Sequence record: PV764603.1
Reading direction: 5' to 3' (one strand)
Length of the DNA stretch: 64,000 nucleotides
Shown here: positions 1-64,000 of the stretch, one piece after another
Numbering within the stretch: position 1 is the first letter of the stretch
Layout: every line of letters starts with the position of its first letter
Notes under the pieces: model-generated
Told to the model about the DNA's origin: nothing
Database searches by the model: none
The model's input: only the letters and a program-made list of their open reading frames with translations
Program-made: the position numbers and the translations under genes

Positions 1-26
1 AGCTTAAATGGCAGTCAGTTAGCAAG

Positions 27-266
27 ATGGTCAGCTTCGGGCCACACACCCGAGGCATGAGAATACAGCAGGTTGACGAGGCGCGCTATGCGGGCTATGT
101 CGCTGCGATTACGCCAGAGAACGTTGTCCTGATTCATCCCGACGACACCACGCCTGCCACCTATGGTGGTCAACGCGTGAGCATTCATATCCACGCGGGC
201 AATCGGGAGAGTGCTCAGGAGTTCGCGGTAGCTACCCTCAAGGCGCTGGAGAAGGTGAACGCCTAA
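27..266 (+). CDS. hypothetical protein (79 aa)
   Basis: ORF whose stop overlaps the next start (TAATG). Confidence 0.6.
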   Translation: MVSFGPHTRGMRIQQVDEARYAGYVAAITPENVVLIHPDDTTPATYGGQRVSIHIHAGNRESAQEFAVATLKALEKVNA

Positions 267-688
267 TGGACTTTGTGGCTGGTCCGATATTGATGTTTCG
301 CAACACGCACGTGGCGATGATCCATCGCCGCGATAACAACAAGTGGGTGATCCCGGGCGGTAAGCCTGACCACAACGAGTTGCCTGTCATGACAGCGATT
401 CGTGAACTCAAGGAAGAGACGGGCATCGACTTGCTTTCGCTGGGCTATATCAGCATGGATATGCAACCCTGTTGGTTTGCCTCGCCCAAGCTGGGTGTGC
501 CATCCAAGCACACACTCATTCTGTACTACCTGGTACAGGTAGACGAAATGTATCCCATCCACAACATTGAACCTGCCAAGCATCACGATGCACAATGGAT
601 CGACCTCAAGGAACTGGGTCGCTACAACGTGGGCTCACGTGATTTGCAGGCACTCCGTAACGCTCGACTTCTGCAACGAGGACGCTAA
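266..688 (+). CDS. Nudix hydrolase
   Basis: Nudix box GGKPDHNELPVMTAIRELKEETGI. Confidence 0.9.
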   Translation: MDFVAGPILMFRNTHVAMIHRRDNNKWVIPGGKPDHNELPVMTAIRELKEETGIDLLSLGYISMDMQPCWFASPKLGVPSKHTLILYYLVQVDEMYPIHNIEPAKHHDAQWIDLKELGRYNVGSRDLQALRNARLLQRGR

Positions 689-894
689 TGCTTCTTACCC
701 ATAAGCTGGACCCACTGGTATTCCTGACTGGCGCAAATGATCTTGAACATGCTCGACGCATCATTGCAGTTGAAGAAGGGCTCATGCAACGCCCTGACCT
801 CCGGCACCTTACTGTGATCCCCACCAAGGAGCAGCAGGAGGCCCACATCAACCGGACCCTCAAGGAAATGGATGATGAAACGCCAGCAGCGTAA
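688..894 (+). CDS. hypothetical protein (68 aa)
   Basis: translationally coupled ORF (TAATG overlap). Confidence 0.6.
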   Translation: MLLTHKLDPLVFLTGANDLEHARRIIAVEEGLMQRPDLRHLTVIPTKEQQEAHINRTLKEMDDETPAA

Positions 895-1138
895 ACTCCT
901 GTTTGGTGCCCTGTACGTCGTGTGCGTTCTCCTGTTTTCGGTCTTTATCAACCGCACCTACGTGATCGGGAAGAACTTGGACAGCAAGCAGGATGCAATC
1001 AACACGGAATGGTGTGAAGAACGTGGTGGCCACCTAACGTTCCAGCGATACCCGCCACGCACTTTCTGCATGAAGGATGGCGTAGAGGTTGAACCGCAGT
1101 ATCTCAAGTCCGAAGTTTGGATTGGCACTACCCCTTAA
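872..1138 (+). CDS. small membrane-anchored protein
   Basis: N-terminal hydrophobic helix LLFGALYVVCVLLFSVFI, then a domain with two Cys. Confidence 0.65.
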   Translation: MMKRQQRKLLFGALYVVCVLLFSVFINRTYVIGKNLDSKQDAINTEWCEERGGHLTFQRYPPRTFCMKDGVEVEPQYLKSEVWIGTTP

Positions 1139-1155
1139 TACCGCAATCTCAATAG

Positions 1156-1163
1156 TGTAAATA
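1156..1163 (+). promoter_or_regulatory. TGTAAATA promoter-like motif (variant of CTGTAAATA)
   Basis: intergenic, 60 nt upstream of ATG 1223; motif recurs upstream of many genes. Confidence 0.55.
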
Positions 1164-1222
1164 ACCTATGGGTGGTATGCTCCGGCATGCCGCTCATTTT
1201 TCATTTCCCAATCGGAGTTTCC

Positions 1223-2032
1223 ATGTCTCATCAGCAACTCAACGCCAACGTCAATAACCTCGTAGGCAATACCCCGAACGCCCACCCGCTGCTGCGCATC
1301 CTGACCTCGCAAGGTCGGATCATCAAGCAGGAAGCGGAAGAGTTGATGGCCGCTATTCTGGCCAAGGACATTACCGAAGTTCGTGACGGTCTGAGCGACG
1401 TGATCGTTACCACTGACGGCATGTACCATCGTCTCGGCATCGAGGGTGCCGATCTGGAAGAAGTGGCAAAGAGTGCGGCGGACGTTTCTGCCGTATACCC
1501 GATCAAGAGCGCACCTTCCCTGCTGAGTATCGTGCTGGAGCAGATCAACGCTCAGATCAACTTCCTTGCTGTCGTCGGTGGCCTGACCCAGGATCAACTG
1601 GACGGCATGGCATTCAAGAACCACACCTCCACGAAGGAACAGGCCAACGAAGCTTGGATCAAGGATACCATCGCCAGCTGTGATATTCTGCGCCGCTCTG
1701 CCTACCTGTTGTCTTCCATGTTCGGTGTTGACATTGCCGCCGACCAGCAGGCTGTGTACGAATCGAACATGAGCAAGTTCGACACCGACCGCAGTGTGGC
1801 TGAGGAAGGCGTCGGTCGCTACTGGCGTACCGTTGGTGTCGAAGTGGAAATCTTCCCGAACACCATCAACGACGTGGAATACTTTGTCCTCAAGTCGGCC
1901 AAGGATCAGAAGGGCACTGACGGCAAGGACTACCCTGCTGGTAAGTTCCTCAAGTCCAGCAACTTCTTCGAGCCGCGCTTCCAGCCCTTGCCGGAAGACG
2001 CACCCATCTTTGAACTCCTCGCTTCCAAGTAA
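1223..2032 (+). CDS. MazG-like / PRA-PH family (d)NTP pyrophosphohydrolase
   Basis: IKQEAEEL...EVRDGLSDVIV acidic helices and YESNMSKFD motif; start moved to ATG 1223 after a GGAG RBS. Confidence 0.75.
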   Translation: MSHQQLNANVNNLVGNTPNAHPLLRILTSQGRIIKQEAEELMAAILAKDITEVRDGLSDVIVTTDGMYHRLGIEGADLEEVAKSAADVSAVYPIKSAPSLLSIVLEQINAQINFLAVVGGLTQDQLDGMAFKNHTSTKEQANEAWIKDTIASCDILRRSAYLLSSMFGVDIAADQQAVYESNMSKFDTDRSVAEEGVGRYWRTVGVEVEIFPNTINDVEYFVLKSAKDQKGTDGKDYPAGKFLKSSNFFEPRFQPLPEDAPIFELLASK

Positions 2033-2865
2033 TGAAGGCTGTACTGACTGTTTCCAACAATTGCATCGCGGATACCCTCAAGCTCGTCAACCGATGGGCT
2101 GAGGGTCATCCAAAGAAACCGAAAGTCGAATTGATTGGCTTCGGAGAAAAGCTGCGTGACGCAGACGTGCTGTTGCTGCCCGCTTCCTCCATGCTGTATA
2201 GCGCACGGGAGAAGTTGGCCAAGATGAAGTCGGTGGTGATTGTGTTTGACGCCCCGCTCCAGTGCACGATGATCCAACCGGCAACGCATCTGGACATTGA
2301 GTATCAGCGTCCTAGCTACAAGTGTGCGTTCCGTAAGCTGACTCAGGGATTGGTCAGTGAAGAACTGGACAAGGCGTTCGGGGCAAAGTCTGTTGACATT
2401 GAGTGGGAGCGGATTGAAGTCGCTCCGCGTTTGATGAACCAGCAGCTTACCAGCATCCTGAATCCGATCATGACATTCCTGCATTCTGTGCGTGACCCTG
2501 ACAACAGGCAGCACTATCAGAAGCTGGTATATACATGGTTGTTCTCTGACGCTCCTGTCAGTGTGCTGCAATCCAAGATCATGGAAGACGGTAACTACAA
2601 GAAGGTTCCCGCCGCACTTGCCAAGCTGGTCGAAGCTATGACGCCAATGGACAAGGCACGCGAGGCATTCCGCGAAGTCCTGAGCAGGACGGAAGCGGGT
2701 AAGGCGGTGAGCTACAAGAAGTTGAGTGCGAAGTACGGAGTGGCTGTGTTTGACCTCCGGTATACGATGAGTGTTGTCCGCAAACTTGGCAAGTATCATG
2801 TGGTTCAAAAGACGGTCAAAGAACTGTATGACACCCGCCAGAAAGAGAAGCGGTTGAAGGAATGA
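2032..2865 (+). CDS. hypothetical protein (277 aa)
   Basis: long coupled ORF; no family recognised. Confidence 0.7.
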   Translation: MKAVLTVSNNCIADTLKLVNRWAEGHPKKPKVELIGFGEKLRDADVLLLPASSMLYSAREKLAKMKSVVIVFDAPLQCTMIQPATHLDIEYQRPSYKCAFRKLTQGLVSEELDKAFGAKSVDIEWERIEVAPRLMNQQLTSILNPIMTFLHSVRDPDNRQHYQKLVYTWLFSDAPVSVLQSKIMEDGNYKKVPAALAKLVEAMTPMDKAREAFREVLSRTEAGKAVSYKKLSAKYGVAVFDLRYTMSVVRKLGKYHVVQKTVKELYDTRQKEKRLKE

Positions 2866-2925
2866 AATTTTGCAATTTCATCTTGCCCCTCTGAGGGCAT
2901 TCCCAAACTCATCGGACTACTGACC

Positions 2926-3267
2926 ATGAAAGAAATCTCCATTGAATCACTTGACCATCTGGATGAAGTGGTCGCCAGCAACCCGCTGGTGATCGCCAAG
3001 TTCGGTAAGGACAACTGCCCCGGCTGCAACGCTCTGGATATTACATTGCAGAACATGCGTAGCAAGGCGGAGTACACTGAGGTGGTTGTTGCTAACGTCA
3101 AGTTGGAGAAGATCGGCCGTGATGAATTCATCACTGTAGCACGTGCAGCCCCTACCACTCTGCTGTATCGGTATGGGGACGAAGTGTACCGCCTCAACAG
3201 CTTTACTGGCGCGGTGCCTTTCATCAGTGCAGTTGACCAGCATCTGCTGTCCAGCTGTGAAGCGTAA
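2926..3267 (+). CDS. thioredoxin
   Basis: KFGKDNCPGC CxxC motif; directly upstream of nrdA. Confidence 0.85.
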   Translation: MKEISIESLDHLDEVVASNPLVIAKFGKDNCPGCNALDITLQNMRSKAEYTEVVVANVKLEKIGRDEFITVARAAPTTLLYRYGDEVYRLNSFTGAVPFISAVDQHLLSSCEA

Positions 3268-3342
3268 GTGAATTAAATCCAACTAATAGACCAAGGGCGT
3301 ACAGGGCTTACACCCAACTACGTCGGCGGTTGCAGGTGAACC

Positions 3343-5859
3343 ATGATTAAGACGATTATCAAGCGGGACGGGCGAGTAGAAGATTTTAGCCCGGAGAAGA
3401 TCAATGGATGGGGCGTGTGGGCAGCGCAATCCCTAGGCGGTTACGTAGATTGGTCCGGCGTTGTGATGACTGCTGTGGCGGGTCTGCCTGAATACTGCGA
3501 TAGTGAGAAGCTGCAACTGGCGCTCATCCAAGCCTGTCTGGACCAAGCGGATTGGGCACACAATCGTATGGCGGGACGTCTCTACACCGCACTGCGCCGC
3601 AAGCAACTGTTCGACGGTAAGGTTCCGACCTACCGCGAACTGCAAGAGCGTATGGCTGAACACCTCGGTGATGTGGTCGAACGTTATGACTACACCGATG
3701 CTGATTGGGAAAAGATCGAGGGCATGATTGACCATGACCGAGACTTTGGCTATGCGTACTTCCAGACGGATCACATCCGCAGGAAGTATTCGCTGCGCGA
3801 CCGCGTTGCAGGTAAGGAGTACGAAACTCCGCAGTTCACCTTTATGCGCATGGCGAGTTCGCTTGCGCACGATGAACCCAAGGCAACTCGCCTTGAGCAC
3901 ACCCGGAAGTGGTACGACCACTTCTCGTACAACCGCATCAACGCTCCGACCCCTAATTGGGTCAACCTCGGTACGTCGCATCGTGGTTACGCGTCGTGCT
4001 GTCTGTATACCACGCTGGACACGGAACCCTCGTTGGAAGTGGGCGACCATATCGCGCGCGCCATGACGGCGCAGAGTGCAGGCATCGGCGGCATCATCCA
4101 GAGCCGGAGCCTGAGCGACAAGGTGCGTGGTGGTTTGATCGAGCATCAGGGTAAGCTGCCCTACTACACTGCACTGGCTGGCGCTGTGAAGTCCAGCTTG
4201 CAGAACGGTCGCGGTGGTGCGTGCACTACTTACTTCTCGGTCTACGACCCTGAGATTGAAGTGCTGATTCGCCTCAAGCACCCGCTTACCCCGGAAGAGA
4301 AACAGAACCTTGACATTGACTACAACGTCATCTTCAATCGGTTCTTCGTGCGTCAAGCTGCGCTGAATAAGCAGGTGTTCCTGTTCAACATCAAGTCGGC
4401 TCCTGATCTGTGGGAGGCGCAGTTCCAAGGTAACCCCGAATTGTTCGAGTCCCTGTACGCCAAGTACGAGGCCGACGATTCGTTCGTCAAGAAGTACGTC
4501 AGCGCTCGTAAGCTGGCGGTGAATGTCATCAACGTTGGCCTAGAGACGGGTCGCCTGTACCTGTTCAACAGCGACGAGGTGAACATCCACACTCCGTTCA
4601 ACGACTCCATCTACAGCAGCAACCTGTGCGCTGAAATCACTGAACCGACCTACGGTTACGAGTCGATGCCTGACCTGTATACCGACGGCCCGGTTGGATA
4701 CATTGAGGTAGAGGTTGTTGGAGCGGGAGACACCAAGACTACCCAAAAGCTGTCGGCACCTAGCAAGGTCAAGGTGCAGCGTGATGGTGTGGACCGAGTG
4801 ATCGCTGCTCAGGAATTGAAGGAAGGGGACGTTATCACCGTCGGGCAGCCGCTGGAGAAGCTAACTGCTCCGGGCAAGGTAACTAACCTGACGTACTACG
4901 ATGCACAGACGGTTGAGCGTATTATCAAGCTCAAGAAAGAACCGGAAGTCGCAATGTGCTCGCTGGCTGCGCTGTGCGTGCACAACATCCATTCCCAGGA
5001 AGAGTACGAGGACGCTGCTTACTACGCCCTCAAGATGATCGACAAGGCTATCCACCTGTCGGATCATCCGCTGCCTCACGTTGCATGGAGCAGCCGTCAA
5101 CGCCTGTCTGCTGGCGTTGGTATGACGGGTGTTGCGTACTACATGGCTCGCAAGAAGCTCAAGTTCAACTCGCCGGAAGGTATGCGTGAACTGCATCGAC
5201 TGGCCGAGCGTCACATGTATGCCCTCATCAAGGCTTCGCTGCGCCTCGGTAAGGAACTCGGAAACGCACCGTGGATGCACCGTACCAAGTGGCCGCAGGG
5301 TTGGATGCCCATCGACACCTACAACCATCGGATCGATGAGTACGCTGACTTCCCGCTGGAACAGGATTGGGAAAGCCTGCGTGCAGAAGTGATTGCCAAT
5401 GGTGGTATTCGCCACTCGGTCGTGTGCGCGCACATGCCTGTGGAGAGTTCCTCGAAAGCTTCCGGTGGTCCCAACTCGCTGTACCCTGTTCGTGGGCTTG
5501 ACCTGTCCAAGACGGATCGTGGTTCGGCACTTGAGTGGGTGGCAAACGATGACGTGAAGCTGCGTCGTCACTACCAGCTGGCGTGGGATATTCCCATGTC
5601 GGATATGGTCAAGGTGTACGGCATCTTCCAGAAGTTCTGCGATCAGGCCATCAGTGCTGATATGTGGCTCAAGCTGGAGGCAGACGCATCCATTACGGAT
5701 CGTGATCTGCTGCAACACATGATTGATATGACTCGCTACGGCATGAAGACTCGGTACTACTTCAACAGCATGACCTCCATCGTTGGTGACGACGGCGAAG
5801 TTACGCTGGTCGAAACCGAAAAAGAGAACGCCTGCACCAGCGGCGCGTGCGACGTTTAA
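3343..5859 (+). CDS. nrdA: class Ia ribonucleotide reductase alpha subunit with N-terminal ATP cone and an internal insertion
   Basis: IIKRDG ATP cone, ASCCL, SSNLCAEI (Asn/Cys/Glu active site), TRYYFNS, C-terminal CTSGAC. Confidence 0.97.
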   Translation: MIKTIIKRDGRVEDFSPEKINGWGVWAAQSLGGYVDWSGVVMTAVAGLPEYCDSEKLQLALIQACLDQADWAHNRMAGRLYTALRRKQLFDGKVPTYRELQERMAEHLGDVVERYDYTDADWEKIEGMIDHDRDFGYAYFQTDHIRRKYSLRDRVAGKEYETPQFTFMRMASSLAHDEPKATRLEHTRKWYDHFSYNRINAPTPNWVNLGTSHRGYASCCLYTTLDTEPSLEVGDHIARAMTAQSAGIGGIIQSRSLSDKVRGGLIEHQGKLPYYTALAGAVKSSLQNGRGGACTTYFSVYDPEIEVLIRLKHPLTPEEKQNLDIDYNVIFNRFFVRQAALNKQVFLFNIKSAPDLWEAQFQGNPELFESLYAKYEADDSFVKKYVSARKLAVNVINVGLETGRLYLFNSDEVNIHTPFNDSIYSSNLCAEITEPTYGYESMPDLYTDGPVGYIEVEVVGAGDTKTTQKLSAPSKVKVQRDGVDRVIAAQELKEGDVITVGQPLEKLTAPGKVTNLTYYDAQTVERIIKLKKEPEVAMCSLAALCVHNIHSQEEYEDAAYYALKMIDKAIHLSDHPLPHVAWSSRQRLSAGVGMTGVAYYMARKKLKFNSPEGMRELHRLAERHMYALIKASLRLGKELGNAPWMHRTKWPQGWMPIDTYNHRIDEYADFPLEQDWESLRAEVIANGGIRHSVVCAHMPVESSSKASGGPNSLYPVRGLDLSKTDRGSALEWVANDDVKLRRHYQLAWDIPMSDMVKVYGIFQKFCDQAISADMWLKLEADASITDRDLLQHMIDMTRYGMKTRYYFNSMTSIVGDDGEVTLVETEKENACTSGACDV

Positions 5860-5866
5860 GGAGAAC

Positions 5867-7000
5867 ATGATGAGTACCGAAATCAATCAGTCCGTTGCTG
5901 GCAGCAAGATTTTCAACTTCTCCAAAGTTGATTACGCAGAGAAGACCAGTATCTTCAAAGGTCAGGACGCTGGCCTGTTCGACACGCTGCACAAGAAGCA
6001 CCCGACCCTGCAAAAGCTGTTCGTCCACCTGCGCAGTATCGACTGGAAGGAAACGGAGTTTGAGTTCCTTCCCTGCAACGCAGAGTTCAAGCGTTACCCA
6101 CGTCGCCTGTCCAACATGATGAAGGATACGCTGGCGTGGCAGTGGGAAGCGGATAGCGTCGCAGCCAAGATGGCGTTCGCAGTGCTGGCACCGTTCATCA
6201 CGGACTCCACCGCCGCGCGTCTGCTTGGTCGCATTCTCGACAACGAGCACCTGCACGCTGCTACCTACTCGGAGATCGTCAACTTCTCGTTCGATGATCC
6301 CACCGAAGTGATGCAGAGCGTGGTCGATAACATGGAAGCCATGCGCCGCTTGACCACTATCACTAACGTGATGGAAGAAAGCTACGTGGTCAGCCACAAG
6401 GTTGCCCTTGGCATGATCGACCGCAACTCGGATGAGGCTTACGATGCTGCCATGATGTTTATGGCCGCGATGCTGGCGATGGAACGAATTGCGTTCATGA
6501 GTTCGTTCGTCATCACCTTCGCGTTTGGTAAGGCGGGCATGTTCGTCCCCATCGCTACGGCGGTGCAGAAGATTTGTCAGGATGAGCATGAAGTACATGT
6601 CCAGTTTGACAAGTACGTCATCAAGCATGAACTGTCCCTGCCGTGTGGTCAGGCTTTCATGCAGCGTTGCGGGCACAAGGTTCAGGCCCTGCTGGACGAG
6701 GCAGTAGAAAGTGAAATGAGTTGGATCGCCTACACTGGCATTGATGAAGATCCGATCGTTGGTGTCAACGGTGACAACCTGCGCAGTCAGGTGCGTTACT
6801 TTGCGGGCGATGCTTACGCGACGTTTGGCCTCAAGCCTGACTTCGTTGTTCCCCGCAAGATGCCGATGCCGTGGCTAATCAAGTGGCTCAACATGGGCAA
6901 GACTCAGAAGGCATTGCAGGAAGAGAAGAACGGCCAGTACAAGGTCAACATGCTTCGCTTCGTGATGCCCGAGGACGAAATCATCGCCGTAGATTTCTAA
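5867..7000 (+). CDS. nrdB: class Ia ribonucleotide reductase beta subunit
   Basis: EADS, NEHLHAATY (radical Tyr), MERIAF, DEHEVH metal ligands; start at ATG 5867 after AAGGAG. Confidence 0.96.
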   Translation: MMSTEINQSVAGSKIFNFSKVDYAEKTSIFKGQDAGLFDTLHKKHPTLQKLFVHLRSIDWKETEFEFLPCNAEFKRYPRRLSNMMKDTLAWQWEADSVAAKMAFAVLAPFITDSTAARLLGRILDNEHLHAATYSEIVNFSFDDPTEVMQSVVDNMEAMRRLTTITNVMEESYVVSHKVALGMIDRNSDEAYDAAMMFMAAMLAMERIAFMSSFVITFAFGKAGMFVPIATAVQKICQDEHEVHVQFDKYVIKHELSLPCGQAFMQRCGHKVQALLDEAVESEMSWIAYTGIDEDPIVGVNGDNLRSQVRYFAGDAYATFGLKPDFVVPRKMPMPWLIKWLNMGKTQKALQEEKNGQYKVNMLRFVMPEDEIIAVDF

Positions 7001-7026
7001 TGGAAACCCGGCCAAGGATGGCCTTC

Positions 7027-7035
7027 CTGTAAATA
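7027..7035 (+). promoter_or_regulatory. CTGTAAATA promoter-like motif
   Basis: intergenic, about 25 nt upstream of the primase start. Confidence 0.6.
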
Positions 7036-7057
7036 CTATGCGAGTACGTTTGGAGAG

Positions 7058-8092
7058 TTGACGATGGCGAAGCCATTGAAGGAACAGGACACACCGAATT
7101 CGGTTGCAGCAGAAGTCATCATGCGCAATTTGCCGAAGGTGCCTGGGCCTAAGAAATATCAGAGCAAGGGTACGATCAACATTTGGTGTCCGTTCCACGG
7201 TGACCCGAATGAACGCATGGTAGGCAACCCCTCCTTCATGCTCAACCTTGCTGCTGGCGAAAGATTCCCTGTCGGATTTGGTCATTGCTTCTCTTGCGGC
7301 AAGACTAAGAACTGGAATGACATTGCAGCAAAGTATGGACTAGAGAGATATGGCGAAGGCGATGACGCTGACATTTGGGCAGTGAAGCCGGACTTCGACA
7401 AGCTCAGTGATCGCATGTTCGCGGAAGATGATGGCGAATCTCTTGACCACCTGTGTCCTCAAATGCGAATCCCTTTCCACCTCGGGTGGCAGAAGGGTAT
7501 CAAGTGGCGCGGCATCAAGTCGAAGACATTGATAAGCATCGGGGCGCACTATGGTCTTGACGAAGAGACCGAAGATCAGGCGGTGATCCTGCCAGTCAAT
7601 GTGCAGGGAGATTTGGTCGGGGCAGTCAAGGCGCGGTGGAAGCCGCAGGACGGCAGCCCTAGCTATATCAACAGCCCCGGCAAATGGACAAAGCGTAAGG
7701 GCCTGTTCCTGCTGGATGAGTCGCTGGAACTCGGCGATGGGGCAACGATTATTTTGGGAGAAGGTCCACGCGATGGCCTGCGGTTGTACCAAGATGGTCT
7801 TCCCGGCGTAAGTATTCTAGGCGTCACCAACTGGACGAAGCAGAAGCGCGATCTGCTGCTGGAAGCTGGGGTTGAACGTATCATCCTGTGTATGGATGGT
7901 GACAAGGCTGGTAACGAGGCGATCAAGAAGATCAAGCCTGACCTGATCGGGTACTTTGACGTGTACGTGTTCAACCTCAACAAGTGGCGCAAGAGGTTGA
8001 AGTGGAAGAAGATGGACCCAGGCAACATGCCAGAGGAAGTCCTAGAACGCCTGCGCAAGATGTATGAGCGGGTATCAGAAAGTGATGAGTGA
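7058..8092 (+). CDS. DNA primase (Zn ribbon + Toprim, no helicase)
   Basis: WCPFH...CFSC zinc-binding domain; ILGEGPRDG and ILCMDGDKAG Toprim motifs. Confidence 0.88.
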   Translation: MTMAKPLKEQDTPNSVAAEVIMRNLPKVPGPKKYQSKGTINIWCPFHGDPNERMVGNPSFMLNLAAGERFPVGFGHCFSCGKTKNWNDIAAKYGLERYGEGDDADIWAVKPDFDKLSDRMFAEDDGESLDHLCPQMRIPFHLGWQKGIKWRGIKSKTLISIGAHYGLDEETEDQAVILPVNVQGDLVGAVKARWKPQDGSPSYINSPGKWTKRKGLFLLDESLELGDGATIILGEGPRDGLRLYQDGLPGVSILGVTNWTKQKRDLLLEAGVERIILCMDGDKAGNEAIKKIKPDLIGYFDVYVFNLNKWRKRLKWKKMDPGNMPEEVLERLRKMYERVSESDE

Positions 8093-8099
8093 TACGAAT

Positions 8100-8125
8100 A
8101 AAGGGCCTTCGGGCCCTTTCTTTTT
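8100..8125 (+). terminator. intrinsic terminator
   Basis: AAAGGGCC-TTCG-GGCCCTTT followed by CTTTTT. Confidence 0.9.
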
Positions 8126-8262
8126 GCCCAAAATAGGGGCTCCAACAAGCCACTTTGGTGCAACGGGAGGGCCTGTAGACGCAAGGATTTGAGCCCAAAT
8201 TTCAGGGTACGTGGTAGGGGTGCTGTCAAGCAAACTTGGCAGAAAATTGCCGGATTCCGAGC

Positions 8263-8290
8263 AAAAGAAAAGGCGCCTAGGCGCCTTTTC
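8263..8290 (-). terminator. intrinsic terminator (24-bp perfect palindrome)
   Basis: GAAAAGGCGCCTAGGCGCCTTTTC at 8267-8290 with a U-tract on the minus strand. Confidence 0.8.
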
Positions 8291-8303
8291 TCGTTTCTGG
8301 GAT

Positions 8304-9257
8304 TTAGTCGTTCAGGAGGGCAGACTCCCAACGCCACTTCGGATCGGTCAGGCCGTTGTGGTAATCACTCAATGCCAAGATGCCAAGGTCAGGGCACTCG
8401 ACTTTGAGAATACCAGCCTCCGGGAACACCTTGACCAACTCGTAGTGTTCGTTGTTCTCCATGCAGGCCATGCGATAGTAGCCCGGCACCACTGGACAGC
8501 CAAGGGCTGCGATACGATCCCTCAAAGCGTTCTCCTTCTTCCGGTGAGCGACAACCATTGCTTCGAGTTCGTCATGCAACCTACGCACTTGCTGTTCCAA
8601 CTCAGCAACCTGCTCGTCGGGTGACTTGACCGTGGGGTCTTGTCGTGTAGCGCCGCCCATGCGTGCGATCAGAGCCGACCATGTGTTGTCACCAAGCTTG
8701 TAGAAGTTGGGGTCACCACTGTCTTTCAACGTGATCCCATACTCGATGAACGGTGCTGGGTAGGACGTGTAGGAAACCACGTTCGGCCCATTGCATCCCG
8801 CCCTACCAAGCGTCTGTGCCACTGTGCGATCCTTAGTGGGCTGGCCACCTACGAACAGGATGACGCGAAGGAAGGGAAGCCGGAAGCCGGTGGCCATGTC
8901 CGGATGGACAAGTACGATCTGCTTGCGCAGTGCTGCCTCACGGTCTGCCTTGGTGGCAGTTGCACGCAGCAAGCCTACGCTAGGAGCCCGGCAGTGAGCA
9001 CCTTCTAGTGGACCAACCTCGTTGGAAATATGGTGACGCAGCGACGCAGCAAGCTCCTGTATGTAACGCCCGTGCATGCGGCACACAATCATCACTTGAG
9101 GGTTGTCGTTCCACGTCCAGAAGTTAGTGCCTTCTTCTTCGGCAGCCTTGGTCAGCAGGTTGATAATCCGTGCGGCCTCCCTGCGCGAAAGCAGGCCATC
9201 CATATTAGAGTCATTCGGGAACGCATAGTTACGATCATCGCGGTAGAGCCTGCTCAT
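8304..9257 (-). CDS. hypothetical protein (317 aa) with a coiled-coil segment
   Basis: long ORF with RBS; QVAELEQQVRRLHDELEA coiled coil. Confidence 0.75.
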   Translation of the reverse strand: MSRLYRDDRNYAFPNDSNMDGLLSRREAARIINLLTKAAEEEGTNFWTWNDNPQVMIVCRMHGRYIQELAASLRHHISNEVGPLEGAHCRAPSVGLLRATATKADREAALRKQIVLVHPDMATGFRLPFLRVILFVGGQPTKDRTVAQTLGRAGCNGPNVVSYTSYPAPFIEYGITLKDSGDPNFYKLGDNTWSALIARMGGATRQDPTVKSPDEQVAELEQQVRRLHDELEAMVVAHRKKENALRDRIAALGCPVVPGYYRMACMENNEHYELVKVFPEAGILKVECPDLGILALSDYHNGLTDPKWRWESALLND

Positions 9258-9733
9258 TCCTTTACCTCATATCCGTAGTAGGGGCTTTCAACCCACTTGC
9301 CATTCTTGTACCACCCGTCCTCTTCAAGCTCTGCGTAAGCACGCTCGGGCCCTGCGATGAAGGTGACACTACCTTCGGAGTAGCCTCCATCAAGCTTGCC
9401 CCACAAGCATTCATGAGTGATGCCCCGATCGTTGTAGATCGAACCCTTAAAGAACAGGGGTTGGGGTGAGAGGCTGATCCAGTAGAGCGGAGTTTTGTCG
9501 CAGTCGCGTCCGCAGTGGACAACGAATGCGCGCACACCCGAACTCAGTTCTACCAAGGAGCCAAGCTCGATGGCGTGCTCCAGCTTTGAGTTGCGCTCCT
9601 TTGAAGTCAGCCCATCGTCGTCTTCAATGTCGGACACGTTGATGAGATAGCCACCACCTTGAAGTCGGGATACACCTTGAGAGCGGACGCGCAAGTCATC
9701 ACCGAGAACGACAGTATGAGGCTTCGCGCTCAT
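9254..9733 (-). CDS. hypothetical protein (159 aa)
   Basis: coupled ORF (ATGA overlaps). Confidence 0.7.
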   Translation of the reverse strand: MSAKPHTVVLGDDLRVRSQGVSRLQGGGYLINVSDIEDDDGLTSKERNSKLEHAIELGSLVELSSGVRAFVVHCGRDCDKTPLYWISLSPQPLFFKGSIYNDRGITHECLWGKLDGGYSEGSVTFIAGPERAYAELEEDGWYKNGKWVESPYYGYEVKE

Positions 9734-9966
9734 TCGTCTTCCCCTTCATCCCCGTCAACGGTGTCCGAGCAGTCGTCGCAGACACCAAAGTTGGTGTCGA
9801 ACTCAGCTTGCGTAATCGGATCACCGCAGTCGGCGCAGTGCTCGTTGTCATCAAGCTCGTCATCCGTGGAGTAGGGATCGTCCAAGCAGGCGTCGCACAA
9901 TCCGGCCTGATCTTCGTAGTCCATCCCGTCTACTTCGATACCGCAGCTATCACACGGCTTGTTCAT
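9730..9966 (-). CDS. small acidic protein with four CxxC motifs (tandem Zn ribbons)
   Basis: CDSC...CDAC...CADC...CDDC; GAGGA RBS before ATG 9966. Confidence 0.65.
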   Translation of the reverse strand: MNKPCDSCGIEVDGMDYEDQAGLCDACLDDPYSTDDELDDNEHCADCGDPITQAEFDTNFGVCDDCSDTVDGDEGEDE

Positions 9967-9978
9967 GGCGTTCCTCAA

Positions 9979-10158
9979 TTAACGTATGCCGAGTTCCCGG
10001 CGGGCTTTCTTTTCCATCCGCTTCTGCTTACGCTCCAACGACATACGCGAAGGAGGTTTGGCTTTGCGGGGTTCCTCTGAATAGGAAGTGGGTGCAGCGA
10101 CATGCGAGGCAAGAGCCAACGCAACCAAACTACGCTGCAACTTGCGTGACAAGGCCAT
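9979..10158 (-). CDS. small basic protein
   Basis: GGAGGAGG RBS before ATG 10158. Confidence 0.55.
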   Translation of the reverse strand: MALSRKLQRSLVALALASHVAAPTSYSEEPRKAKPPSRMSLERKQKRMEKKARRELGIR

Positions 10159-10492
10159 TAGCCTCCTCCCGATGTTGTTCCTTCCAATCCGCGTAGGCTT
10201 GCACCACGCGGTCGCGCCACTCGGGGCACTGTTCAGGGATCGGCAGTGGATGAGGGCCATGCAGACCGAAGATCACGATGCAGCCACAAGCGTTCTCGTA
10301 CACCCACGCATTCTCATGCTCCATCGCAAACTTTGCATGGCCGTCGGCAAAGCCATACTTGCCACACTTGCAGCGGAAGTCCCACCCGAACTCATGTAGG
10401 GCTTTCTTGCGGCGCTTCTTGAGCGCCTTCACTTCGAGGTGCTCGGTGTAGGTGGTGCGTAGCCATGCTGCAAGCTTAGAGAATCCGCGCAT
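10130..10492 (-). CDS. hypothetical protein, possible Zn binding
   Basis: CKCG...CGC motifs; RBS GGAGGA. Confidence 0.6.
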   Translation of the reverse strand: MRGFSKLAAWLRTTYTEHLEVKALKKRRKKALHEFGWDFRCKCGKYGFADGHAKFAMEHENAWVYENACGCIVIFGLHGPHPLPIPEQCPEWRDRVVQAYADWKEQHREEANGLVTQVAA

Positions 10493-11303
10493 GCTGTTCC
10501 TCCCCTTCAATCAGAGTGCCCAAGTGCTGATGCAGCTTGGTCAGAGTTTCGGTCACGTCGTTGTGCTTGATGGCGATACCGCCCGCCTCCACCCATGCCG
10601 CGCAATTCTTGGTGTGGTCATCAATCAGCAAGTCCAGCGGCGCGTGCATCATGACGCATTTGGTACTGCCACCCGGCACTGGAATAATCATCGTGTCAGG
10701 GCGCATGGTCACCGAGGCATTCAACCAACCACGCTTCTGGATAGCCGTCGGGATGTAGTTCGACTTGGGGCAGCCGGTCAAGAAGTGGTATGGCGTGTGG
10801 CGCAGGGCGTGCAGCAAGTCCTGCGCGTGGGGCATCTTGGGCAGGGCACCGAAGAAGTTCTCGTGGCCACGAACCATCGCCCACTTTTCGTCTTCGGTAA
10901 TCGTGTCATGGTGGACACCAAAGATCAAAGGGAATCCCGTATCAAAGTCAGCCATGACGCCATCCACGTCAACGTTTATCAGCGGCATGCGAACCCGCCG
11001 CATCCGAGACACCACTTGAATGCGATAGTTCACTTCACGCATCCACTCTTCCCGAAGATTCTGTTCGTCATCATCGAAGGCACCAAGGCCCTCTTCTTCG
11101 AGAACGTTGCCCATCCAGCCGTGGAACTCCGGCCAGTTCAAGCCACGATTCTCAAAGCTGAAACTGTGCGAGGTATCGGTCAGCGTGACTTGCCCTAGAG
11201 CGTGGCCCCGATTCTGCATCTTCTGCACAACCTTCATGGCCTGCCCTACGTCCAATGGCAGTTCCATTACAGAACCCGGAGCGGTTTCGTACAGGAACTT
11301 CAT
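10476..11303 (-). CDS. HAD-family 5'(3')-deoxyribonucleotidase with an N-terminal extra domain
   Basis: INVDVDGVMADF motif I, HFLTG, LLIDDHTKNCAAWVEAGG. Confidence 0.85.
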   Translation of the reverse strand: MKFLYETAPGSVMELPLDVGQAMKVVQKMQNRGHALGQVTLTDTSHSFSFENRGLNWPEFHGWMGNVLEEEGLGAFDDDEQNLREEWMREVNYRIQVVSRMRRVRMPLINVDVDGVMADFDTGFPLIFGVHHDTITEDEKWAMVRGHENFFGALPKMPHAQDLLHALRHTPYHFLTGCPKSNYIPTAIQKRGWLNASVTMRPDTMIIPVPGGSTKCVMMHAPLDLLIDDHTKNCAAWVEAGGIAIKHNDVTETLTKLHQHLGTLIEGEEQHARIL

Positions 11304-11983
11304 TTCGCATCCTCCTTGCACACCTGCGCTCCCTTGATCTTGAAGCTGACCCAACTCCAACGCAGATGGACACGTTGATAGTCCGGGTCGTTGCGCTCAC
11401 GCATGGCCTTGAGGACAGTCCGCAGCTGGGCCTTGAGCACGTTGAGGTTGGTCGGGGTTTCGTACTTGGTGGTCTTGCTGCCAGCGCACTGGTCCGGCGT
11501 ACCGAAGCGATCACCAAGGAACACCACAGGGACGCCATCAATGGTGTGGATGAACACCGTGTACGTGGCGTAGTCAGGGAGAGCCTTGGCCTTGTTTACC
11601 ATCGGGCCCTGCACACCCAACACCGCGGGACGACTTGCGAGGTCCACCGACTTGACGATGGCTGTGCGCAGGCTGTGCAACTTGCGCCACTTGTTCTGCA
11701 AGTGCGGTAGCGCTATGCCACCAAGGCCAGCGGCTGTCTTGGAAGCAGTGATGGCCGTATCGAGTTCCGCGATCTTCTTGTTGAGTGCAGCGAACACCTT
11801 GGTAAGGATCGGACCGGCCACGCACCACATTAAGACGCTGCCCGAGCCTCGTCGTGCCCTCGGAATCGTATGCGTGTAGGTTTTGGGTTTCGGGACGAGG
11901 CGTTTGAACCAAGCTTCATCCTGTACGTGGTACAGACGTGACGCAGGCAAATGGTATTCCCGGTGTGCGATTTCCTTAGCCAT
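11300..11983 (-). CDS. hypothetical protein (227 aa)
   Basis: long coupled ORF. Confidence 0.7.
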   Translation of the reverse strand: MAKEIAHREYHLPASRLYHVQDEAWFKRLVPKPKTYTHTIPRARRGSGSVLMWCVAGPILTKVFAALNKKIAELDTAITASKTAAGLGGIALPHLQNKWRKLHSLRTAIVKSVDLASRPAVLGVQGPMVNKAKALPDYATYTVFIHTIDGVPVVFLGDRFGTPDQCAGSKTTKYETPTNLNVLKAQLRTVLKAMRERNDPDYQRVHLRWSWVSFKIKGAQVCKEDAK

Positions 11984-11984
11984 G

Positions 11985-12590
11985 TTAGGCTCCTTGAATG
12001 TTGATGATCCCGTTGTACTTGGTAGGTACTTGCATTGGAGCAGCTTGGGTTAGCATGAAAGGGCTGTGATAACGCTGCTTGCCGTACTTCGCTTCGTGGC
12101 CGAGTATCTCAGCGCGCACGCGGAGAATATTCTCCGCGACTGACTCGGGCGTCTTTGCACGCAGTAGATGCTCTGCACTAGGACCAACCGGAGAGAACTG
12201 AGGTACTACAGGTGCGAACCTTGCAACAGATTCCACCGCAGCCTGCACCCGAAGCGCAGCCTCAGCAGGAGGTTCGCCCCTACCCTCGGGTAGCCGCTCC
12301 TTCAAATCCTTCCACGTCTGCGAGTTGACCATGATGACGCTATCGCCGTGCATGCGATAGAACTGCCCATCCCCAATCAGCGGCGTGGTGCCATGTTTCT
12401 TGAGCCACTTCTTGTTGACCCGAGGGGCGTAACAACGCCCCTCGTGCCACTTGCGGGGACGCACAGCTTTCTTGGGCATGCGCGTGTCGTTGATGACGAT
12501 GCGTACACCAAAGATGGTTTGCTGGAGTGCGTCAATTTGTTGCAAGGGTCTTCCCTCCCATGTCTTGTCTGAGACGTTCGTTGAACCCAC
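11985..12590 (-). CDS. hypothetical protein (201 aa)
   Basis: ORF with GGAGG RBS and GTG start. Confidence 0.65.
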   Translation of the reverse strand: MGSTNVSDKTWEGRPLQQIDALQQTIFGVRIVINDTRMPKKAVRPRKWHEGRCYAPRVNKKWLKKHGTTPLIGDGQFYRMHGDSVIMVNSQTWKDLKERLPEGRGEPPAEAALRVQAAVESVARFAPVVPQFSPVGPSAEHLLRAKTPESVAENILRVRAEILGHEAKYGKQRYHSPFMLTQAAPMQVPTKYNGIINIQGA

Positions 12591-13578
12591 TGCCTCCTTC
12601 GGGCAGCTTCAAGAACAAGCCAGCAAGGTTGCAGTATTCAGTGACGTTGCCCGAGGCAAGCAACTCGTCCAGCAGCACGTCGTTGGTATGGTTGTACCCT
12701 CGCTGTGCAAGCCAGTTCGAGAAGTCGGCATCGAACTTGCCAGTAATCAAGTCGATGTAGTACAAGCGCTTACCCGCATATCGCTCTCGCAGTTGCGACA
12801 GGGCGAACCCCGTCTCTGGAGTATCGCGCACGATCATGTTGGGGTGCTCGGTCTTCACCAAGTCGATTTTCTGAATCACGTTGCGATATACGATCTGCCC
12901 ATCGGTGTCGCGTTCTTCGTGCATCGCCTTCCGGCTAGCCGTGGTGTGATGGTATTGCAGGTTCGTACACGCGTTGGTGATGGTCCGCTTCATGATGTTG
13001 AGCATGTGCTTGGCGTTTTCGATCCGAGGGTAGGTCTTGTAGACTCCCTGAATCGCGGAAAGGACTAGCTCATCAATCAACTCATCACGCTGGCTTTGTC
13101 CTGCCGATACCACGAACGCCAAGTCCTTACCGACCTTGTACGCTGCATACTTCTTGGCATGCGGCAGGTTTGACACAATGGCTCGTTGAAGCTTACCCCA
13201 CGACACCGGCAAGTAGCCTTGGTCAAGGAAGCCCTCGAACACTTCGGATAATGAGTCTCGGCGGCGGACCCATCGTTTCAGTTTTACGTCACGCACACGC
13301 AAATCGCTTTCAGCGAAAACACGATCAAGGTTGCCCTTGGCGTAGGCTCGGAAGAGGAACGTCTTGGCTTGGTACATGCGTCCGGTACTCTGCAACGCCA
13401 TGCGATAGTCAATGATGCGTTCCCCAGCAAGCGGTCGCATTATCTTGGTGAACTCACTCACGTTCATTCCGTTGAACGCATAGAGCAGCGTCGTCTCGAC
13501 CGCTGCACACTTGTCCCTCTTGTTGAGGGACAAGTAAGTCTCCGGAAAATGCGTACTCAATAGTTCAGTGATAATCAT
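12532..13578 (-). CDS. putative divergent RNA polymerase sigma factor (region-2-like, gp55-like)
   Basis: DELIDELVLSAIQGVYKTYP...IMKRTITNACTN resembles sigma region 2.2-2.4; weak similarity judged by eye. Confidence 0.45.
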   Translation of the reverse strand: MIITELLSTHFPETYLSLNKRDKCAAVETTLLYAFNGMNVSEFTKIMRPLAGERIIDYRMALQSTGRMYQAKTFLFRAYAKGNLDRVFAESDLRVRDVKLKRWVRRRDSLSEVFEGFLDQGYLPVSWGKLQRAIVSNLPHAKKYAAYKVGKDLAFVVSAGQSQRDELIDELVLSAIQGVYKTYPRIENAKHMLNIMKRTITNACTNLQYHHTTASRKAMHEERDTDGQIVYRNVIQKIDLVKTEHPNMIVRDTPETGFALSQLRERYAGKRLYYIDLITGKFDADFSNWLAQRGYNHTNDVLLDELLASGNVTEYCNLAGLFLKLPEGGSGFNERLRQDMGGKTLATN

Positions 13579-13593
13579 CCCGAAGTCCCCTCC

Positions 13594-14493
13594 TTAGACT
13601 TCGTTCAGGATGAGTCGCCCACCTGCCCCCTTCTTGATGTTCGATTTCTTCGCCTTGCGTTCCAGCAATTCCTTTGTTTCGCGTACAGACATTTCCGACC
13701 CCTTCTTCTTTTTCTTCTTGCGAGAATGGAAGATAATGCCTTCATCCTCGATGCCGCGTTCAAACCATTCCTTCGGAACCGTGTCGATGGTGGGCACGTC
13801 ATCATCGACAAGGGGGCGTGCTCTCCACGGGCGTTCCAGCAGAGCAGCAATCGCCTTGCGAGTCTCCTTCGGCATCTTGGTCTTGCCTTCCGCTTCCAAG
13901 CGCGTCCGACGCTTGCGGAAGTTCTTGCCGCCGACTACGTACTCCGGCAGTCTACCGCCCTCCTTAGCAGTCAGGGAAATGGTGTAGGGATCAGCCTTTC
14001 CCGGTTCACTTGGACTGATATACACTTCGATGCTGTCGCCATGATTCACAGCACCGATCACGTACCCCTTGTAGTATTGGTCGATGTAATGCAGGTCATA
14101 CTTTTCCATCTGCGTCCGAATCTCACGCGGCATGCCGAGCGTCGGAGGAAGATAGACGTACAGTGGTTGCCCCAAACGCAGGCCGACTTTCTTTAGCGGC
14201 TCCTGTCGCAGCAGGGAGTAAGCGAGGATGCGCAGACTTGCACCCTCCATCCCTTTTGCAGCATTCGCCAATGCAGCAAACAACTCGGTACTGCCATCCG
14301 CCTGCTTGATGCGCGTCAAGTCAGGGGTGTAGAACTTGCAAGCCTTCGCAAAAGGCAGAACGCCCGTCTTGCTGCACTTGTCAGCATAGTGCGGACTAGC
14401 CGGTCCTTTGAAATGCAAGCACTCACTGCACTTGAGGCCAATGGCGAGCTTGTTGGAATGGACTGGCGTGACTGCCTTAGAATTGGTCGGCAT
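13594..14493 (-). CDS. hypothetical protein with an N-terminal Cys cluster
   Basis: CSECLHF...C...C; 299-aa ORF. Confidence 0.7.
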   Translation of the reverse strand: MPTNSKAVTPVHSNKLAIGLKCSECLHFKGPASPHYADKCSKTGVLPFAKACKFYTPDLTRIKQADGSTELFAALANAAKGMEGASLRILAYSLLRQEPLKKVGLRLGQPLYVYLPPTLGMPREIRTQMEKYDLHYIDQYYKGYVIGAVNHGDSIEVYISPSEPGKADPYTISLTAKEGGRLPEYVVGGKNFRKRRTRLEAEGKTKMPKETRKAIAALLERPWRARPLVDDDVPTIDTVPKEWFERGIEDEGIIFHSRKKKKKKGSEMSVRETKELLERKAKKSNIKKGAGGRLILNEV

Positions 14494-14504
14494 CGAAGGT
14501 ACTC

Positions 14505-14984
14505 CTAAAGTCGTGATAAATAACGGGCGTGCAACTCATGTATCGCGTGGACCAATGCTTGTTCCTGATTCCGGTATTCCCAATAGTCGCGCAAATCCTT
14601 TAGCTTGTCGCTGGTATCCTTGGTAAAGTTCGTGTGGAACTTGACCTTCTTGTTAGGATCATTCTCAGTCAACTCGCGCGCGGCTTTAATGCGCCCGGCA
14701 AGGTAAAGCGCAACAGAGATAGCCCTCTTTGCTTTGGCTACAGGTAGAGCGCGAATGCGATCATCCTCGGCCAGCATCGTAGGGACTACTCTTCCCTTGC
14801 CTAGCTGGTAACTCAGAGTGTGCACAAGGCTATGGTCAATAGCGCACAGCGAAACTTGCGGACCATCCACGCCACCATAAGCGCATGGAATGATGTGATG
14901 CAGTTCCAAGCTGGACTGAGTGCCACACACAAAGCATGGCCCATCATTGATATAGCCCGGTGTCAGTACAAGCTGTTTACTCAT
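14505..14984 (-). CDS. HNH endonuclease
   Basis: CFVCG...LELHHIIP...GG...LCAIDHSLVH. Confidence 0.8.
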   Translation of the reverse strand: MSKQLVLTPGYINDGPCFVCGTQSSLELHHIIPCAYGGVDGPQVSLCAIDHSLVHTLSYQLGKGRVVPTMLAEDDRIRALPVAKAKRAISVALYLAGRIKAARELTENDPNKKVKFHTNFTKDTSDKLKDLRDYWEYRNQEQALVHAIHELHARYLSRL

Positions 14985-14985
14985 G

Positions 14986-15843
14986 TTAGCGGAAAGGGAA
15001 GCCCCAATCGTTGAGGACAGCTTCACCGATCAGTCGGTTCATGCGATTCAACAGCGCGTGCGGTACAGCCCAGAAATACACGTAACCCTTGCTCGAAGCG
15101 ACGCGACGGCCTGCACCCAGCACCAACTCGTCGCCCATGATCGAGTAACGCTCGTTGCTCTTCTGCCCGACAATGGCAGCGATCTGCTTGGCGTAGTGGG
15201 TCAGGTTGGCAGGCAGGTCTTCATGCTTGAGGTTGATACCGATCACCAGCTGGTTGCCCAGCACGGTGTAGAAGCCCGACTGACCTTCGATGCGGAAGCC
15301 TGCCTTGGCAAGCTGCTCGGTGGTGACCACACCTTCAAACTGAGGAACGATCGGAAGGTGACGGATGATGAAGGGATCGTCCTTGGCCTTGGCGTCCTTG
15401 GGTAGAGTGGAAGCGTACTTGCTGGTCTTGCCGAACAGGCGCTCGTTGACTTGGGTGCCGTCTGGATCATGGGCACGCATCGAAGCCTGCTCCTTCTTGA
15501 GCGCGAAGCGATTCACGGTGGCGATGGCTTCGTCCAGCGAGGCGGTCAGCATCGTCACGCCTTCCTGCACGTCCGACAGTTCCACGTCACCCGATTCCAT
15601 GCCATCCATCAGCGAGGTGGCGATGTTGATGCTGGTGACCACGCTGGTCTTACCCGAAGCGTTCGGCATCGCCGACGGTGCAGCCTTGGAGAATTGACTT
15701 TCGACCGCGCGCAGGCTCGGGACCATAGATGCCAGCGCTTGATGGTGCAAGCTGCCTGCGCTAATCAGGTCGCCGGCCTTCGGCGCAGGTACGGCGTGGC
15801 GCAGAGCGCTTAGGGTGGTAGCGATTTCTTGCAAGGTGCTCAT
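14986..15843 (-). CDS. hypothetical protein (285 aa)
   Basis: long ORF with phage-like codon usage. Confidence 0.75.
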   Translation of the reverse strand: MSTLQEIATTLSALRHAVPAPKAGDLISAGSLHHQALASMVPSLRAVESQFSKAAPSAMPNASGKTSVVTSINIATSLMDGMESGDVELSDVQEGVTMLTASLDEAIATVNRFALKKEQASMRAHDPDGTQVNERLFGKTSKYASTLPKDAKAKDDPFIIRHLPIVPQFEGVVTTEQLAKAGFRIEGQSGFYTVLGNQLVIGINLKHEDLPANLTHYAKQIAAIVGQKSNERYSIMGDELVLGAGRRVASSKGYVYFWAVPHALLNRMNRLIGEAVLNDWGFPFR

Positions 15844-16148
15844 TGTGCATTACCTTTGTTAGAGCGGGCCGAAGACGATTCGTTCTTGACGCGGACTTCC
15901 GACAGCGGCACTTTACCAAAGATGGTTTTGCCGCTTGGTGCAATCACTTCAACGGTTAGCCCGTTGAGTTGGGGACGCAGGTGGCCACGCACAAAGCGTT
16001 CGACCCACAGCGAATTTCGGGAGGCGTTGGGCAGCGCCTCGTATCGCTTCACCTGCGTTTTGGCAGGTGCGCGCACGATGATCTTGATGCCCTCGGCACG
16101 GAGCACTTGACGCTCAAACTCCAATACCGAGACTAGCTCTTCCGACAT
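15840..16148 (-). CDS. hypothetical protein (about 102 aa)
   Basis: ORF from ATG 16148 with a GGAG RBS. Confidence 0.6.
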   Translation of the reverse strand: MSEELVSVLEFERQVLRAEGIKIIVRAPAKTQVKRYEALPNASRNSLWVERFVRGHLRPQLNGLTVEVIAPSGKTIFGKVPLSEVRVKNESSSARSNKGNAQ

Positions 16149-16197
16149 GTAAACAGTTCTCCATTTGTGCGCATCCTTTTCGGGCCTTGAGAAACAC

Positions 16198-16234
16198 GAA
16201 AAGGCAGGAGGGACCGAAGTCCCTCCCACCTGTC
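16198..16234 (-). terminator. intrinsic terminator
   Basis: GGGAGGGAC-TTCG-GTCCCTCC stem followed by a T-rich tail on the minus strand. Confidence 0.8.
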
Positions 16235-16237
16235 TCG

Positions 16238-16759
16238 TTAAGCAATAGGATACTTGACGCCTTTGGATTCGAGAACCCTGCGAAACGTCCGACCAAGTTT
16301 AATATCAGTAACGTTGAACCTACTCACGTTAAACTCCTGGGCTATTTCACAATTCCTATGGCCAGCTTGAAGTCGCTTTGCAATCTTGTACGCAAGTTTG
16401 TTAGTCATGACCACATCGCTCCGGTCTTCACCTATAGCACGTAGATCATTGTCAAACGCGTGCACTACGTTGGCCGAGGGCGTGACGTACTCAAGGTTGC
16501 TCACGTGATTGTGAGCCTTGATTCCGTCTTTGTGGTTGACTACCTGCCCTTTAGGACGCTTGCCAATCCACACCTCTGCCACCATAGAGTGTACCTTTAC
16601 CGTTTTCGGTCCAGACACCAGCTGCAAGTCAACCCCTAAATGACCCGAGCCTGTAGCGGCAGGGCGAAGCACCCTGCCGCGTAGCCCGAGGACTTTACCG
16701 CACGCACTGACCTTGTAGCCAGTGCGCCGGTAGGGACGGAACTCAATGCGCTTGCGCAT
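16238..16759 (-). CDS. HNH homing endonuclease (NUMOD4/HNH_3-like with C-terminal HTH)
   Basis: VHSMVAEVWIG...VVNHKDGIKAHNHVSNLEYVTPSAN; true start ATG 16759. Confidence 0.88.
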   Translation of the reverse strand: MRKRIEFRPYRRTGYKVSACGKVLGLRGRVLRPAATGSGHLGVDLQLVSGPKTVKVHSMVAEVWIGKRPKGQVVNHKDGIKAHNHVSNLEYVTPSANVVHAFDNDLRAIGEDRSDVVMTNKLAYKIAKRLQAGHRNCEIAQEFNVSRFNVTDIKLGRTFRRVLESKGVKYPIA

Positions 16760-16784
16760 CGTCTTGCCCTTAGAGTCCAGAAGA

Positions 16785-17460
16785 TTACTCTTCGTCGTCC
16801 TCTTCATCTTCTTCGTCTTCCTCTTCCTCGTCTTCTTCCTCTTCTTCTTCTTCTTCCTCTTCCTCGTCGTCTTCCTCTTCCTCGTCGTCTTCCTCTTCCT
16901 CTTCCTCGTCTTCTTCTTCTTCCTCGTCTTCTTCTTCTTCTTCTTCCTCTTCTTCGTCTTCTTCCTCTTCCTCGTCTTCTTCCTCTTCCTCTTCTTCTTC
17001 GTCTTCTTCCTCTTCCTCATCCTTCTTGGACTTCTTGCCAGCAGCCTTCTTGCCACCCTTGGCCGGCTTCTCTTCCTCCTCGTCTTCCTCGTCCTCTTCC
17101 TCGGCGTTCATCAGCTCCGCGATCTGCTCCTTGATTTCGTCGATCTGCGCTTGCAGCGACTCCAGAGACAGTTCCGACTTCTTGCCCTTACCCTTGGCAG
17201 CGGCCTTCGGCGCAGCCTTGGCTGCCTTCTTGCCACCCTTGGCCGGCTTCTCTTCTTCCTCTTCTTCTTCTTCTTCCTCTTCCTCGTCGTCTTCCTCTTC
17301 CTCTTCCTCGTCTTCTTCTTCTTCCTCGTCTTCTTCTTCTTCCTCGTCTTCGTACTCTTCGTCTTCGTCGTCACCCTTCACCGACTTCTTGCCACCCTTG
17401 GCCGGCTTCTTGGCAGCGGCCTTCTTGCCACCCTTGGCCGGCTTCTCTTCCTCGGCGTCA
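16785..17460 (-). repeat. GAA/GAG/GAC low-complexity coding repeat with four KPAKGGKK repeat units
   Basis: repeated TTCTTGCCACCCTTGGCCGGCTTC blocks and TTC/CTC/GTC triplet runs on the + strand. Confidence 0.9.
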
Positions 17461-18182
17461 CCGCCAAAGGTGTAGATGCCCTCGTCGGCCAGATAGGTCA
17501 GGAAGCCCTTGAGGCCATCCTTGCTGTTGATCGGATCCAGCGTCGGCAGCAGCTTGGCGATGGCAGCACCGTTGCTGTGCTTCTTCACGTCAATGTCGCC
17601 GTCCTCGTAGATTTCCGAGGCCCACTTGTTGTGAGCGACAGCGATGGCCTTGGCCTGCTTGTCGGTCAGCTTCTTGGCTTCCTTCTGGATGTCCGCGATT
17701 TGCAGGCCATTGAAGACGGCGCGGCCAGCAGCGGCCTTGGTGTCCTTCTTGGCAGCGGCCTTGGCCGGAGCGGACTTGCCCTTACCCTTCGCAGCCGGCT
17801 TACCCTTGCCGCCCTTACCCTTGGCCGGAGCCTTGGCGCTCGACTTCTTGCTCACGACCTTGGCCGTCTTCTTGGTGGTGGCCTTGGTGTCCTTCTTCGG
17901 GGCAGCCTTGGCAGCGGTCTTCTTGGCGACCGGCTTCTTCGCAGCAGCCTTCGGCGCAGCCTTGGTGGTCTTGGCGGCAGCCTTCTTGGCCGGAGCAGCC
18001 TTGGTGGTCTTCGCAGCAGCCTTCTTCACGGCCGGCTTCTTGGCGGCAGCCTTCGGCGCAGCCTTGGTGGCCGGAGCCTTCTTCGCAGCGGTCTTCTTCA
18101 CGGTGGTCTTTTCCGATTTGCCCTTGGCAGCAGCCTTGGTCTTGGTGGCGGCGGTCTTGGTGGTCTTCTTGGTGGTAGCCAT
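16785..18182 (-). CDS. histone H1-like Lys/Ala-rich protein with very long poly-Asp/Glu tracts (465 aa)
   Basis: N-terminal AAKK/KKAPA repeats, about 90-aa non-repetitive core, three acidic tracts separated by EEEKPAKGGKKA repeats. Confidence 0.85.
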   Translation of the reverse strand: MATTKKTTKTAATKTKAAAKGKSEKTTVKKTAAKKAPATKAAPKAAAKKPAVKKAAAKTTKAAPAKKAAAKTTKAAPKAAAKKPVAKKTAAKAAPKKDTKATTKKTAKVVSKKSSAKAPAKGKGGKGKPAAKGKGKSAPAKAAAKKDTKAAAGRAVFNGLQIADIQKEAKKLTDKQAKAIAVAHNKWASEIYEDGDIDVKKHSNGAAIAKLLPTLDPINSKDGLKGFLTYLADEGIYTFGGDAEEEKPAKGGKKAAAKKPAKGGKKSVKGDDEDEEYEDEEEEEDEEEEEDEEEEEEDDEEEEEEEEEEEEKPAKGGKKAAKAAPKAAAKGKGKKSELSLESLQAQIDEIKEQIAELMNAEEEDEEDEEEEKPAKGGKKAAGKKSKKDEEEEEDEEEEEEEEDEEEEEDEEEEEEEEEDEEEEEDEEEEEEDDEEEEDDEEEEEEEEEEEDEEEEDEEDEEDDEE

Positions 18183-18314
18183 GTGAAACAGTTTCCTTAT
18201 AAGGATGAATGGTTGGGTAGTACGTACATGGTTGGCCGTTCGGCGAACTCGTCCATGCCCGAATTCGCTAAAGTGTGCAGCGCCGTCCGGCCTAGCTCGC
18301 CGCTGCATATCCCT

Positions 18315-18323
18315 TATTTACAG
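18315..18323 (-). promoter_or_regulatory. CTGTAAATA promoter-like motif
   Basis: upstream of the leader of the H1-like gene. Confidence 0.6.
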
Positions 18324-18325
18324 GA

Positions 18326-18595
18326 TTACTCGCCAGCGTACTTTCGCTGGAACAGGTACGCCTCAACATCGCCGATGGTCACCCACTTCTCAGCGTCCTC
18401 ATCCGACACTTCGATCTGGAAGGTTTCCTCCAGTTCCATCAGCAGTTCGATCAAGTCGAGCGAATCTGCCCCGAGGTCAGAGACAAGGCTGGCGGTGGGG
18501 AGAACCTCTTCTGGCTTGACGCCGAGGAACTCCACTACCGCGTCGGTCACCCGCTTATGCAGGGTGGGGTAAAGGGGACTTTGTTCGATGCTCAT
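18326..18595 (-). CDS. acpP: acyl carrier protein
   Basis: DLGADSLDLIELLMELEETFQIEVSDEDAEK; phosphopantetheine Ser in DSL. Confidence 0.95.
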   Translation of the reverse strand: MSIEQSPLYPTLHKRVTDAVVEFLGVKPEEVLPTASLVSDLGADSLDLIELLMELEETFQIEVSDEDAEKWVTIGDVEAYLFQRKYAGE

Positions 18596-18620
18596 AAGTA
18601 CCGTCCTGTGGATGTGTCAG

Positions 18621-18629
18621 TATTTACAG
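18621..18629 (-). promoter_or_regulatory. CTGTAAATA promoter-like motif
   Basis: 26 nt upstream of the ACP start. Confidence 0.6.
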
Positions 18630-18671
18630 TATTGAGGTGGCCGGAGCCACCTCAAGTTGCCCCAAGTGGGG

Positions 18672-19652
18672 TCAATCGTCCAAGCTCTCGAAGAGATCCG
18701 CGAGGTTGGCTCGGCTGACCACCCGGACCAGCTGGTCCTGCTGGATGAGGGCGTTAGTGAACACCGGATTGCCTTGGCGATTGCGGCGCACTTCGTACAT
18801 GATCTTGAAGTTGTCCCACCGGACTGCCCTGCCTTGCGTCTTGATGCCTCGGTCAGCCTCGGTCACAAGGGCTCGCGTGTTGGCACTGCCGTCCGTCCAC
18901 TTGACCTCCACCACGCAGCCCGGTTGCACGTCTGCAAACTTGACACCGACCGGGTAGCCACCGTTGACCTTCACGTTGTTCATCTTGAAGGCCGTGTTGG
19001 AGTGGTGCACAATGTAGTCGGCGTTGAAGTGCTTGGTCCGGGGCTTGCGTACCTCAAAGTGGTCCGGGTCCTCAAGCATGAAGCCAACCACGTCTGCCGC
19101 AATGTAGGCAGTGACGTAATCCACGTCAGGAGCCGACTCGTCCAGTGTGCCAACTTGGTGGCAGATGACGCCTCCGATCCGAACCTCGCGGCGCGAATCA
19201 AGGATGACGGCAAAGGAACCGTCGCCTTGAAGGAGGGTGAACGCGTCCCGCAGGCGACGGATGACCGGCGTGGTGTCATGAAGCATTTCCTTGCCACTCC
19301 GCTTCCACTCCTTGATGAACTTCTCCGAAGGGGTCAGCGGAGCCTTGGGCAGCTTGGCGACCGTGGCCGATTGGGTCGGCATCTGCTCCGGGTGCAGGGT
19401 AAAGACGACGAGGAACGCGTAGTTGGAGGCGATCACTTCGACCGCCTTGACCTTCTCCTTGCGACGGCGCATGACGCGCAGGACCGTCTTACGCACTGCC
19501 GCCTTATCCGTGATGGTGTGGGGGAAGAAGATCCGAATCTCATTCTGCTTGTGCAGGGTGGTCTGTCGGACGCCCTTCAACGGCAGGTGGAAAGCCTCGC
19601 ACAGGTCGGACTTGATGAAGGTGTGATTGAAGCCGGTGATTGCGTTGCTCAT
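18672..19652 (-). CDS. hypothetical protein (326 aa)
   Basis: ORF from ATG 19652 with an AAGGA RBS. Confidence 0.75.
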   Translation of the reverse strand: MSNAITGFNHTFIKSDLCEAFHLPLKGVRQTTLHKQNEIRIFFPHTITDKAAVRKTVLRVMRRRKEKVKAVEVIASNYAFLVVFTLHPEQMPTQSATVAKLPKAPLTPSEKFIKEWKRSGKEMLHDTTPVIRRLRDAFTLLQGDGSFAVILDSRREVRIGGVICHQVGTLDESAPDVDYVTAYIAADVVGFMLEDPDHFEVRKPRTKHFNADYIVHHSNTAFKMNNVKVNGGYPVGVKFADVQPGCVVEVKWTDGSANTRALVTEADRGIKTQGRAVRWDNFKIMYEVRRNRQGNPVFTNALIQQDQLVRVVSRANLADLFESLDD

Positions 19653-19687
19653 GTGTGATCCTTCATTGGTCGGAGTGTTCCGGGAAA

Positions 19688-19836
19688 TTTGCCAAGTGTG
19701 CTTGGCGAATCTGGCGTAGCGTGCAGGCACAGGGCATGACTCTACACCACTATCATACACCACCCCTAGCCGGGTGTCAAACCACCCCTGTCAGCCGTTC
19801 AGGTTCCGTTCAGGTTCGATTTGGGCACACTTGGCA
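19688..19836 (-). promoter_or_regulatory. promoter module copy 1: TTGACA-17-TATGAT with upstream CAGGGGTGG and tandem CTGAACG boxes
   Basis: -35 at 19775-19780, -10 at 19752-19757, CTGAACG at 19796-19802 and 19807-19813. Confidence 0.85.
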
Positions 19837-19843
19837 GAATCTC

Positions 19844-20275
19844 TTATTCCACAATCTCCATTTCTAGGCGTTCCTGCCACGTCTTCGGGCGGAGGGTCAG
19901 GGAGTGTGACCAGTGGCCTAGCCTCATTCGTGCCACCTCGTTAGCACCACACCCGTAAGGCACAGGCAGCGAGTTGACCCATTGGTGGAATCCCTGGGAC
20001 GACTTGGCTGACTTGCCTGCCAGCTGCCTTGCCGTGAGATTGATTCCGGCGTTGAATGGCAGTGGGCAAATCCGGGTGCGATTGATGTGGTCAAGTAGCA
20101 CAGTCGCAGGCATTGTCTCAACGCAATTCTGGCATGGTCGGAATCCTGTACCCACGAACTCTTCTGGAATCTGCTCCGTTTCGCACCAGCCCTCCATGCG
20201 ACTGAATGCACGCACGCAGCAACTCGGATAGCCAAACCACAAGCCAAACAGAACGTACTGAGTAGACAATTCCAT
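19844..20275 (-). CDS. hypothetical protein (143 aa)
   Basis: GYPSCC and CQNC motifs. Confidence 0.65.
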   Translation of the reverse strand: MELSTQYVLFGLWFGYPSCCVRAFSRMEGWCETEQIPEEFVGTGFRPCQNCVETMPATVLLDHINRTRICPLPFNAGINLTARQLAGKSAKSSQGFHQWVNSLPVPYGCGANEVARMRLGHWSHSLTLRPKTWQERLEMEIVE

Positions 20276-20298
20276 TTCGGTTCCCCTAGGTAGTGGCC

Positions 20299-21807
20299 TC
20301 AGATTGAGGCCACCATTGTATCAATGTCAGCCACGATCTTGTCGGCTGGCTTCTTGAGCCACTTATCCAGCTGAGTCAGGAATGCCTTCGTCTCCTTGAT
20401 CTTCTCCACAAGCTTCTCGGCTTCCAGAGCCTTCAAGCTGCGAATCTGACGACTCAGGATCGTGTCCACCTGCTCGGCCGTGATCTTGAGGCCCTTCATC
20501 AACACCTCTTCGGTGTTCTTCGCTTTCAGCGCCTTGACGATCAAGTCGATGTTCTTGCATGCCAGCAGCATCAGTTCCTGCAACGCCAACTGCTCTTGCG
20601 TCTTGCCCTTCCGATAATTCAGGGCCTTGACCTCAAGGTCGATGCGCCACTTGGTCCACTTCTTGAAGAAGTCCAGCACGCTGGTCTGCAACAGTTCAGC
20701 TGACGGCGTTTCGGTCTCGTAGTCGAAGCTCTTTTCGATGGCGTTGATTCGGAAGCTGCATCGCTTGGAGAAGTGCTTCTCGATCACTTCAAGCGCCTTG
20801 GCCTCAACCATCCGAACACCAATGTCCTGCTTGAGAACCACTTGAATCAGGAAGGGGTCTTTCCGACTCGTCTCATCCGTACAGGACTTGACACGATCAT
20901 CCTCAGCGACTCGCCCGATCAGCTTCTCCACGTCAGTCTGCGGAGGAATGGACGTGATGTTGATCGTCCGATTCTTGGCGTCGATGGTGTAGTCCGAAGT
21001 GACGATGGCACGGCCAGCACCAGTGGACAGCAGCTGACGCCACTCCTTCCGGATTTCCTTCTGCTCGTTGCTGCCCTTGTTCAGGGTGCAGGGAGTGGAG
21101 CCGTGTCGGGCGTAGTTGATCTTGAGTGCCTTGCTGCAATCCTTCACGTCGATAGGCTGCTTCCGAAGTGCCTTCTTCGTCAGTTCGATGACGCCCTTCA
21201 TGCCAAAGGCAGGCACCCAACCCGCCGTGCCCACCGCGATGTTGCCCGAACTACCATTCAACAGCAGGTTCGGCAGCAGCGACGGGAGGATCATTGGCTC
21301 TTGATCCTTACCATCATAGTTCGGCACCATGTCCGAAACTTCAAGGTGGTCGGCCGAGAAGAAGACGTTGTAGCCATACTTACTCAACTTCAACTCGGTG
21401 TATCGCATCGCCGCAGCTTCGTCCGTCATCGAACCAAAGTTGCCTTGGCCGATGAAGTACGGTTCCGAAGCATTCACCATCTGCACCACCGAGCCATAGG
21501 CTGCGGTGTCACCGTGCGGATGGTACTTACCGATCACGTCACCAACCAGTCGCGCAGACTTCTTGGTGCCACCGCTCGGAGCCATGCCCATCTTGTATGC
21601 CGCGTAGAGGATACGGCGCTGCACAGGCAGCAGCCCATCGCGGTAGTCCGGGAAGGCACGATCCTCAATGACCGCACGGCCATAGGTGAACATGCACTCG
21701 TCGCCGTGGGTGGCCAAGTCAATATCGACTACCACGTTGTTGCCCGAAGCCTTGACCTTACCCGACTTCACTTTCTTGCCTTTCACTTTCTTGGCTACCT
21801 TAGCCAT
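20299..21807 (-). CDS. type IIA topoisomerase subunit A (GyrA/ParC-like, no C-terminal pinwheel)
   Basis: DGLLPVQRRIL, KKSARLVGDVIGKYHPHGD, AAAMRYTE catalytic Tyr. Confidence 0.95.
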   Translation of the reverse strand: MAKVAKKVKGKKVKSGKVKASGNNVVVDIDLATHGDECMFTYGRAVIEDRAFPDYRDGLLPVQRRILYAAYKMGMAPSGGTKKSARLVGDVIGKYHPHGDTAAYGSVVQMVNASEPYFIGQGNFGSMTDEAAAMRYTELKLSKYGYNVFFSADHLEVSDMVPNYDGKDQEPMILPSLLPNLLLNGSSGNIAVGTAGWVPAFGMKGVIELTKKALRKQPIDVKDCSKALKINYARHGSTPCTLNKGSNEQKEIRKEWRQLLSTGAGRAIVTSDYTIDAKNRTINITSIPPQTDVEKLIGRVAEDDRVKSCTDETSRKDPFLIQVVLKQDIGVRMVEAKALEVIEKHFSKRCSFRINAIEKSFDYETETPSAELLQTSVLDFFKKWTKWRIDLEVKALNYRKGKTQEQLALQELMLLACKNIDLIVKALKAKNTEEVLMKGLKITAEQVDTILSRQIRSLKALEAEKLVEKIKETKAFLTQLDKWLKKPADKIVADIDTMVASI

Positions 21808-22006
21808 CGTTACGTGCTCCCAAATGGCTCATGGCGAGATACCCGAATGGGTATCCCTCCGTCTCGTGATACATGCAAGCCGCGTTGACTCGGAACTCGC
21901 TGCCATCAGTGAAGGTCAGTTGGACAGCCTTTAGCTCGCCGTCCTCCCGAAACTCTTCCGCCTTGGCAATCGTCTTGCCTGCCAGCAGTGCTTGAATGTC
22001 CATCAC
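21800..22006 (-). CDS. hypothetical protein (68 aa) between the topoisomerase subunits
   Basis: overlaps both neighbours by 4-8 nt. Confidence 0.6.
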   Translation of the reverse strand: MMDIQALLAGKTIAKAEEFREDGELKAVQLTFTDGSEFRVNAACMYHETEGYPFGYLAMSHLGARNDG

Positions 22007-23895
22007 GGAATCCCCAGCAGGCGTTTTCTGGCGGTCACGTCGTCGGCCATCAGCAACGTAAACCGGGAGAGCGACTTTGCATCCTTGAGCGTGATGCGCT
22101 TGAGCTTACGGGTGGTGGCATCGAACGCTGCCTCCCGCAGCATTTCCGGAGCCGCCTCACCCCACCCCTTGAGGTGGTTGACCTTGTTGCGGTCTGCGCC
22201 CTTCGGCATCTTGGCCCACAGTTCCTTACGCGACTTCGCCATGTAATAGGTCTTGGTCTTGGCGTCGTAGTAAGTGTACTCCGGACTGTCCACTGTGTAG
22301 ATCAGACCACGCTCAAACACACCCGGCACGTACTTGACCAGCAGGGCAATCACAAGCGTTTCGATGTGGCGACCGTCAACGTCCGCGTCGGTCAGCATAA
22401 TCATCTTGCCGGTACGCAGATGGTCAAGCGGATTCTTCTTGGTCGGATCGAAGCCCAGCGCACGTAGGATGAACAACACTTCGTCACTGTTGAAGGCCGC
22501 GTTAATGTCCTTCTGCTTCATGACATTCAGAATCTTGCCGCGCAACGGCAGGATTTCCTGATGCGTCTTATCGCGGGCCTTCTTCGCCGTACCGCCTGCC
22601 GAGTCACCTTCCACCAAGAACGTCTCACGCTTATGCGGAGCGCAGTTGGCGCTGACGAACTTGGCAGGCATGTTGTTGCCCTTCTTCTTGCCCGAGTTCA
22701 GCGCAGCGATGGCCTTCTTTGAGGCAGTGAACTCCGCCTTAGCTCCACGCACAGCCGCTGCCTTCTCGCACAGCGTCTTGGCCAGAGTCTTGTTTTGTGC
22801 GAAGAACTCATCTAGCTTCTTCTGCAACGGCGTGGGCAGCATGTCGTTGACCCGGCCGTCAACCAGCTGTGCCTTGTCCTGACTGCTGAATCGGGGAGCA
22901 TCGAGCTTGGCGTTGATGATGCCTACTGCACCTTCGAGCACGTCGTCCTTTCGGAAGGACTGCTTGCTGTTGGCGTACTTGACGATGGCATTGTAGAGAG
23001 ACTGTTTCAGAATGTCTACATGCAGACCACCATTCTTGTTGTGGATCGAGTTGGTGTATGCCTCGATGTTGTCGCCTTCGGCATCTGTGAACGCCAGCGC
23101 AATCTCAGCAGGGAACCCCTTCTCGGTCAGGACGAACGGCTTGCCAGTGACAGTAGCCTTGAGCTTCTTGCACTGCGCACCGAGGAAGTCCTTGACACCA
23201 TCCTTGAACTTCCACTGCTTCTTCTTGCCATCAACGATGAGCGTGACTTCCAGCCCGGCGTTGAGGTAAGCAGCAAGTTCACACCACTGCTCGAAGTAGT
23301 CGATCGGAATCTTCGAGCCCTTGTCGAAATACTTGAGGTCCGGAATCCAGTGGATCGCCGTGCCCTTCTTGACCTTGACCCCGAACGGCAACTTGGGGGC
23401 AGTCGCCTTCTTGACCGGCTTCTTCTCCACGCCATCGGCGTACTGAGTATGCCACCACACCTTGTCTCGGAAGGTGTGAACCTCAAAGTGCTTCGACAGC
23501 GCATTGGTAGCCTTGAGGCCAACGCCGTGCGTACCACCCGCGTTCTCGTAAGCACCCTTGTCAAACTTTGCGCCTGCATGCAGACGACTGACCAGCGACT
23601 TGAGTGCCGACTCCTTGACCTTGCGGCCTTCGATTTCCAGCGTGTGAGGCTTGACTGGCATACCACCTGCCGAGTCAATGGTCCAGAATTTCCACGCCTT
23701 CGTGTCGATCAACAGGGTGACAGAAGCGCCACGGCCTGCCTTGAATTCGTCAACGATGTTGTCCAGCGGCTCGCGGCCGATGGTGCCGATACCCGTTGAA
23801 TCTGTAAGGCCGATATACATACCGGCTTTGGCCTGAACGGCTTTCAAGCCAATCAGGACTTTTACTTGCTTCTCTGAATAGCTGGCTTTCGCCAC
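22003..23895 (-). CDS. type IIA topoisomerase subunit B (GyrB/ParE-like)
   Basis: EPLDNIVDE, GTHGVG GHKL motifs; VEGDSAGG, PLRGKILN, TDADVDG Toprim; GTG start after GAGGA. Confidence 0.95.
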   Translation of the reverse strand: MAKASYSEKQVKVLIGLKAVQAKAGMYIGLTDSTGIGTIGREPLDNIVDEFKAGRGASVTLLIDTKAWKFWTIDSAGGMPVKPHTLEIEGRKVKESALKSLVSRLHAGAKFDKGAYENAGGTHGVGLKATNALSKHFEVHTFRDKVWWHTQYADGVEKKPVKKATAPKLPFGVKVKKGTAIHWIPDLKYFDKGSKIPIDYFEQWCELAAYLNAGLEVTLIVDGKKKQWKFKDGVKDFLGAQCKKLKATVTGKPFVLTEKGFPAEIALAFTDAEGDNIEAYTNSIHNKNGGLHVDILKQSLYNAIVKYANSKQSFRKDDVLEGAVGIINAKLDAPRFSSQDKAQLVDGRVNDMLPTPLQKKLDEFFAQNKTLAKTLCEKAAAVRGAKAEFTASKKAIAALNSGKKKGNNMPAKFVSANCAPHKRETFLVEGDSAGGTAKKARDKTHQEILPLRGKILNVMKQKDINAAFNSDEVLFILRALGFDPTKKNPLDHLRTGKMIMLTDADVDGRHIETLVIALLVKYVPGVFERGLIYTVDSPEYTYYDAKTKTYYMAKSRKELWAKMPKGADRNKVNHLKGWGEAAPEMLREAAFDATTRKLKRITLKDAKSLSRFTLLMADDVTARKRLLGIP

Positions 23896-23927
23896 GTCGG
23901 TTCCTCTTGGTTGAACGTCATACCCTA

Positions 23928-23936
23928 TATTTACAG
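23928..23936 (-). promoter_or_regulatory. CTGTAAATA promoter-like motif
   Basis: 33 nt upstream of the topoisomerase B start. Confidence 0.6.
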
Positions 23937-23988
23937 GATGCCTCAATGTGCAGAAAGCCCTGCGATTTCTCACAGGGCTCTTCCGGTC

Positions 23989-24675
23989 TTACTCCGCTGC
24001 GCTCCCCTGCTGGCGACGCAGCCACTTCTGCCGTTCCACGATTACGGGATGCACCATATCCCCTTCCACAAGTTCGTAGATATGGTACACCCACACCGCG
24101 TCGATGGCCTTGCCATCCGAACGGTTCTCCGCCGTCTCGTCATAGAGATACTCGAACTGCGGTTCACGTGTACCAAGGTACGCGCCCCACTTGTGCCAGC
24201 GCCAACCACCACTCGGCTCCTGCTCGTCCCTGCGCATTTCAACCATGCTGACGCAGAAGTACCGATTCTCCAGAGCGTCGATGATGGGGAACAGTTCAAA
24301 CAGCTGTTCCGGGGTGTCCACCACACCATAGCAGTTGAGGTAGCGCCTCTTCGGTTCTCCGTCCTCTCCCACGTCGTCGTAGATGCCTGCGTTGTGCTCA
24401 GGGAACTCCGGATAGTCAAGATCGAACTTGCGCTTGCCGTCCTGCTTGGAGCGGTTGATTTCATGATCGAAGTTGAGGTCGCCCGTGAACACACCCGGCA
24501 GCGTTGCGTGCTCGTACACGAATGGGGCACGGTAGGAACCATCCTCCAGCTTCTGGAACTGATCCAGATGCTCATGGAAACTTTCGTTGTGGGGATTGGC
24601 ACCGATGGGGTACTGGTCGCGCAGACCCTGCAACCATTCGGCGGTATAGGTGATGAGCTTCGGAGTAACGAGCAT
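23989..24675 (-). CDS. hypothetical protein
   Basis: YGVVD...GGWRWHKWGAYLG...EYLYDE; RBS AAGGA. Confidence 0.75.
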   Translation of the reverse strand: MLVTPKLITYTAEWLQGLRDQYPIGANPHNESFHEHLDQFQKLEDGSYRAPFVYEHATLPGVFTGDLNFDHEINRSKQDGKRKFDLDYPEFPEHNAGIYDDVGEDGEPKRRYLNCYGVVDTPEQLFELFPIIDALENRYFCVSMVEMRRDEQEPSGGWRWHKWGAYLGTREPQFEYLYDETAENRSDGKAIDAVWVYHIYELVEGDMVHPVIVERQKWLRRQQGSAAE

Positions 24676-24685
24676 TTCAATTCCT

Positions 24686-24877
24686 TTATCGTAGTTGTGC
24701 AGTGTGCTCAATGCGTTCACGCAGCTTGTCGGTGTCGAACGTCTGCTCCATCAGCAGCTTGTTGACCCACAGCTGGTACTCTGTTCGGCCGTCTACGTCA
24801 CGCTTCTTGATGACGTAGCTCTTGCCGTTGTGCGGCGCCACCTGTTCGGTGACAATCTCCCATGTTACTCCTGCCAT
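24686..24877 (-). CDS. hypothetical protein (63 aa)
   Basis: short ORF overlapping the E1 stop. Confidence 0.55.
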   Translation of the reverse strand: MAGVTWEIVTEQVAPHNGKSYVIKKRDVDGRTEYQLWVNKLLMEQTFDTDKLRERIEHTAQLR

Positions 24878-25548
24878 GTTACGCTGTGCATTCCCCATTC
24901 TTCACCCACGCTTGTCACCACCGTGTTAGGTGTCGGGCGGCCCATGACGAAATTCATGAACTGCCAGATCATCTGTGACGCGACAATCTGCGCCGTAGCT
25001 CCGACACTGAGGGTTGCCCCACAAGCCGCGCGCTCTACATTGGCGTCGTCGTCATCGAACAGGCCACCAATGTAATTAGTGCGTTGCCATTCCTTGCTGC
25101 GATCAAGCAGGAACGAGATTGCATCCCGGGCTCCCATGCGTCCATCCAGAAACGCACCACCCTCACACGGCAAGTAGTTCTCCGCGAAGGCACGGCGCGA
25201 TGCCATGTTGTCCACGCATACGAACACATATGGAGTGGCCTCAAACCTGGGCTTATTGAGGCGGCGAGGACACGCGCCCACTCGCGTGTCCGAAACTTGA
25301 CGCAGGCGATCCACCAAGGCAACAGCCTTGTTCGTCCCCACGTCATCGGGACCGTACAGGCATTGGTTCGGCAGGTTGTGGGATTCCACCACGTCATCAT
25401 CATAGACAACGAACGGTACACCGATCTTTGACAACTGCAACGCTACCGCGCTGCCCAAGGCCCCTGCCCCGACAACCACCGCAGGCGTGCGCTCAGTGGC
25501 CTTACTCTTGCTCAGGTCGAAGATACCGGTCAATCGAATTTGATCCAT
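24865..25548 (-). CDS. E1-like / ThiF-family adenylyltransferase
   Basis: GAGALG, DDDVVESHNLPNQ, NKA, VCVDN, DGRMG, and a candidate catalytic Cys in ERAACG; no Zn CxxC pairs. Confidence 0.92.
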   Translation of the reverse strand: MDQIRLTGIFDLSKSKATERTPAVVVGAGALGSAVALQLSKIGVPFVVYDDDVVESHNLPNQCLYGPDDVGTNKAVALVDRLRQVSDTRVGACPRRLNKPRFEATPYVFVCVDNMASRRAFAENYLPCEGGAFLDGRMGARDAISFLLDRSKEWQRTNYIGGLFDDDDANVERAACGATLSVGATAQIVASQMIWQFMNFVMGRPTPNTVVTSVGEEWGMHSVTWQE

Positions 25549-25560
25549 CGTTAGTGCTCC

Positions 25561-28239
25561 TTAAAGTTCATCATCCTCAATATCATCGTCGCACTCGCAA
25601 TCTTCTGGAGTGCACAAGCAGCGGTTGCAACACTTGCAGGGAGAGGACTCACAGTCCGAGCAGCAACTGCACCGAGTACGCTTGCACGTACCACAACAGC
25701 CACATTCTTCGCTCGGCTCATGTTTGCAACATACGCACTTGTGTTGCAGCATGTTACAGCCGGGGCAACTTTCGTTGCTGATGTTGTTCAACTTGAAATA
25801 ACCTTCGGTTACATGGACCAACTCTTCAAGCCTCAGCACTGTCTCCCGAGTAACAGGAATCCTGTGCCAGTCTAGTTCCGCATTGGACACCTGTGCAACG
25901 ATGTTGTCGAACTTCGGATTGCTAGTCTGACTCTTCAACGCAAGCAACTTCGAGCCTGATGCTCCCATGTTTTGATGGGAACCCTTCGACCTCCTGCGTG
26001 TACCAATTGGTGACAGGGAGGGCGCCATGTTTCCGATGAGGTCTTTCCACGGAGAAACCGCCATGTACTCAGCGTCGGGCTTGTCTCCATACGTCTTGGC
26101 CCATGCCCTCACGTACAGGTCGTTGCGATCCGGCGTAGCCAAGAAGTCGTAAAGCAGCTGCAACCTGTAACGCAAGTTACCTACAACCGAATTGGAAGCG
26201 GTGGAAATGTGATCTTCCAACTCGCTATGGAACGAACCTAAGCACAGGGAGCCATGCGACTCTTGGCTGCTCGGGACAGCCATGTGTGGATGGATGCGTA
26301 TACGCAGCCGGGGCTCAGAGTATTCCAATTCGTAGGCAAGCGGTGCTGCAATGTTGCGAATGGCGAGGTCGGTATTGACTAGAGACAGTGCAATCTGATA
26401 CTGGCCAATGTAGAACTGGCTTGGCACCGCCCGGTTATCCGTTTCGTCCTCATCGTCAAAACCTGACACTTCCGGCGGCTGGTAGTACAGGTCATTCGTT
26501 TGGACGATGACCGTGCCCGAGGGCAGCAACTCCACATGCTCAATCCACGTGTAGCTATTGAGTTCTGCCAGCGCGAGGTTCACGTCCTCCGCAGTGAAAG
26601 AACAGATGCGACGAATCTGCTCCTGCAACTCGGCCTTACGTGCACGCAAAGCCAGCAGCGACTTTGTGGTTTCCGTCAAGTCCCGTTCCACGTCCTCGTA
26701 ATCATGCAGGAGCGCCGTCGCCCGCTTAATCTGAATCCCTGTAACCAAGGAATCCTGAGTGGATACAACGTCCGTAGTCAGCGAGTTAAGCAGGGCATGA
26801 TACGTGAGGGCAGGAGAAGCCGACAGGAAGATATTACCTACCCGCACCACCGTAGGTGCGGTGCCCTTACGGAAGCGTTCCCACTTCATCACGCGGCTGG
26901 GAAAGTCACGTGTGTCAGGATAGCCCGATATGTAACCAAGGAAGCGATCCTCGTATGGGTCTAACGCAGAATCGAAGACTTCCGCGATGGCCTTCCATCC
27001 AAGGTTGACCAGCATGGATTCAGCCTTGGCTTTCGTCTCAGGAGTGACATTGAAGTGGATGCCCTCGATATGAGCGGGTCCATACAGCCTGTATTGTGTA
27101 GGCTCTGTCACTTGGAAGCCGAACGTCCTGCGCACTGCTATGCGACGCTCTTGTTCTTTACGATCGGCCTCAAACTCGCGCTGGCTGCGCCCTGTGTCGA
27201 AACTGAGGCGTTCCATCCAGTTGATGAGTTGTGTCTCGTTCTCCATAGCCTCCAGAGGAATGACCAGCGGCATGCGTCCGACGCACGCCATCGCGTACAT
27301 GTGGACTTGATCCTCCTTCATCATTACCTGTTCGACGCTAAAATGAATTTGGCTTGTTGCAGCCCGCCGACTGAACACGTCGTTTGCCAAGGCGCTTTGC
27401 AGATTGCGGAAGTCAATCTCGTATAGTGGAATGGAGTCTGTGTTGCCATTCACGAACGCCTGCTCACGGGTGGACTTGTAGTTGTCCGGATCATCGTCGC
27501 GGGCACGGTCTTGGGACAGCAAGATGAAGAAGAACGCCCACACATGGTACACGTCAGGGAACGTGTTGGAATCCATCAAATCCCACTTGCAATCTTGCAC
27601 GGGGAATACGTCGTTACCGAAGCACTGCTCAGTCATGGCTCGGGCGGCTACGCCAAGGTCGTTCGTGATGTGACCTGTACTGAACTCAGTTACCGAATTG
27701 TATTCGTGTGCGTTAGAACCCGACATGTAGGCAGAGCGAACCGTGTTCGGCATGATGCGCTCATGGCCTGCCGCTTCCTTTGCAATCACCCAAGAGCTAG
27801 GAATGACAGCAGGCTGGTTGAATGCTGGGTATAGATCAGGGGAGTCCTTGAGGTAGGCAGCCACTGTTGGCACAGCCATCCCGAGGTACTTGTAGAATAT
27901 CTCCTGCATTTCAGGAGAGCGGCGATTACGGAACAAAGTCGCCATGTTCTCCCGCAGGGAGTCCACGATGAAAAGAATGCAGGCGCGAAGCGTGGCGGTA
28001 TCCTGCACCTTGATGTAGGGCCTTTCTAGCAAAGGCACGTCTTCGGCCTCTACGTCAAGAGAGACACCCTTGCAGCAATCTCGGCACCGAACGTTCTCAG
28101 AGTACCTGTTCTCGGTGTCGTGGCACTCGCAGTCGCAATCGGAGGTGCAGCACATGCACTCGTCATCATCGCAGTAGTCCCACAACTGAACAACCTTCTG
28201 CTTCGCTGCTGCTTTGGGGAACCTTCCGTTACTCATCAT
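25561..28239 (-). CDS. 892-aa protein with an E2 (UBC-like) domain, a coiled coil and Cys-rich termini
   Basis: IHPHMAVPSSQESHGSLCLGSF and LLYDFLATPDRNDLYVRAWAKTY match UBC HPN..ICL and LL.DPNPDDPL..IA..Y. Confidence 0.75.
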   Translation of the reverse strand: MMSNGRFPKAAAKQKVVQLWDYCDDDECMCCTSDCDCECHDTENRYSENVRCRDCCKGVSLDVEAEDVPLLERPYIKVQDTATLRACILFIVDSLRENMATLFRNRRSPEMQEIFYKYLGMAVPTVAAYLKDSPDLYPAFNQPAVIPSSWVIAKEAAGHERIMPNTVRSAYMSGSNAHEYNSVTEFSTGHITNDLGVAARAMTEQCFGNDVFPVQDCKWDLMDSNTFPDVYHVWAFFFILLSQDRARDDDPDNYKSTREQAFVNGNTDSIPLYEIDFRNLQSALANDVFSRRAATSQIHFSVEQVMMKEDQVHMYAMACVGRMPLVIPLEAMENETQLINWMERLSFDTGRSQREFEADRKEQERRIAVRRTFGFQVTEPTQYRLYGPAHIEGIHFNVTPETKAKAESMLVNLGWKAIAEVFDSALDPYEDRFLGYISGYPDTRDFPSRVMKWERFRKGTAPTVVRVGNIFLSASPALTYHALLNSLTTDVVSTQDSLVTGIQIKRATALLHDYEDVERDLTETTKSLLALRARKAELQEQIRRICSFTAEDVNLALAELNSYTWIEHVELLPSGTVIVQTNDLYYQPPEVSGFDDEDETDNRAVPSQFYIGQYQIALSLVNTDLAIRNIAAPLAYELEYSEPRLRIRIHPHMAVPSSQESHGSLCLGSFHSELEDHISTASNSVVGNLRYRLQLLYDFLATPDRNDLYVRAWAKTYGDKPDAEYMAVSPWKDLIGNMAPSLSPIGTRRRSKGSHQNMGASGSKLLALKSQTSNPKFDNIVAQVSNAELDWHRIPVTRETVLRLEELVHVTEGYFKLNNISNESCPGCNMLQHKCVCCKHEPSEECGCCGTCKRTRCSCCSDCESSPCKCCNRCLCTPEDCECDDDIEDDEL

Positions 28240-28271
28240 CGTCGCCTTTTCGGTAGTCCTGAATGTACGAA

Positions 28272-28301
28272 AGGCCCGAGCGTCTTTCGACGCCCGAGCC
28301 T
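28272..28301 (-). terminator. 13-bp GNRA-loop hairpin with a weak U-tract (possible leaky terminator)
   Basis: AGGCTCGGGCGTC-GAAA-GACGCTCGGGCCT-TTC on the minus strand. Confidence 0.65.
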
Positions 28302-28318
28302 AGGTGGTACGTGTAGCT

Positions 28319-28741
28319 TTAGCCGCCGCTCGCCTTGGCGATAGCGGTCAGCTTGAGGTTTTCCGACAGCTTGCGGTCAAGCGCAACCGGCTTACCCTTG
28401 TCGTCCTGATACTTGAAGTTCTCGTAGCCAGTACCGCCGCCAGCCTTGATGGCCGAACGCACGGTCGAGCCTGCGGCGGCGGAGCCGGTGACGGTCAGCT
28501 TGCCAGTGACCTGCACGGTGTAGGTGGCGACTGCCACTTCCGCCGGAACGTCCGTCACTTCCGTGGTCGGACTGGCAGTTGCGGTAGCTTCTGCCTGACC
28601 TTCACTACCTGCTGCCGGGACACTGACGTTTCCATCAGTCGCGGTGCTGGTTTCCGAATTGGTTCCAACGGTGACACTACCTTCGGCAGCGACGTTGGTG
28701 GCTTCTTCGTTGTTCTGGACGTTCTTTTCATTGGTGTTCAT
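28319..28741 (-). CDS. ubiquitin-like (beta-grasp) protein ending in Gly-Gly, with an N-terminal low-complexity extension
   Basis: C-terminal about 68 aa YTVQVTG...GSTVRSAI...LDRKLSENLKLTAIAKASGG-stop. Confidence 0.8.
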   Translation of the reverse strand: MNTNEKNVQNNEEATNVAAEGSVTVGTNSETSTATDGNVSVPAAGSEGQAEATATASPTTEVTDVPAEVAVATYTVQVTGKLTVTGSAAAGSTVRSAIKAGGGTGYENFKYQDDKGKPVALDRKLSENLKLTAIAKASGG

Positions 28742-28786
28742 CGTTTCGATTCCTTGAGATACAGGGATTGGTTACTGCCTGACGTA

Positions 28787-28810
28787 GCAGGGAGGATCAT
28801 TCCTCCCTGC
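28787..28810. other. intergenic hairpin GCAGGGAGGA-TCAT-TCCTCCCTGC
   Basis: 10-bp perfect inverted repeat; no U-tract on the coding strand. Confidence 0.6.
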
Positions 28811-28826
28811 GAGATTACTGCCGAAC

Positions 28827-29267
28827 TTACTTGACCTTCTTCTTGCCCTTCTTGCCCTTCTTCTTCTCGCCCTTCTCCGGCTTCTCAGCCTTGCCGCCCT
28901 TCGACTTCTTCTTGGCAGCCTCTTCGGCCTCACCCACGAACGAAACGTTCGTGTTGGCGACGACGTAGGTATCACCGTTCTCGGCCACGAACGTGGTGAA
29001 GTTGCCCTTCACTTCGATGGTGTCCGGCGCCACCTTGATGTTGGCCAGTTCCGCACGCGGATTCACGACCGCGATTTCCACCGAACCGTCTTCACCAACA
29101 GCGGCGTACTGCACGTTGGTGCGCGGGATGACAGCCTGCTCGAACTTGGACGAACGCGGGCGCTTGTAGTGGACGGTGATCTGATTCGCGTCTTCCGCGA
29201 CCACGGTGCCTTCGATGGTGCGGATGGCCGGCCCGTACAGGGTGGCGGTATAAATCTGCTTCGACAT
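28827..29267 (-). CDS. beta-rich protein with a Lys-rich C-terminal tail; paralog of 30017-30796
   Basis: alignable core with 30017-30796; tail KKKSKGGKAEKPEKGEKKKGKKGKKKVK. Confidence 0.75.
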   Translation of the reverse strand: MSKQIYTATLYGPAIRTIEGTVVAEDANQITVHYKRPRSSKFEQAVIPRTNVQYAAVGEDGSVEIAVVNPRAELANIKVAPDTIEVKGNFTTFVAENGDTYVVANTNVSFVGEAEEAAKKKSKGGKAEKPEKGEKKKGKKGKKKVK

Positions 29268-29293
29268 TGTGATACCTCAGAGGTTGGGTTGGA

Positions 29294-29965
29294 TCAATTG
29301 GAGGAACGAATGAGTTCCAAGAAACGCCGGTTGACGAGGCCCTGCATGGTTTCGTCAAAGGTGGCGAGCTTGCGGCGAATCTTGAGGTCTTGCTCAAGAT
29401 CACCCCGACGCGTTGCCTCAAACAAGGCGAGCGCCGTTTCTTCGATGGGCAGGCCCCGAACCAGTCGCGTCGTGCGCGCTGGGCAGTTCTTGTTGCCACT
29501 CATGTAGTGGCATTCCTTGTACGCCTTGAGTTGCTCCGAACGCTTCTGATCGGTACTCACCAAGTGGGTGCACTTGAAGCACCACGGCTTGTCCATGATG
29601 AGAAGGTTCTTGGCCGAGTCGTCAATCTCGATGGGGACTTCATCAACGTCGTCGTCCTCCGGGATGACTTGGGAGGTGAAGGAAGGCGTAGCGCCGACCA
29701 CCTCGACAGGAATCTCCCGACCAGTAACTCGCGGCTTGACCGGCAGAACGACTTCGGTACCTTCATCCTCGTATTCGTCCGCGTCCGCACTGGAGACTTC
29801 CGCAGCCTTGCGCAGCTGCTTGTCCACTAGCGCCTCAGTCAGCGCTACCGTGATTGCGGAATCATGCAGTGCCTTGGCAGCGGGTTCCGCCTTGCGCTTT
29901 TTGAGTCGAGGACGATCTTCCTGGGTTGCTGCCTTGGTTGATGCCTTGGTCTTTGCCATGTTCAT
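29294..29965 (-). CDS. hypothetical protein (223 aa) with an acidic N-half and a Cys cluster
   Basis: WCFKCTH...CHY...CP. Confidence 0.7.
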   Translation of the reverse strand: MNMAKTKASTKAATQEDRPRLKKRKAEPAAKALHDSAITVALTEALVDKQLRKAAEVSSADADEYEDEGTEVVLPVKPRVTGREIPVEVVGATPSFTSQVIPEDDDVDEVPIEIDDSAKNLLIMDKPWCFKCTHLVSTDQKRSEQLKAYKECHYMSGNKNCPARTTRLVRGLPIEETALALFEATRRGDLEQDLKIRRKLATFDETMQGLVNRRFLELIRSSN

Positions 29966-30016
29966 TCACCTGTCTTCGTGGAGGGGCACGTCCCCTCCGA
30001 TTTCTGTAGCGAAGAC

Positions 30017-30796
30017 TCACTCGTCTTCGTATTCGTCTTCATCTTCGTCATGCTCTTCCACTTCCACTTCTTGTTCGGATTCTTCTTCGTCTTCTTCATC
30101 CTCTTCGTCGTCTTCATCGTCATCGTCATATACAGGCGGCAACGGCTTTGCGGGCTTCACTACCTTCTGTACTGGCTTGGTAGGGAAGGGAGGCGCATCA
30201 TCTTCTTCCTCGTCCTCGGTATCGTCCTCTTCCTCAACAGGAGGTGCAGGCGGCGCTACCTTCTTCTTGCGTACCGGACGTTCTTCCTCTTCATCCTCAT
30301 CCTCTTCCTCGCGGCGCTTCTTGTACGTCCGCTCGGGAATATCTTCCGCACTACGAATCTGCACAACACTGGTGATGCTAGGATGGCACAAATGAATTGT
30401 ACCGTCTTCTTCATCAGTCAGTACGTACATGCCACCCTGGACTTCAAAGTCGCTGACCTCAAACACGTCATACTCATGGTTCGGGTCATCAATCAGCAGG
30501 GTTGCCTGGGGTTCGTTGATGTAGAACGCTGCCTTGACTGCTGACAGCGGATAGGTCACGTCTTCAAACTTGCCACGGGACCGATGGATGCGGCGACGCA
30601 GGGTAATGTGAACGTCACTACGGCTAATCACCTCACCGTAGACTTCAACGATTCCCGGATGCTGAATGGTTACAGTAAAGGGAATCTTCTTGACCGGCTT
30701 CTTGTGGGCCTTTGCCTTTTCCAACTTTTTCTTGGTCTTGACCTTTTCCGGCACAGCCTTCTTGGTCTTGGTAGGCGCAGGCTTGGTTTTGCTCAT
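30017..30796 (-). CDS. protein with a basic N-tail, beta-rich core and acidic C-tail; paralog of 28827-29267
   Basis: K-rich N-terminus, D/E-rich C-terminal 90 aa. Confidence 0.75.
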   Translation of the reverse strand: MSKTKPAPTKTKKAVPEKVKTKKKLEKAKAHKKPVKKIPFTVTIQHPGIVEVYGEVISRSDVHITLRRRIHRSRGKFEDVTYPLSAVKAAFYINEPQATLLIDDPNHEYDVFEVSDFEVQGGMYVLTDEEDGTIHLCHPSITSVVQIRSAEDIPERTYKKRREEEDEDEEEERPVRKKKVAPPAPPVEEEDDTEDEEEDDAPPFPTKPVQKVVKPAKPLPPVYDDDDEDDEEDEEDEEESEQEVEVEEHDEDEDEYEDE

Positions 30797-30835
30797 TTAG
30801 TACCTCGGACGGGGATGGCTAACTTGCTTATCCTT

Positions 30836-30844
30836 TATTTACAG
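30836..30844 (-). promoter_or_regulatory. CTGTAAATA promoter-like motif
   Basis: 40 nt upstream of the start at 30796. Confidence 0.6.
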
Positions 30845-30851
30845 TATCGCC

Positions 30852-31397
30852 CTAGCGCTCAAATTCAAGGCTGTAGCGGCTGATGATGTGCTCCGGCACC
30901 CTGCTGGCGCTGGCCTTGTGGAGCGCCCGAATCTTCTCCGCGTCCACATTGAAGGGATCGCCGACGATCCGTTCTTCGATGTAGTAATAGTAGAACCCGG
31001 CGGAGGTGGCGTAGTGGTAAAAGTGCGACCGGCGCACGTTCGGATTGACCAAGATGACCACCTCAGTCCCGAGCATGAAGTGCATACAAGCGCGCTCGTA
31101 GTTGCGGCGATGCGCATTCTGCAACTCGTACCCGTTGAACTTGTAGCGCCCCTTGTCATCCTTGAGGAAGTCCTCGGAGGACAGGATGGCCACGGTTTTG
31201 ACTCCATTCGCCAGCGCAGTTGCCGCAATTTCCTGGGCGGCTTCGTCCAGTGGCTCACCCGGTAGGCCCCGCAGGATGTAGAACGCACACTTGATGTTGT
31301 TGGGATGTTGCTGAGCCCGGGTGGGACTCAGCGTTACACCTTGGCGCTTAGGGGGATTGGGATAATCCCCGACGCCGATAGACTGGTTGGTGTCCAT
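30852..31397 (-). CDS. AAA_33/N4BP2-like P-loop kinase homolog with a degenerate Walker A
   Basis: YILRGLPGEPLDEAA, ILSSEDFL...YKF...LQNAH, VVILVNPN. Confidence 0.6.
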   Translation of the reverse strand: MDTNQSIGVGDYPNPPKRQGVTLSPTRAQQHPNNIKCAFYILRGLPGEPLDEAAQEIAATALANGVKTVAILSSEDFLKDDKGRYKFNGYELQNAHRRNYERACMHFMLGTEVVILVNPNVRRSHFYHYATSAGFYYYYIEERIVGDPFNVDAEKIRALHKASASRVPEHIISRYSLEFER

Positions 31398-31402
31398 GAC
31401 GG

Positions 31403-33172
31403 TTAGCCTTTCACAGAATTGTAGAATTTCAGGAACTTGGGATAGCCGGCCACGAACAGGTCAATGCTCTCTTCGCCAAGGCCGTCCACAGCGGACAGTG
31501 CCTTCCGAAGTGCCTTGGGTTTCGCGCCGTAGCTATACAGCTTCTTTCCGAGGGCATCGTATACCAAACTCAGCTTGGCATCTGCCATCGACATACCCGG
31601 ACGGATGAAAGCGCCGCTAACCACCATCCAGTCCACAGCGTTGAACTTTGCAACCTTGGCGGAGATCGACTTGTGCACCTTTGCACCCGCCGCGTTACCC
31701 AGCAGCTTTTGCAGCTTCGGAGCGCTTGCTGCGATCAGCTTGGCAAAGGTGTTCAGCCCCGCATCGTACACCTTGACCATACCCACGCCGCCCATGCCGT
31801 CAAAGTTGACAAACTTGAGCGCCTTCTCGAACCGAGCACGCAGCGTCTCAGCGCACGTATCCGGCTTGGAGCAGTACAGATGCGCATCGCCCATCTTGAG
31901 CTTGGCGCCACACGAACACACAGCAGGCAGTCCTGCCTTCTTGCCCGGCTTGATGACTTCCACCACATGAGGGATGACACCACCGCTGCGCACCACCTTG
32001 ATCTTGGCCCCGAGGTTGAGGTTCAGGGCCATGACGTTCTTGGCATTGTGTGCCGAAGCATTCGTCATCGTGGTATTGCCAACCTTGATGGGCGCGTATG
32101 AAACGTTGGGGATACGAGCACCGTCTGCGCCTGCCGTCCAGAAGAACTCCGTGACCTGAGTAATCTGCGCGGTGGCGTCTTCGGTCACGCCGTACTTGTA
32201 CGCCATAGCGTAGTATGGACGCTTGTCGGGACCACGCTGGTCACGCAGAGCGCCCCGCACCGAAGCCTTGTTCGCTTCGATCACCACGCCGTCGCACTCG
32301 ATCATGTAATCCGAAGCGCTGACCTTGGCGAGCATTGCGTCCAGCGTGGGCTTGATCTTGTCACCCGACACCAGCTTGACCGTCTTAGCGAACATGTCCG
32401 AGAAGCCTTGATCGGCGAGCCACTTGACCGCTGCCAGTTTGGTGTCCATTACCGCATTGCCGTTCGCGTCCATCAGTTCAAACGCGACCACCGAGCAATC
32501 CTTCACGAACGCATCATGGAAGCGAGTGCCAGTCAGGATGCCGTTGACCGAGTTGCGCGCTTCGCCGTAGGTGCGTCCATCCACCTTCTTGCCCGACCAC
32601 TTCTTGAACGCCTTGCGAGTGATGCACAGTTCGCAGCGAACGTAGATGGGCGAGTTCGGATTGGTGCCCTTGATCTTGGCGACCTTGGCAGGCACGACAC
32701 CGAGTTCGATCATCTTGCGCAGATGCTTGGTGACGTTGCGCCCTACGCTACCACTACCGCGCGTGTAGGCCGCAACCGGAATCTGATTCACGATCTTGAT
32801 GAGGAAAGAAGTGCCATCGAACTTCGGTCCCACCACATATTGCTTCGCACCGACCTTGGCCGTGCGTTCGATGTACTTGTCGAACCACTTGGGTTCGTCG
32901 GTCTTGAGCTTGTCGAGCGACGGCAGGTAGAATGGGAGCTTGACTTTCTCACCCCCGGTCTCCTTCGCGCCAGTGCCCGCCAGATACTTCTTGACCGCTG
33001 CTGCGAGCTTCTTGTCACCGACCTTGGCTTTCTCCAAGGCGTCGCGCAGCTTGTCGTATTCAGCATCCGTCATGATGGGCTTGATCTTCTTCCCATCGGC
33101 GTTGAAGTAAGCGGTGTCCGCTTTCTGCAACAGGGTCAGGGTCTTCTTTGCGTCAAAAGGTTTCTTGAACAT
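31403..33172 (-). CDS. ligA: NAD-dependent DNA ligase (no BRCT)
   Basis: MTDAEYDKL, LPSLDK, PKFDG adenylation motif, CDGVVI, AMAYK, VRSGGVIP; start ATG 33172 after GAGGA. Confidence 0.92.
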   Translation of the reverse strand: MFKKPFDAKKTLTLLQKADTAYFNADGKKIKPIMTDAEYDKLRDALEKAKVGDKKLAAAVKKYLAGTGAKETGGEKVKLPFYLPSLDKLKTDEPKWFDKYIERTAKVGAKQYVVGPKFDGTSFLIKIVNQIPVAAYTRGSGSVGRNVTKHLRKMIELGVVPAKVAKIKGTNPNSPIYVRCELCITRKAFKKWSGKKVDGRTYGEARNSVNGILTGTRFHDAFVKDCSVVAFELMDANGNAVMDTKLAAVKWLADQGFSDMFAKTVKLVSGDKIKPTLDAMLAKVSASDYMIECDGVVIEANKASVRGALRDQRGPDKRPYYAMAYKYGVTEDATAQITQVTEFFWTAGADGARIPNVSYAPIKVGNTTMTNASAHNAKNVMALNLNLGAKIKVVRSGGVIPHVVEVIKPGKKAGLPAVCSCGAKLKMGDAHLYCSKPDTCAETLRARFEKALKFVNFDGMGGVGMVKVYDAGLNTFAKLIAASAPKLQKLLGNAAGAKVHKSISAKVAKFNAVDWMVVSGAFIRPGMSMADAKLSLVYDALGKKLYSYGAKPKALRKALSAVDGLGEESIDLFVAGYPKFLKFYNSVKG

Positions 33173-33192
33173 GAATAAGTCCTCGGTGTGTT

Positions 33193-33501
33193 TCAATTGA
33201 AATAAGTGTTGATGCTTCGCAGCCACACCACAAAGGCAGGCAAGCCTGCATTGCCTTTGAAGTGCCCGAACATCATTCCCGTCTTAGTACGAATCTGAAT
33301 CCGTGGCTCAACGTATTTGAAATTGACGCCTGACACATTGAGCTTACGGAAGTGGTACTTCCTGTGGAGTCGCCAGAAACGTTGACGTACCTCCCGAAGG
33401 GTTCCGTTCAAAGGGACGTTGACTAGCTTGCCATTACGTCCCCGAATTTTTACCGCCCCTTCAACGGTGGCTCCCTTGAGCATCTTCCGAAGGTGATCCA
33501 T
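33193..33501 (-). CDS. basic hypothetical protein (102 aa)
   Basis: ORF with a GGGAA RBS. Confidence 0.6.
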   Translation of the reverse strand: MDHLRKMLKGATVEGAVKIRGRNGKLVNVPLNGTLREVRQRFWRLHRKYHFRKLNVSGVNFKYVEPRIQIRTKTGMMFGHFKGNAGLPAFVVWLRSINTYFN

Positions 33502-33519
33502 AAACGTTCCCTTGAACCT

Positions 33520-33545
33520 AAGAAAGCGAGCCCCGAAGGGCTCGC
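33520..33545 (-). terminator. intrinsic terminator
   Basis: GCGAGCCC-TTCG-GGGCTCGC-TTTCTT. Confidence 0.85.
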
Positions 33546-33552
33546 ATCATGT

Positions 33553-34278
33553 TTACTTGCCGCCGTGCAAACGCAGTTCGCGCTTGCTCATGACGCAGGA
33601 GTGCATCGCATTCGGATAGCGCTGCTTGCTCGCGCTGCTCCACTTGATGCCACACTGGTTGCCTTCCACGTAGGCAACCCGCCCGGTGATGATCTTGCCC
33701 TTGTAACCACCTTCACGCGCTGCCGGGCCGTTGGCAGCGAACGACACCTTGCTCCCGACCTTGATGCCAGTGCGCTTGGCATCATACACGATCTTGGGGC
33801 CCGGCCCCTTGGACACGTACACTGCACCCTTCTTCGGCTCCGGCTTCTGGAAGGCGCCGCTCTTGACCTTGCGCTCCAGGTTCTCTGCCCACTCGCGCAC
33901 GTACTCCGCATTCACCGCTTCAAGGAACGCGACCATGTGGTAGGTGTCGATGCCGAAGGTGCGGCCGAGCTTTGCAATCTCGTTGCGCAGTTCCTTCTCG
34001 CGGAGGTCCATGTTGCCAGTCCACATTTCCTCACTGTACTTGGACTCCAGCAGTTCCGGCGTGCACAGCAAGCCACCTTCCACGAAATACTGGAACGACA
34101 GCACCGGACGGGCTGCCACGTTCTCGTCACCTTGCTTCACCTGAACCTCGGTGAAGAACACCGTCAGGATGCCATTCTCGTAGGAGGTGCTGAGGCCGAC
34201 CTTGCGTGCGGTCGAACTGATGATGCCGAAGATGACGTTGGCGAGAGCGTTGAAGGTGCTGGAGTTAATGTCTTTCAT
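33553..34278 (-). CDS. hypothetical protein (241 aa), first gene after promoter module 2
   Basis: ORF with an AAGGAAG RBS. Confidence 0.75.
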   Translation of the reverse strand: MKDINSSTFNALANVIFGIISSTARKVGLSTSYENGILTVFFTEVQVKQGDENVAARPVLSFQYFVEGGLLCTPELLESKYSEEMWTGNMDLREKELRNEIAKLGRTFGIDTYHMVAFLEAVNAEYVREWAENLERKVKSGAFQKPEPKKGAVYVSKGPGPKIVYDAKRTGIKVGSKVSFAANGPAAREGGYKGKIITGRVAYVEGNQCGIKWSSASKQRYPNAMHSCVMSKRELRLHGGK

Positions 34279-34317
34279 GATGGCTTCCTTGATTCAATAG
34301 ATGCCCGAAGGCGTGAG

Positions 34318-34468
34318 ATTTCAAAGTGTGTTTGGTATGCCCTAAGCGACAGGCACACTCCCACACCCCTATCATAACACAAGTCAAGTCGGGTGACTAC
34401 CACCCCTGACTTTCGTTCAGCTGACGTTCAGGTTCCGAGGGTGGTCATTTCGAGCATCCTTTGAAAAA
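34318..34468 (-). promoter_or_regulatory. promoter module copy 2
   Basis: TATGAT at 34371-34376, CAGGGGTGG at 34400-34408, CTGAACG at 34414-34420 and 34425-34431. Confidence 0.8.
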
Positions 34469-34495
34469 TCGAGGGGTCGGTGTTCTGACCCCTCG
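34463..34495 (-). terminator. intrinsic terminator
   Basis: CGAGGGGTC...GACCCCTCG-ATTTTT. Confidence 0.75.
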
Positions 34496-34499
34496 CGTG

Positions 34500-34862
34500 T
34501 TACTGCGCTACCTGCCGCACCTCAATCCCGAGGTGGTGGCACGTCAAGATGATTTGATCCACCGTCATCTGAGTGGACGCAACTACCTTGACACCTACTT
34601 CACGTGCTGCCTTTTGGAAGATGGCGAAAGGCACTCGGATGTTCTCCGCCGCCTTGGACGCCGCCGAAGGCTCCAAGCGTACCGGCTTGAGTGTTGCCTG
34701 CTCAAACGCCTGACCGATCATGTAGAGCGTGGTCAGGGTGTGGAGAGACGACAGCTTGCTGGTTCCTACGTGGTGCTGCTTTGGTTTAGGCTGCGGCTTT
34801 GGTGCTTCCGGTACCTTACGTCCAGTGAGGGCAGCCAACTGCTCTGCCATTGACAGGCTCAT
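34500..34862 (-). CDS. hypothetical protein (120 aa)
   Basis: coupled ORF. Confidence 0.65.
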   Translation of the reverse strand: MSLSMAEQLAALTGRKVPEAPKPQPKPKQHHVGTSKLSSLHTLTTLYMIGQAFEQATLKPVRLEPSAASKAAENIRVPFAIFQKAAREVGVKVVASTQMTVDQIILTCHHLGIEVRQVAQ

Positions 34863-35290
34863 GCTTTACCTCGCTTCTTGCTCTTCCGACGTTCGATGGC
34901 CTTCCACGCTCGACGCTCTGCACGATTGCCATTCGGATTAGGGCCACCATCAAAGCAGGGCTCCATCACCATGTCATCGTACTCATGCTTACGGATAGCT
35001 TCCATCAGACCCTTGGTGTTAATGGGTTGGTCGTGAAGCAATTGGATACGCGGATCGTCAAGAGGCAGCACCATATCGCCGATCACGTCCGGATGTTCCA
35101 GCAGCGCATCTGCTACTCGTACATCCGTGGCAATGAGGTTCAGTACACTACCGAGTGTGTACATGCTCATTGTGCGCGCCATGCGCGACTTGCCGCCCCG
35201 CATCACCTCAAGATCGGGAGCCGATTCCATCATCTGCCGCTTGATTATCTCAAGCGTTTCCACGTCGATTTCTCGGTCGCGTTCCATCAT
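34859..35290 (-). CDS. hypothetical protein (143 aa)
   Basis: coupled ORF. Confidence 0.65.
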   Translation of the reverse strand: MMERDREIDVETLEIIKRQMMESAPDLEVMRGGKSRMARTMSMYTLGSVLNLIATDVRVADALLEHPDVIGDMVLPLDDPRIQLLHDQPINTKGLMEAIRKHEYDDMVMEPCFDGGPNPNGNRAERRAWKAIERRKSKKRGKA

Positions 35291-35559
35291 TCTTCATGGC
35301 CGGTGAGGATTTGGGGCAGCAACTCCGTTGAAACGTTGACGAACTGCGCACCGTCCACGTGATAGAACTGGAAGCCGATCACCTTGTCGTCGGCCTTCAT
35401 GCCAGTGGTGCCACGGTAGACGATGAACTCGCCGCGACGCAGGACAACCTGATCGGACGACACGCGGTTGGACAGGATGACGGTGGTGTCTTCCACAACC
35501 TGATAGACAGCATCCTTGATGAGGACAGGGGACAGAACGTTGGTTCGGATAGAGTACAT
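35287..35559 (-). CDS. hypothetical protein (90 aa)
   Basis: RBS AAGGAAG. Confidence 0.65.
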   Translation of the reverse strand: MYSIRTNVLSPVLIKDAVYQVVEDTTVILSNRVSSDQVVLRRGEFIVYRGTTGMKADDKVIGFQFYHVDGAQFVNVSTELLPQILTGHEE

Positions 35560-35569
35560 GGAGACTTCC

Positions 35570-36523
35570 TTAGATCAGGGGAGCGGTGGCGGTGACGCTG
35601 GCCGACTTCTTGGTGGATTTCTTGGCGCCCTTCTTGCCGTAGGGCTTACCCATCGTGGCAGGTGCAGCTTCCTTGCGCTTGCCGGCCTTCGGCTTCGCCG
35701 CCTTGTTGGCTTGCTTGAGCAATTTCTTTTCGGCCTTGGCCTTCTTGGCCATCGACTTCTTGTGGGCCTTTTCGCGCTTGTCCTGTTCCTTCTCGAAAGC
35801 TTCGATGTACTTGGACTGCCGGACTTCGATCAGGGACTTGTGCTCCTTGAAGCGGGTGAGCAATTCAAGGTCACCCGAGCTATAGACGCCAATCTTCTCC
35901 AGCTTCTTGTAAGCCTTGAGCGCGGCCTTCGGAACATTGGCCCACGGAATCGAGACAGCGATGACGCCACTCAGCGGCAGCACCCGATAGGACGCAGCCT
36001 GACGTGCGAAGTAGGGGAAGCCGAAGCTGACACCCAGCTGCTTCTCCAGCGACTTGCTCTTGCCCTTGGTCTTCGGGGCGACTTCCTTGGACAGGGCGGT
36101 CAGCGCGGTCAGAAGTGCTTCACCTTCGGGTGAGGTCTTGTCCTTGCGCAGCTGATACACCATGTCCCGTACACCCTTGACGCGCACCAGCGCAAGATCG
36201 CGCACGGTGTTGGTCAAGCGGAAGCGCAGGTTGCTTGGAATCGCCTCGCCTGAGAGGCTCATGCCTGCCACGTGCTGACCGAAGCTGGAATCCTTCACCA
36301 ACTTGTAGGCGCCCTTCATGAAGTCCTGCTGGGCCTTGTGGGTAGCCAGCATGTTCTTGAGCACGTCGCCCGACTTGATGAGGAAGTAGCGCGTGTGAAT
36401 GTCGCCGTTGTGCATATCGACTTCGGCCTCACGCACTTGCTGGATCAGTGCCTCCTGCTGGTCGTTGGACAGGTAGTGCTTGAGCTTGACCGGCTTGGTG
36501 TCGGTGGCGGTGGTATCGTTCAT
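35570..36523 (-). CDS. hypothetical protein (317 aa) with a Lys/Ala-rich C-terminal tail
   Basis: highly biased codon usage; AAAGGA RBS. Confidence 0.8.
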   Translation of the reverse strand: MNDTTATDTKPVKLKHYLSNDQQEALIQQVREAEVDMHNGDIHTRYFLIKSGDVLKNMLATHKAQQDFMKGAYKLVKDSSFGQHVAGMSLSGEAIPSNLRFRLTNTVRDLALVRVKGVRDMVYQLRKDKTSPEGEALLTALTALSKEVAPKTKGKSKSLEKQLGVSFGFPYFARQAASYRVLPLSGVIAVSIPWANVPKAALKAYKKLEKIGVYSSGDLELLTRFKEHKSLIEVRQSKYIEAFEKEQDKREKAHKKSMAKKAKAEKKLLKQANKAAKPKAGKRKEAAPATMGKPYGKKGAKKSTKKSASVTATAPLI

Positions 36524-36552
36524 GGTGATTCCTTTGTAATGGGTGTGGTTAT

Positions 36553-37035
36553 TTACTTGACCGCGTAGAGCGGCTTCGGGGTGACGAGGTTGCGGAACTC
36601 TTGGCCGATGTTGCTTGCCTTGATGGGACGGCCACTCAGTGCCCGCTGCACGAATGCACGGATGGCAGTGTCGTAGTCAGTAAGGGCGAAGTATTCGAGT
36701 TGGTGCACCGTTGCCCCATGCAACTCTGCATCATACTCGGTCACTTCGTAGTAGCCGATGGAAATGAGGTGGGCAGGCTCGAACCCGTGGAAGTGCACGA
36801 CACCGTTGTAGTAGAGACCGAGATAGTCGAGGCCAGCACGGGTGTGGCTTGGCTCACACAGATTCACCGGATTGATGTAGGCGCGTGCGTCGATGCCTTG
36901 GCGTGGTCTGCCTTCCATGATCGCCCGAACGTCGAGGTTCTGGAAGAGGCCACGCACTTCCTTGATGCCGGGATGGTCTTCGATCAGGTGGGTGCGGTCA
37001 GGGAACTCAATCAGGTTCGGCTTCATATCACTCAT
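36553..37035 (-). CDS. hypothetical protein
   Basis: ORF coupled to the upstream gene. Confidence 0.65.
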   Translation of the reverse strand: MSDMKPNLIEFPDRTHLIEDHPGIKEVRGLFQNLDVRAIMEGRPRQGIDARAYINPVNLCEPSHTRAGLDYLGLYYNGVVHFHGFEPAHLISIGYYEVTEYDAELHGATVHQLEYFALTDYDTAIRAFVQRALSGRPIKASNIGQEFRNLVTPKPLYAVK

Positions 37036-37453
37036 CGTCTTCTGCCTCGTTCTTGTCAAAGAAAGCTTCCGTCGGGGTCTTGCCGTGCTTGATGCACCAG
37101 TCCATGAGAAGGTCCAGTCCGGTCACGTCGCGGCGTGGGTCGTTGAGCCGCAGTTCATCCATTTCGGTCACGTCGTGTTCATGTAACACGTGGTAACGAA
37201 CGTGATCCATCTTGAAGAACTTCTGGAACGCCTCCCAGCGAGCCGCGACCTGCTGCACTTGAGCCAGTCGCTGCTCAAGATTCTTGATGCGATCAGCTTG
37301 ATCGTTGAGGTCATGCGCAAGATAATTCGCCGACACTTCCCCGATGATGTGGATACGCGACTGCTTCCCATCAGGGGTGGTCAGGGTCATGATCGGAATT
37401 TCATGATGCTTTTCCTTGGTGTCCAGATACCACCAGCGTCCTTGTCTACTCAT
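37028..37453 (-). CDS. hypothetical protein (141 aa)
   Basis: coupled ORF with a coiled-coil segment. Confidence 0.65.
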   Translation of the reverse strand: MSRQGRWWYLDTKEKHHEIPIMTLTTPDGKQSRIHIIGEVSANYLAHDLNDQADRIKNLEQRLAQVQQVAARWEAFQKFFKMDHVRYHVLHEHDVTEMDELRLNDPRRDVTGLDLLMDWCIKHGKTPTEAFFDKNEAEDDE

Positions 37454-37902
37454 CGTTTCTTCTCCAGTGAAATGCCTTCGCGTTCAGAGACACGAACTGT
37501 GTCCCGTCCTACCCGTTGGGCGAGGGGTGGCGAGCACCTGTAGGTCATGGTGCCCCGTACCTTCGGGCTGATTGTGGCTACGCCTATCGCGCGCTCCACG
37601 CTCCAGCCCCGACGCAGACGCATGTAAAGCGTCATGTACTTGATCCCTGTTTCCTCCGCCAGTTGCCGAAGGGTTATCTTCCTCCCTTGATACTCTACGC
37701 ACACCTGCATGTTCGGATCGTACTCTGACTTGAGCCCCTGCTTGCAGCCGCAACTGCGAACGTCGCCGGACCTCAAGTTGGTTGTGGTAACGATCTTGTA
37801 GATGCCGCAGTCGCATAGGCACCGCCATTTCGTTCCACCGCAACGCTCTAGGACTTGCATCATCCCGAAACGTTGCCCTTCCAGATTCAGCATGTTTGAC
37901 AT
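37450..37902 (-). CDS. HNH-endonuclease-associated DNA-binding protein lacking the nuclease core
   Basis: GQRFGMMQVL...WRCLCDCG...LRSG..RSCGC fused directly to YQGRKITLRQLAEETGIKYMTLYMRLRRGW. Confidence 0.65.
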   Translation of the reverse strand: MSNMLNLEGQRFGMMQVLERCGGTKWRCLCDCGIYKIVTTTNLRSGDVRSCGCKQGLKSEYDPNMQVCVEYQGRKITLRQLAEETGIKYMTLYMRLRRGWSVERAIGVATISPKVRGTMTYRCSPPLAQRVGRDTVRVSEREGISLEKKR

Positions 37903-37911
37903 GGTGACTTC

Positions 37912-38217
37912 CTAGGAATGATGCTGCCTGTAGACCTGCATGATGCTTTCCGGCATCGTATCCATCGTCTCAGTGAACCGGACGTAGATGCTGTCGCGCA
38001 CGCAGGTATCGCCCATGCTCCAACGGTAGATTTCGGCCATTTCATCATCTTGCAGGGTGGCAAAGAACGCATCCACCACCGCAGGGTTCAAGTAGGTGCC
38101 CGGATCAATGTCGAAGTGGTCAAGGATGTTGATGAGCAAGTCGTGCGCCGAGTCCAGTTCGTGCTTGTCCGCCTTGACCTTCGCAATGATTGCTTCGTTG
38201 ATTGCCTTGTTGCTCAC
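37912..38217 (-). CDS. hypothetical protein (101 aa)
   Basis: coupled ORF. Confidence 0.6.
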   Translation of the reverse strand: MSNKAINEAIIAKVKADKHELDSAHDLLINILDHFDIDPGTYLNPAVVDAFFATLQDDEMAEIYRWSMGDTCVRDSIYVRFTETMDTMPESIMQVYRQHHS

Positions 38218-38603
38218 AGCTTTCTCCCGAGCGCCTGAATAATCTCAGGCGGTGCGTTTGGGTCGATGTAGGTGTAACCGGCCTTGTTGCAGATGGGCGC
38301 GATACGCATTTTCTTTCGCTCGATTTCCTCACGCGCTGCTTTTTCACGGGCAGCCCATTCAGGGGTCACCTCACGTACCACATGCTTGACCGTGCTAGGC
38401 GCACGCATCGTCGCCGATGGTCCCGAGGCAGCTTTCTTCATGGCGTCAGTGATGACGTACTTGCTTTCGCGGGGCTTCAACTCAGTGAACTGTTTCTTCG
38501 GTCTCTTCTTCGCAGTGTTAGCCTCAATCTCTGCCTCACGCTTTGCAGCGTTCTCGGCTCGCTTGATCGCCCACAGTTTCTTCTTACGCTGACCTGTTGC
38601 CAT
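38214..38603 (-). CDS. basic hypothetical protein (129 aa)
   Basis: C-terminal IAPICNKAGYTYI motif. Confidence 0.65.
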   Translation of the reverse strand: MATGQRKKKLWAIKRAENAAKREAEIEANTAKKRPKKQFTELKPRESKYVITDAMKKAASGPSATMRAPSTVKHVVREVTPEWAAREKAAREEIERKKMRIAPICNKAGYTYIDPNAPPEIIQALGRKL

Positions 38604-38800
38604 TACGAGGTACGCCCCACGTAAATGTCCTTGTCGCTGCCAATCAGCAGACTCTGACCCGGCTGCAAATCGGCGATGGCGTCGAACTCTTCATCGCTGT
38701 AGTCCGTCATGTTGAACACCTGCTGCAACGTGAGGTCGTTGCGCGTGGTGCTTTCAGCAGCCGAGGGCTCCGAACGATCCTGCATGGTGAAACGGCGCAT
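38603..38800 (-). CDS. hypothetical protein (65 aa)
   Basis: coupled ORF. Confidence 0.5.
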   Translation of the reverse strand: MRRFTMQDRSEPSAAESTTRNDLTLQQVFNMTDYSDEEFDAIADLQPGQSLLIGSDKDIYVGRTS

Positions 38801-39027
38801 CAGACTTTCTCCTTCTTGAAGTAGTTGCGGAGGGTTTCCTCATAGTAGAACATGAGGTCCCGATTTCGTTTGAGGTCATCCTGCACACCTGCACCGCGCC
38901 CCTGATACTTGCGCAGGCGCTCAACTTCGCGGGTGGCCTTGGGAAGATTCAAGTAGGCCACGCGTGCCTGCTCAAACGACGGCTCACTCGGAGCCGTCAT
39001 CAAATCGTCGTCATCGAAGTCCATCAC
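38800..39027 (-). CDS. hypothetical protein (75 aa)
   Basis: coupled ORF. Confidence 0.55.
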   Translation of the reverse strand: MMDFDDDDLMTAPSEPSFEQARVAYLNLPKATREVERLRKYQGRGAGVQDDLKRNRDLMFYYEETLRNYFKKEKV

Positions 39028-40004
39028 GAACCCCGACTAGCTTCGCGCTCCCACGCATCAGCCTCACGCGTGGTCATGTGGGCATCCAGCGGGAAGTCTT
39101 CGGCTGTGTCTTCCTCACGCTGGCGCTTCTCTTCTTCGTAGATGCGAACCGATTCGGTGAATTGCGCATCTTGTTCGCGTTCTTCTTCGCGCGACCACAG
39201 TTCCCGATCACGCTCCAGCTGGTCGTGGTTCGGTTCGTCCAGCGTATCGTCATATTCGCGGTCGAGGTCTTCCGCCCAGTCCGACATTGAATCGTTGTAC
39301 TCCTGCTCGCGCCTACGTTCCTCGAAGCGGTAGTTGATGTAGTTGCTGGACAGCAGACGACGGAGGATGCTTTCCATCGCACTCCGCGATGAAGTGCAGA
39401 AGACGAAACCACTGCGGCCACGCATACTGTCGAAGTAGTGCAGCTTGCCTTGGGTGTAGTCGATGGTACCCGACGGGGAATCGTACTCGATGTTCGATTC
39501 CAACTGGCGCAGTGAACGCTGCACTACCCTCGGACCGCCGTGCCTACCATCAGTGCGCTGGTAGTGGATGCTCACCGAAGTGGCGCGTCGTCCACGCTCT
39601 GCCCACATGTACCCGATTGACTGCAACGGCATCATGAGCTTCGGGGTAGCCTTCTTGAACGGCGGCGCGTCTTCCTTGTTTTCGTGCATCATGCCGTGCA
39701 CGATCTTGCTGGTTTCCTCCAGCTTCTCGTACCACTTCTTGCTACGCCAACCGAACTGGTTCATGGGACGAACCGGACCGAGGACGATCATGTGATCGAC
39801 ACTGATGCCGTCCTCCATGATGACTGCACGGAACAGGTGATCGCCAAGGCGCAACTTGCGCAGTGCCTTGTCCGACAAGGAAGGTATATCGAACCCCGTC
39901 TTGTCGTAGCCCCAGCCGTGATCCCAGCGGTCACGCTGGCGAATCACGCGATGCTTCGGCGAGGTGTTGCTCTTGCGGGTACGGTAGTTGGTGGTCATCG
40001 TCAT
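39024..40004 (-). CDS. hypothetical protein with an acidic C-terminal region
   Basis: start moved to ATG 40004, downstream of a CTGTAAATA motif. Confidence 0.7.
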   Translation of the reverse strand: MTMTTNYRTRKSNTSPKHRVIRQRDRWDHGWGYDKTGFDIPSLSDKALRKLRLGDHLFRAVIMEDGISVDHMIVLGPVRPMNQFGWRSKKWYEKLEETSKIVHGMMHENKEDAPPFKKATPKLMMPLQSIGYMWAERGRRATSVSIHYQRTDGRHGGPRVVQRSLRQLESNIEYDSPSGTIDYTQGKLHYFDSMRGRSGFVFCTSSRSAMESILRRLLSSNYINYRFEERRREQEYNDSMSDWAEDLDREYDDTLDEPNHDQLERDRELWSREEEREQDAQFTESVRIYEEEKRQREEDTAEDFPLDAHMTTREADAWEREASRGS

Positions 40005-40018
40005 CGTCTCGTCTAGGT

Positions 40019-40027
40019 TATTTACAG
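40019..40027 (-). promoter_or_regulatory. CTGTAAATA promoter-like motif
   Basis: 15 nt upstream of ATG 40004. Confidence 0.55.
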
Positions 40028-40039
40028 GAGGTGGTTGGA

Positions 40040-40531
40040 TCAATCGCTGTTCAAGTCATGTGCGTGATTGCACTTGACGCATCCGTGTTCCCACTGGCCG
40101 TAGCCAGTGAACTTGCCCTGTCCATAGACAAGGCCGCCCGTCATCCACGAATAGGCGCCGATGCAGTGGTTGTGGTTCAACTCACTGTTGGCGTCGGTCA
40201 CCACAGGAGTGACCAGCATGGGCTGACCGAACAGCTTGTCGTGGTACAGCCCCGAGGTCCGCATGCTCTCAAGGAAGCTGCGAAGGTCGCGCCGCGCTTC
40301 TGCGATGGCATCCTCAGCGATACCGGCTGCGAGGTATTCCATATCGCGTACCGTCATCGTGGGCATGGTCAGCACGTCCTCGCTACCCCATGTGACGCGT
40401 TCGCCGTTACGGCAGCGGCGCTGAATCCAGTCATGGATATGACCGAGCCAATCTCCGCCGCGTTCGTTCATCAATACCAGCGAATCAACGTGGGAGTGGC
40501 TTACGATTTCTTCCTTGTTGAGCAGGGCCAT
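40040..40531 (-). CDS. hypothetical protein (163 aa)
   Basis: GAGGA RBS; C-terminal CVKC. Confidence 0.65.
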   Translation of the reverse strand: MALLNKEEIVSHSHVDSLVLMNERGGDWLGHIHDWIQRRCRNGERVTWGSEDVLTMPTMTVRDMEYLAAGIAEDAIAEARRDLRSFLESMRTSGLYHDKLFGQPMLVTPVVTDANSELNHNHCIGAYSWMTGGLVYGQGKFTGYGQWEHGCVKCNHAHDLNSD

Positions 40532-40546
40532 CGTAGTGTCCTCGGA

Positions 40547-40798
40547 TCAGTAGGTAGTTGTCAGGAGGCGCTTCAATAACTTGTTGTCACGTTCCGGGTT
40601 GCTTTTCAGGTCGAGCGAAACAGATTCGCCGTATGCGCAGGGTTCACCGTCTGCATTGAGTCGCACGAATCCACCGCTTTCCGGTGAGCGTCCAACGAAC
40701 GCCCCGGTCATTCGATCATGCTCCATGTACTCAGGGAAGATGATCGCTCCAAGTACAGACCCGTACTTGGCATTCAATTCACCCACAAGATATTTCAT
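40547..40798 (-). CDS. hypothetical protein (83 aa)
   Basis: GGFV...YGESVSLDLKS motif. Confidence 0.65.
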   Translation of the reverse strand: MKYLVGELNAKYGSVLGAIIFPEYMEHDRMTGAFVGRSPESGGFVRLNADGEPCAYGESVSLDLKSNPERDNKLLKRLLTTTY

Positions 40799-41232
40799 TA
40801 CCGCAGGCCCCCGATGAACTCATTGTAGGGAACAACCACGTTCTCCACTGCCGGGTGGTAAGCAGGGTTGACGCGAATCTCGTTCTTGAAGAACGGATAC
40901 GAACACGTCATGAAGACGTAGCGTTCAAGGGTGATGGCAGGTGCACCCTTGGTCGCATCCGGCTTCCACTTCCCCTGCGCCATTTGGCTGGCCAGTCGCG
41001 GATACTGGCGTGCGATGCAGGAGGAAATGCCTGCCACCTTGGGGCCGTTGGGATCATCGAAGGCACCCGCCTCGATCCAGTCCACTTCCACCTGCGCGAA
41101 CGTTGCAGCATTATCGCCCGTGGTCAGATTGCCACTGCGCGCCCACATGCTCGCACGATCTTCCTGGGAGTACGAGGTGGCGGAGGCTACGGCGGAGAAA
41201 GCGAGCAGCGCAATACCGATCAGCATTTTCAT
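40798..41232 (-). CDS. exported protein
   Basis: signal peptide MKMLIGIALLAFSAVASA. Confidence 0.7.
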   Translation of the reverse strand: MKMLIGIALLAFSAVASATSYSQEDRASMWARSGNLTTGDNAATFAQVEVDWIEAGAFDDPNGPKVAGISSCIARQYPRLASQMAQGKWKPDATKGAPAITLERYVFMTCSYPFFKNEIRVNPAYHPAVENVVVPYNEFIGGLR

Positions 41233-42032
41233 CAGTAAGTTACCTGTCGAGTGGTGAGGGCAGCGGCGCGTTCGCCAATGGCCGGATGGATCGGCATGCC
41301 GCGCATGAGGTGGTCGATAGCCTGCCCGATAAGCCAGCGGCCGTGCAGGCTTTCGGGAAGTTGCTCACCCGCGTCGATCTGTTCGCGGGTCAGTACGCTG
41401 TCGTTGCGAACGTAACCTTCCGCGATCAGAAGTTTCGCAACGAACTCATGATCGAAGTGCAGGCGGTTGTTGTCGTTGATGGCAGCGAAGTCCCCGATCC
41501 ACTGGAGCAAATCGCTCTCGTAGCCGTCGGCGGGGAATATTTGGATCAGGCGATCAATCTGGACTTGGTCAAGTTGCGCAAGTTTGACCCGGACAGCTTC
41601 CGCCTGCTTGTACGCATCCGTTTCCCTGTACTCCCGGCTACGTTCTTCGCACAGTTCGTGGAACCTGCTTTCCCATTTGGTGACGGCAGGGGAGGGCCGA
41701 TGGTTGATAATGCGCTCTGCCTCGTCACGGGTCAGGCGGACTTCAACGTCAATGTCATTGGCGCGCACGTTGAGCTTGCTTTCCCACCCGAACATCTGCT
41801 GCATGACCGCCAGCATGTTCTCGCACTTGGCGAGTACGGTGGGAATGTGTGCGCCCGGTTCCTCAATGGTGGTGAGGAACAACGTAGCGTCCCGATCGCT
41901 CTGGACCAACTCGCCGATGACGCCAGCGAGGTCGCTCAGGTGGGCCGGGCCGCGCAGTTCGCGCTTGGAAGGAATGTAAGGCTTGCCGTTCAGGGTCATC
42001 GTCATCGTCTCTTCTTGGGAAGGGTTGTGCAT
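41232..42032 (-). CDS. hypothetical protein (266 aa)
   Basis: coupled ORF. Confidence 0.7.
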   Translation of the reverse strand: MHNPSQEETMTMTLNGKPYIPSKRELRGPAHLSDLAGVIGELVQSDRDATLFLTTIEEPGAHIPTVLAKCENMLAVMQQMFGWESKLNVRANDIDVEVRLTRDEAERIINHRPSPAVTKWESRFHELCEERSREYRETDAYKQAEAVRVKLAQLDQVQIDRLIQIFPADGYESDLLQWIGDFAAINDNNRLHFDHEFVAKLLIAEGYVRNDSVLTREQIDAGEQLPESLHGRWLIGQAIDHLMRGMPIHPAIGERAAALTTRQVTY

Positions 42033-42472
42033 CAGTCCAGCAGGTTGTTGAAAGCGTCGTCGATCAGTTCATCGAGGTTGTCACCGACAACGCAGTAGCC
42101 GCCTTCACTTGCATCGAGGGTCGCGCTTTCGTAGTCCACATTGGCGCACACCATCCATGCGCCCTTGAAGACCGTGTTGCGCTTGGGGTCGCGCGGACCG
42201 ATGTAGTAGCCTTCCTTCTGGAGGGCATGGGCGCGTGCGAAGCGCTCCGAAGTCTGCTCAGTGTTCTTGCTCATGTTCGTTTCCTTGGGCACGTGGCCCG
42301 GGTAAGGGTTTTCTTTGGTCAGAATCCACTCGGGATTCTCTGCGACTTTGGCAAGTGCCTCTGGCACAGAGGCACCGAATGTGGTGATGATGCGGCGTGG
42401 CCACTCTTTGACATTCACCAAAATGAGGTGATCGTATCCCGAAGACCACTCGATTCCTACTTCAATGGTCAT
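42032..42472 (-). CDS. hypothetical protein
   Basis: start ATG 42472 overlapping the upstream stop. Confidence 0.6.
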   Translation of the reverse strand: MTIEVGIEWSSGYDHLILVNVKEWPRRIITTFGASVPEALAKVAENPEWILTKENPYPGHVPKETNMSKNTEQTSERFARAHALQKEGYYIGPRDPKRNTVFKGAWMVCANVDYESATLDASEGGYCVVGDNLDELIDDAFNNLLD

Positions 42473-42750
42473 TTGGTCGCCGCCCATTCCAGCTTGAACT
42501 CGGCCATCGCTTGGCGCAAGGCCGTGTCGATGTGTTCGTCGTTGAGGTAATCGTACACCGGCCACCCCGTCTGCATGCCTGCGCTGTCACCCGCTCGGAG
42601 CTGGGTAGCCCATAGCGCGTCCCATCGGAAACGCATCGGCGTCAGGCCATTGTTTTGATAGAGAGCTTCGGACAGCTTGAGCTTGGGGAGGATGGTAGTC
42701 AGCGCATCGCGCAGCTGAGTGTAATGTTCCGGCTTCATCTTCATCATCAA
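42469..42750 (-). CDS. hypothetical protein (93 aa)
   Basis: MKPEHY...RFRWD...YDYLNDEHIDTALR. Confidence 0.7.
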   Translation of the reverse strand: MMMKMKPEHYTQLRDALTTILPKLKLSEALYQNNGLTPMRFRWDALWATQLRAGDSAGMQTGWPVYDYLNDEHIDTALRQAMAEFKLEWAATK

Positions 42751-42917
42751 TCTCCGTCATCACAGGTGCAGGTGGACCACACGTAGCAGTAGCCGCAGGG
42801 GCGCAGGTCCGGATTCTCAACCCACTCACCAGCAGGCCGAGGATTCTCGCTGTCAGCGAGCGCGGCGCATCGCTCGCAGCCACACAGTTCACTGTGCAGC
42901 ACGTATTCCTTAGCCAT
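42747..42917 (-). CDS. small Cys-rich protein
   Basis: CGCERC...CGYC...CTC. Confidence 0.5.
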   Translation of the reverse strand: MAKEYVLHSELCGCERCAALADSENPRPAGEWVENPDLRPCGYCYVWSTCTCDDGD

Positions 42918-43131
42918 TGTCCTCGGCCTCCGTCGGCTCAGGCAGCTTGTCCCACTCCTTCGTTCCTGGGTTCCACTCGTAGCCAAGCGGCTGGCCCGGA
43001 TAGTGGATCATGTAGAAGTCGAGCGCCCGCACCGCACCTGCTCCGTAACCTGCGTTGGTGAAGGCGTCTTCAATCGTTTCACCCTCGACCAGTTCATGCG
43101 TGCCCGAACGCCAATACAGAACGTAGTTCAT
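42910..43131 (-). CDS. hypothetical protein (73 aa)
   Basis: AAGGAAAG RBS. Confidence 0.65.
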   Translation of the reverse strand: MNYVLYWRSGTHELVEGETIEDAFTNAGYGAGAVRALDFYMIHYPGQPLGYEWNPGTKEWDKLPEPTEAEDNG

Positions 43132-43141
43132 GTTTCTTTCC

Positions 43142-43465
43142 TTAGAGGATGGTGGTGCGCCGCTTGCCCTTGGGGTGCAGCACTACCGAGTGGAGGTTGT
43201 TGAGGTCGATCAGGTCCGTTGGTTCAACCGCTGCGCCGTTGATATGCACAGCGCCATTGTTCATCCATCGCCTCAACTCCGAATTGCTTGCGGGTGACTT
43301 GGGGTTTTCAGTGGACCAAAAGCCACCCGCTCCGAATTTGTGGATGCCTTGCAAGTATGCAAGCGCAGTTGTCAGTCGCTTCACAGGTAACCCCGGTACA
43401 GGTTTTCCATTTCGCCGCCCGTAACATAGAAATAGACGCCTTGCTTCTTGAAGATATGGAACCAC
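43142..43465 (-). CDS. S4-like RNA-binding domain protein
   Basis: SNSELRRWMNNGAVHING...KGKRR resembles the S4 motif of TyrRS/Hsp15. Confidence 0.55.
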   Translation of the reverse strand: MVPYLQEARRLFLCYGRRNGKPVPGLPVKRLTTALAYLQGIHKFGAGGFWSTENPKSPASNSELRRWMNNGAVHINGAAVEPTDLIDLNNLHSVVLHPKGKRRTTIL

Positions 43466-43779
43466 TCCGAGTTCTCAATCTCCTTGATGACAAGGAGCAA
43501 CGCATCGTGTCGCGTCTTACCGCCCCGAACCACAGTGTAGTAGTCGAACCCACCCGCCATTGGAATCTCCAACGACATTTCTGCGTAGTGAATCCCGTGC
43601 TTGGGAGATACCACGTTGAAGTGCATCGGCAGGATCATGGTTGCGTCGCTCGGTTCCACCCATGCGCGCTTATGCTTGCGCACCTTGCCAAGCTTGCCGG
43701 CCAGCTTTTCCGTGCGGCTCTTGCCAGTTGGTTCAGCGAGGACTCGGGTGGTGCGAATGACAATATTGCTAAGGGACAT
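43381..43779 (-). CDS. hypothetical protein, first gene after promoter module 3
   Basis: ATG 43779 with a GGAG RBS. Confidence 0.6.
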   Translation of the reverse strand: MSLSNIVIRTTRVLAEPTGKSRTEKLAGKLGKVRKHKRAWVEPSDATMILPMHFNVVSPKHGIHYAEMSLEIPMAGGFDYYTVVRGGKTRHDALLLVIKEIENSEWFHIFKKQGVYFYVTGGEMENLYRGYL

Positions 43780-43800
43780 GCTAGCTCCGATGAGTGCGTT

Positions 43801-43945
43801 ATTTTCAAAGTGTGTTTGGCCTGCTCTAGACGACAGGCAGACTTTCTCACAACTACAGTATAGCACAAATCTTCTCGGTGTGCGGCCACCCCTGATTCCC
43901 GTTCAGCTGCCGTTCAGGTTCAGTTCGAGCACCCTTTGAAAAAAT
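43801..43945 (-). promoter_or_regulatory. promoter module copy 3
   Basis: TATACT at 43857-43862, CAGGGGTGG at 43886-43894, CTGAACG at 43900-43906 and 43911-43917. Confidence 0.8.
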
Positions 43946-43959
43946 CGACCCATTCGGGA

Positions 43960-43997
43960 AACGAAAAGGGGCCACCAAGATCGCTCCCGGCAGCCCC
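43960..43997 (-). terminator. intrinsic terminator ending the modification cluster
   Basis: GGGGCTGCCGGGA-GCGA-TCTTGGTGGCCCC-TTTTC. Confidence 0.8.
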
Positions 43998-44002
43998 TAA
44001 AT

Positions 44003-44851
44003 TCAGCCTAGTTTGAAGTCGATGCCCACAGCCACCTTGCTAGTGACCGGGTGCACGCCACGTAGGACTGAGGAAATCTGCCGTTCAAACAACGGGGCTT
44101 CCCAATCCAAGTACGTAGTGGTATCGCCATGACGGACGATTATTTCCGCATCCTCTATCAGGGGCGCACCTATCAACTCTGTTACGCCTGCTGCATTCGG
44201 ATTGTACATTGCGGCTACTTCGATCACATCATCGAACCCTAGCACTTGAACTTCACCACCCCAATTTACTGGAGTGGTTGCAGCATGATCTACCTTTGCA
44301 GCCACGTCGAAGCCACGCTGCCATCCGATGATGCTCATCAGGTGGAAGCCTAGGTCGTACTTGATTACGTGGTTCCACGGAGAACCATCGGTAGGCATGT
44401 TGTTGTGGTACATAGCCAGCGCCGTGATGGGGTCGTGCACGCCTGCCAGCTTGGAATGGTAAATCCATTCGGCGGAAACAAGCACACGATCATCAATCAC
44501 GTCTGACTTATACGGCTTCTCACACAGCACGCGAGACTCAGGGAAGCATTGTACCGCTTGCCTCACTAACAGGTCATGAGTGCTATCTGGCGTGGCGATG
44601 ATAATGAGGTCCGGAGCATTCCACGTACTCATCATTGCGCCAGTCAGTGTTTTGTATACTGGAACCTGACGCTCCAGCACAGCTTCTTCATAGAACGAAC
44701 CCCATTGATTAACCAGCACCGATCTGCTGTAGACTTCACTAGCCTTGGGGTCCACGTCTACGACAAAGGACAGCGTATGTCCGAGATTCAAGGCAGCGAT
44801 GGCGTGAGCTTTACCCACGCCAAGGCCCCCTACAATTCCAATGCGAGCCAT
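44003..44851 (-). CDS. Gfo/Idh/MocA-family oxidoreductase
   Basis: RIGIVGGLGVGKAH, IIATPDSTH, VLCEKP. Confidence 0.85.
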   Translation of the reverse strand: MARIGIVGGLGVGKAHAIAALNLGHTLSFVVDVDPKASEVYSRSVLVNQWGSFYEEAVLERQVPVYKTLTGAMMSTWNAPDLIIIATPDSTHDLLVRQAVQCFPESRVLCEKPYKSDVIDDRVLVSAEWIYHSKLAGVHDPITALAMYHNNMPTDGSPWNHVIKYDLGFHLMSIIGWQRGFDVAAKVDHAATTPVNWGGEVQVLGFDDVIEVAAMYNPNAAGVTELIGAPLIEDAEIIVRHGDTTTYLDWEAPLFERQISSVLRGVHPVTSKVAVGIDFKLG

Positions 44852-44854
44852 TGC

Positions 44855-45964
44855 TTAGTTCGGGTAGCGGTCGTTGTCGAGCAACTTAGTCAGGCGAGTG
44901 GTAATCGTGTGCTCAAATGCGTTGACCTGCACGAACACTGGGGCCCTCAACACGTCGAACAGAGTGTGGCGTACCCAATCCTTACTCAGGAGTTGGGCTG
45001 CATCTTCCAGCGTGTAGTACAGGTGCTCGTCGCGGTACATGTATGGGTAGCACGCGCGGTTGGGCACTACCGGAATCGCGCCTAGGACCACTGCATCAAT
45101 AACGCTGTAACCGAAAGTCTCCAGCGTTGCAGAGCTAAACAGGAAACTCAGTTTCGCCACCTCGGTCCAATACTTGTCCTTGGTATCACATAGGACGAAC
45201 TCAATACCTGCATCCACCGCTTCCTGATACAGCGGTGCGGTGTCGAGGGGAACCGGGTGCAGAACGCGGAAGGTGCGGGTGTCGCCAAGACGATGGGCCA
45301 GTTCGATGAAGTCTTCGGGGCGCTTATCCTCTGCCCAACGATGGCTCCAGCCCACGACAGGCTTTGCCTCTTCAGCACGCGCAGTCAGCGAACGGCGCAG
45401 CTGCGCAGGGTTGGTATCTTGTGGGCTAATGACCGGCAGGCCAATGACGTTGACGTTGGTGGAGTTTAGTAGGTCCACTCCATAATCGGTAGCTACGTAG
45501 GTTTCGGTGAAACAATCCAGCAGGGTTTCTTCGAGGCTGCGTACCCACGAGCCTGCCGAATACAGGAAGTCACCCGGAGTCTCAACGCTGCTATGGAAGA
45601 AGCCGGTCAGGTGGGCCTTGATGCCTGCGCAGTGCATGTGGAACTTGAGCACCGGAACGGCAGGCGACCAACCATCGGCAAAGTAAACCACGTCGCCATC
45701 AGCGATGTGATCCAGCACACCCAGCACACCCTTGCAGAACGATTTGGTCATCGTCTCGTCGGAATAGAACATGGACTGCGACGACATGCTGTTGAATTCT
45801 TCGCCGCTGTTCACCTCAACGACTTCAAACTCATGACCGTTGAGGGTCCGAGTCTTGTCTGCTGCGGTTTGGCGGAGGGCGGCGATCACCTTGTTAGTGA
45901 TCCACTTCTCAGGGCGGAAGTCCGACTCAGGACTGCGAACTACAATGATCTTCTTCACTTTCAA
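44855..45964 (-). CDS. GT-B glycosyltransferase, GTDC1/QTMAN-like
   Basis: WSHRWAEDKRPEDF and SATLETFGYSVIDAVVLGAIPVVPNRACYPYMY. Confidence 0.8.
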   Translation of the reverse strand: MKVKKIIVVRSPESDFRPEKWITNKVIAALRQTAADKTRTLNGHEFEVVEVNSGEEFNSMSSQSMFYSDETMTKSFCKGVLGVLDHIADGDVVYFADGWSPAVPVLKFHMHCAGIKAHLTGFFHSSVETPGDFLYSAGSWVRSLEETLLDCFTETYVATDYGVDLLNSTNVNVIGLPVISPQDTNPAQLRRSLTARAEEAKPVVGWSHRWAEDKRPEDFIELAHRLGDTRTFRVLHPVPLDTAPLYQEAVDAGIEFVLCDTKDKYWTEVAKLSFLFSSATLETFGYSVIDAVVLGAIPVVPNRACYPYMYRDEHLYYTLEDAAQLLSKDWVRHTLFDVLRAPVFVQVNAFEHTITTRLTKLLDNDRYPN

Positions 45965-46569
45965 TCCTCTTTGAACTTTCGGTGGTGGAGGCTGCGAGTT
46001 ACCTCAACATGAAGCGACGGTCCGCGCTCTCCCTTTTCATGCAACACGAACGACTCTGCAATCAGATCGAAGTTGCCGATCATATACATTTCGCGCTCGT
46101 AGATTTGCAGGCACTTGCTCTTGGCTTTGGTTTCGCTGTAGAGCGTGAAGTCCGGCACCTTGTAGTTGAATGCAGGCACCAGCACGGATGGGCGCTCCTT
46201 GACTGGCAGCATCGACCACGCGAGCATGGTGTGCTTGTGTAGTTCCCGATGATGGCGGTGGCCATACTCACCGTTCGGGTTGTGCGTTACGAGGTAGTTG
46301 TACCCATTGTGCAACTGCTGATAGATGTTCTCCACCAGCAGCGCAGTGTCCTCGGTCAGCGTGCCTTGGTAATCGTCGTCCAACGCAAGCTGGATACCCC
46401 TCGATTTCAACACCTTACAGGCGGCAAGGAATTCCTTGCCGCGTGCAGTGCGATGACCGTAAGTGGCACATAGATCGTGCCACTCGATATGAGGCGTGGC
46501 CTGCCGGATGTTGTGGCCGAAAATGAAACTGTCATCCGGGTGGGCCATTACAATCAGTGCTTTCATCAC
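45961..46569 (-). CDS. PIG-L/LmbE-family deacetylase
   Basis: VMAHPDD, VTHNPNGEYGHRHH. Confidence 0.8.
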   Translation of the reverse strand: MMKALIVMAHPDDSFIFGHNIRQATPHIEWHDLCATYGHRTARGKEFLAACKVLKSRGIQLALDDDYQGTLTEDTALLVENIYQQLHNGYNYLVTHNPNGEYGHRHHRELHKHTMLAWSMLPVKERPSVLVPAFNYKVPDFTLYSETKAKSKCLQIYEREMYMIGNFDLIAESFVLHEKGERGPSLHVEVTRSLHHRKFKED

Positions 46570-48089
46570 AGTCCTACTAGCGGCGCGTCCTGCATATACT
46601 TTACAGGATCGTCCTTACCAATCATGGCAAACGCGGTTCGCCTCAGCTGGCATGGCCCACAGTTTCCGCAATGAAGCTCACCGCCGTGGTAGCAACTCCA
46701 GCTAAGGTGAATTGGCGCTTCCAGCATCAGACCCGTCTGTGCCACCTCATGCTTCATCAGCTTGTCCAGAGGGTTGACCAACTTCGGAGCGGCCTTGGAG
46801 CCAATGGCGATTGCCTTCTCCATCAGGTCGAAGAATTCCTTTTCATTGTCCCCGAAAGCACCTGCTTCTTCAAGATTGGCGCCGGTGTAGATTGCACCGA
46901 AGCTCCACCGATCAGCATACGCTGCCATCATGGCGACCATCAGGCCATTACGGAACGGCACCCATTCATTCGCGTACTCGATGCCGTCCTTGCCGGTTGC
47001 CACTTCCATCGTGTCGTCCACCAGCGGGTTGCCACCCAGCTGCTTGAGGAAGTCGAGGTCGAAGAACTTGAGGGTGATCGTCTTCCGAGGATGACGCTCA
47101 ACCAGTGCAGCATGAATAGCCGTCACTGCCTCCGTCTCGCGCGTCTGTGCCCGGCAACCATAATGGAAGTGAGCGAGCACGATGTTGGTGTGATCCCGGC
47201 ATGCGATTTCTGCACTAACCGTGCTGTCCATACCACCGGACAGGATCACGATGGCGCTCTCAGGGTTGCCGCCGTTCGGGTCCTTGTCGAAGCGAGTGGT
47301 TGCCGCCTTGCCTACGAAGAAAGAGTTCCGGTCGATGTGGCCGTTGAACTTCCAAGTCGAGTTGGCGGCGATTGGGTAATCGGTATACATGCCGTCACGA
47401 AACAGTGCACGCGTAATGGCCTGCCGCTCACTGGCGAATACTACCGCAGCGCCGTTTTCATGGAAGCCAAAGCTAGGGCACACAGCGGAGAGGGGCCGAT
47501 AGTTGCGGGCGAGCCACAGCGTATCAGTCTCCACGTCGTAGACCGCTGACGCAACAGAACCGATCAGGCTTTCAAACTCACCACGCTCAATCGCGTAGGG
47601 AATCGCAGCGCTATCCACCTTGGTGCGGGAATGTTCCGGGATGAATTGCGCATCGTTGGCGATGACGCCGTTATGCACAGCGAAATAGCGTTCAGAGGGC
47701 CAGTTGGCGTAGGGCTGAATGTCATCCTCGCGCTGGTCCTGTAGCCATTCAGTAGTCGGCTCGGCTCGGCAGTTTGCGATCAGGGTGAAACTTCTCACCT
47801 CGTTCGGAGTCATGGCGTCGAGGTTGCGCATCATGATCTGCACCTGACTGATTACAGCCAGTGCACGTGCATTGAGGTCAGGATGAGTATCCCGAATCGA
47901 ACGGAAAGACTGACGCTGGAACACGCGATGCGTGGTGCCATCAAGCGACGTGATGAAGGCAGCGTAGCCCATTGCATCACGGCCACGCTCGCAACTTTCA
48001 ACAGCCAGCGTCATCAGTGCGTTGAAGACGACGCGCTTCTGCTGTGCGTCAGACCAACGCAGGTTATGGACACCGAAAATGGAACACAT
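46566..48089 (-). CDS. queC: class II glutamine amidotransferase-QueC fusion (GAT-QueC)
   Basis: N-terminal MCSIFG, ERGRD, NCRAEP, HNGVI, DS; then ILSGGMDST, VPFRN, SWSCY...HCGNCGPCQLR. Confidence 0.92.
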   Translation of the reverse strand: MCSIFGVHNLRWSDAQQKRVVFNALMTLAVESCERGRDAMGYAAFITSLDGTTHRVFQRQSFRSIRDTHPDLNARALAVISQVQIMMRNLDAMTPNEVRSFTLIANCRAEPTTEWLQDQREDDIQPYANWPSERYFAVHNGVIANDAQFIPEHSRTKVDSAAIPYAIERGEFESLIGSVASAVYDVETDTLWLARNYRPLSAVCPSFGFHENGAAVVFASERQAITRALFRDGMYTDYPIAANSTWKFNGHIDRNSFFVGKAATTRFDKDPNGGNPESAIVILSGGMDSTVSAEIACRDHTNIVLAHFHYGCRAQTRETEAVTAIHAALVERHPRKTITLKFFDLDFLKQLGGNPLVDDTMEVATGKDGIEYANEWVPFRNGLMVAMMAAYADRWSFGAIYTGANLEEAGAFGDNEKEFFDLMEKAIAIGSKAAPKLVNPLDKLMKHEVAQTGLMLEAPIHLSWSCYHGGELHCGNCGPCQLRRTAFAMIGKDDPVKYMQDAPLVGL

Positions 48090-48094
48090 GTGGG

Positions 48095-48889
48095 TTACTC
48101 CGTGGGGTCGAGCAAGACCGGAACCTTGCGCTCAAAAGGAATGGGCTTCCACGTCTTCTTGTAGTCGAAGACGGCGAGGCCGAGGTTGAGATACAGCACG
48201 TTCGCCTTGTAGCACAGGCGCAGGGCTTGCAGGAGCATTACGTTCCCGATGGTGTACTCCTTGGCGTATTGGTCACGCAGGAGCAACGTGTTGACCCAGT
48301 GATACTCATCGTTCTCTGGGCACATTTGGAACATGCCAATGCCGCATGGGGTGAACTTGCCATCCTCGCTAGGACGGAAAACCAGCACCACGTCACTGTT
48401 GGGAATCAGCGACCATGCAGCGATGTACTCAAGGTATGCCACCGCCGTTTCTGTCGCACCTTCAAACGTCATGCCCGGATTGAAGTGTTGCAGGTTCGAG
48501 ACGATGATGTGGATGAGTCCAGCCTTGAACTGGTCAAACTCTCCACCACGCGCGGGATGGAACATGAGGTGGGCCGTGTTCTTCCAGCTGCGCTTCAACT
48601 GCGACAGCGATTGCAGGTGCGCCTCAAAGCTGGGACGGCTTGCAATAACACGAACCTCTGGACGCATCGTGTGCGCCAGATTGTCCGACAAGTTCAGAAC
48701 CTCATCGTAGAAGGCAGGGAACTCAGTGTCGCCCATAGGAACAAGGATGGCCCCTGCGTCCTCGGTATGGACCTCCTCAACGGTAAAGCCATTCGGTGCA
48801 GCGACCGGCTTGAAGGGTAGGCCCTTATTGCGCGCCAGAACCTCGCGGTATACACGGTACTTCTCGAAGGCTGCGCGAACGTTACTCAT
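48095..48889 (-). CDS. GNAT-fold transferase (Acetyltransf_6/Fem-like)
   Basis: SFEAHLQSLS...; IGNVMLLQAL...YLNLGLAVFDYKKTW. Confidence 0.65.
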   Translation of the reverse strand: MSNVRAAFEKYRVYREVLARNKGLPFKPVAAPNGFTVEEVHTEDAGAILVPMGDTEFPAFYDEVLNLSDNLAHTMRPEVRVIASRPSFEAHLQSLSQLKRSWKNTAHLMFHPARGGEFDQFKAGLIHIIVSNLQHFNPGMTFEGATETAVAYLEYIAAWSLIPNSDVVLVFRPSEDGKFTPCGIGMFQMCPENDEYHWVNTLLLRDQYAKEYTIGNVMLLQALRLCYKANVLYLNLGLAVFDYKKTWKPIPFERKVPVLLDPTE

Positions 48890-49925
48890 AAACCCATGCT
48901 CCTGCTTGGTAGTAGGGAGGCCACATTTTCTCTTTGGGGGTGGCCGAACAGATTGCGATACCTGCATACGTCATCGTGTCATTACACACGGGACGCTTGT
49001 ACTGACTGTAGGTGTGCCCTTCCACAAAGTCAGCAGCCAATGTGGTATCAATGATGGCGGTCCCCGTCTCCGGCCGCTGTAGGTAATACTGCACAGCATG
49101 CGCCAGCACCGCAGTACCCAACCCATTCGGAGCATCGTAGGTCGAGTCCTTGAAGAAGCCAACGAAGACGCGACGATTGACGCGCTTCACGAACGTACCG
49201 ACTGCCACAAGGCGCAAGCCATCGTAAACCTTGATGGTATCGCACCCTGAACCAGCAGCCACCGACATTGCCAGCGGTAACAGCGAACCTTCCACTACCA
49301 GCGGATGCCACGTCGAGCACGTCTCCGCTGTCTGCGCACTCCAATGTTCCTGCATCCACTCGGCGATGACTGGAATCTCATAGTCGAACAAGGGCTCGAC
49401 CTCAAACGTGAGGTGCTCGGATACGCGCAGCTTCTGCCGTACTTGTGCCCTACGCTTAGTGGACAGGGACGTGAGATATTCATCCCACGTCATGACTCCG
49501 GCGCGATCACGATACCCGAGATACACCACGTCTGACTTGAGCGAGTAGATTTCCCGGGGGAAGTCTTCGCCGTATCTATGTGGGCAGTCAAGGGCAGGAG
49601 GTGCGACAACTGCATTATCCTGCTCAAAGGTTGGGATGGATTGAGACAGGTCGATCAAGGTGTTCTTGATTTGATCGACCGTACCTAACATGAAGCCGGT
49701 TGCCATCCCCATGTTGGTGAACCCTGCGTACAGGGTTCCGTCCGGGTAAGACTCAACAGCGATTGAGCCGTCCGTGCTCACGTACAGCGGCTTGTCCGCA
49801 TAGGAAGGTGCAAGCTTTCTGCGGAGCTTTACCCACTGTGCTTGCACGTCCTTATCTAGCTCAGGGTAGATCGAATTTGAACATCCGAAACGTTCAATGT
49901 AATGCTCGGCAGTCATTACGTGCAT
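48882..49925 (-). CDS. GNAT-fold transferase (Acetyltransf_6/Fem-like)
   Basis: TWDEYLTSLSTKRRAQVRQK; GLGTAVLAHAV; YSQYKR. Confidence 0.7.
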   Translation of the reverse strand: MHVMTAEHYIERFGCSNSIYPELDKDVQAQWVKLRRKLAPSYADKPLYVSTDGSIAVESYPDGTLYAGFTNMGMATGFMLGTVDQIKNTLIDLSQSIPTFEQDNAVVAPPALDCPHRYGEDFPREIYSLKSDVVYLGYRDRAGVMTWDEYLTSLSTKRRAQVRQKLRVSEHLTFEVEPLFDYEIPVIAEWMQEHWSAQTAETCSTWHPLVVEGSLLPLAMSVAAGSGCDTIKVYDGLRLVAVGTFVKRVNRRVFVGFFKDSTYDAPNGLGTAVLAHAVQYYLQRPETGTAIIDTTLAADFVEGHTYSQYKRPVCNDTMTYAGIAICSATPKEKMWPPYYQAGAWVYE

Positions 49926-49927
49926 GG

Positions 49928-50803
49928 TTATTCCTTTGCGGTGTTATTTAGCAGTGCATGGCGCAGCTTGAGAATACTTTCGGGGTGAGTCAGGTCGCGG
50001 TCAGTACGCGCATGGAACAGGGAGCCTCTGAACGTGCTGTAGCTGACGCCGTATTCCACTGCCGTAACCTGTGCGCCCTTGACGTAAGACACCACCGCAG
50101 TGTGGAAGGTACGCGAGAAGTAGTCTCGGATGTTCCACATTTGCTTATAGGTGTCATCCCACACAGAGTAATGCTGGTCCGGTAGCAGATTACTCAGGTC
50201 TTCCGGCACGATACCAGCAGCGCCGTCGAGGATCAGCAGATACCACTTGTCACGAATACCGAGTTGGGTCAGGAGGTTCTGAGTCAACTCGATGATTTCA
50301 GGATTATTTGGAACAACCAGCACGTGCGGTCGCGTGGGAGCGTACAGTTCCCTAGCAGCTTCGATACCGATGACCTTGGCACGACGCTCTGCCATCACAG
50401 GGTTAGACACGAAATCGTGCTCGGGCTCGGCGAACTCGTAGCCCCTGCGCGACTGCGGGATGGGCGTTTCCGAATCCAGCAGACGCAGCACGATGGAGGT
50501 TTCAGGGCGGATGGCACACATGGCTTCCAACACAACTTCGGTCATGTTGCGGCCGTAGTCTGCTGCCTGCCATGCAGGACCAACAATCTCATCGCCTTGC
50601 AGTTCGACCGTGGTGCTGCCGATAGCGAAGCGCAGGTAGGTCAGCAGTGGAGCCCACGAACTCGGCACACCTTGCAGCGTGTAGTTGCCGTCCAGCGATG
50701 CCAGATAGGACAGCGCGTTGACCAGTTCAGGCAGGCTCTTGGAATTCGGACTCAGTTGCGAGGATGCGTCGTTCTCAGTTTGGGAATGAATCTCAATCTT
50801 CAT
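49928..50803 (-). CDS. hypothetical protein (291 aa) within the modification cluster
   Basis: coupled ORF; family not recognised. Confidence 0.7.
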   Translation of the reverse strand: MKIEIHSQTENDASSQLSPNSKSLPELVNALSYLASLDGNYTLQGVPSSWAPLLTYLRFAIGSTTVELQGDEIVGPAWQAADYGRNMTEVVLEAMCAIRPETSIVLRLLDSETPIPQSRRGYEFAEPEHDFVSNPVMAERRAKVIGIEAARELYAPTRPHVLVVPNNPEIIELTQNLLTQLGIRDKWYLLILDGAAGIVPEDLSNLLPDQHYSVWDDTYKQMWNIRDYFSRTFHTAVVSYVKGAQVTAVEYGVSYSTFRGSLFHARTDRDLTHPESILKLRHALLNNTAKE

Positions 50804-52430
50804 GCTTCAACCTCTTGTAGTAGTAGAATGCGTCCGTGCTATCAAGGTCATTACCAAACGAATCTGTCTTGTCATCGTAGTAGCCTACGACAGGCAGGCT
50901 CTGCTCAAACCCGAGGGCACGATACAGGCGCTTGGCAGGGTCGTTGGTAACCGAAGTGTGCAGGGCAACGCCGTCAAATTCATTCGACAGCAGCGCGAAC
51001 GCCTTTTGCATCATCTGCCTACCGACACCGTGGCCACGCATCTGCTCAGTGACGTACACAAGGTCGATATAGGCGTTCGGATTAAATTGGTTGAAAACAA
51101 TGTAGCCGATGGGGTTCCGATACCGCCACCTTGCGACAAGAATCCGAACACTTCCGCCCTCACGTGCCGTCATCAGGATGTGCGACAGCTGATTGATCGT
51201 CTCAAGATCGAAGGTGTTGAGGTCGTCTTCCCCGAACAGTTCAGAAGTCAGCTTGAGGAACTCAGCCAGCTTGATCTCCGACACGTCGATCTGATCGTTC
51301 CACTTGCTGTCCAGCTTCTTCAACTCCCATCCCTTACCACGGATGTATACCGGAGGTTCAAAGCCGTACTCAGCGCAGTAGTTGCCTGCGCAGAAATCCG
51401 AATCCACCACAGCGTAGTCGAGGGGAACGATGGGCAGTTCAAAGCCTACCGGAATGAACTTTTCCTTGTAGGTACCTTCGGTGTCTAGGTGGTAATACTT
51501 TACGTCGAGCGGCAGTTCTTCCGCAATGAATCGGATCGCCTCGTAGATGGCGAGGAAGCCGATGCGACGCTTCTTGTACTCTTCGTAGCTCACACCCGGC
51601 ACGGCCAGCTTGTCCACGTACACAGCGCCACGCACTTCACCGATGTTGGTGCAGATGAGGCGGTTGTCCGCGTCGTAGATATTGAGGACCAACGCATTAC
51701 GGTCCTCAAGGTTATGCAGCATGTTGTTGATGTGGATGATGTTGGTGACGTTATCATCCGAGGTGTAGGTCCACCGCTCAAGGTTGGCGGTGTAGTTCTT
51801 GTGGAAGTCAGCAGACTTCATCACGTCGCGCAGGCTAACCTGCTCCACCCGAACGCCTTCGTTCAGGCGCATCACAGCACGATAGTTCTCCCGGTTCTTC
51901 TTCGACAGGGAGGCAACGTAGCTTTCCATCGATTCGGGGATGTAGAGGCCATAGGACTTGTCATCCTGATAGCCATACTCACGCGGGTAGATCGGGAAGT
52001 AGTTGACGATCATGCAGGGCGGCAGCTGCTCAAACACGTCATCCAGAAATTCTGGCAGCGCCGGTGGGACGCTGACTTCAAAGTAGCTCGCACCAAACAG
52101 GTCAAACTTGGCTTGCTTGAGGGGATCACGGGTGTTCCACAGATCGTGCAGGATCGTATGGCCTACCATCTGCCCGGTGTTCAGGTCATACACATTCGTA
52201 ATCACCAGCACGCTTTGATGCACAAAGTTTGCCAGCAGTACCGAAATGTATTCGTCGTAGGTGGGCAGCAAGTCACCAAAGATGCCCACACCATCAAGTG
52301 CTTTGACCCGATGCAGGTACTGCTCAAACTTTGCCTTCGGGATGAGCTTCACAACGTCAGCGGTGGGTGCGACAACATGCTGCTCGCCGAACACCCGATC
52401 AGTGCGAAACTCGCGCAGTCCGTAATTCAT
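50793..52430 (-). CDS. double-GNAT protein (Acetyltransf_6-like plus C-terminal RimI-like domain)
   Basis: SMESYVASLSKKNRENYR; C-terminal VYVTEQMRGHGVG and NDPAKRLYRALGF. Confidence 0.8.
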   Translation of the reverse strand: MNYGLREFRTDRVFGEQHVVAPTADVVKLIPKAKFEQYLHRVKALDGVGIFGDLLPTYDEYISVLLANFVHQSVLVITNVYDLNTGQMVGHTILHDLWNTRDPLKQAKFDLFGASYFEVSVPPALPEFLDDVFEQLPPCMIVNYFPIYPREYGYQDDKSYGLYIPESMESYVASLSKKNRENYRAVMRLNEGVRVEQVSLRDVMKSADFHKNYTANLERWTYTSDDNVTNIIHINNMLHNLEDRNALVLNIYDADNRLICTNIGEVRGAVYVDKLAVPGVSYEEYKKRRIGFLAIYEAIRFIAEELPLDVKYYHLDTEGTYKEKFIPVGFELPIVPLDYAVVDSDFCAGNYCAEYGFEPPVYIRGKGWELKKLDSKWNDQIDVSEIKLAEFLKLTSELFGEDDLNTFDLETINQLSHILMTAREGGSVRILVARWRYRNPIGYIVFNQFNPNAYIDLVYVTEQMRGHGVGRQMMQKAFALLSNEFDGVALHTSVTNDPAKRLYRALGFEQSLPVVGYYDDKTDSFGNDLDSTDAFYYYKRLKHED

Positions 52431-53260
52431 TTCTTCGTTCTCAGGTAACGTGCATGGTTGAATACTTGCGTGGCGTCAAGGGCCTGAATGCCATCAAACA
52501 AAGGGAGGTTGAACCCAGAGGCATTCGCAGCGGCGTCCTTCTTGATGCGCTCAACCCAATCGCGGAAGTGCAGGCCATCCATATCCATAGCGCCAAGGGC
52601 ACCGAGGTGTGGGGCAAACGTTTCCATATCGACAAGGCGCTTACCAGCCTGACCGGCCCACAAGTCCAGCGCAACCATTGCAGCCTTGGATGCATTCGGG
52701 GTCAGGGAGAACATGCTGTCTACGCTAATGTAAGTGGGGAAGTTTAGGCCGAACAGGCCACCTACGATTTCGCCTTCTGCGTTGAGCACTGTGACCGAGT
52801 ACGCTTTACGTTCTTTACCATAGTGGAGTGCCTTGTATGCACGCTGGGTAGGAGTGTCGAGCCATTGCGTGTATTCGTCTGCATCTTCTTCCTTGTCTTC
52901 CGGGCGCTCAATCGTAGCGCAGTGGTGGATCACCTTGTCGAAGCCGACGTTCAGTTGGTAGCCCCAACCCTGCTTGCGAATGAACTGCTCGGTAGTCTTG
53001 GAAACGTGCAGGCCACCAACAGGCAGCACGGCGCGGCGACCGCTGACTTCCCAAATCCATTCGGGTTCGTCCTCCGTGCCAACGAACCCCATAGGGTGCG
53101 CCTGTGCCCTGTCGGCCAAACCGTACAGAAGGTGCGGCGTCATTTCTACTGTCCAGCAGTAGTCGTCATCATCCAGCGGGAAGTGCTCCGCATTGATGTG
53201 GCGAACGTCGTTCAAGTCGTACAGCTTGAACGGAATCTTAGTATCGCTCGAAGTGTCCAT
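52427..53260 (-). CDS. aat: leucyl/phenylalanyl-tRNA-protein transferase
   Basis: RRAVLP..LHVSKT, FDKVIHHCA, IVGGLFG, DSMFS...NASKAAM, HLGALGA. Confidence 0.85.
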   Translation of the reverse strand: MDTSSDTKIPFKLYDLNDVRHINAEHFPLDDDDYCWTVEMTPHLLYGLADRAQAHPMGFVGTEDEPEWIWEVSGRRAVLPVGGLHVSKTTEQFIRKQGWGYQLNVGFDKVIHHCATIERPEDKEEDADEYTQWLDTPTQRAYKALHYGKERKAYSVTVLNAEGEIVGGLFGLNFPTYISVDSMFSLTPNASKAAMVALDLWAGQAGKRLVDMETFAPHLGALGAMDMDGLHFRDWVERIKKDAAANASGFNLPLFDGIQALDATQVFNHARYLRTKK

Positions 53261-53960
53261 TCAGTTCATTTCCATAGAATTCAGTGAGGGTCATACCGAG
53301 GTGTGCAGTTTCGTCAACGGTGTCTGTTTCGATGGAAGCAGAGTCCCAAGGCGTGCGCTGAATGAAACTGTTCAGGTGCTTGCAGAGAGCATCGAATGCT
53401 TCCCGATTCGTGATGAACCGCTTGGCGTGGTCGTCACCTTCGCGCCCGGCGTTCTGAATGACCATGACAGGCTCGCCCTTGAACCACACGGAAGCCAGCC
53501 TCCAGAAGCGGCGCGGATCGAAGAAGAATTCCTTGATGACGCGCACTTCAATCTCGGTGTCTTTGTGAAGCGCCTCCATATCGAAGTCGCTGAGTTCTAC
53601 GTCTAGGCCACCCTTTAGATGGTTGAAGTAGAAGCCACGCAGAGCGTAAATGGCCGGCTCAACCTTATCGAAGTTTTCGATGGCGTAGATTTCCTCGCAG
53701 GTAAAGGGAACCTTGGCAGCCTCGGCCCTAGCCAGCTGATCTGCCTTGTACTCATTGATGGCGTCTACAAGTTGATTGACCTCACGGTCTCCCTGTGCAC
53801 CGCCGTCCACCTCCTCCATCTTGATTTCCACACCGATACTTTTCAGCATGGGCTCAATCTTTACGAGGGCCTGCATGTAGTGCATCGGTCCGAGGCCAGC
53901 CTCAATAGCTGCATAGACTAGGTGGGCAGGCTTGAACACAATCACAGTTTGTTCCGACAT
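53238..53960 (-). CDS. hypothetical protein (240 aa)
   Basis: AAGGAG RBS. Confidence 0.75.
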   Translation of the reverse strand: MSEQTVIVFKPAHLVYAAIEAGLGPMHYMQALVKIEPMLKSIGVEIKMEEVDGGAQGDREVNQLVDAINEYKADQLARAEAAKVPFTCEEIYAIENFDKVEPAIYALRGFYFNHLKGGLDVELSDFDMEALHKDTEIEVRVIKEFFFDPRRFWRLASVWFKGEPVMVIQNAGREGDDHAKRFITNREAFDALCKHLNSFIQRTPWDSASIETDTVDETAHLGMTLTEFYGNELNGHFERY

Positions 53961-53986
53961 TGGAATCTCCTTGAGGATACAGTCTA

Positions 53987-53995
53987 TATTTACAG
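53987..53995 (-). promoter_or_regulatory. CTGTAAATA promoter-like motif heading the 53.9-44 kb operon
   Basis: lies between the terminator at 54006 and the start at 53960. Confidence 0.6.
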
Positions 53996-54005
53996 GATCG
54001 GGAAA

Positions 54006-54038
54006 CGCAAAAGGGGCAGCCGTTAGGCCACCCCTTTC
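54006..54038 (-). terminator. intrinsic terminator
   Basis: AAGGGGTGGCC-TAAC-GGCTGCCCCTT-TTG. Confidence 0.8.
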
Positions 54039-54046
54039 GTGTGTTC

Positions 54047-54322
54047 TCAGGAACGACCCGCGAACACAAGGCGTCGGCCCGAACCCTTGGGGCGCAGGTT
54101 GCCTTCCAATTCGCGGAAGAGCTTGCGCTCCCCGTTCTTGTTGGATTCAATGCTTGCGGTCGTGCCCTTGGCCGACAGTTCCAGCGCCACCACTTTTCCG
54201 CTCCGGGTGGAAATCATCGACTCTGCGCCTTCCTCCCAGCCCTCACGAAGACACGCAGGCACCGGGGTCGTAATCACTTCAACCTCGTCACCCAACTTGA
54301 ACTTGAACGGATACAGATTCAC
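54047..54322 (-). CDS. hypothetical protein (91 aa), possible SH3/KOW-like
   Basis: FKLGDEVEV motif. Confidence 0.55.
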   Translation of the reverse strand: MNLYPFKFKLGDEVEVITTPVPACLREGWEEGAESMISTRSGKVVALELSAKGTTASIESNKNGERKLFRELEGNLRPKGSGRRLVFAGRS

Positions 54323-54332
54323 GCTTACTCCT

Positions 54333-54941
54333 TTAGTGTAGATGCTTCTTGCTTGTGGTGTTACCGTCTAGCTTGAATAGGCGGCGTAGAACAGGGCCAT
54401 CCAGAATGAATGGGTCAAAGTATTCTGGATCAATCTCGTCCATGTCTTCCTGCGTCATGCCCATTAGCGCAGCATACTCTTCTCGGGTAGGCTCGATGAT
54501 GGAATCAACGTAGGTAAACAGGTGGTGCGGATGAGTGTCGTCCCCGACCAGCGTTACCAAGCCAGCGGCCTGACTGATACAACTCTCGGGGCCGTAGTGG
54601 AGGGAATGCAGCTTGCGAATCTCTTCCAGCATTTCGTCGCGCTCATGGCCAGTGCGTGCAGCCAGCTGATTTCGAGTGACGATATACATGGGGTCTTCGG
54701 AGCCACGGTCGATCTTGAACATGACCAACACATTGATCCGCTGTATTCCGGTTGCTACGATTTGCGCCTTGTTGTTGGAGAGACGCAAGGTGTAGTCATG
54801 GCCACACACAGGGCAACTCCATTCCATGATTCCGTTTGCAGGGATCGGAGAACAATCCACTGTAGCCTTCTCACAGTTGAGGCACGTTGCTTCAACCCCG
54901 TTAAATACTTTCTTGGTCGAGGTAGGGGACGACACAAACAC
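54333..54941 (-). CDS. Zn-ribbon-containing hypothetical protein
   Basis: CLNC...CPVCG. Confidence 0.65.
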   Translation of the reverse strand: MFVSSPTSTKKVFNGVEATCLNCEKATVDCSPIPANGIMEWSCPVCGHDYTLRLSNNKAQIVATGIQRINVLVMFKIDRGSEDPMYIVTRNQLAARTGHERDEMLEEIRKLHSLHYGPESCISQAAGLVTLVGDDTHPHHLFTYVDSIIEPTREEYAALMGMTQEDMDEIDPEYFDPFILDGPVLRRLFKLDGNTTSKKHLH

Positions 54942-54981
54942 TCCGAATGGTGAGGGCGCATTGCTGCGCCCTATGGGTTAC

Positions 54982-56448
54982 TTAGTATTCGTCAGGGATA
55001 ATATCCGGAGACTTTGAGGACGGCGGGGTAGTGTCGTCCTCCGTCTTGACACCGAGACGGTTCAGGACAGCAGCACCCGCTGGGGTGTTGGCAAAGCTTT
55101 CAACCATCGCGCCCATGTTCAGGCCACCCGCAGCGCCGAACAGACCGGAGACCTTGTTGATGCCTTCGGTCGGGGTTCCAGTGTTGGCGATGACCTTGAC
55201 GCTTGCGCCTTCCAGAGCCTTGGCCTGAGCGATACCGACTTCCTTGGTGGCGTTGATGCTTTCCACGCTCAGGAGGTACGTCTGATAGCCTTGGTTCTCA
55301 CCGATTTCCTTGGCCAGTTCGATCTGAGTGGTGACCGGGGCACGCAAGCGTGCAGTCTCGGCCGCCGCCTCAGCTTCACCTCGGGCCTGAATACCCTCAG
55401 CCTCACGCTGCGCCTGAGTCAGTGCTGCATCGGCCTCAAGCTCGATCTGACGCTTGTTACCTTCTGCCCGAATAACCTGCGACTCCTTCTGCGCAGTTGC
55501 GGCGATCAGGGCCGTCTTCTGCTGTGCTTCGGCGTTGATGACCGAGGTCTGACGATCTTCCTCTGCCTTGACCACACTCACTTCACGGCGAATGTCAGCG
55601 CCACGCACTTCCTCAACCTTGCGTACTTCCATTTCGCGGGTCTTGGTGATCGCAGCTTCCTGCGAGACTTCCTGCTGGGTGCGCTCCCGAGCGATACCAA
55701 CAGTCTTTTCCTTCTCAGCGGTGCGCTTACCAATCGTCTCTTCCGATTCCTGACGACGCATTTCCACTTCCTGCTGGGCTTCGATTTCCACCAGCGAAGC
55801 AGTGCGCAGGTTGCGTGCGACCTCAGTACGGCTTTCGGATTCGATCTGAGAAATCTTCTTTGCCATGATGTTGGCAATGACTTCCTGACCCGGCGCGTCC
55901 TTAATATCCATCAACTCGATGGACTTGACGCTCTTGACACCCCACGCCGGAAGCTGCTGTTGCACGTCCTCAGTGAAAGCCTTACCGAACGTGCTGCGCT
56001 CGGTCATGATTTCGTTAATGTCGTAGGTCGCCAGCATCGAACGCGCTGCACCCTTGACAATGGATTCCAGCTGGGAGGTCAGTTCCTCAAAGTTCTCAAC
56101 GCTCTGTGCCGCCACGTCCGAATCAGCGATCTGGAAGAAGGCTTCCACTTCGATGCGGAACGGAGTCCGATCCTTATCGTATGCCTCGTAGTCGTTCAGG
56201 CGAACGCTGAACATGGTAGTCGGCAGGATGCGGCGAGTCATACCGATGCGCGGGAACCATTCCGGCCACTTGTAATAGACGTTACCTGCATCCTTGTCCT
56301 TGCCGTAGCTGACGGTAGCCTTGGCTTGCTGGACAATGTGTACTTCGTTGGTGGGGACAACAGTGCGGCGACCGAATGCCCAAAGGCAAATGATCGCAAG
56401 CAGTGCAAGGATGACGAGCACTGCGATACCGATGACGATGATTCCCAT
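54982..56448 (-). CDS. SPFH/flotillin-family membrane protein
   Basis: N-terminal TM helix, RTVVPTNEVHIV, SPFH core, Ala/Glu-rich coiled coil. Confidence 0.9.
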   Translation of the reverse strand: MGIIVIGIAVLVILALLAIICLWAFGRRTVVPTNEVHIVQQAKATVSYGKDKDAGNVYYKWPEWFPRIGMTRRILPTTMFSVRLNDYEAYDKDRTPFRIEVEAFFQIADSDVAAQSVENFEELTSQLESIVKGAARSMLATYDINEIMTERSTFGKAFTEDVQQQLPAWGVKSVKSIELMDIKDAPGQEVIANIMAKKISQIESESRTEVARNLRTASLVEIEAQQEVEMRRQESEETIGKRTAEKEKTVGIARERTQQEVSQEAAITKTREMEVRKVEEVRGADIRREVSVVKAEEDRQTSVINAEAQQKTALIAATAQKESQVIRAEGNKRQIELEADAALTQAQREAEGIQARGEAEAAAETARLRAPVTTQIELAKEIGENQGYQTYLLSVESINATKEVGIAQAKALEGASVKVIANTGTPTEGINKVSGLFGAAGGLNMGAMVESFANTPAGAAVLNRLGVKTEDDTTPPSSKSPDIIPDEY

Positions 56449-56479
56449 AGATGAAACGTTTCCTTGTGGTTAGTAGCTG

Positions 56480-56779
56480 TTACCAGCGGATTGTGGTGCC
56501 TTTGATGAAACCGGAACACGCTATGCCTTCTACCTTGGCACCTTGAGGGGACGTAGCGCGGAACTTGGCGCGGAAGGTGTCGCCATCAGAGCAACCTAGC
56601 CATGAATAACCGAGGTATTCAACGTCAGTGTAGCCCTGCGCGTGCAGAGCCTCCACCATCTTGCCCTGCCCGAAGGCTCGCGTTTTCAGCGGACCTCCTA
56701 GGAAGAAGATCGCCAAGAGGGCGATCACTGCGACTACGATGATGAGTTCGATCAGAGTAAAGCCCGATTGCTTCTTCAT
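56480..56779 (-). CDS. protein with a type IV prepilin-like N-terminal cleavage/methylation motif
   Basis: MKKQSG-FTLIELIIVVAVIALLA. Confidence 0.8.
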   Translation of the reverse strand: MKKQSGFTLIELIIVVAVIALLAIFFLGGPLKTRAFGQGKMVEALHAQGYTDVEYLGYSWLGCSDGDTFRAKFRATSPQGAKVEGIACSGFIKGTTIRW

Positions 56780-57081
56780 TGCTGGTCCAGAGTTCTCAGG
56801 AACTTGCGGCGACGGAAAAGGTCGTACTTGAGATTTCGGAAGAAATCAACCACAGGCCACCACAGACGATGGACCAGTGGATCGTGCTTGCTCAAATGCC
56901 GATAAACCGCACGATGCTCCATGCGATCAAACGACATTAGCAGTTCACGCTCTACCTTTACAGGATCAGCGCCATGCACTGCCGTGGCGTGGAAGCGTGC
57001 CACACCCATAGACTGGAGCTTTTCTTTGACGCGATCCGTAGACGCGCCTTTATTCTCTACGTCAAACAATGGCACTTCCAT
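56776..57081 (-). CDS. hypothetical protein (101 aa)
   Basis: GAGGA RBS. Confidence 0.6.
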   Translation of the reverse strand: MEVPLFDVENKGASTDRVKEKLQSMGVARFHATAVHGADPVKVERELLMSFDRMEHRAVYRHLSKHDPLVHRLWWPVVDFFRNLKYDLFRRRKFLRTLDQQ

Positions 57082-57082
57082 C

Positions 57083-57397
57083 TTAGTCCTCGTTGGCTAT
57101 CTTGAGTAATACGTGACCGTGGCAAGGAGCAGGTGCGCACCAGCATACCAAGTCCTTGCCTTTCAATCGCTGCTTGATTTTGCGCACCATGTTCGGATCA
57201 GCGAGCACCCATTCCTTGAATGCCTGAATCGCCTCATGACGCGAGGACACACGGAACTTAGCTTGTGTGCCATCTTTACTGCCGAAGGGATTGCCCCACT
57301 CAGACGGCCTACCTATGTAGACAGCACCTTCGGGTGCGTTTCCCCGTCGCTTGTTGTATACCCTTGGTCCCGAAGGAACGTCAAAGAGCTTCTTCAC
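57083..57397 (-). CDS. DUF4326-family protein
   Basis: VYIGRPSEWGNPF...LKGKDLVCWCAPAPCHG. Confidence 0.85.
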   Translation of the reverse strand: MKKLFDVPSGPRVYNKRRGNAPEGAVYIGRPSEWGNPFGSKDGTQAKFRVSSRHEAIQAFKEWVLADPNMVRKIKQRLKGKDLVCWCAPAPCHGHVLLKIANED

Positions 57398-57741
57398 TTG
57401 ATGCCTACAAATCCGAGATAGCGATAGGGAGCTTCCATTCCCCACTTGTCGCACAGGCGAGTAATCATTTCCGTGTAGTGACAGCCGTGCTTAGTCTTGA
57501 ACTTCTGTTCAAGGGTGTTGGCTATTGCGCGCCATCGTCGAGTGGATTGCTCGGCTGGCGTGAGGTCGTCCCCTTCGTCGGCATGCTCAGAATCGAGGTC
57601 ATCGAACTCTCCGAGCACATCCGTTCCACCGCCGCTCTCTGCCAAGGATAGAGCCCTACAGACGCCTTCTTCGGTTGCTCTAGCGAGGAGCCAGATGGAG
57701 TAGTCGGGATGGTCATGGGGTATCTGCACCTGTAGTTTCAT
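57394..57741 (-). CDS. hypothetical protein
   Basis: ORF from ATG 57741. Confidence 0.55.
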   Translation of the reverse strand: MKLQVQIPHDHPDYSIWLLARATEEGVCRALSLAESGGGTDVLGEFDDLDSEHADEGDDLTPAEQSTRRWRAIANTLEQKFKTKHGCHYTEMITRLCDKWGMEAPYRYLGFVGIK

Positions 57742-57847
57742 GTTGGGATTCGTAGAATTGTTGGCGGGTGATCCACTCGCCGTTGTGCCACAGGTAGCCG
57801 AGTTCAATCAACTTCTCAACCGCCTTGATGCGACGTGGAGTTCCCAT
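57713..57847 (-). CDS. small ORF not in the supplied track (44 aa, MGTPRRIKAVEKLIELGYLWHNGEW...)
   Basis: read manually; AGGA RBS; fills the intergenic gap. Confidence 0.5.
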   Translation of the reverse strand: MGTPRRIKAVEKLIELGYLWHNGEWITRQQFYESQHETTGADTP

Positions 57848-57882
57848 GTTCCTGTCAAACAGGTGGGACTGAGGGCCTTCAC

Positions 57883-58833
57883 TCATTTGCGGATACCTAC
57901 GAGTACGTTGGCCTTGATGCTTTCGAGCAAATCCTCATCGTCCGTTTCGTCTGCGTCCCATGTGAGCACGGGATCGAGATTCTCGAAATCGTTGGCATCA
58001 TAGTCGCAGTGCCACGCATCGACCTGTGCGAAGCCTGCATCGTGCATCATGTCCGTCAACTCTGGCTCAGAGAAGTAGCGCTGACAGAAGGGGTTCTTGA
58101 TCTTGACGGATACAACCACACGCCCATCAACCTTGATGGAAATGCTGCTGAATTCGTCAACGTTGTTGGAGGTGGTCCGATCGTAGTACGAGGTAACGCG
58201 TGCAACTACGACCACACTAGAGTACCGAGTGTTGCTGGCGAGGTTCTTGCTGACCAGCCATCGGTACAGCGGAGTATAGCAGTCCACATGGAATTCTTGG
58301 GTGGAAGGCTTACCGCTCATGCGCTCATCAGGGGAGATTGCGGTGGCGTAGCCATCCGAGCAGAAATCCATGATGAAGATACCACCTTTCTTGGTGGCCG
58401 AGAACGCCGCGTTGATGAAGCCTTGTACGCCAGCGCGAGTGACGATGCCTCCCTTGTCCATATCACATACGGAACTCGGCGAGTAGTAGTGGGCGGTCAC
58501 AATGTCCCACTGCTGTTTGAAAATGTGCTGCGTAATGTCGCGCACTTGGATGATACTGGGGTTGCCTGCGGACAAAGTGCCATCAGTACCCGAATACTTG
58601 AGGCCCTGCGCAGGCCATGCTTTCTTGAAGTAATCGGCATGCTTGCTGTGTGCGCCAGAGAGAAGTTCCAGCAAGGAGGTGGCGCGCGGGTGCATTTGGA
58701 ATGCAATGTGCGCGAAGGCGTTTGCCTCCTGCATCTTGTAGCCTTCATTCCGATTGTAGATAGCTTGGTATAGCTCGCTGAAATCGTACAGGTGATGCAG
58801 CTTCATGTTGATTGTTTTGCGCGGACCTTTCAT
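57883..58833 (-). CDS. class I SAM-dependent methyltransferase-like protein
   Basis: SLLELLSG (motif I-like), WDIVTA, KKGGIFIMD, RYFSEPELTDMMHDAGF. Confidence 0.6.
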   Translation of the reverse strand: MKGPRKTINMKLHHLYDFSELYQAIYNRNEGYKMQEANAFAHIAFQMHPRATSLLELLSGAHSKHADYFKKAWPAQGLKYSGTDGTLSAGNPSIIQVRDITQHIFKQQWDIVTAHYYSPSSVCDMDKGGIVTRAGVQGFINAAFSATKKGGIFIMDFCSDGYATAISPDERMSGKPSTQEFHVDCYTPLYRWLVSKNLASNTRYSSVVVVARVTSYYDRTTSNNVDEFSSISIKVDGRVVVSVKIKNPFCQRYFSEPELTDMMHDAGFAQVDAWHCDYDANDFENLDPVLTWDADETDDEDLLESIKANVLVGIRK

Positions 58834-58858
58834 TCCTTATCCTCGTTGTTTGTCTTTC

Positions 58859-58884
58859 CAAAGTGGGGAGGGAAACCTCCCCAC
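58859..58884 (-). terminator. intrinsic terminator
   Basis: GTGGGGAGG-TTTC-CCTCCCCAC-TTT. Confidence 0.75.
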
Positions 58885-58890
58885 GAATAG

Positions 58891-59271
58891 TTACCAGTAC
58901 CAGCGATCAGCCCAACTCAGGATGCGCTTGCTAGGACGCTCCACGTCGCCAACGTCGTCAAGGTCCGCGAGCTTGCGAATCTTGTCAGTGCATCGACGGG
59001 TGGCAGCGCGCAGCTTGTGCTCTGCGATGTTACGGTAGCTTCGCGGAACACTTCCCATCAGATAGGAGCGATAACCATCCGAATGGAAGTACGCGATAGC
59101 GGCCTTGTGGGCTTTCTCAATGTCGGTGTGACCATAGACTCGCTGACAGTGGTTCAGTACAAGTTCTTCACCAGTCCAATACTCAGACTTGTATTGACGC
59201 CCGGGGTTGAAATTGTCGTGAACGTGCCAGTTCAGGTCATAGTGGTTTCGACGACGGATGGTGCGACTCAT
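58891..59271 (-). CDS. Arg-rich hypothetical protein (MSRTIRRR...)
   Basis: GAGAGG RBS. Confidence 0.7.
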   Translation of the reverse strand: MSRTIRRRNHYDLNWHVHDNFNPGRQYKSEYWTGEELVLNHCQRVYGHTDIEKAHKAAIAYFHSDGYRSYLMGSVPRSYRNIAEHKLRAATRRCTDKIRKLADLDDVGDVERPSKRILSWADRWYW

Positions 59272-59346
59272 GGTGATGCCCTCTCGTTGTAGTTAACGAT
59301 CGGGTATCACGAATCCAGTACCAGTAGCTCTTGCTCATGCTGTTCC

Positions 59347-59787
59347 TCAGTTGGTGTTCGGGAAAGCGTTCATGATGGTGTCGATGTGCGCGTGCATATC
59401 GGCCCCGTCAATGGTGGCCATGTTGGCAGTGTCGTTGGCAATGCTGCGCACAGCGTTGCGGTACGCCAGCACCAGCTGATTGCTGCGCTCGGCCAGCAGC
59501 TGCTGGAGGCCCATATCAGCAACCGCATCCGGGGTTTCGATGTGAGCGTTCAGGTGGATGGTGTGATTGCTGCCAGTGTTGCCGAACTGCGGGTAGGTAA
59601 CAACACCCGACAGGTCGAACATGTAACCACGCTGGTAACCAGCCGGGGTAGCAGAAACAACAACGCTACCGCCCGAACCCTGAGCACGCAGGGCATCTTC
59701 CAGATGGCCAGCGACAGCAGTGGCATCGTCAACGTTGACGATCAGCGGGTTGAAAGCAATGGTGATGGTTTCATTGTAAGCCGACAT
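59347..59787 (-). CDS. hypothetical protein (146 aa)
   Basis: GGAG RBS; biased codon usage. Confidence 0.75.
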   Translation of the reverse strand: MSAYNETITIAFNPLIVNVDDATAVAGHLEDALRAQGSGGSVVVSATPAGYQRGYMFDLSGVVTYPQFGNTGSNHTIHLNAHIETPDAVADMGLQQLLAERSNQLVLAYRNAVRSIANDTANMATIDGADMHAHIDTIMNAFPNTN

Positions 59788-59827
59788 TAGGATTCTCCAT
59801 AGTTGTGTCGGTGGATGGTGCGGAGCG

Positions 59828-60382
59828 TTATGCTCCTTCGTGCACCGCTGCCATTTCCGCAGCGGTAAGGTGCCTGCATCCCGCCATCAGCATTTCCATG
59901 CAGATAGGACAGTGGTACATGCCAATAGGCATGCCCATCAGGAGTTCGGGATGCTCGTGGCATTCAAAGTCAGCGTTGCGATAGAAGCGCGCAAGCACCA
60001 ACTGGATGTTCTCCATCTTGGGGTAGTCGTAGTAGACGCCCCGAGTGGCAGCGTGGATGGGCGCAGCCTTGAATTCAGCAGAATCGAAAATCTGGCGCAG
60101 GTACTTGTTGATGAGATCCAGCGGACGGCTAATGTCGCCAACGTGGTCAATCAGGAAAGCAAGATCGACGCACTTGAGAACACGGTCATCGGCGCACTTG
60201 ACCTTCGCAGCGTAGATGGTTCGCTGCTCGGACTTCCACGGGATGAAAGAGGGATCACTTTCAAAGACGGCCATCGTCACGTAGGACGGCAGGTAGCCCT
60301 TGTACGGAAGATTGACCGAGAAGCCTTCAATCTCAACGCTCTTGTTGGTGTCACACACCACGATGTAGGGAATGTCGTTCAC
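59828..60382 (-). CDS. hypothetical protein (184 aa)
   Basis: C-terminal YHCPIC...AGCRH. Confidence 0.7.
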   Translation of the reverse strand: MNDIPYIVVCDTNKSVEIEGFSVNLPYKGYLPSYVTMAVFESDPSFIPWKSEQRTIYAAKVKCADDRVLKCVDLAFLIDHVGDISRPLDLINKYLRQIFDSAEFKAAPIHAATRGVYYDYPKMENIQLVLARFYRNADFECHEHPELLMGMPIGMYHCPICMEMLMAGCRHLTAAEMAAVHEGA

Positions 60383-60714
60383 TCAGTAACCTCCACCTGA
60401 ATCCACAGTTCACGCAGCTTGCGCAACGCCTGATACCGTGCTTCCTCAAAGTCGTCGTAATCGAACACGAACGTTTCTTCACAGAGGTCCACACCCGGCA
60501 CCGTAACGTAGTCACCTTTGCCATAGTGCTGGGTGTTGGCACCCATGATAGGGTCAGCCATCCACGATGCGTTATACATGACCTCATCAGTGCAGCGGGC
60601 GAGCTTGATGATGAAGATGACACGCTCAGCCCGTTCACCCTCCCCACGATTCGGCACTACGTCCGGAAAGCCCTGACAGAAGATGTGACGGATGAACAGG
60701 AAAGGAATCTTCAC
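60379..60714 (-). CDS. hypothetical protein (111 aa)
   Basis: coupled ORF. Confidence 0.6.
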   Translation of the reverse strand: MKIPFLFIRHIFCQGFPDVVPNRGEGERAERVIFIIKLARCTDEVMYNASWMADPIMGANTQHYGKGDYVTVPGVDLCEETFVFDYDDFEEARYQALRKLRELWIQVEVTE

Positions 60715-61013
60715 TTGTCCGTCTCCAGCAGGCCCGCCTTGATCGCACGCTTCTCAGCCTTCTTGAGCATCTTGATGTACTCAGGCAGCTGCGCCACGGG
60801 AATGCTCATGCCCTTGCCGGGATTGAATTCCTTGTCGTTCTTTTTCTTGTACCACGTGCGAGTATCGACCAAGCTGCGACCGTCCTCAAACGTGTTGATG
60901 GTGACGCGGAGTTCCGTGGTGTCAGTCTCAGCGAAGATGCCGATGTTGCGAACCTTTTCAGGGGCGAACGTCTTGGCGGGCTTCTCTTCGCGCTTTCCTT
61001 TGGACTTGCTCAT
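60711..61013 (-). CDS. PC4/YdbC-like ssDNA-binding protein
   Basis: LRVTINTFEDGRSLVDTRTWY...PGKGMSIP. Confidence 0.8.
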   Translation of the reverse strand: MSKSKGKREEKPAKTFAPEKVRNIGIFAETDTTELRVTINTFEDGRSLVDTRTWYKKKNDKEFNPGKGMSIPVAQLPEYIKMLKKAEKRAIKAGLLETDK

Positions 61014-61021
61014 GTGTTCCT

Positions 61022-61372
61022 CTACTTGGAGTGTAAGACTTCGACGTGTGACCCGCCCGGAATCAGGAATCGCTTGATCCTGTAGTCCACGGCAGGGAGG
61101 GTGTACTCTACGGCGCGAATGGCGCCGGTGTGAATCATCGCATCAATGAAGTTACAGATTCCATGTGTGCTAAAGCGTACCGTAACGCCCGCAGTGTGCA
61201 AGCGTGACATTAGCTCTGGAATGAGTTCCATCGCCTTGCATCCTTGCTTGATCGAAACAATCTCGACAATCATCCTCCGAAGAACCTGTGCAGACTCTTC
61301 ATCAATGGCGGACGCATCATCGCACTGCTGAATGGACATGGCTAGTACCGAGAAAGGTGCCCCGAAGGGCAC
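61022..61372 (-). CDS. hypothetical protein
   Basis: ORF; start uncertain. Confidence 0.55.
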   Translation of the reverse strand: MPFGAPFSVLAMSIQQCDDASAIDEESAQVLRRMIVEIVSIKQGCKAMELIPELMSRLHTAGVTVRFSTHGICNFIDAMIHTGAIRAVEYTLPAVDYRIKRFLIPGGSHVEVLHSK

Positions 61373-61379
61373 CTGTAGG

Positions 61380-61688
61380 TTAGAGGTCGTTCAACTGGTC
61401 ACGCATATCGTTGTCAGCGCTGACGCGAGAAAGTCCACGCCCGGTCCAACTATTGCCGTAGCTGGATTTGTACGCACGATGCAGACGGCACGAATGGCAC
61501 TTGCAATGCGGCTTCGTGGTATTGATCCTACGCCGAGCATTGTTGACAGCCCACTCCTTCTGATTGAAGTAGGACTCCACGTAGTTGGACCGAGAGGGAT
61601 CACCCATCTTTTCAGTGCGAAGGGTGTTCTGCTTCAAACGCTTTGCAAAGATGCGTTCACGGTGGTGACGACGAATTGCACGGTTCAT
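61380..61688 (-). CDS. Arg-rich protein with CKCHSC motif
   Basis: MNRAIRRHHRER...; GGAG RBS. Confidence 0.65.
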   Translation of the reverse strand: MNRAIRRHHRERIFAKRLKQNTLRTEKMGDPSRSNYVESYFNQKEWAVNNARRRINTTKPHCKCHSCRLHRAYKSSYGNSWTGRGLSRVSADNDMRDQLNDL

Positions 61689-61772
61689 TGCTGGTCTCCA
61701 TAAGGCCCCCTGCCCACGGCGGACAGGGGCTGCCTATGACGGAAATCAGCGATTCGCTCTTGACGTTCATGC

Positions 61773-62030
61773 TCACCTCAGCTGGGAGTCTTTCGATCCG
61801 CGACGGTTGTAATACGTTTCGCCAGTAACGGCGTACTTGCTTTGACAGCATACACACCGAGTTGCGTTGGGCATCGCCTTACGGCGTGCGAGGGGAATGG
61901 GGTTGTCGCAATCCACACAATCCTCAGTGCCCGTTCCTTGTAGCATCAGGCGCGCTCGATCAATCGCGTTGTTAACCGTTGCGTCAATCGTATCCTGCAC
62001 GCCATCTGCTGGTCCGAAACCTACTGCCAT
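61773..62030 (-). CDS. TraR/DksA C4-type zinc-finger protein (YbiI-like)
   Basis: CVDCDNPIPLARRKAMPNATRCVCCQ...YNRRGSKDSQLR. Confidence 0.92.
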   Translation of the reverse strand: MAVGFGPADGVQDTIDATVNNAIDRARLMLQGTGTEDCVDCDNPIPLARRKAMPNATRCVCCQSKYAVTGETYYNRRGSKDSQLR

Positions 62031-62042
62031 CTTGTCACCTAC

Positions 62043-62222
62043 TTAGAAGCCGTGGTAGTCGTCACGCTTCACTGCGTTCTCGGGATGCTGTGCCGCAGTG
62101 GAGCTAAACCACGATACACCCTTCATCTTGTCCGGGCCCATCGTGGTCATTTGCTGCTCAAACGCCGCCGCCAGATTGGCAGTCAGCGTAGGCCGAAGTT
62201 GATTGAATTGCTCAGTCGTCAT
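62043..62222 (-). CDS. hypothetical protein
   Basis: coupled short ORF. Confidence 0.5.
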   Translation of the reverse strand: MTTEQFNQLRPTLTANLAAAFEQQMTTMGPDKMKGVSWFSSTAAQHPENAVKRDDYHGF

Positions 62223-62778
62223 TGGTTCCCTCAATTACCTTGGAGAGTTTCGGCTTCACGTATTTCAGATCAGCCAGCTTCTTGATGGTCGCCAGATTGG
62301 CGTACTGCTTCAACATGCTGGAGATTGCTTCTGCATGCAGGCCCTTTTCCATCTTGCGGCGCTGTACCGGAGTCAGCAGGCCCTTGCGGAAGAGGGAGTC
62401 TGCATCCGAACCGGAGTAGTGACGCTGGAACTGCTCCACCCACTTGACTTCCAGCGCGAACCGAACAGTCTCTGCGTTGGTGGGCCATGCGCCTACCGTC
62501 AGCAGCGCCTCAGTCACTTCCGGCGTGAGGTACCGAGCATTGGAGGTGTGCTTGCGAGGAGACAGCAGGAGGATGTTCTCGTTCCTGCCAATGTTCCTTC
62601 GGTGGTGGTCAAACTGACTGCTGTAGACAGTGCCCCGAGTACCCACTGCGAACAGACCGCCAGACAGGTTGTAGACGCGAGGACGATCAGGGTGCAGCAC
62701 CACTGAGTCCGAAGGGAACGCGCGCATCTGAACGTCAGGCAGGTTGAGTTGCGGGGCAGTAATGATGAGAGCAGTCAT
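62212..62778 (-). CDS. hypothetical protein (188 aa)
   Basis: AAGGAAG RBS. Confidence 0.7.
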   Translation of the reverse strand: MTALIITAPQLNLPDVQMRAFPSDSVVLHPDRPRVYNLSGGLFAVGTRGTVYSSQFDHHRRNIGRNENILLLSPRKHTSNARYLTPEVTEALLTVGAWPTNAETVRFALEVKWVEQFQRHYSGSDADSLFRKGLLTPVQRRKMEKGLHAEAISSMLKQYANLATIKKLADLKYVKPKLSKVIEGTNDD

Positions 62779-62790
62779 GCTAGGACTTCC

Positions 62791-63474
62791 TTATGCGTTG
62801 ATGGCTATGTAAGCCGAGGTTGGGTTGCACGGTTGCAGGTCGTACCCATTGACGTAGTAGGTACGGGTCCAGAAAGTACGGTCAAGCTGAGGGACAGCAA
62901 TCCAGCAGTCAACATCAACTACCGGCTTGGAGAAAGCAACCTCAAACCGTTCACGCTTGATGGTCAAGGTTGGTTGGAGCGGTACGCCCGAAGAGCGAGC
63001 GTATACAGCGAGGTCACGATTGTGTTGAGCCACCAACCGTGAGTACCTGGTACTTGTGAAACGTTGTGCGTGTCCGGGCCCACCGTTGTAGCACACAAGT
63101 GCTCTCTGGCTGTGACCGAAGGTATCGACACACTCACGTAGATAAAGAGCAGCTACTCGCAACCCCAATTCAGTGTCGTTGCGTAGACGGGCTGGCGTTA
63201 TCGTCCCGAGTTCTGGATGCCGCGTAGCGACATACTTTGCCGTAGCAAGGTTTACGTGCCCGACGCCGAAGTGCTTGCCTCCTGCGTCTGTCGTTACCCT
63301 GCCCAGCGAGGACTCTCGGAAGACGAGTCCGGGCAGCATGTCCGAAACTCCATACTCCGCGCCAATCTGTGCAGACAGGTGCAGTACGGTTTGCTGTTTC
63401 GGGGTAAGCTTTAGTGCCATCGCCTCTGACGCGAACGGCACAAACATAAGAAGCATAGCGAGAATGAAGCGCAT
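62791..63474 (-). CDS. exported SLT-family lytic transglycosylase
   Basis: signal peptide MRFILAMLLMFVPFASEAMA; RESS catalytic Glu; GVGHV; YNGG. Confidence 0.8.
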   Translation of the reverse strand: MRFILAMLLMFVPFASEAMALKLTPKQQTVLHLSAQIGAEYGVSDMLPGLVFRESSLGRVTTDAGGKHFGVGHVNLATAKYVATRHPELGTITPARLRNDTELGLRVAALYLRECVDTFGHSQRALVCYNGGPGHAQRFTSTRYSRLVAQHNRDLAVYARSSGVPLQPTLTIKRERFEVAFSKPVVDVDCWIAVPQLDRTFWTRTYYVNGYDLQPCNPTSAYIAINA

Positions 63475-63577
63475 GTTAACCTCATGGGTGCGGTGGCCCT
63501 GACTGTCCTTTATGTCCGGGTCACATTGTCTACTCAAGCTCCGCCGGTGTACGGCTGTAGAGGATTAATGGGAAGGG

Positions 63578-63910
63578 TTAGAAGATGGTTACAGCAAGAA
63601 CGGCCCACATGACTTTACACAACACATGCAAACCTTGATCCACGTTGATTCCGATTAAGCGTTCGCTCTTGAGAAAATCAATTGCGAAGTGACACGCAGT
63701 TTCCAGTACACCCAGCAGTGCGGAGCCTGTTATGAGAGCAACCGCACCACCATGAATCATGGCGTGTGCAGTCAGCGCATGCCACCAAGGCACGTGCTTG
63801 TCTCCAGTACGTCTACACTTGTTTGCTGCGATGAATGGTCCCTGTAATGGATAGTCGGCCAAGGCATGACCAACTATCAGGAAGAACAGAATGGATAGGA
63901 ACTCGGTCAA
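63578..63910 (-). CDS. DUF3307 membrane protein
   Basis: GHALADYPLQ, HAMIH, HFAID, DQGLH. Confidence 0.85.
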   Translation of the reverse strand: MTEFLSILFFLIVGHALADYPLQGPFIAANKCRRTGDKHVPWWHALTAHAMIHGGAVALITGSALLGVLETACHFAIDFLKSERLIGINVDQGLHVLCKVMWAVLAVTIF

Positions 63911-63999
63911 TCGTTGTCCTCGATTTCTTCGTCTTCATCGTCCGGATGAAGCTCCGAGAAGGTTCCGTCGGCGTTCTTGACTTGGGTAGGCAACGCGGT
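63907..63999 (-). CDS. 3' end of a gene truncated by the window edge (...KNADGTFSELHPDDEDEEIEDND)
   Basis: open frame to TGA at 63907, overlapping the DUF3307 start. Confidence 0.5.
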   Translation of the reverse strand, partial: TALPTQVKNADGTFSELHPDDEDEEIEDND

Positions 64000-64000
64000 A

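Follow-up and report, generated by a model that had tools for sequence, protein, structure and literature searches.

The dG+ system of phage 9g and its Nonagvirus relatives consists of FolE, QueD, QueE, Gat-QueC and DpdA. Mycothiol and bacillithiol are made by another series of steps (MshA-MshB-MshC-MshD; BshA-BshB-BshC), in which a GT4 enzyme transfers GlcNAc, a PIG-L enzyme de-N-acetylates it, an amino acid is attached to the exposed amine by acylation, and N-acetylation follows. Sugars, amino acids and modified bases are also joined elsewhere: a glycosyltransferase of the huimycin pathway puts GlcNAc on a preQ0-derived base (PMC7439116), Orf11 acylates an amino sugar in an aminoacyl-tRNA-dependent way (PMC12945691), and BshA-like glycosyltransferases act on the bases of phage DNA (PMC13326640).

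A block of genes in Xanthomonas phage PhiXhv-16, a jumbo phage, may combine these chemistries. Its ten genes could constitute a pathway that tailors a 7-deazaguanine base for incorporation into the phage's own DNA, a reading to which we give about an even chance. No published description of such a modification was found in the literature. The window analysed here is the whole stretch of 64,000 nucleotides, which corresponds with 100% identity to record positions 62001-126000 of the 229 kb PhiXhv-16 genome (PV764603.1). It contains a real operon of ten genes on the minus strand (43,967-53,995), with the following features in window coordinates:

53987..53995, minus strand: promoter-like motif CTGTAAATA, 27 nt upstream of the g10 start
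53238..53960, minus strand: g10, 240 aa, first gene of the unit, matching phrog_8664 (2.5e-21)
52427..53260, minus strand: g1, 277 aa, divergent leucyl/phenylalanyl-tRNA-protein transferase homologue (Pfam Leu_Phe_trans, 7.8e-30)
50793..52430, minus strand: g2, 545 aa, two-domain transferase with an Acetyltransf_6-type N-domain and an acyl-CoA GNAT C-domain
49928..50803, minus strand: g3, 291 aa, degenerate ArcS2/DUF5591-family protein (profile search and family matches to PF17884)
48882..49925, minus strand: g4, 347 aa, occurring only in the PhiXhv phage group and lineage L006 (75% identity)
48095..48889, minus strand: g5, 264 aa, core gene, putative Acetyltransf_6-like GNAT-fold transferase (family-level PF13480 matches)
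46566..48089, minus strand: g6, 507 aa, core gene, Gat-QueC, a class II glutamine amidotransferase fused to QueC (QueC 2.3e-49; GATase_7 1.5e-8)
45961..46569, minus strand: g7, 202 aa, core gene, PIG-L/LmbE-family de-N-acetylase (PF02585, 3.5e-7, over the gathering score)
44855..45964, minus strand: g8, 369 aa, core gene, GT-B fold GT4-like glycosyltransferase (AlphaFold and Foldseek; start in the record, 45958)
44003..44851, minus strand: g9, 282 aa, core gene, short Gfo/Idh/MocA NAD(P)-dependent oxidoreductase (PF01408, GFO_IDH_MocA, 3.2e-9)
43967..43998, minus strand: intrinsic-terminator-like hairpin closing the unit, 5 nt past the last stop codon

Between g1 and g9, neighbouring genes overlap or are separated by 2-11 nt, and the g10-g1 junction measures 23 nt. 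The window contains seven copies of the motif CTGTAAATA, where 0.12 would be expected, every copy being gene-oriented with a start codon 25-45 nt downstream. The gene upstream of the unit ends in a hairpin and T-run located before the copy at 53987..53995, and the closing hairpin has a 14 bp stem (eight G-C pairs), a 4 nt loop and a T-rich tail. A sequence-only reading of this DNA had described a nine-gene operon; all nine open reading frames hold on the minus strand, but g10 precedes g1, with an ortholog in the equivalent position in L006, and g5 starts at 48889 instead of 48967. The g10 product matched nothing in Pfam or NCBIfam.

Domain assignments are firm for six genes, encoding the L/F-transferase, the Acetyltransf_6 plus GNAT protein, Gat-QueC, the PIG-L enzyme, the GT-B (GT4) enzyme and the Gfo/Idh/MocA oxidoreductase. 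They agree with the earlier calls for g1, g2, g6, g7, g8 and g9, through Pfam matches and, for g8, AlphaFold and Foldseek. By its signature residues (an MCS start with Cys2 as N-terminal residue, an SGGMDS loop and a C-terminal Cys cluster), g6 reads as a genuine Gat-QueC; it shares 32-33% identity with the Nonagvirus (9g-type) proteins over 99% of the length and also matches the QueC structures 2pg3 and 3bl5. The protein g3, previously left as unknown, appears to be a diverged ArcS2/DUF5591 member. A profile search with g3 collects 49 relatives; the proteins of about 300 aa retrieved by this profile number 47, with E-values reaching 1e-18. PF17884 is matched by 39 of 41 family sequences in the alignment, although g3 alone scores 0.056. 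In phage contigs, its relatives are located between FolE and QueC. The ArcS2 catalytic motif, PC-X3-KPY-X2-S-X2-H (PMC10516641), is absent from g3 and its L006 ortholog, which both read P-N-N-P-E..., without the Cys, Lys, Tyr and His; the family stretch YDSG is also missing from both, and AlphaFold gave no usable model of g3 (pLDDT 36). Together, g6 and g3 bear out the earlier proposal of a cluster centred on 7-deazaguanine chemistry.

The sugar-related genes point in a common direction. The g7 family profile matches MshB (8e-7) and no other PDB sequence, and every family member keeps AHPDDS and a His cluster. The AlphaFold model of g8 (pLDDT 87.3) has MshA and BshA as its best Foldseek PDB matches (E about 2e-10), with the glycosyltransferase of phage ACP17 among the best viral ones; PF00534 is found in 2 of the 12 homologues. 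Weak matches of g9 include inositol 2-dehydrogenase and glycoside 3-dehydrogenase, and its family keeps the glycine-rich loop and an EKP motif.

Among the transferase-type genes, only g1 appears to belong securely to a family that depends on aminoacyl-tRNA. It scores 104 bits against Pfam Leu_Phe_trans (cut-off 22.7) and matches the E. coli L/F-transferase structure 2z3k (3.9e-14), but its 80 bits against NCBIfam aat lie under the equivalog cut-off of 143.55, and the E. coli LIDCQ stretch reads LVDME, with the Asp retained and the Gln replaced by Glu. The N-domain of g2 matches PF13480 (8e-6, residues 178-305; 26.5 bits against a cut-off of 22). Its C-domain matches PF00583 (Acetyltransf_1, 1.7e-14, residues 427-508), contains an RGHGVG motif and is nearest to N-alpha-acetyltransferases (RimI, 3e-9; Naa30, 2e-7). 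The earlier call of two Acetyltransf_6/Fem-like GNATs, g4 and g5, survives for g5, weakly, as the assignment is carried by family members: four of five match PF13480 (best, 4e-4) and one matches ATE_C (2e-3), while g5 alone reaches 0.27 (11.8 bits). A PDB search with g5 and the g2 N-domain gave no Fem structure. The call finds no search support for g4, which is without match in Pfam, PHROG, NCBIfam and PDB and has only two homologues among 5.8 billion proteins; its resemblance to the start of the g2 Acetyltransf_6 region covers 32 residues only and is weak (hhalign probability 4.8%, 3 bits).

The partner genes that the sequence-only reading had named as worth looking for were located outside the window, at these positions of the record:

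223351-224031: FolE, GTP cyclohydrolase I (Pfam GTP_cyclohydroI, 9e-28; tblastn 8e-14 to FritzHoffmann FolE)
19635-20099: QueD-like PTPS (PTPS, 2e-16)
220000-220899: QueE, radical-SAM CDG synthase (2.4e-9 to FritzHoffmann QueE; 1.3e-14 to PAC2 QueE)
12971-14677: TGT-superfamily transglycosylase, 568 aa (DSGGFQ, CxCxxC...H; best PDB match, archaeosine TGT 1iq8, 2.5e-7)

With these four enzymes encoded outside the window, the 7-deazaguanine route appears to be complete, and an apparently complete tool kit within one genome favours the DNA-tailoring reading. QueE gave no Pfam match at 1e-3. Jumbo phages of Vibrio and Achromobacter encode homologues of the TGT-like protein that are annotated as TGT, and the Achromobacter one has been interpreted as a DNA transglycosylase (PMC7824862).

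The pathway can be laid out as follows. FolE, the QueD-like PTPS and QueE would make 7-carboxy-7-deazaguanine, which Gat-QueC (g6) would convert to a preQ0- or archaeosine-type base, and the TGT-superfamily enzyme would swap DNA guanine for this base. The MshA/BshA-like g8 would put an N-acetyl-hexosamine on the deazaguanine, most likely from a UDP-sugar, and the MshB-like g7 would take off the acetyl group, exposing a sugar amine that g5 may acylate or aminoacylate; g9 could oxidise or reduce a sugar position. In the PhiXhv lineage, the chain would be lengthened by the g2 N-domain, by g1 (probably aminoacyl-tRNA-dependent) and perhaps by g4, and capped by the N-alpha-acetyltransferase-like C-domain of g2. 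The degenerate g3 may bind deazaguanine rather than catalyse, and decoration could come before or after insertion of the base into DNA. From these domain resemblances, the decoration is most likely an amino sugar, through MshA/MshB-like transfer and deacetylation, bearing acyl or aminoacyl groups on the 7-deazaguanine. If true, G would carry a bulky sugar adduct, peptidic in part, that keeps restriction enzymes from cutting. This reading is favoured by the position of g8 and g7 nearest to the MshA/BshA and MshB pair, with which the sugar, deacetylation and acylation logic proposed earlier also fits, and by the chemical precedents of huimycin, Orf11 and the BshA-like DNA glycosyltransferases.

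Conservation favours the same reading. In at least six diverged phage-like lineages, the core genes Gat-QueC (g6), g5, PIG-L (g7), GT4 (g8) and Gfo (g9) lie side by side; L006 retains the whole block and at least five further lineages the five-gene core, so that the co-occurrence in relatives on which the earlier proposal depended is found. Homologues of g5 adjoin Gat-QueC in L006, L015, L016, L017 and L019, and GT4 and PIG-L genes are adjacent or almost so in L006, L015, L017, L019 and L020 (the L016 PIG-L match is weak, 2e-4). L016 also has a g2 homologue, and L015 an equivalent of the g2 N-domain. The L017 block additionally contains FolE and a TGT-like gene, which speaks for the DNA-tailoring reading, as does the presence there of a GARS_A ATP-grasp ligase, no aminoacyl-tRNA-type transferase having been found in that block. 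The GARS_A ATP-grasp family acylates amino-sugar amines. In all contexts, the core is surrounded by phage replication or nucleotide-metabolism modules, which further favours this reading. So does the g8 GT4 family adjoining a TGT-like gene, together with QueE/FolE/QueD genes, in PA5oct-like PAC2, ACP17 and BCSR5, considered with the G-specific restriction resistance reported for PA5oct DNA (PMC12191111). PA5oct itself carries the TGT-like and GT4 pair.

Several observations count against the DNA-tailoring reading. The paper describing PhiXhv-16 does not mention any modification of its DNA and reports no difficulty in making Illumina libraries. About 93 kb separate the operon from the TGT-like gene, g3 is without the catalytic motif of its family, and two of the ten genes, g4 and g10, are without a domain assignment. 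Secure membership of an aminoacyl-tRNA-dependent family is limited to g1, which falls below the equivalog score and has an altered LIDCQ stretch. None of the 7-deazaguanine derivatives known to us has a hydroxyl that a GT4 enzyme would obviously accept, which means that an N-glycosidic link would be needed. The PTPS motif is CxxxHGY, as in ACP17 and BCSR5, against CxxxHGH in QueD (PMC10516641).

The 93 kb distance, together with the absence of a TGT-like gene within 10 kb at four of the six core-bearing loci, would also suit the production, in the infected cell, of a free small molecule resembling huimycin: a 7-deazapurine amino-sugar glycoside with aminoacyl or acyl groups, acting as inhibitor, signal or decoy, with the TGT-like enzyme serving ordinary dG+/dPreQ0 modification or nothing related. 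Huimycin offers a model, being a preQ0-derived base N-glycosylated with GlcNAc whose glycosyltransferase gene stands beside FolE/QueD/QueE/QueC, and natural-product pathways are the best-known setting of GNAT-fold aminoacyl-tRNA transferases, amino-sugar acylation included. Nevertheless, this explanation seems rather unlikely: a TGT-like gene sits within the L017 block, three further phage lineages have TGT-like genes immediately beside a member of the GT4 family, no gene for export or self-resistance was seen in the block, and the phage Gat-QueC and ArcS2 proteins studied to date all serve DNA modification (PMC6884629, PMC10516641).

The base could instead be destined for host or phage tRNA, as a sugar- or aminoacyl-decorated queuosine/archaeosine-like residue tuning translation. 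Cellular tRNAs contain glycosylated and glutamylated queuosine, the TGT superfamily comprises chiefly tRNA enzymes (the best PDB match here being the archaeosine tRNA enzyme), and the only tRNA gene of PhiXhv-16, tRNA-Asn(GTT), belongs to the queuosine family. Such a target is very unlikely, however, as Pfam finds no PUA or other RNA-binding module in the phage TGT-like protein, related phage systems have so far turned out to be DNA systems, and the resistance of PA5oct, with its TGT-like and GT4 pair, is a property of DNA.

Little credence is given, likewise, to two unrelated functions that are merely co-transcribed, Gat-QueC (with g3) making plain dG+ as in 9g, and the GT4, PIG-L, Gfo and GNAT enzymes modifying a virion protein, a host surface glycan or a low-molecular-weight thiol-like metabolite. 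Small glycoside metabolites are the usual product of MshA/MshB-like pairs, the g2 C-domain is nearest to protein N-terminal acetyltransferases, and protein N-termini are the substrate of the g1 family; but the adjacency of Gat-QueC to g5, g7, g8 and g9 survives rearrangements and 38-51% protein identity across at least six lineages, and the GT4 family keeps company with QueE, FolE and TGT-like genes even where Gat-QueC is absent. Among the domain and homology matches, neither membrane, flippase nor structural genes were seen in the block. Virion or surface glycosylation, the alternative offered by the sequence-only reading, finds no support: these matches include no component for membrane or export functions within the block or beside it, and Gat-QueC accompanies the core in every case. 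Overall, the observations of that reading are partly confirmed and its interpretation is partly supported.

Compared with 9g/Nonagvirus dG+, PhiXhv-16 has the same base-building genes, with a PTPS that is QueD-like and a Gat-QueC that aligns end to end, and also a TGT-superfamily gene. Nevertheless, its long (568 aa) transglycosylase, of a TGT-like type, shows no detectable similarity to DpdA from FritzHoffmann, a relative of 9g, its deazaguanine genes are scattered over the genome, and 9g-type phages are without its GT4, PIG-L deacetylase, oxidoreductase and four or five transferases. Among the DpdA3-type phages (Campylobacter CP220, Cellulophaga phiST, Acidovorax ACP17), ACP17 has FolE, QueD and QueE genes together with a g8-type GT4 gene that adjoins a TGT-like gene, whose product matches the profile of the PhiXhv TGT-like family (3e-7), but the region as annotated is without QueC, PIG-L, Gfo and GNAT genes. 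Publications on these phages do not discuss the ACP17 GT4 (PMC6884629, PMC10516641).

Phage base glycosylation (T4 glucosyl-5hmC; arabinosyl or glucosyl 5-hydroxycytosine) also relies on GT-B/BshA-like enzymes from phage replication modules, but its acceptor is a pyrimidine hydroxyl, whereas the partner genes in PhiXhv-16 suggest a purine analogue, and the sugar proposed here would be further deacetylated and acylated. In the actinomycete huimycin and dapiramicin clusters, preQ0-pathway genes likewise stand beside a glycosyltransferase, which adds GlcNAc to the deazapurine 2-amino group; the products are free secondary metabolites, and the deacetylase, Gat-QueC and aminoacyl step are lacking. 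Orf11 (BD-12, streptothricin-type) and other FemABX-like enzymes have a GNAT fold and load an amino-sugar amine with an amino acid taken from aminoacyl-tRNA, the same step as that proposed for g5 and the g2 N-domain, and g1 may do likewise; g5 and the g2 N-domain match PF13480 and not the FemAB family, and their tRNA dependence is a candidate property.

The mycothiol and bacillithiol pathways run through the same kind of steps as the pathway proposed here. MshD has two GNAT-type domains, as does g2. No MshC/BshC-type cysteine ligase domain occurs in the unit or in the blocks of its relatives; GNAT-fold and L/F-type transferases stand where that ligase would, and the acceptor, inositol phosphate or malate in those pathways, is presumably deazaguanine in this phage context. 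By analogy, the unit resembles the MshA/BshA-MshB/BshB pathway in the way it would work, while not being a member of it.

The 9.3-kb region matches Xanthomonas phage PhiXhv-16 (PV764603.1, 229,154 bp) at 100% identity. This jumbo myophage represents a new genus, and the paper describing it makes no mention of base modification (PMC13340338). The region also shares 97-99% identity with PhiXhv-12, PhiXhv-15, Xanthomonas phage Ep026, and Erwinia phage Ep032. Window positions correspond to record positions minus 62,000. The nine minus-strand open reading frames (ORFs) lie where the sequence-only reading had placed them, with overlaps or gaps of 2-11 nt. A single operon running from motif to terminator is also retained, but it holds ten genes rather than nine, as a further ORF (g10) is found inside the unit. 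Since the search for promoters and terminators inside the unit gave none that was convincing (counts were lower than in shuffled sequence), and given the flanking motif and hairpin, the unit comprises ten genes, at 43,967-53,995. The relevant features, including the CTGTAAATA copies from the window scan, are the following (window coordinates):

53996-54040, minus strand: hairpin then T-run, immediately 5' of the promoter-like motif, absent from the automatic scan's list
53987-53995, minus strand: CTGTAAATA motif, start of the ten-gene unit
53238-53960, minus strand: g10, tenth ORF, directly 3' of the motif, with a 23-nt overlap with the L/F-transferase gene
43998-43967, minus strand: terminator-like hairpin, 14-bp stem and T-rich tail, 5 nt past the last stop
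40019-40027, minus strand: CTGTAAATA copy
30836-30844, minus strand: CTGTAAATA copy
23928-23936, minus strand: CTGTAAATA copy
18621-18629, minus strand: CTGTAAATA copy
18315-18323, minus strand: CTGTAAATA copy
7027-7035, plus strand: CTGTAAATA copy

The seven copies of this motif in the window (0.12 expected) always share the orientation of the local genes, 25-45 nt 5' of a ribosome-binding site and start codon, and the motif is probably a phage promoter element. The hairpin and T-run preceding the unit resemble a terminator for the gene before it. Elsewhere in the window, an acyl carrier protein gene (18326-18595) is flanked by two of the copies.

The GAT-QueC call for g6 agrees with its Pfam domains (GATase_7 plus QueC) and with 32-33% identity, over 99% of its length, to Gat-QueC of Nonagvirus and related phages; with its Met-Cys start, SGGMDS loop, and C-terminal cysteine cluster, g6 is, by its sequence, a true Gat-QueC. 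Pfam likewise confirms the PIG-L deacetylase (g7), whose family profile matches only MshB among all PDB sequences, and the Rossmann domain of the Gfo/Idh/MocA oxidoreductase (g9). The glycosyltransferase g8 has no match in Pfam, and its GT-B assignment is borne out by an AlphaFold model (12 homologues, pLDDT 87) with a GT-B fold, which in the PDB is best matched by MshA and BshA, two GT4 enzymes that use UDP-GlcNAc.

Leu_Phe_trans was recovered by Pfam for g1, which matches the E. coli L/F-transferase at 3.9e-14, with a score under the NCBIfam equivalog cut-off. The double-domain protein g2 consists of Acetyltransf_6 plus Acetyltransf_1, and its C-terminal domain is nearest to N-alpha-acetyltransferases (RimI, Naa30). 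For g5 (true start at 48889), a weak Acetyltransf_6 likeness comes from its family, with Acetyltransf_6 hit by four of five members and the arginyl-tRNA transferase C-domain by one; neither g5 nor g4 gave anything significant against g2 by hhalign or against the PDB by profile search. On these searches, the 'Fem-like' label for g4 was rejected as unproven, and no tool applied gave this protein a family match.

The 'unknown protein' of the sequence-only reading, g3, can be assigned after all. A word-indexed search returned only two relatives, versus 49 by exhaustive profile search, and 39 of 41 aligned sequences match PF17884/DUF5591, the archaeosine synthase core domain, named ArcS2 in phages (PMC10516641). 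In phage contigs, these relatives are located between FolE and QueC. By descent, g3 is thus placed in the ArcS2/DUF5591 family, but the family motif PC-X3-KPY-X2-S-X2-H is lost in g3 and its ortholog, and it is, therefore, probably not a standard archaeosine synthase. Its AlphaFold model, from a three-sequence alignment, is unusable (pLDDT 36).

Searches of IMG/VR and JGI metagenome contigs found no close relatives of Gat-QueC, g4, or g2, and related loci were reached instead via the protein clusters of g3 and g8. As the sequence-only reading expected, the genes co-occur in related phages. The whole block from g10 to g9 is present, in the same order, in L006, a contig of a diverged phage (protein identity 42%-83%), and the five-gene core g5-g9 is adjacent in further lineages found via g8 homologues (L015, L016, L017/L018, L019, and L020). 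Accessory genes differ by lineage: L016 carries a g2-like protein, and L015 an equivalent of the g2 N-domain. The L017 block also holds FolE, an ATP-grasp GARS_A ligase (L017 12646-13962), and a TGT-like gene; accessory transferases of the GNAT or L/F type were not found in its core block. More distant members of the g8 family (about 24% identity) adjoin a TGT-like gene and QueE/FolE/QueD in PA5oct-like PAC2, ACP17 (Acidovorax phage), and BCSR5 (Burkholderia phage), and adjoin FolE and QueE in Sinorhizobium phage Phosso. The GT4 of the PAC2, ACP17, and BCSR5 loci is undiscussed in the deazaguanine literature examined. PA5oct DNA is resistant at G-containing restriction sites and is the target of a modified-G-sensing nuclease (PMC12191111).

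The remainder of the deazaguanine pathway was sought in the PhiXhv-16 record outside 177000-179199 (structural region, about 2.2 kb). Both folE and queE are present. For queD, a PTPS/QueD-like protein was found, but with a modified motif. For dpdA, a tblastn search with the 9g-type DpdA of FritzHoffmann found no match, and 38 hypothetical proteins scanned for the Pfam TGT domain gave none at 0.01. Genuine phage DpdAs also lack a Pfam match, so this first negative result was misleading and carries no weight. A TGT-superfamily protein was picked up via its homologues in other large phages, which often adjoin g8-type GT4 genes. The loci of this protein, of the TGT-like/GT4 pairs, and of the QueD-like proteins are the following:

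record 12971-14677 (L002, PhiXhv-16), outside the window: TGT-superfamily protein, 568 aa, annotated 'hypothetical protein'
L008 6238-8921 (PAC2): TGT-like and GT4 genes
L010 7616-9915 (ACP17): TGT-like and GT4 genes
L011 8755-11220 (BCSR5): TGT-like and GT4 genes
L002 19635-20099 (PhiXhv-16): QueD-like PTPS, CxxxHGY for QueD's CxxxHGH
L010 5696-6172 (ACP17): QueD-like PTPS, same motif
L011 5063-5536 (BCSR5): QueD-like PTPS, same motif

The alignment of this TGT-like family contains DSGGFQ and the zinc motif CxCxxC...H, and a search with its profile hits archaeosine tRNA-guanine transglycosylase (2.5e-7). In jumbo phages of Vibrio and Achromobacter, homologues carry a TGT annotation, the Achromobacter one having been interpreted as a DNA transglycosylase (PMC7824862). 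No phosphoribosyltransferase for a nucleotide-level route, as annotated in the PA5oct-like locus, is annotated in PhiXhv-16. A 'thiamine biosynthesis protein' (window 24865-25548, minus strand), considered as a second QueC, was discarded, as it is ThiF-family E1-like (5e-21) and not a QueC/ThiI PP-loop protein.

Elsewhere, the genome encodes counter-defence-type proteins (record 23055-23912, 20629-21750, and 42349-43137), namely Tad3 (4e-27), a NADAR-domain protein, and an ADP-ribosyltransferase exoenzyme-like protein, and an Acb1-like protein is present among the scanned hypothetical proteins. The only tRNA of the phage is a tRNA-Asn with anticodon GTT (L004 19764-19839, record 146763-146838), one of the four queuosine-family tRNAs, which deserves mention beside a full deazaguanine pathway.

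Overall, PhiXhv-16 appears to encode a system for 7-deazaguanine modification whose tailoring branch is unprecedented. DNA is most likely the destination of the decorated base. The target may possibly be tRNA, in favor of which stands the identity of the sole phage tRNA, and the product may possibly be a free glycoside. Two functions may merely be co-located, but the recurring linkage of Gat-QueC, GT4, PIG-L, GNAT-fold, and oxidoreductase genes, like that of the GT4 family with the TGT-like transglycosylase, argues for one pathway acting on 7-deazaguanine. For DNA as the destination, our tentative and still rather doubtful proposal is a new hypermodification class, in which 7-deazaguanine would receive an amino sugar, whose amine would be extended with amino acids, at least partly in an aminoacyl-tRNA-dependent manner, and then N-acetylated; the donor sugar, attachment atom, and step order are those we infer. 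The five-gene core would then be a simpler version of this amino-sugar/amino-acid modification, distributed over several phage lineages. The ATP-grasp ligase of L017, from a family acylating an amino-sugar amine, supports the freed amine as the extension point.

In the searchable literature, no description was found of this gene module, or of a 7-deazaguanine in DNA that bears a sugar or an aminoacyl group. If true, the product would extend DNA chemistry: DNA would gain its first glycosylated purine-type base and, at the same time, its first modification built with charged tRNA, tying DNA modification to transfer from aminoacyl-tRNA. The pathway would add a new enzyme set (a GT4 paired with a TGT-like transglycosylase, a repurposed ArcS2, and a PIG-L whose substrate is a nucleobase glycoside) and offer a lead on the identity of the modified G of PA5oct-like phages. 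Such a base would be relevant to how these phages escape from, or trigger, modification-sensing defences, and might account for problems in sequencing or cloning their genomes.

The 7-deazaguanine derivatives known from phage DNA number eight, all small (PMC10516641). Each proposed chemical step has a precedent: GlcNAc is attached to a preQ0-derived base in huimycin (PMC7439116), an amino sugar is acylated in an aminoacyl-tRNA-dependent manner (PMC12945691), and phage DNA is glycosylated by BshA-like enzymes (PMC13326640). The enzyme logic proposed here matches that of mycothiol and bacillithiol synthesis, with GlcNAc transfer, de-N-acetylation, amino-acid addition, and N-acetylation.
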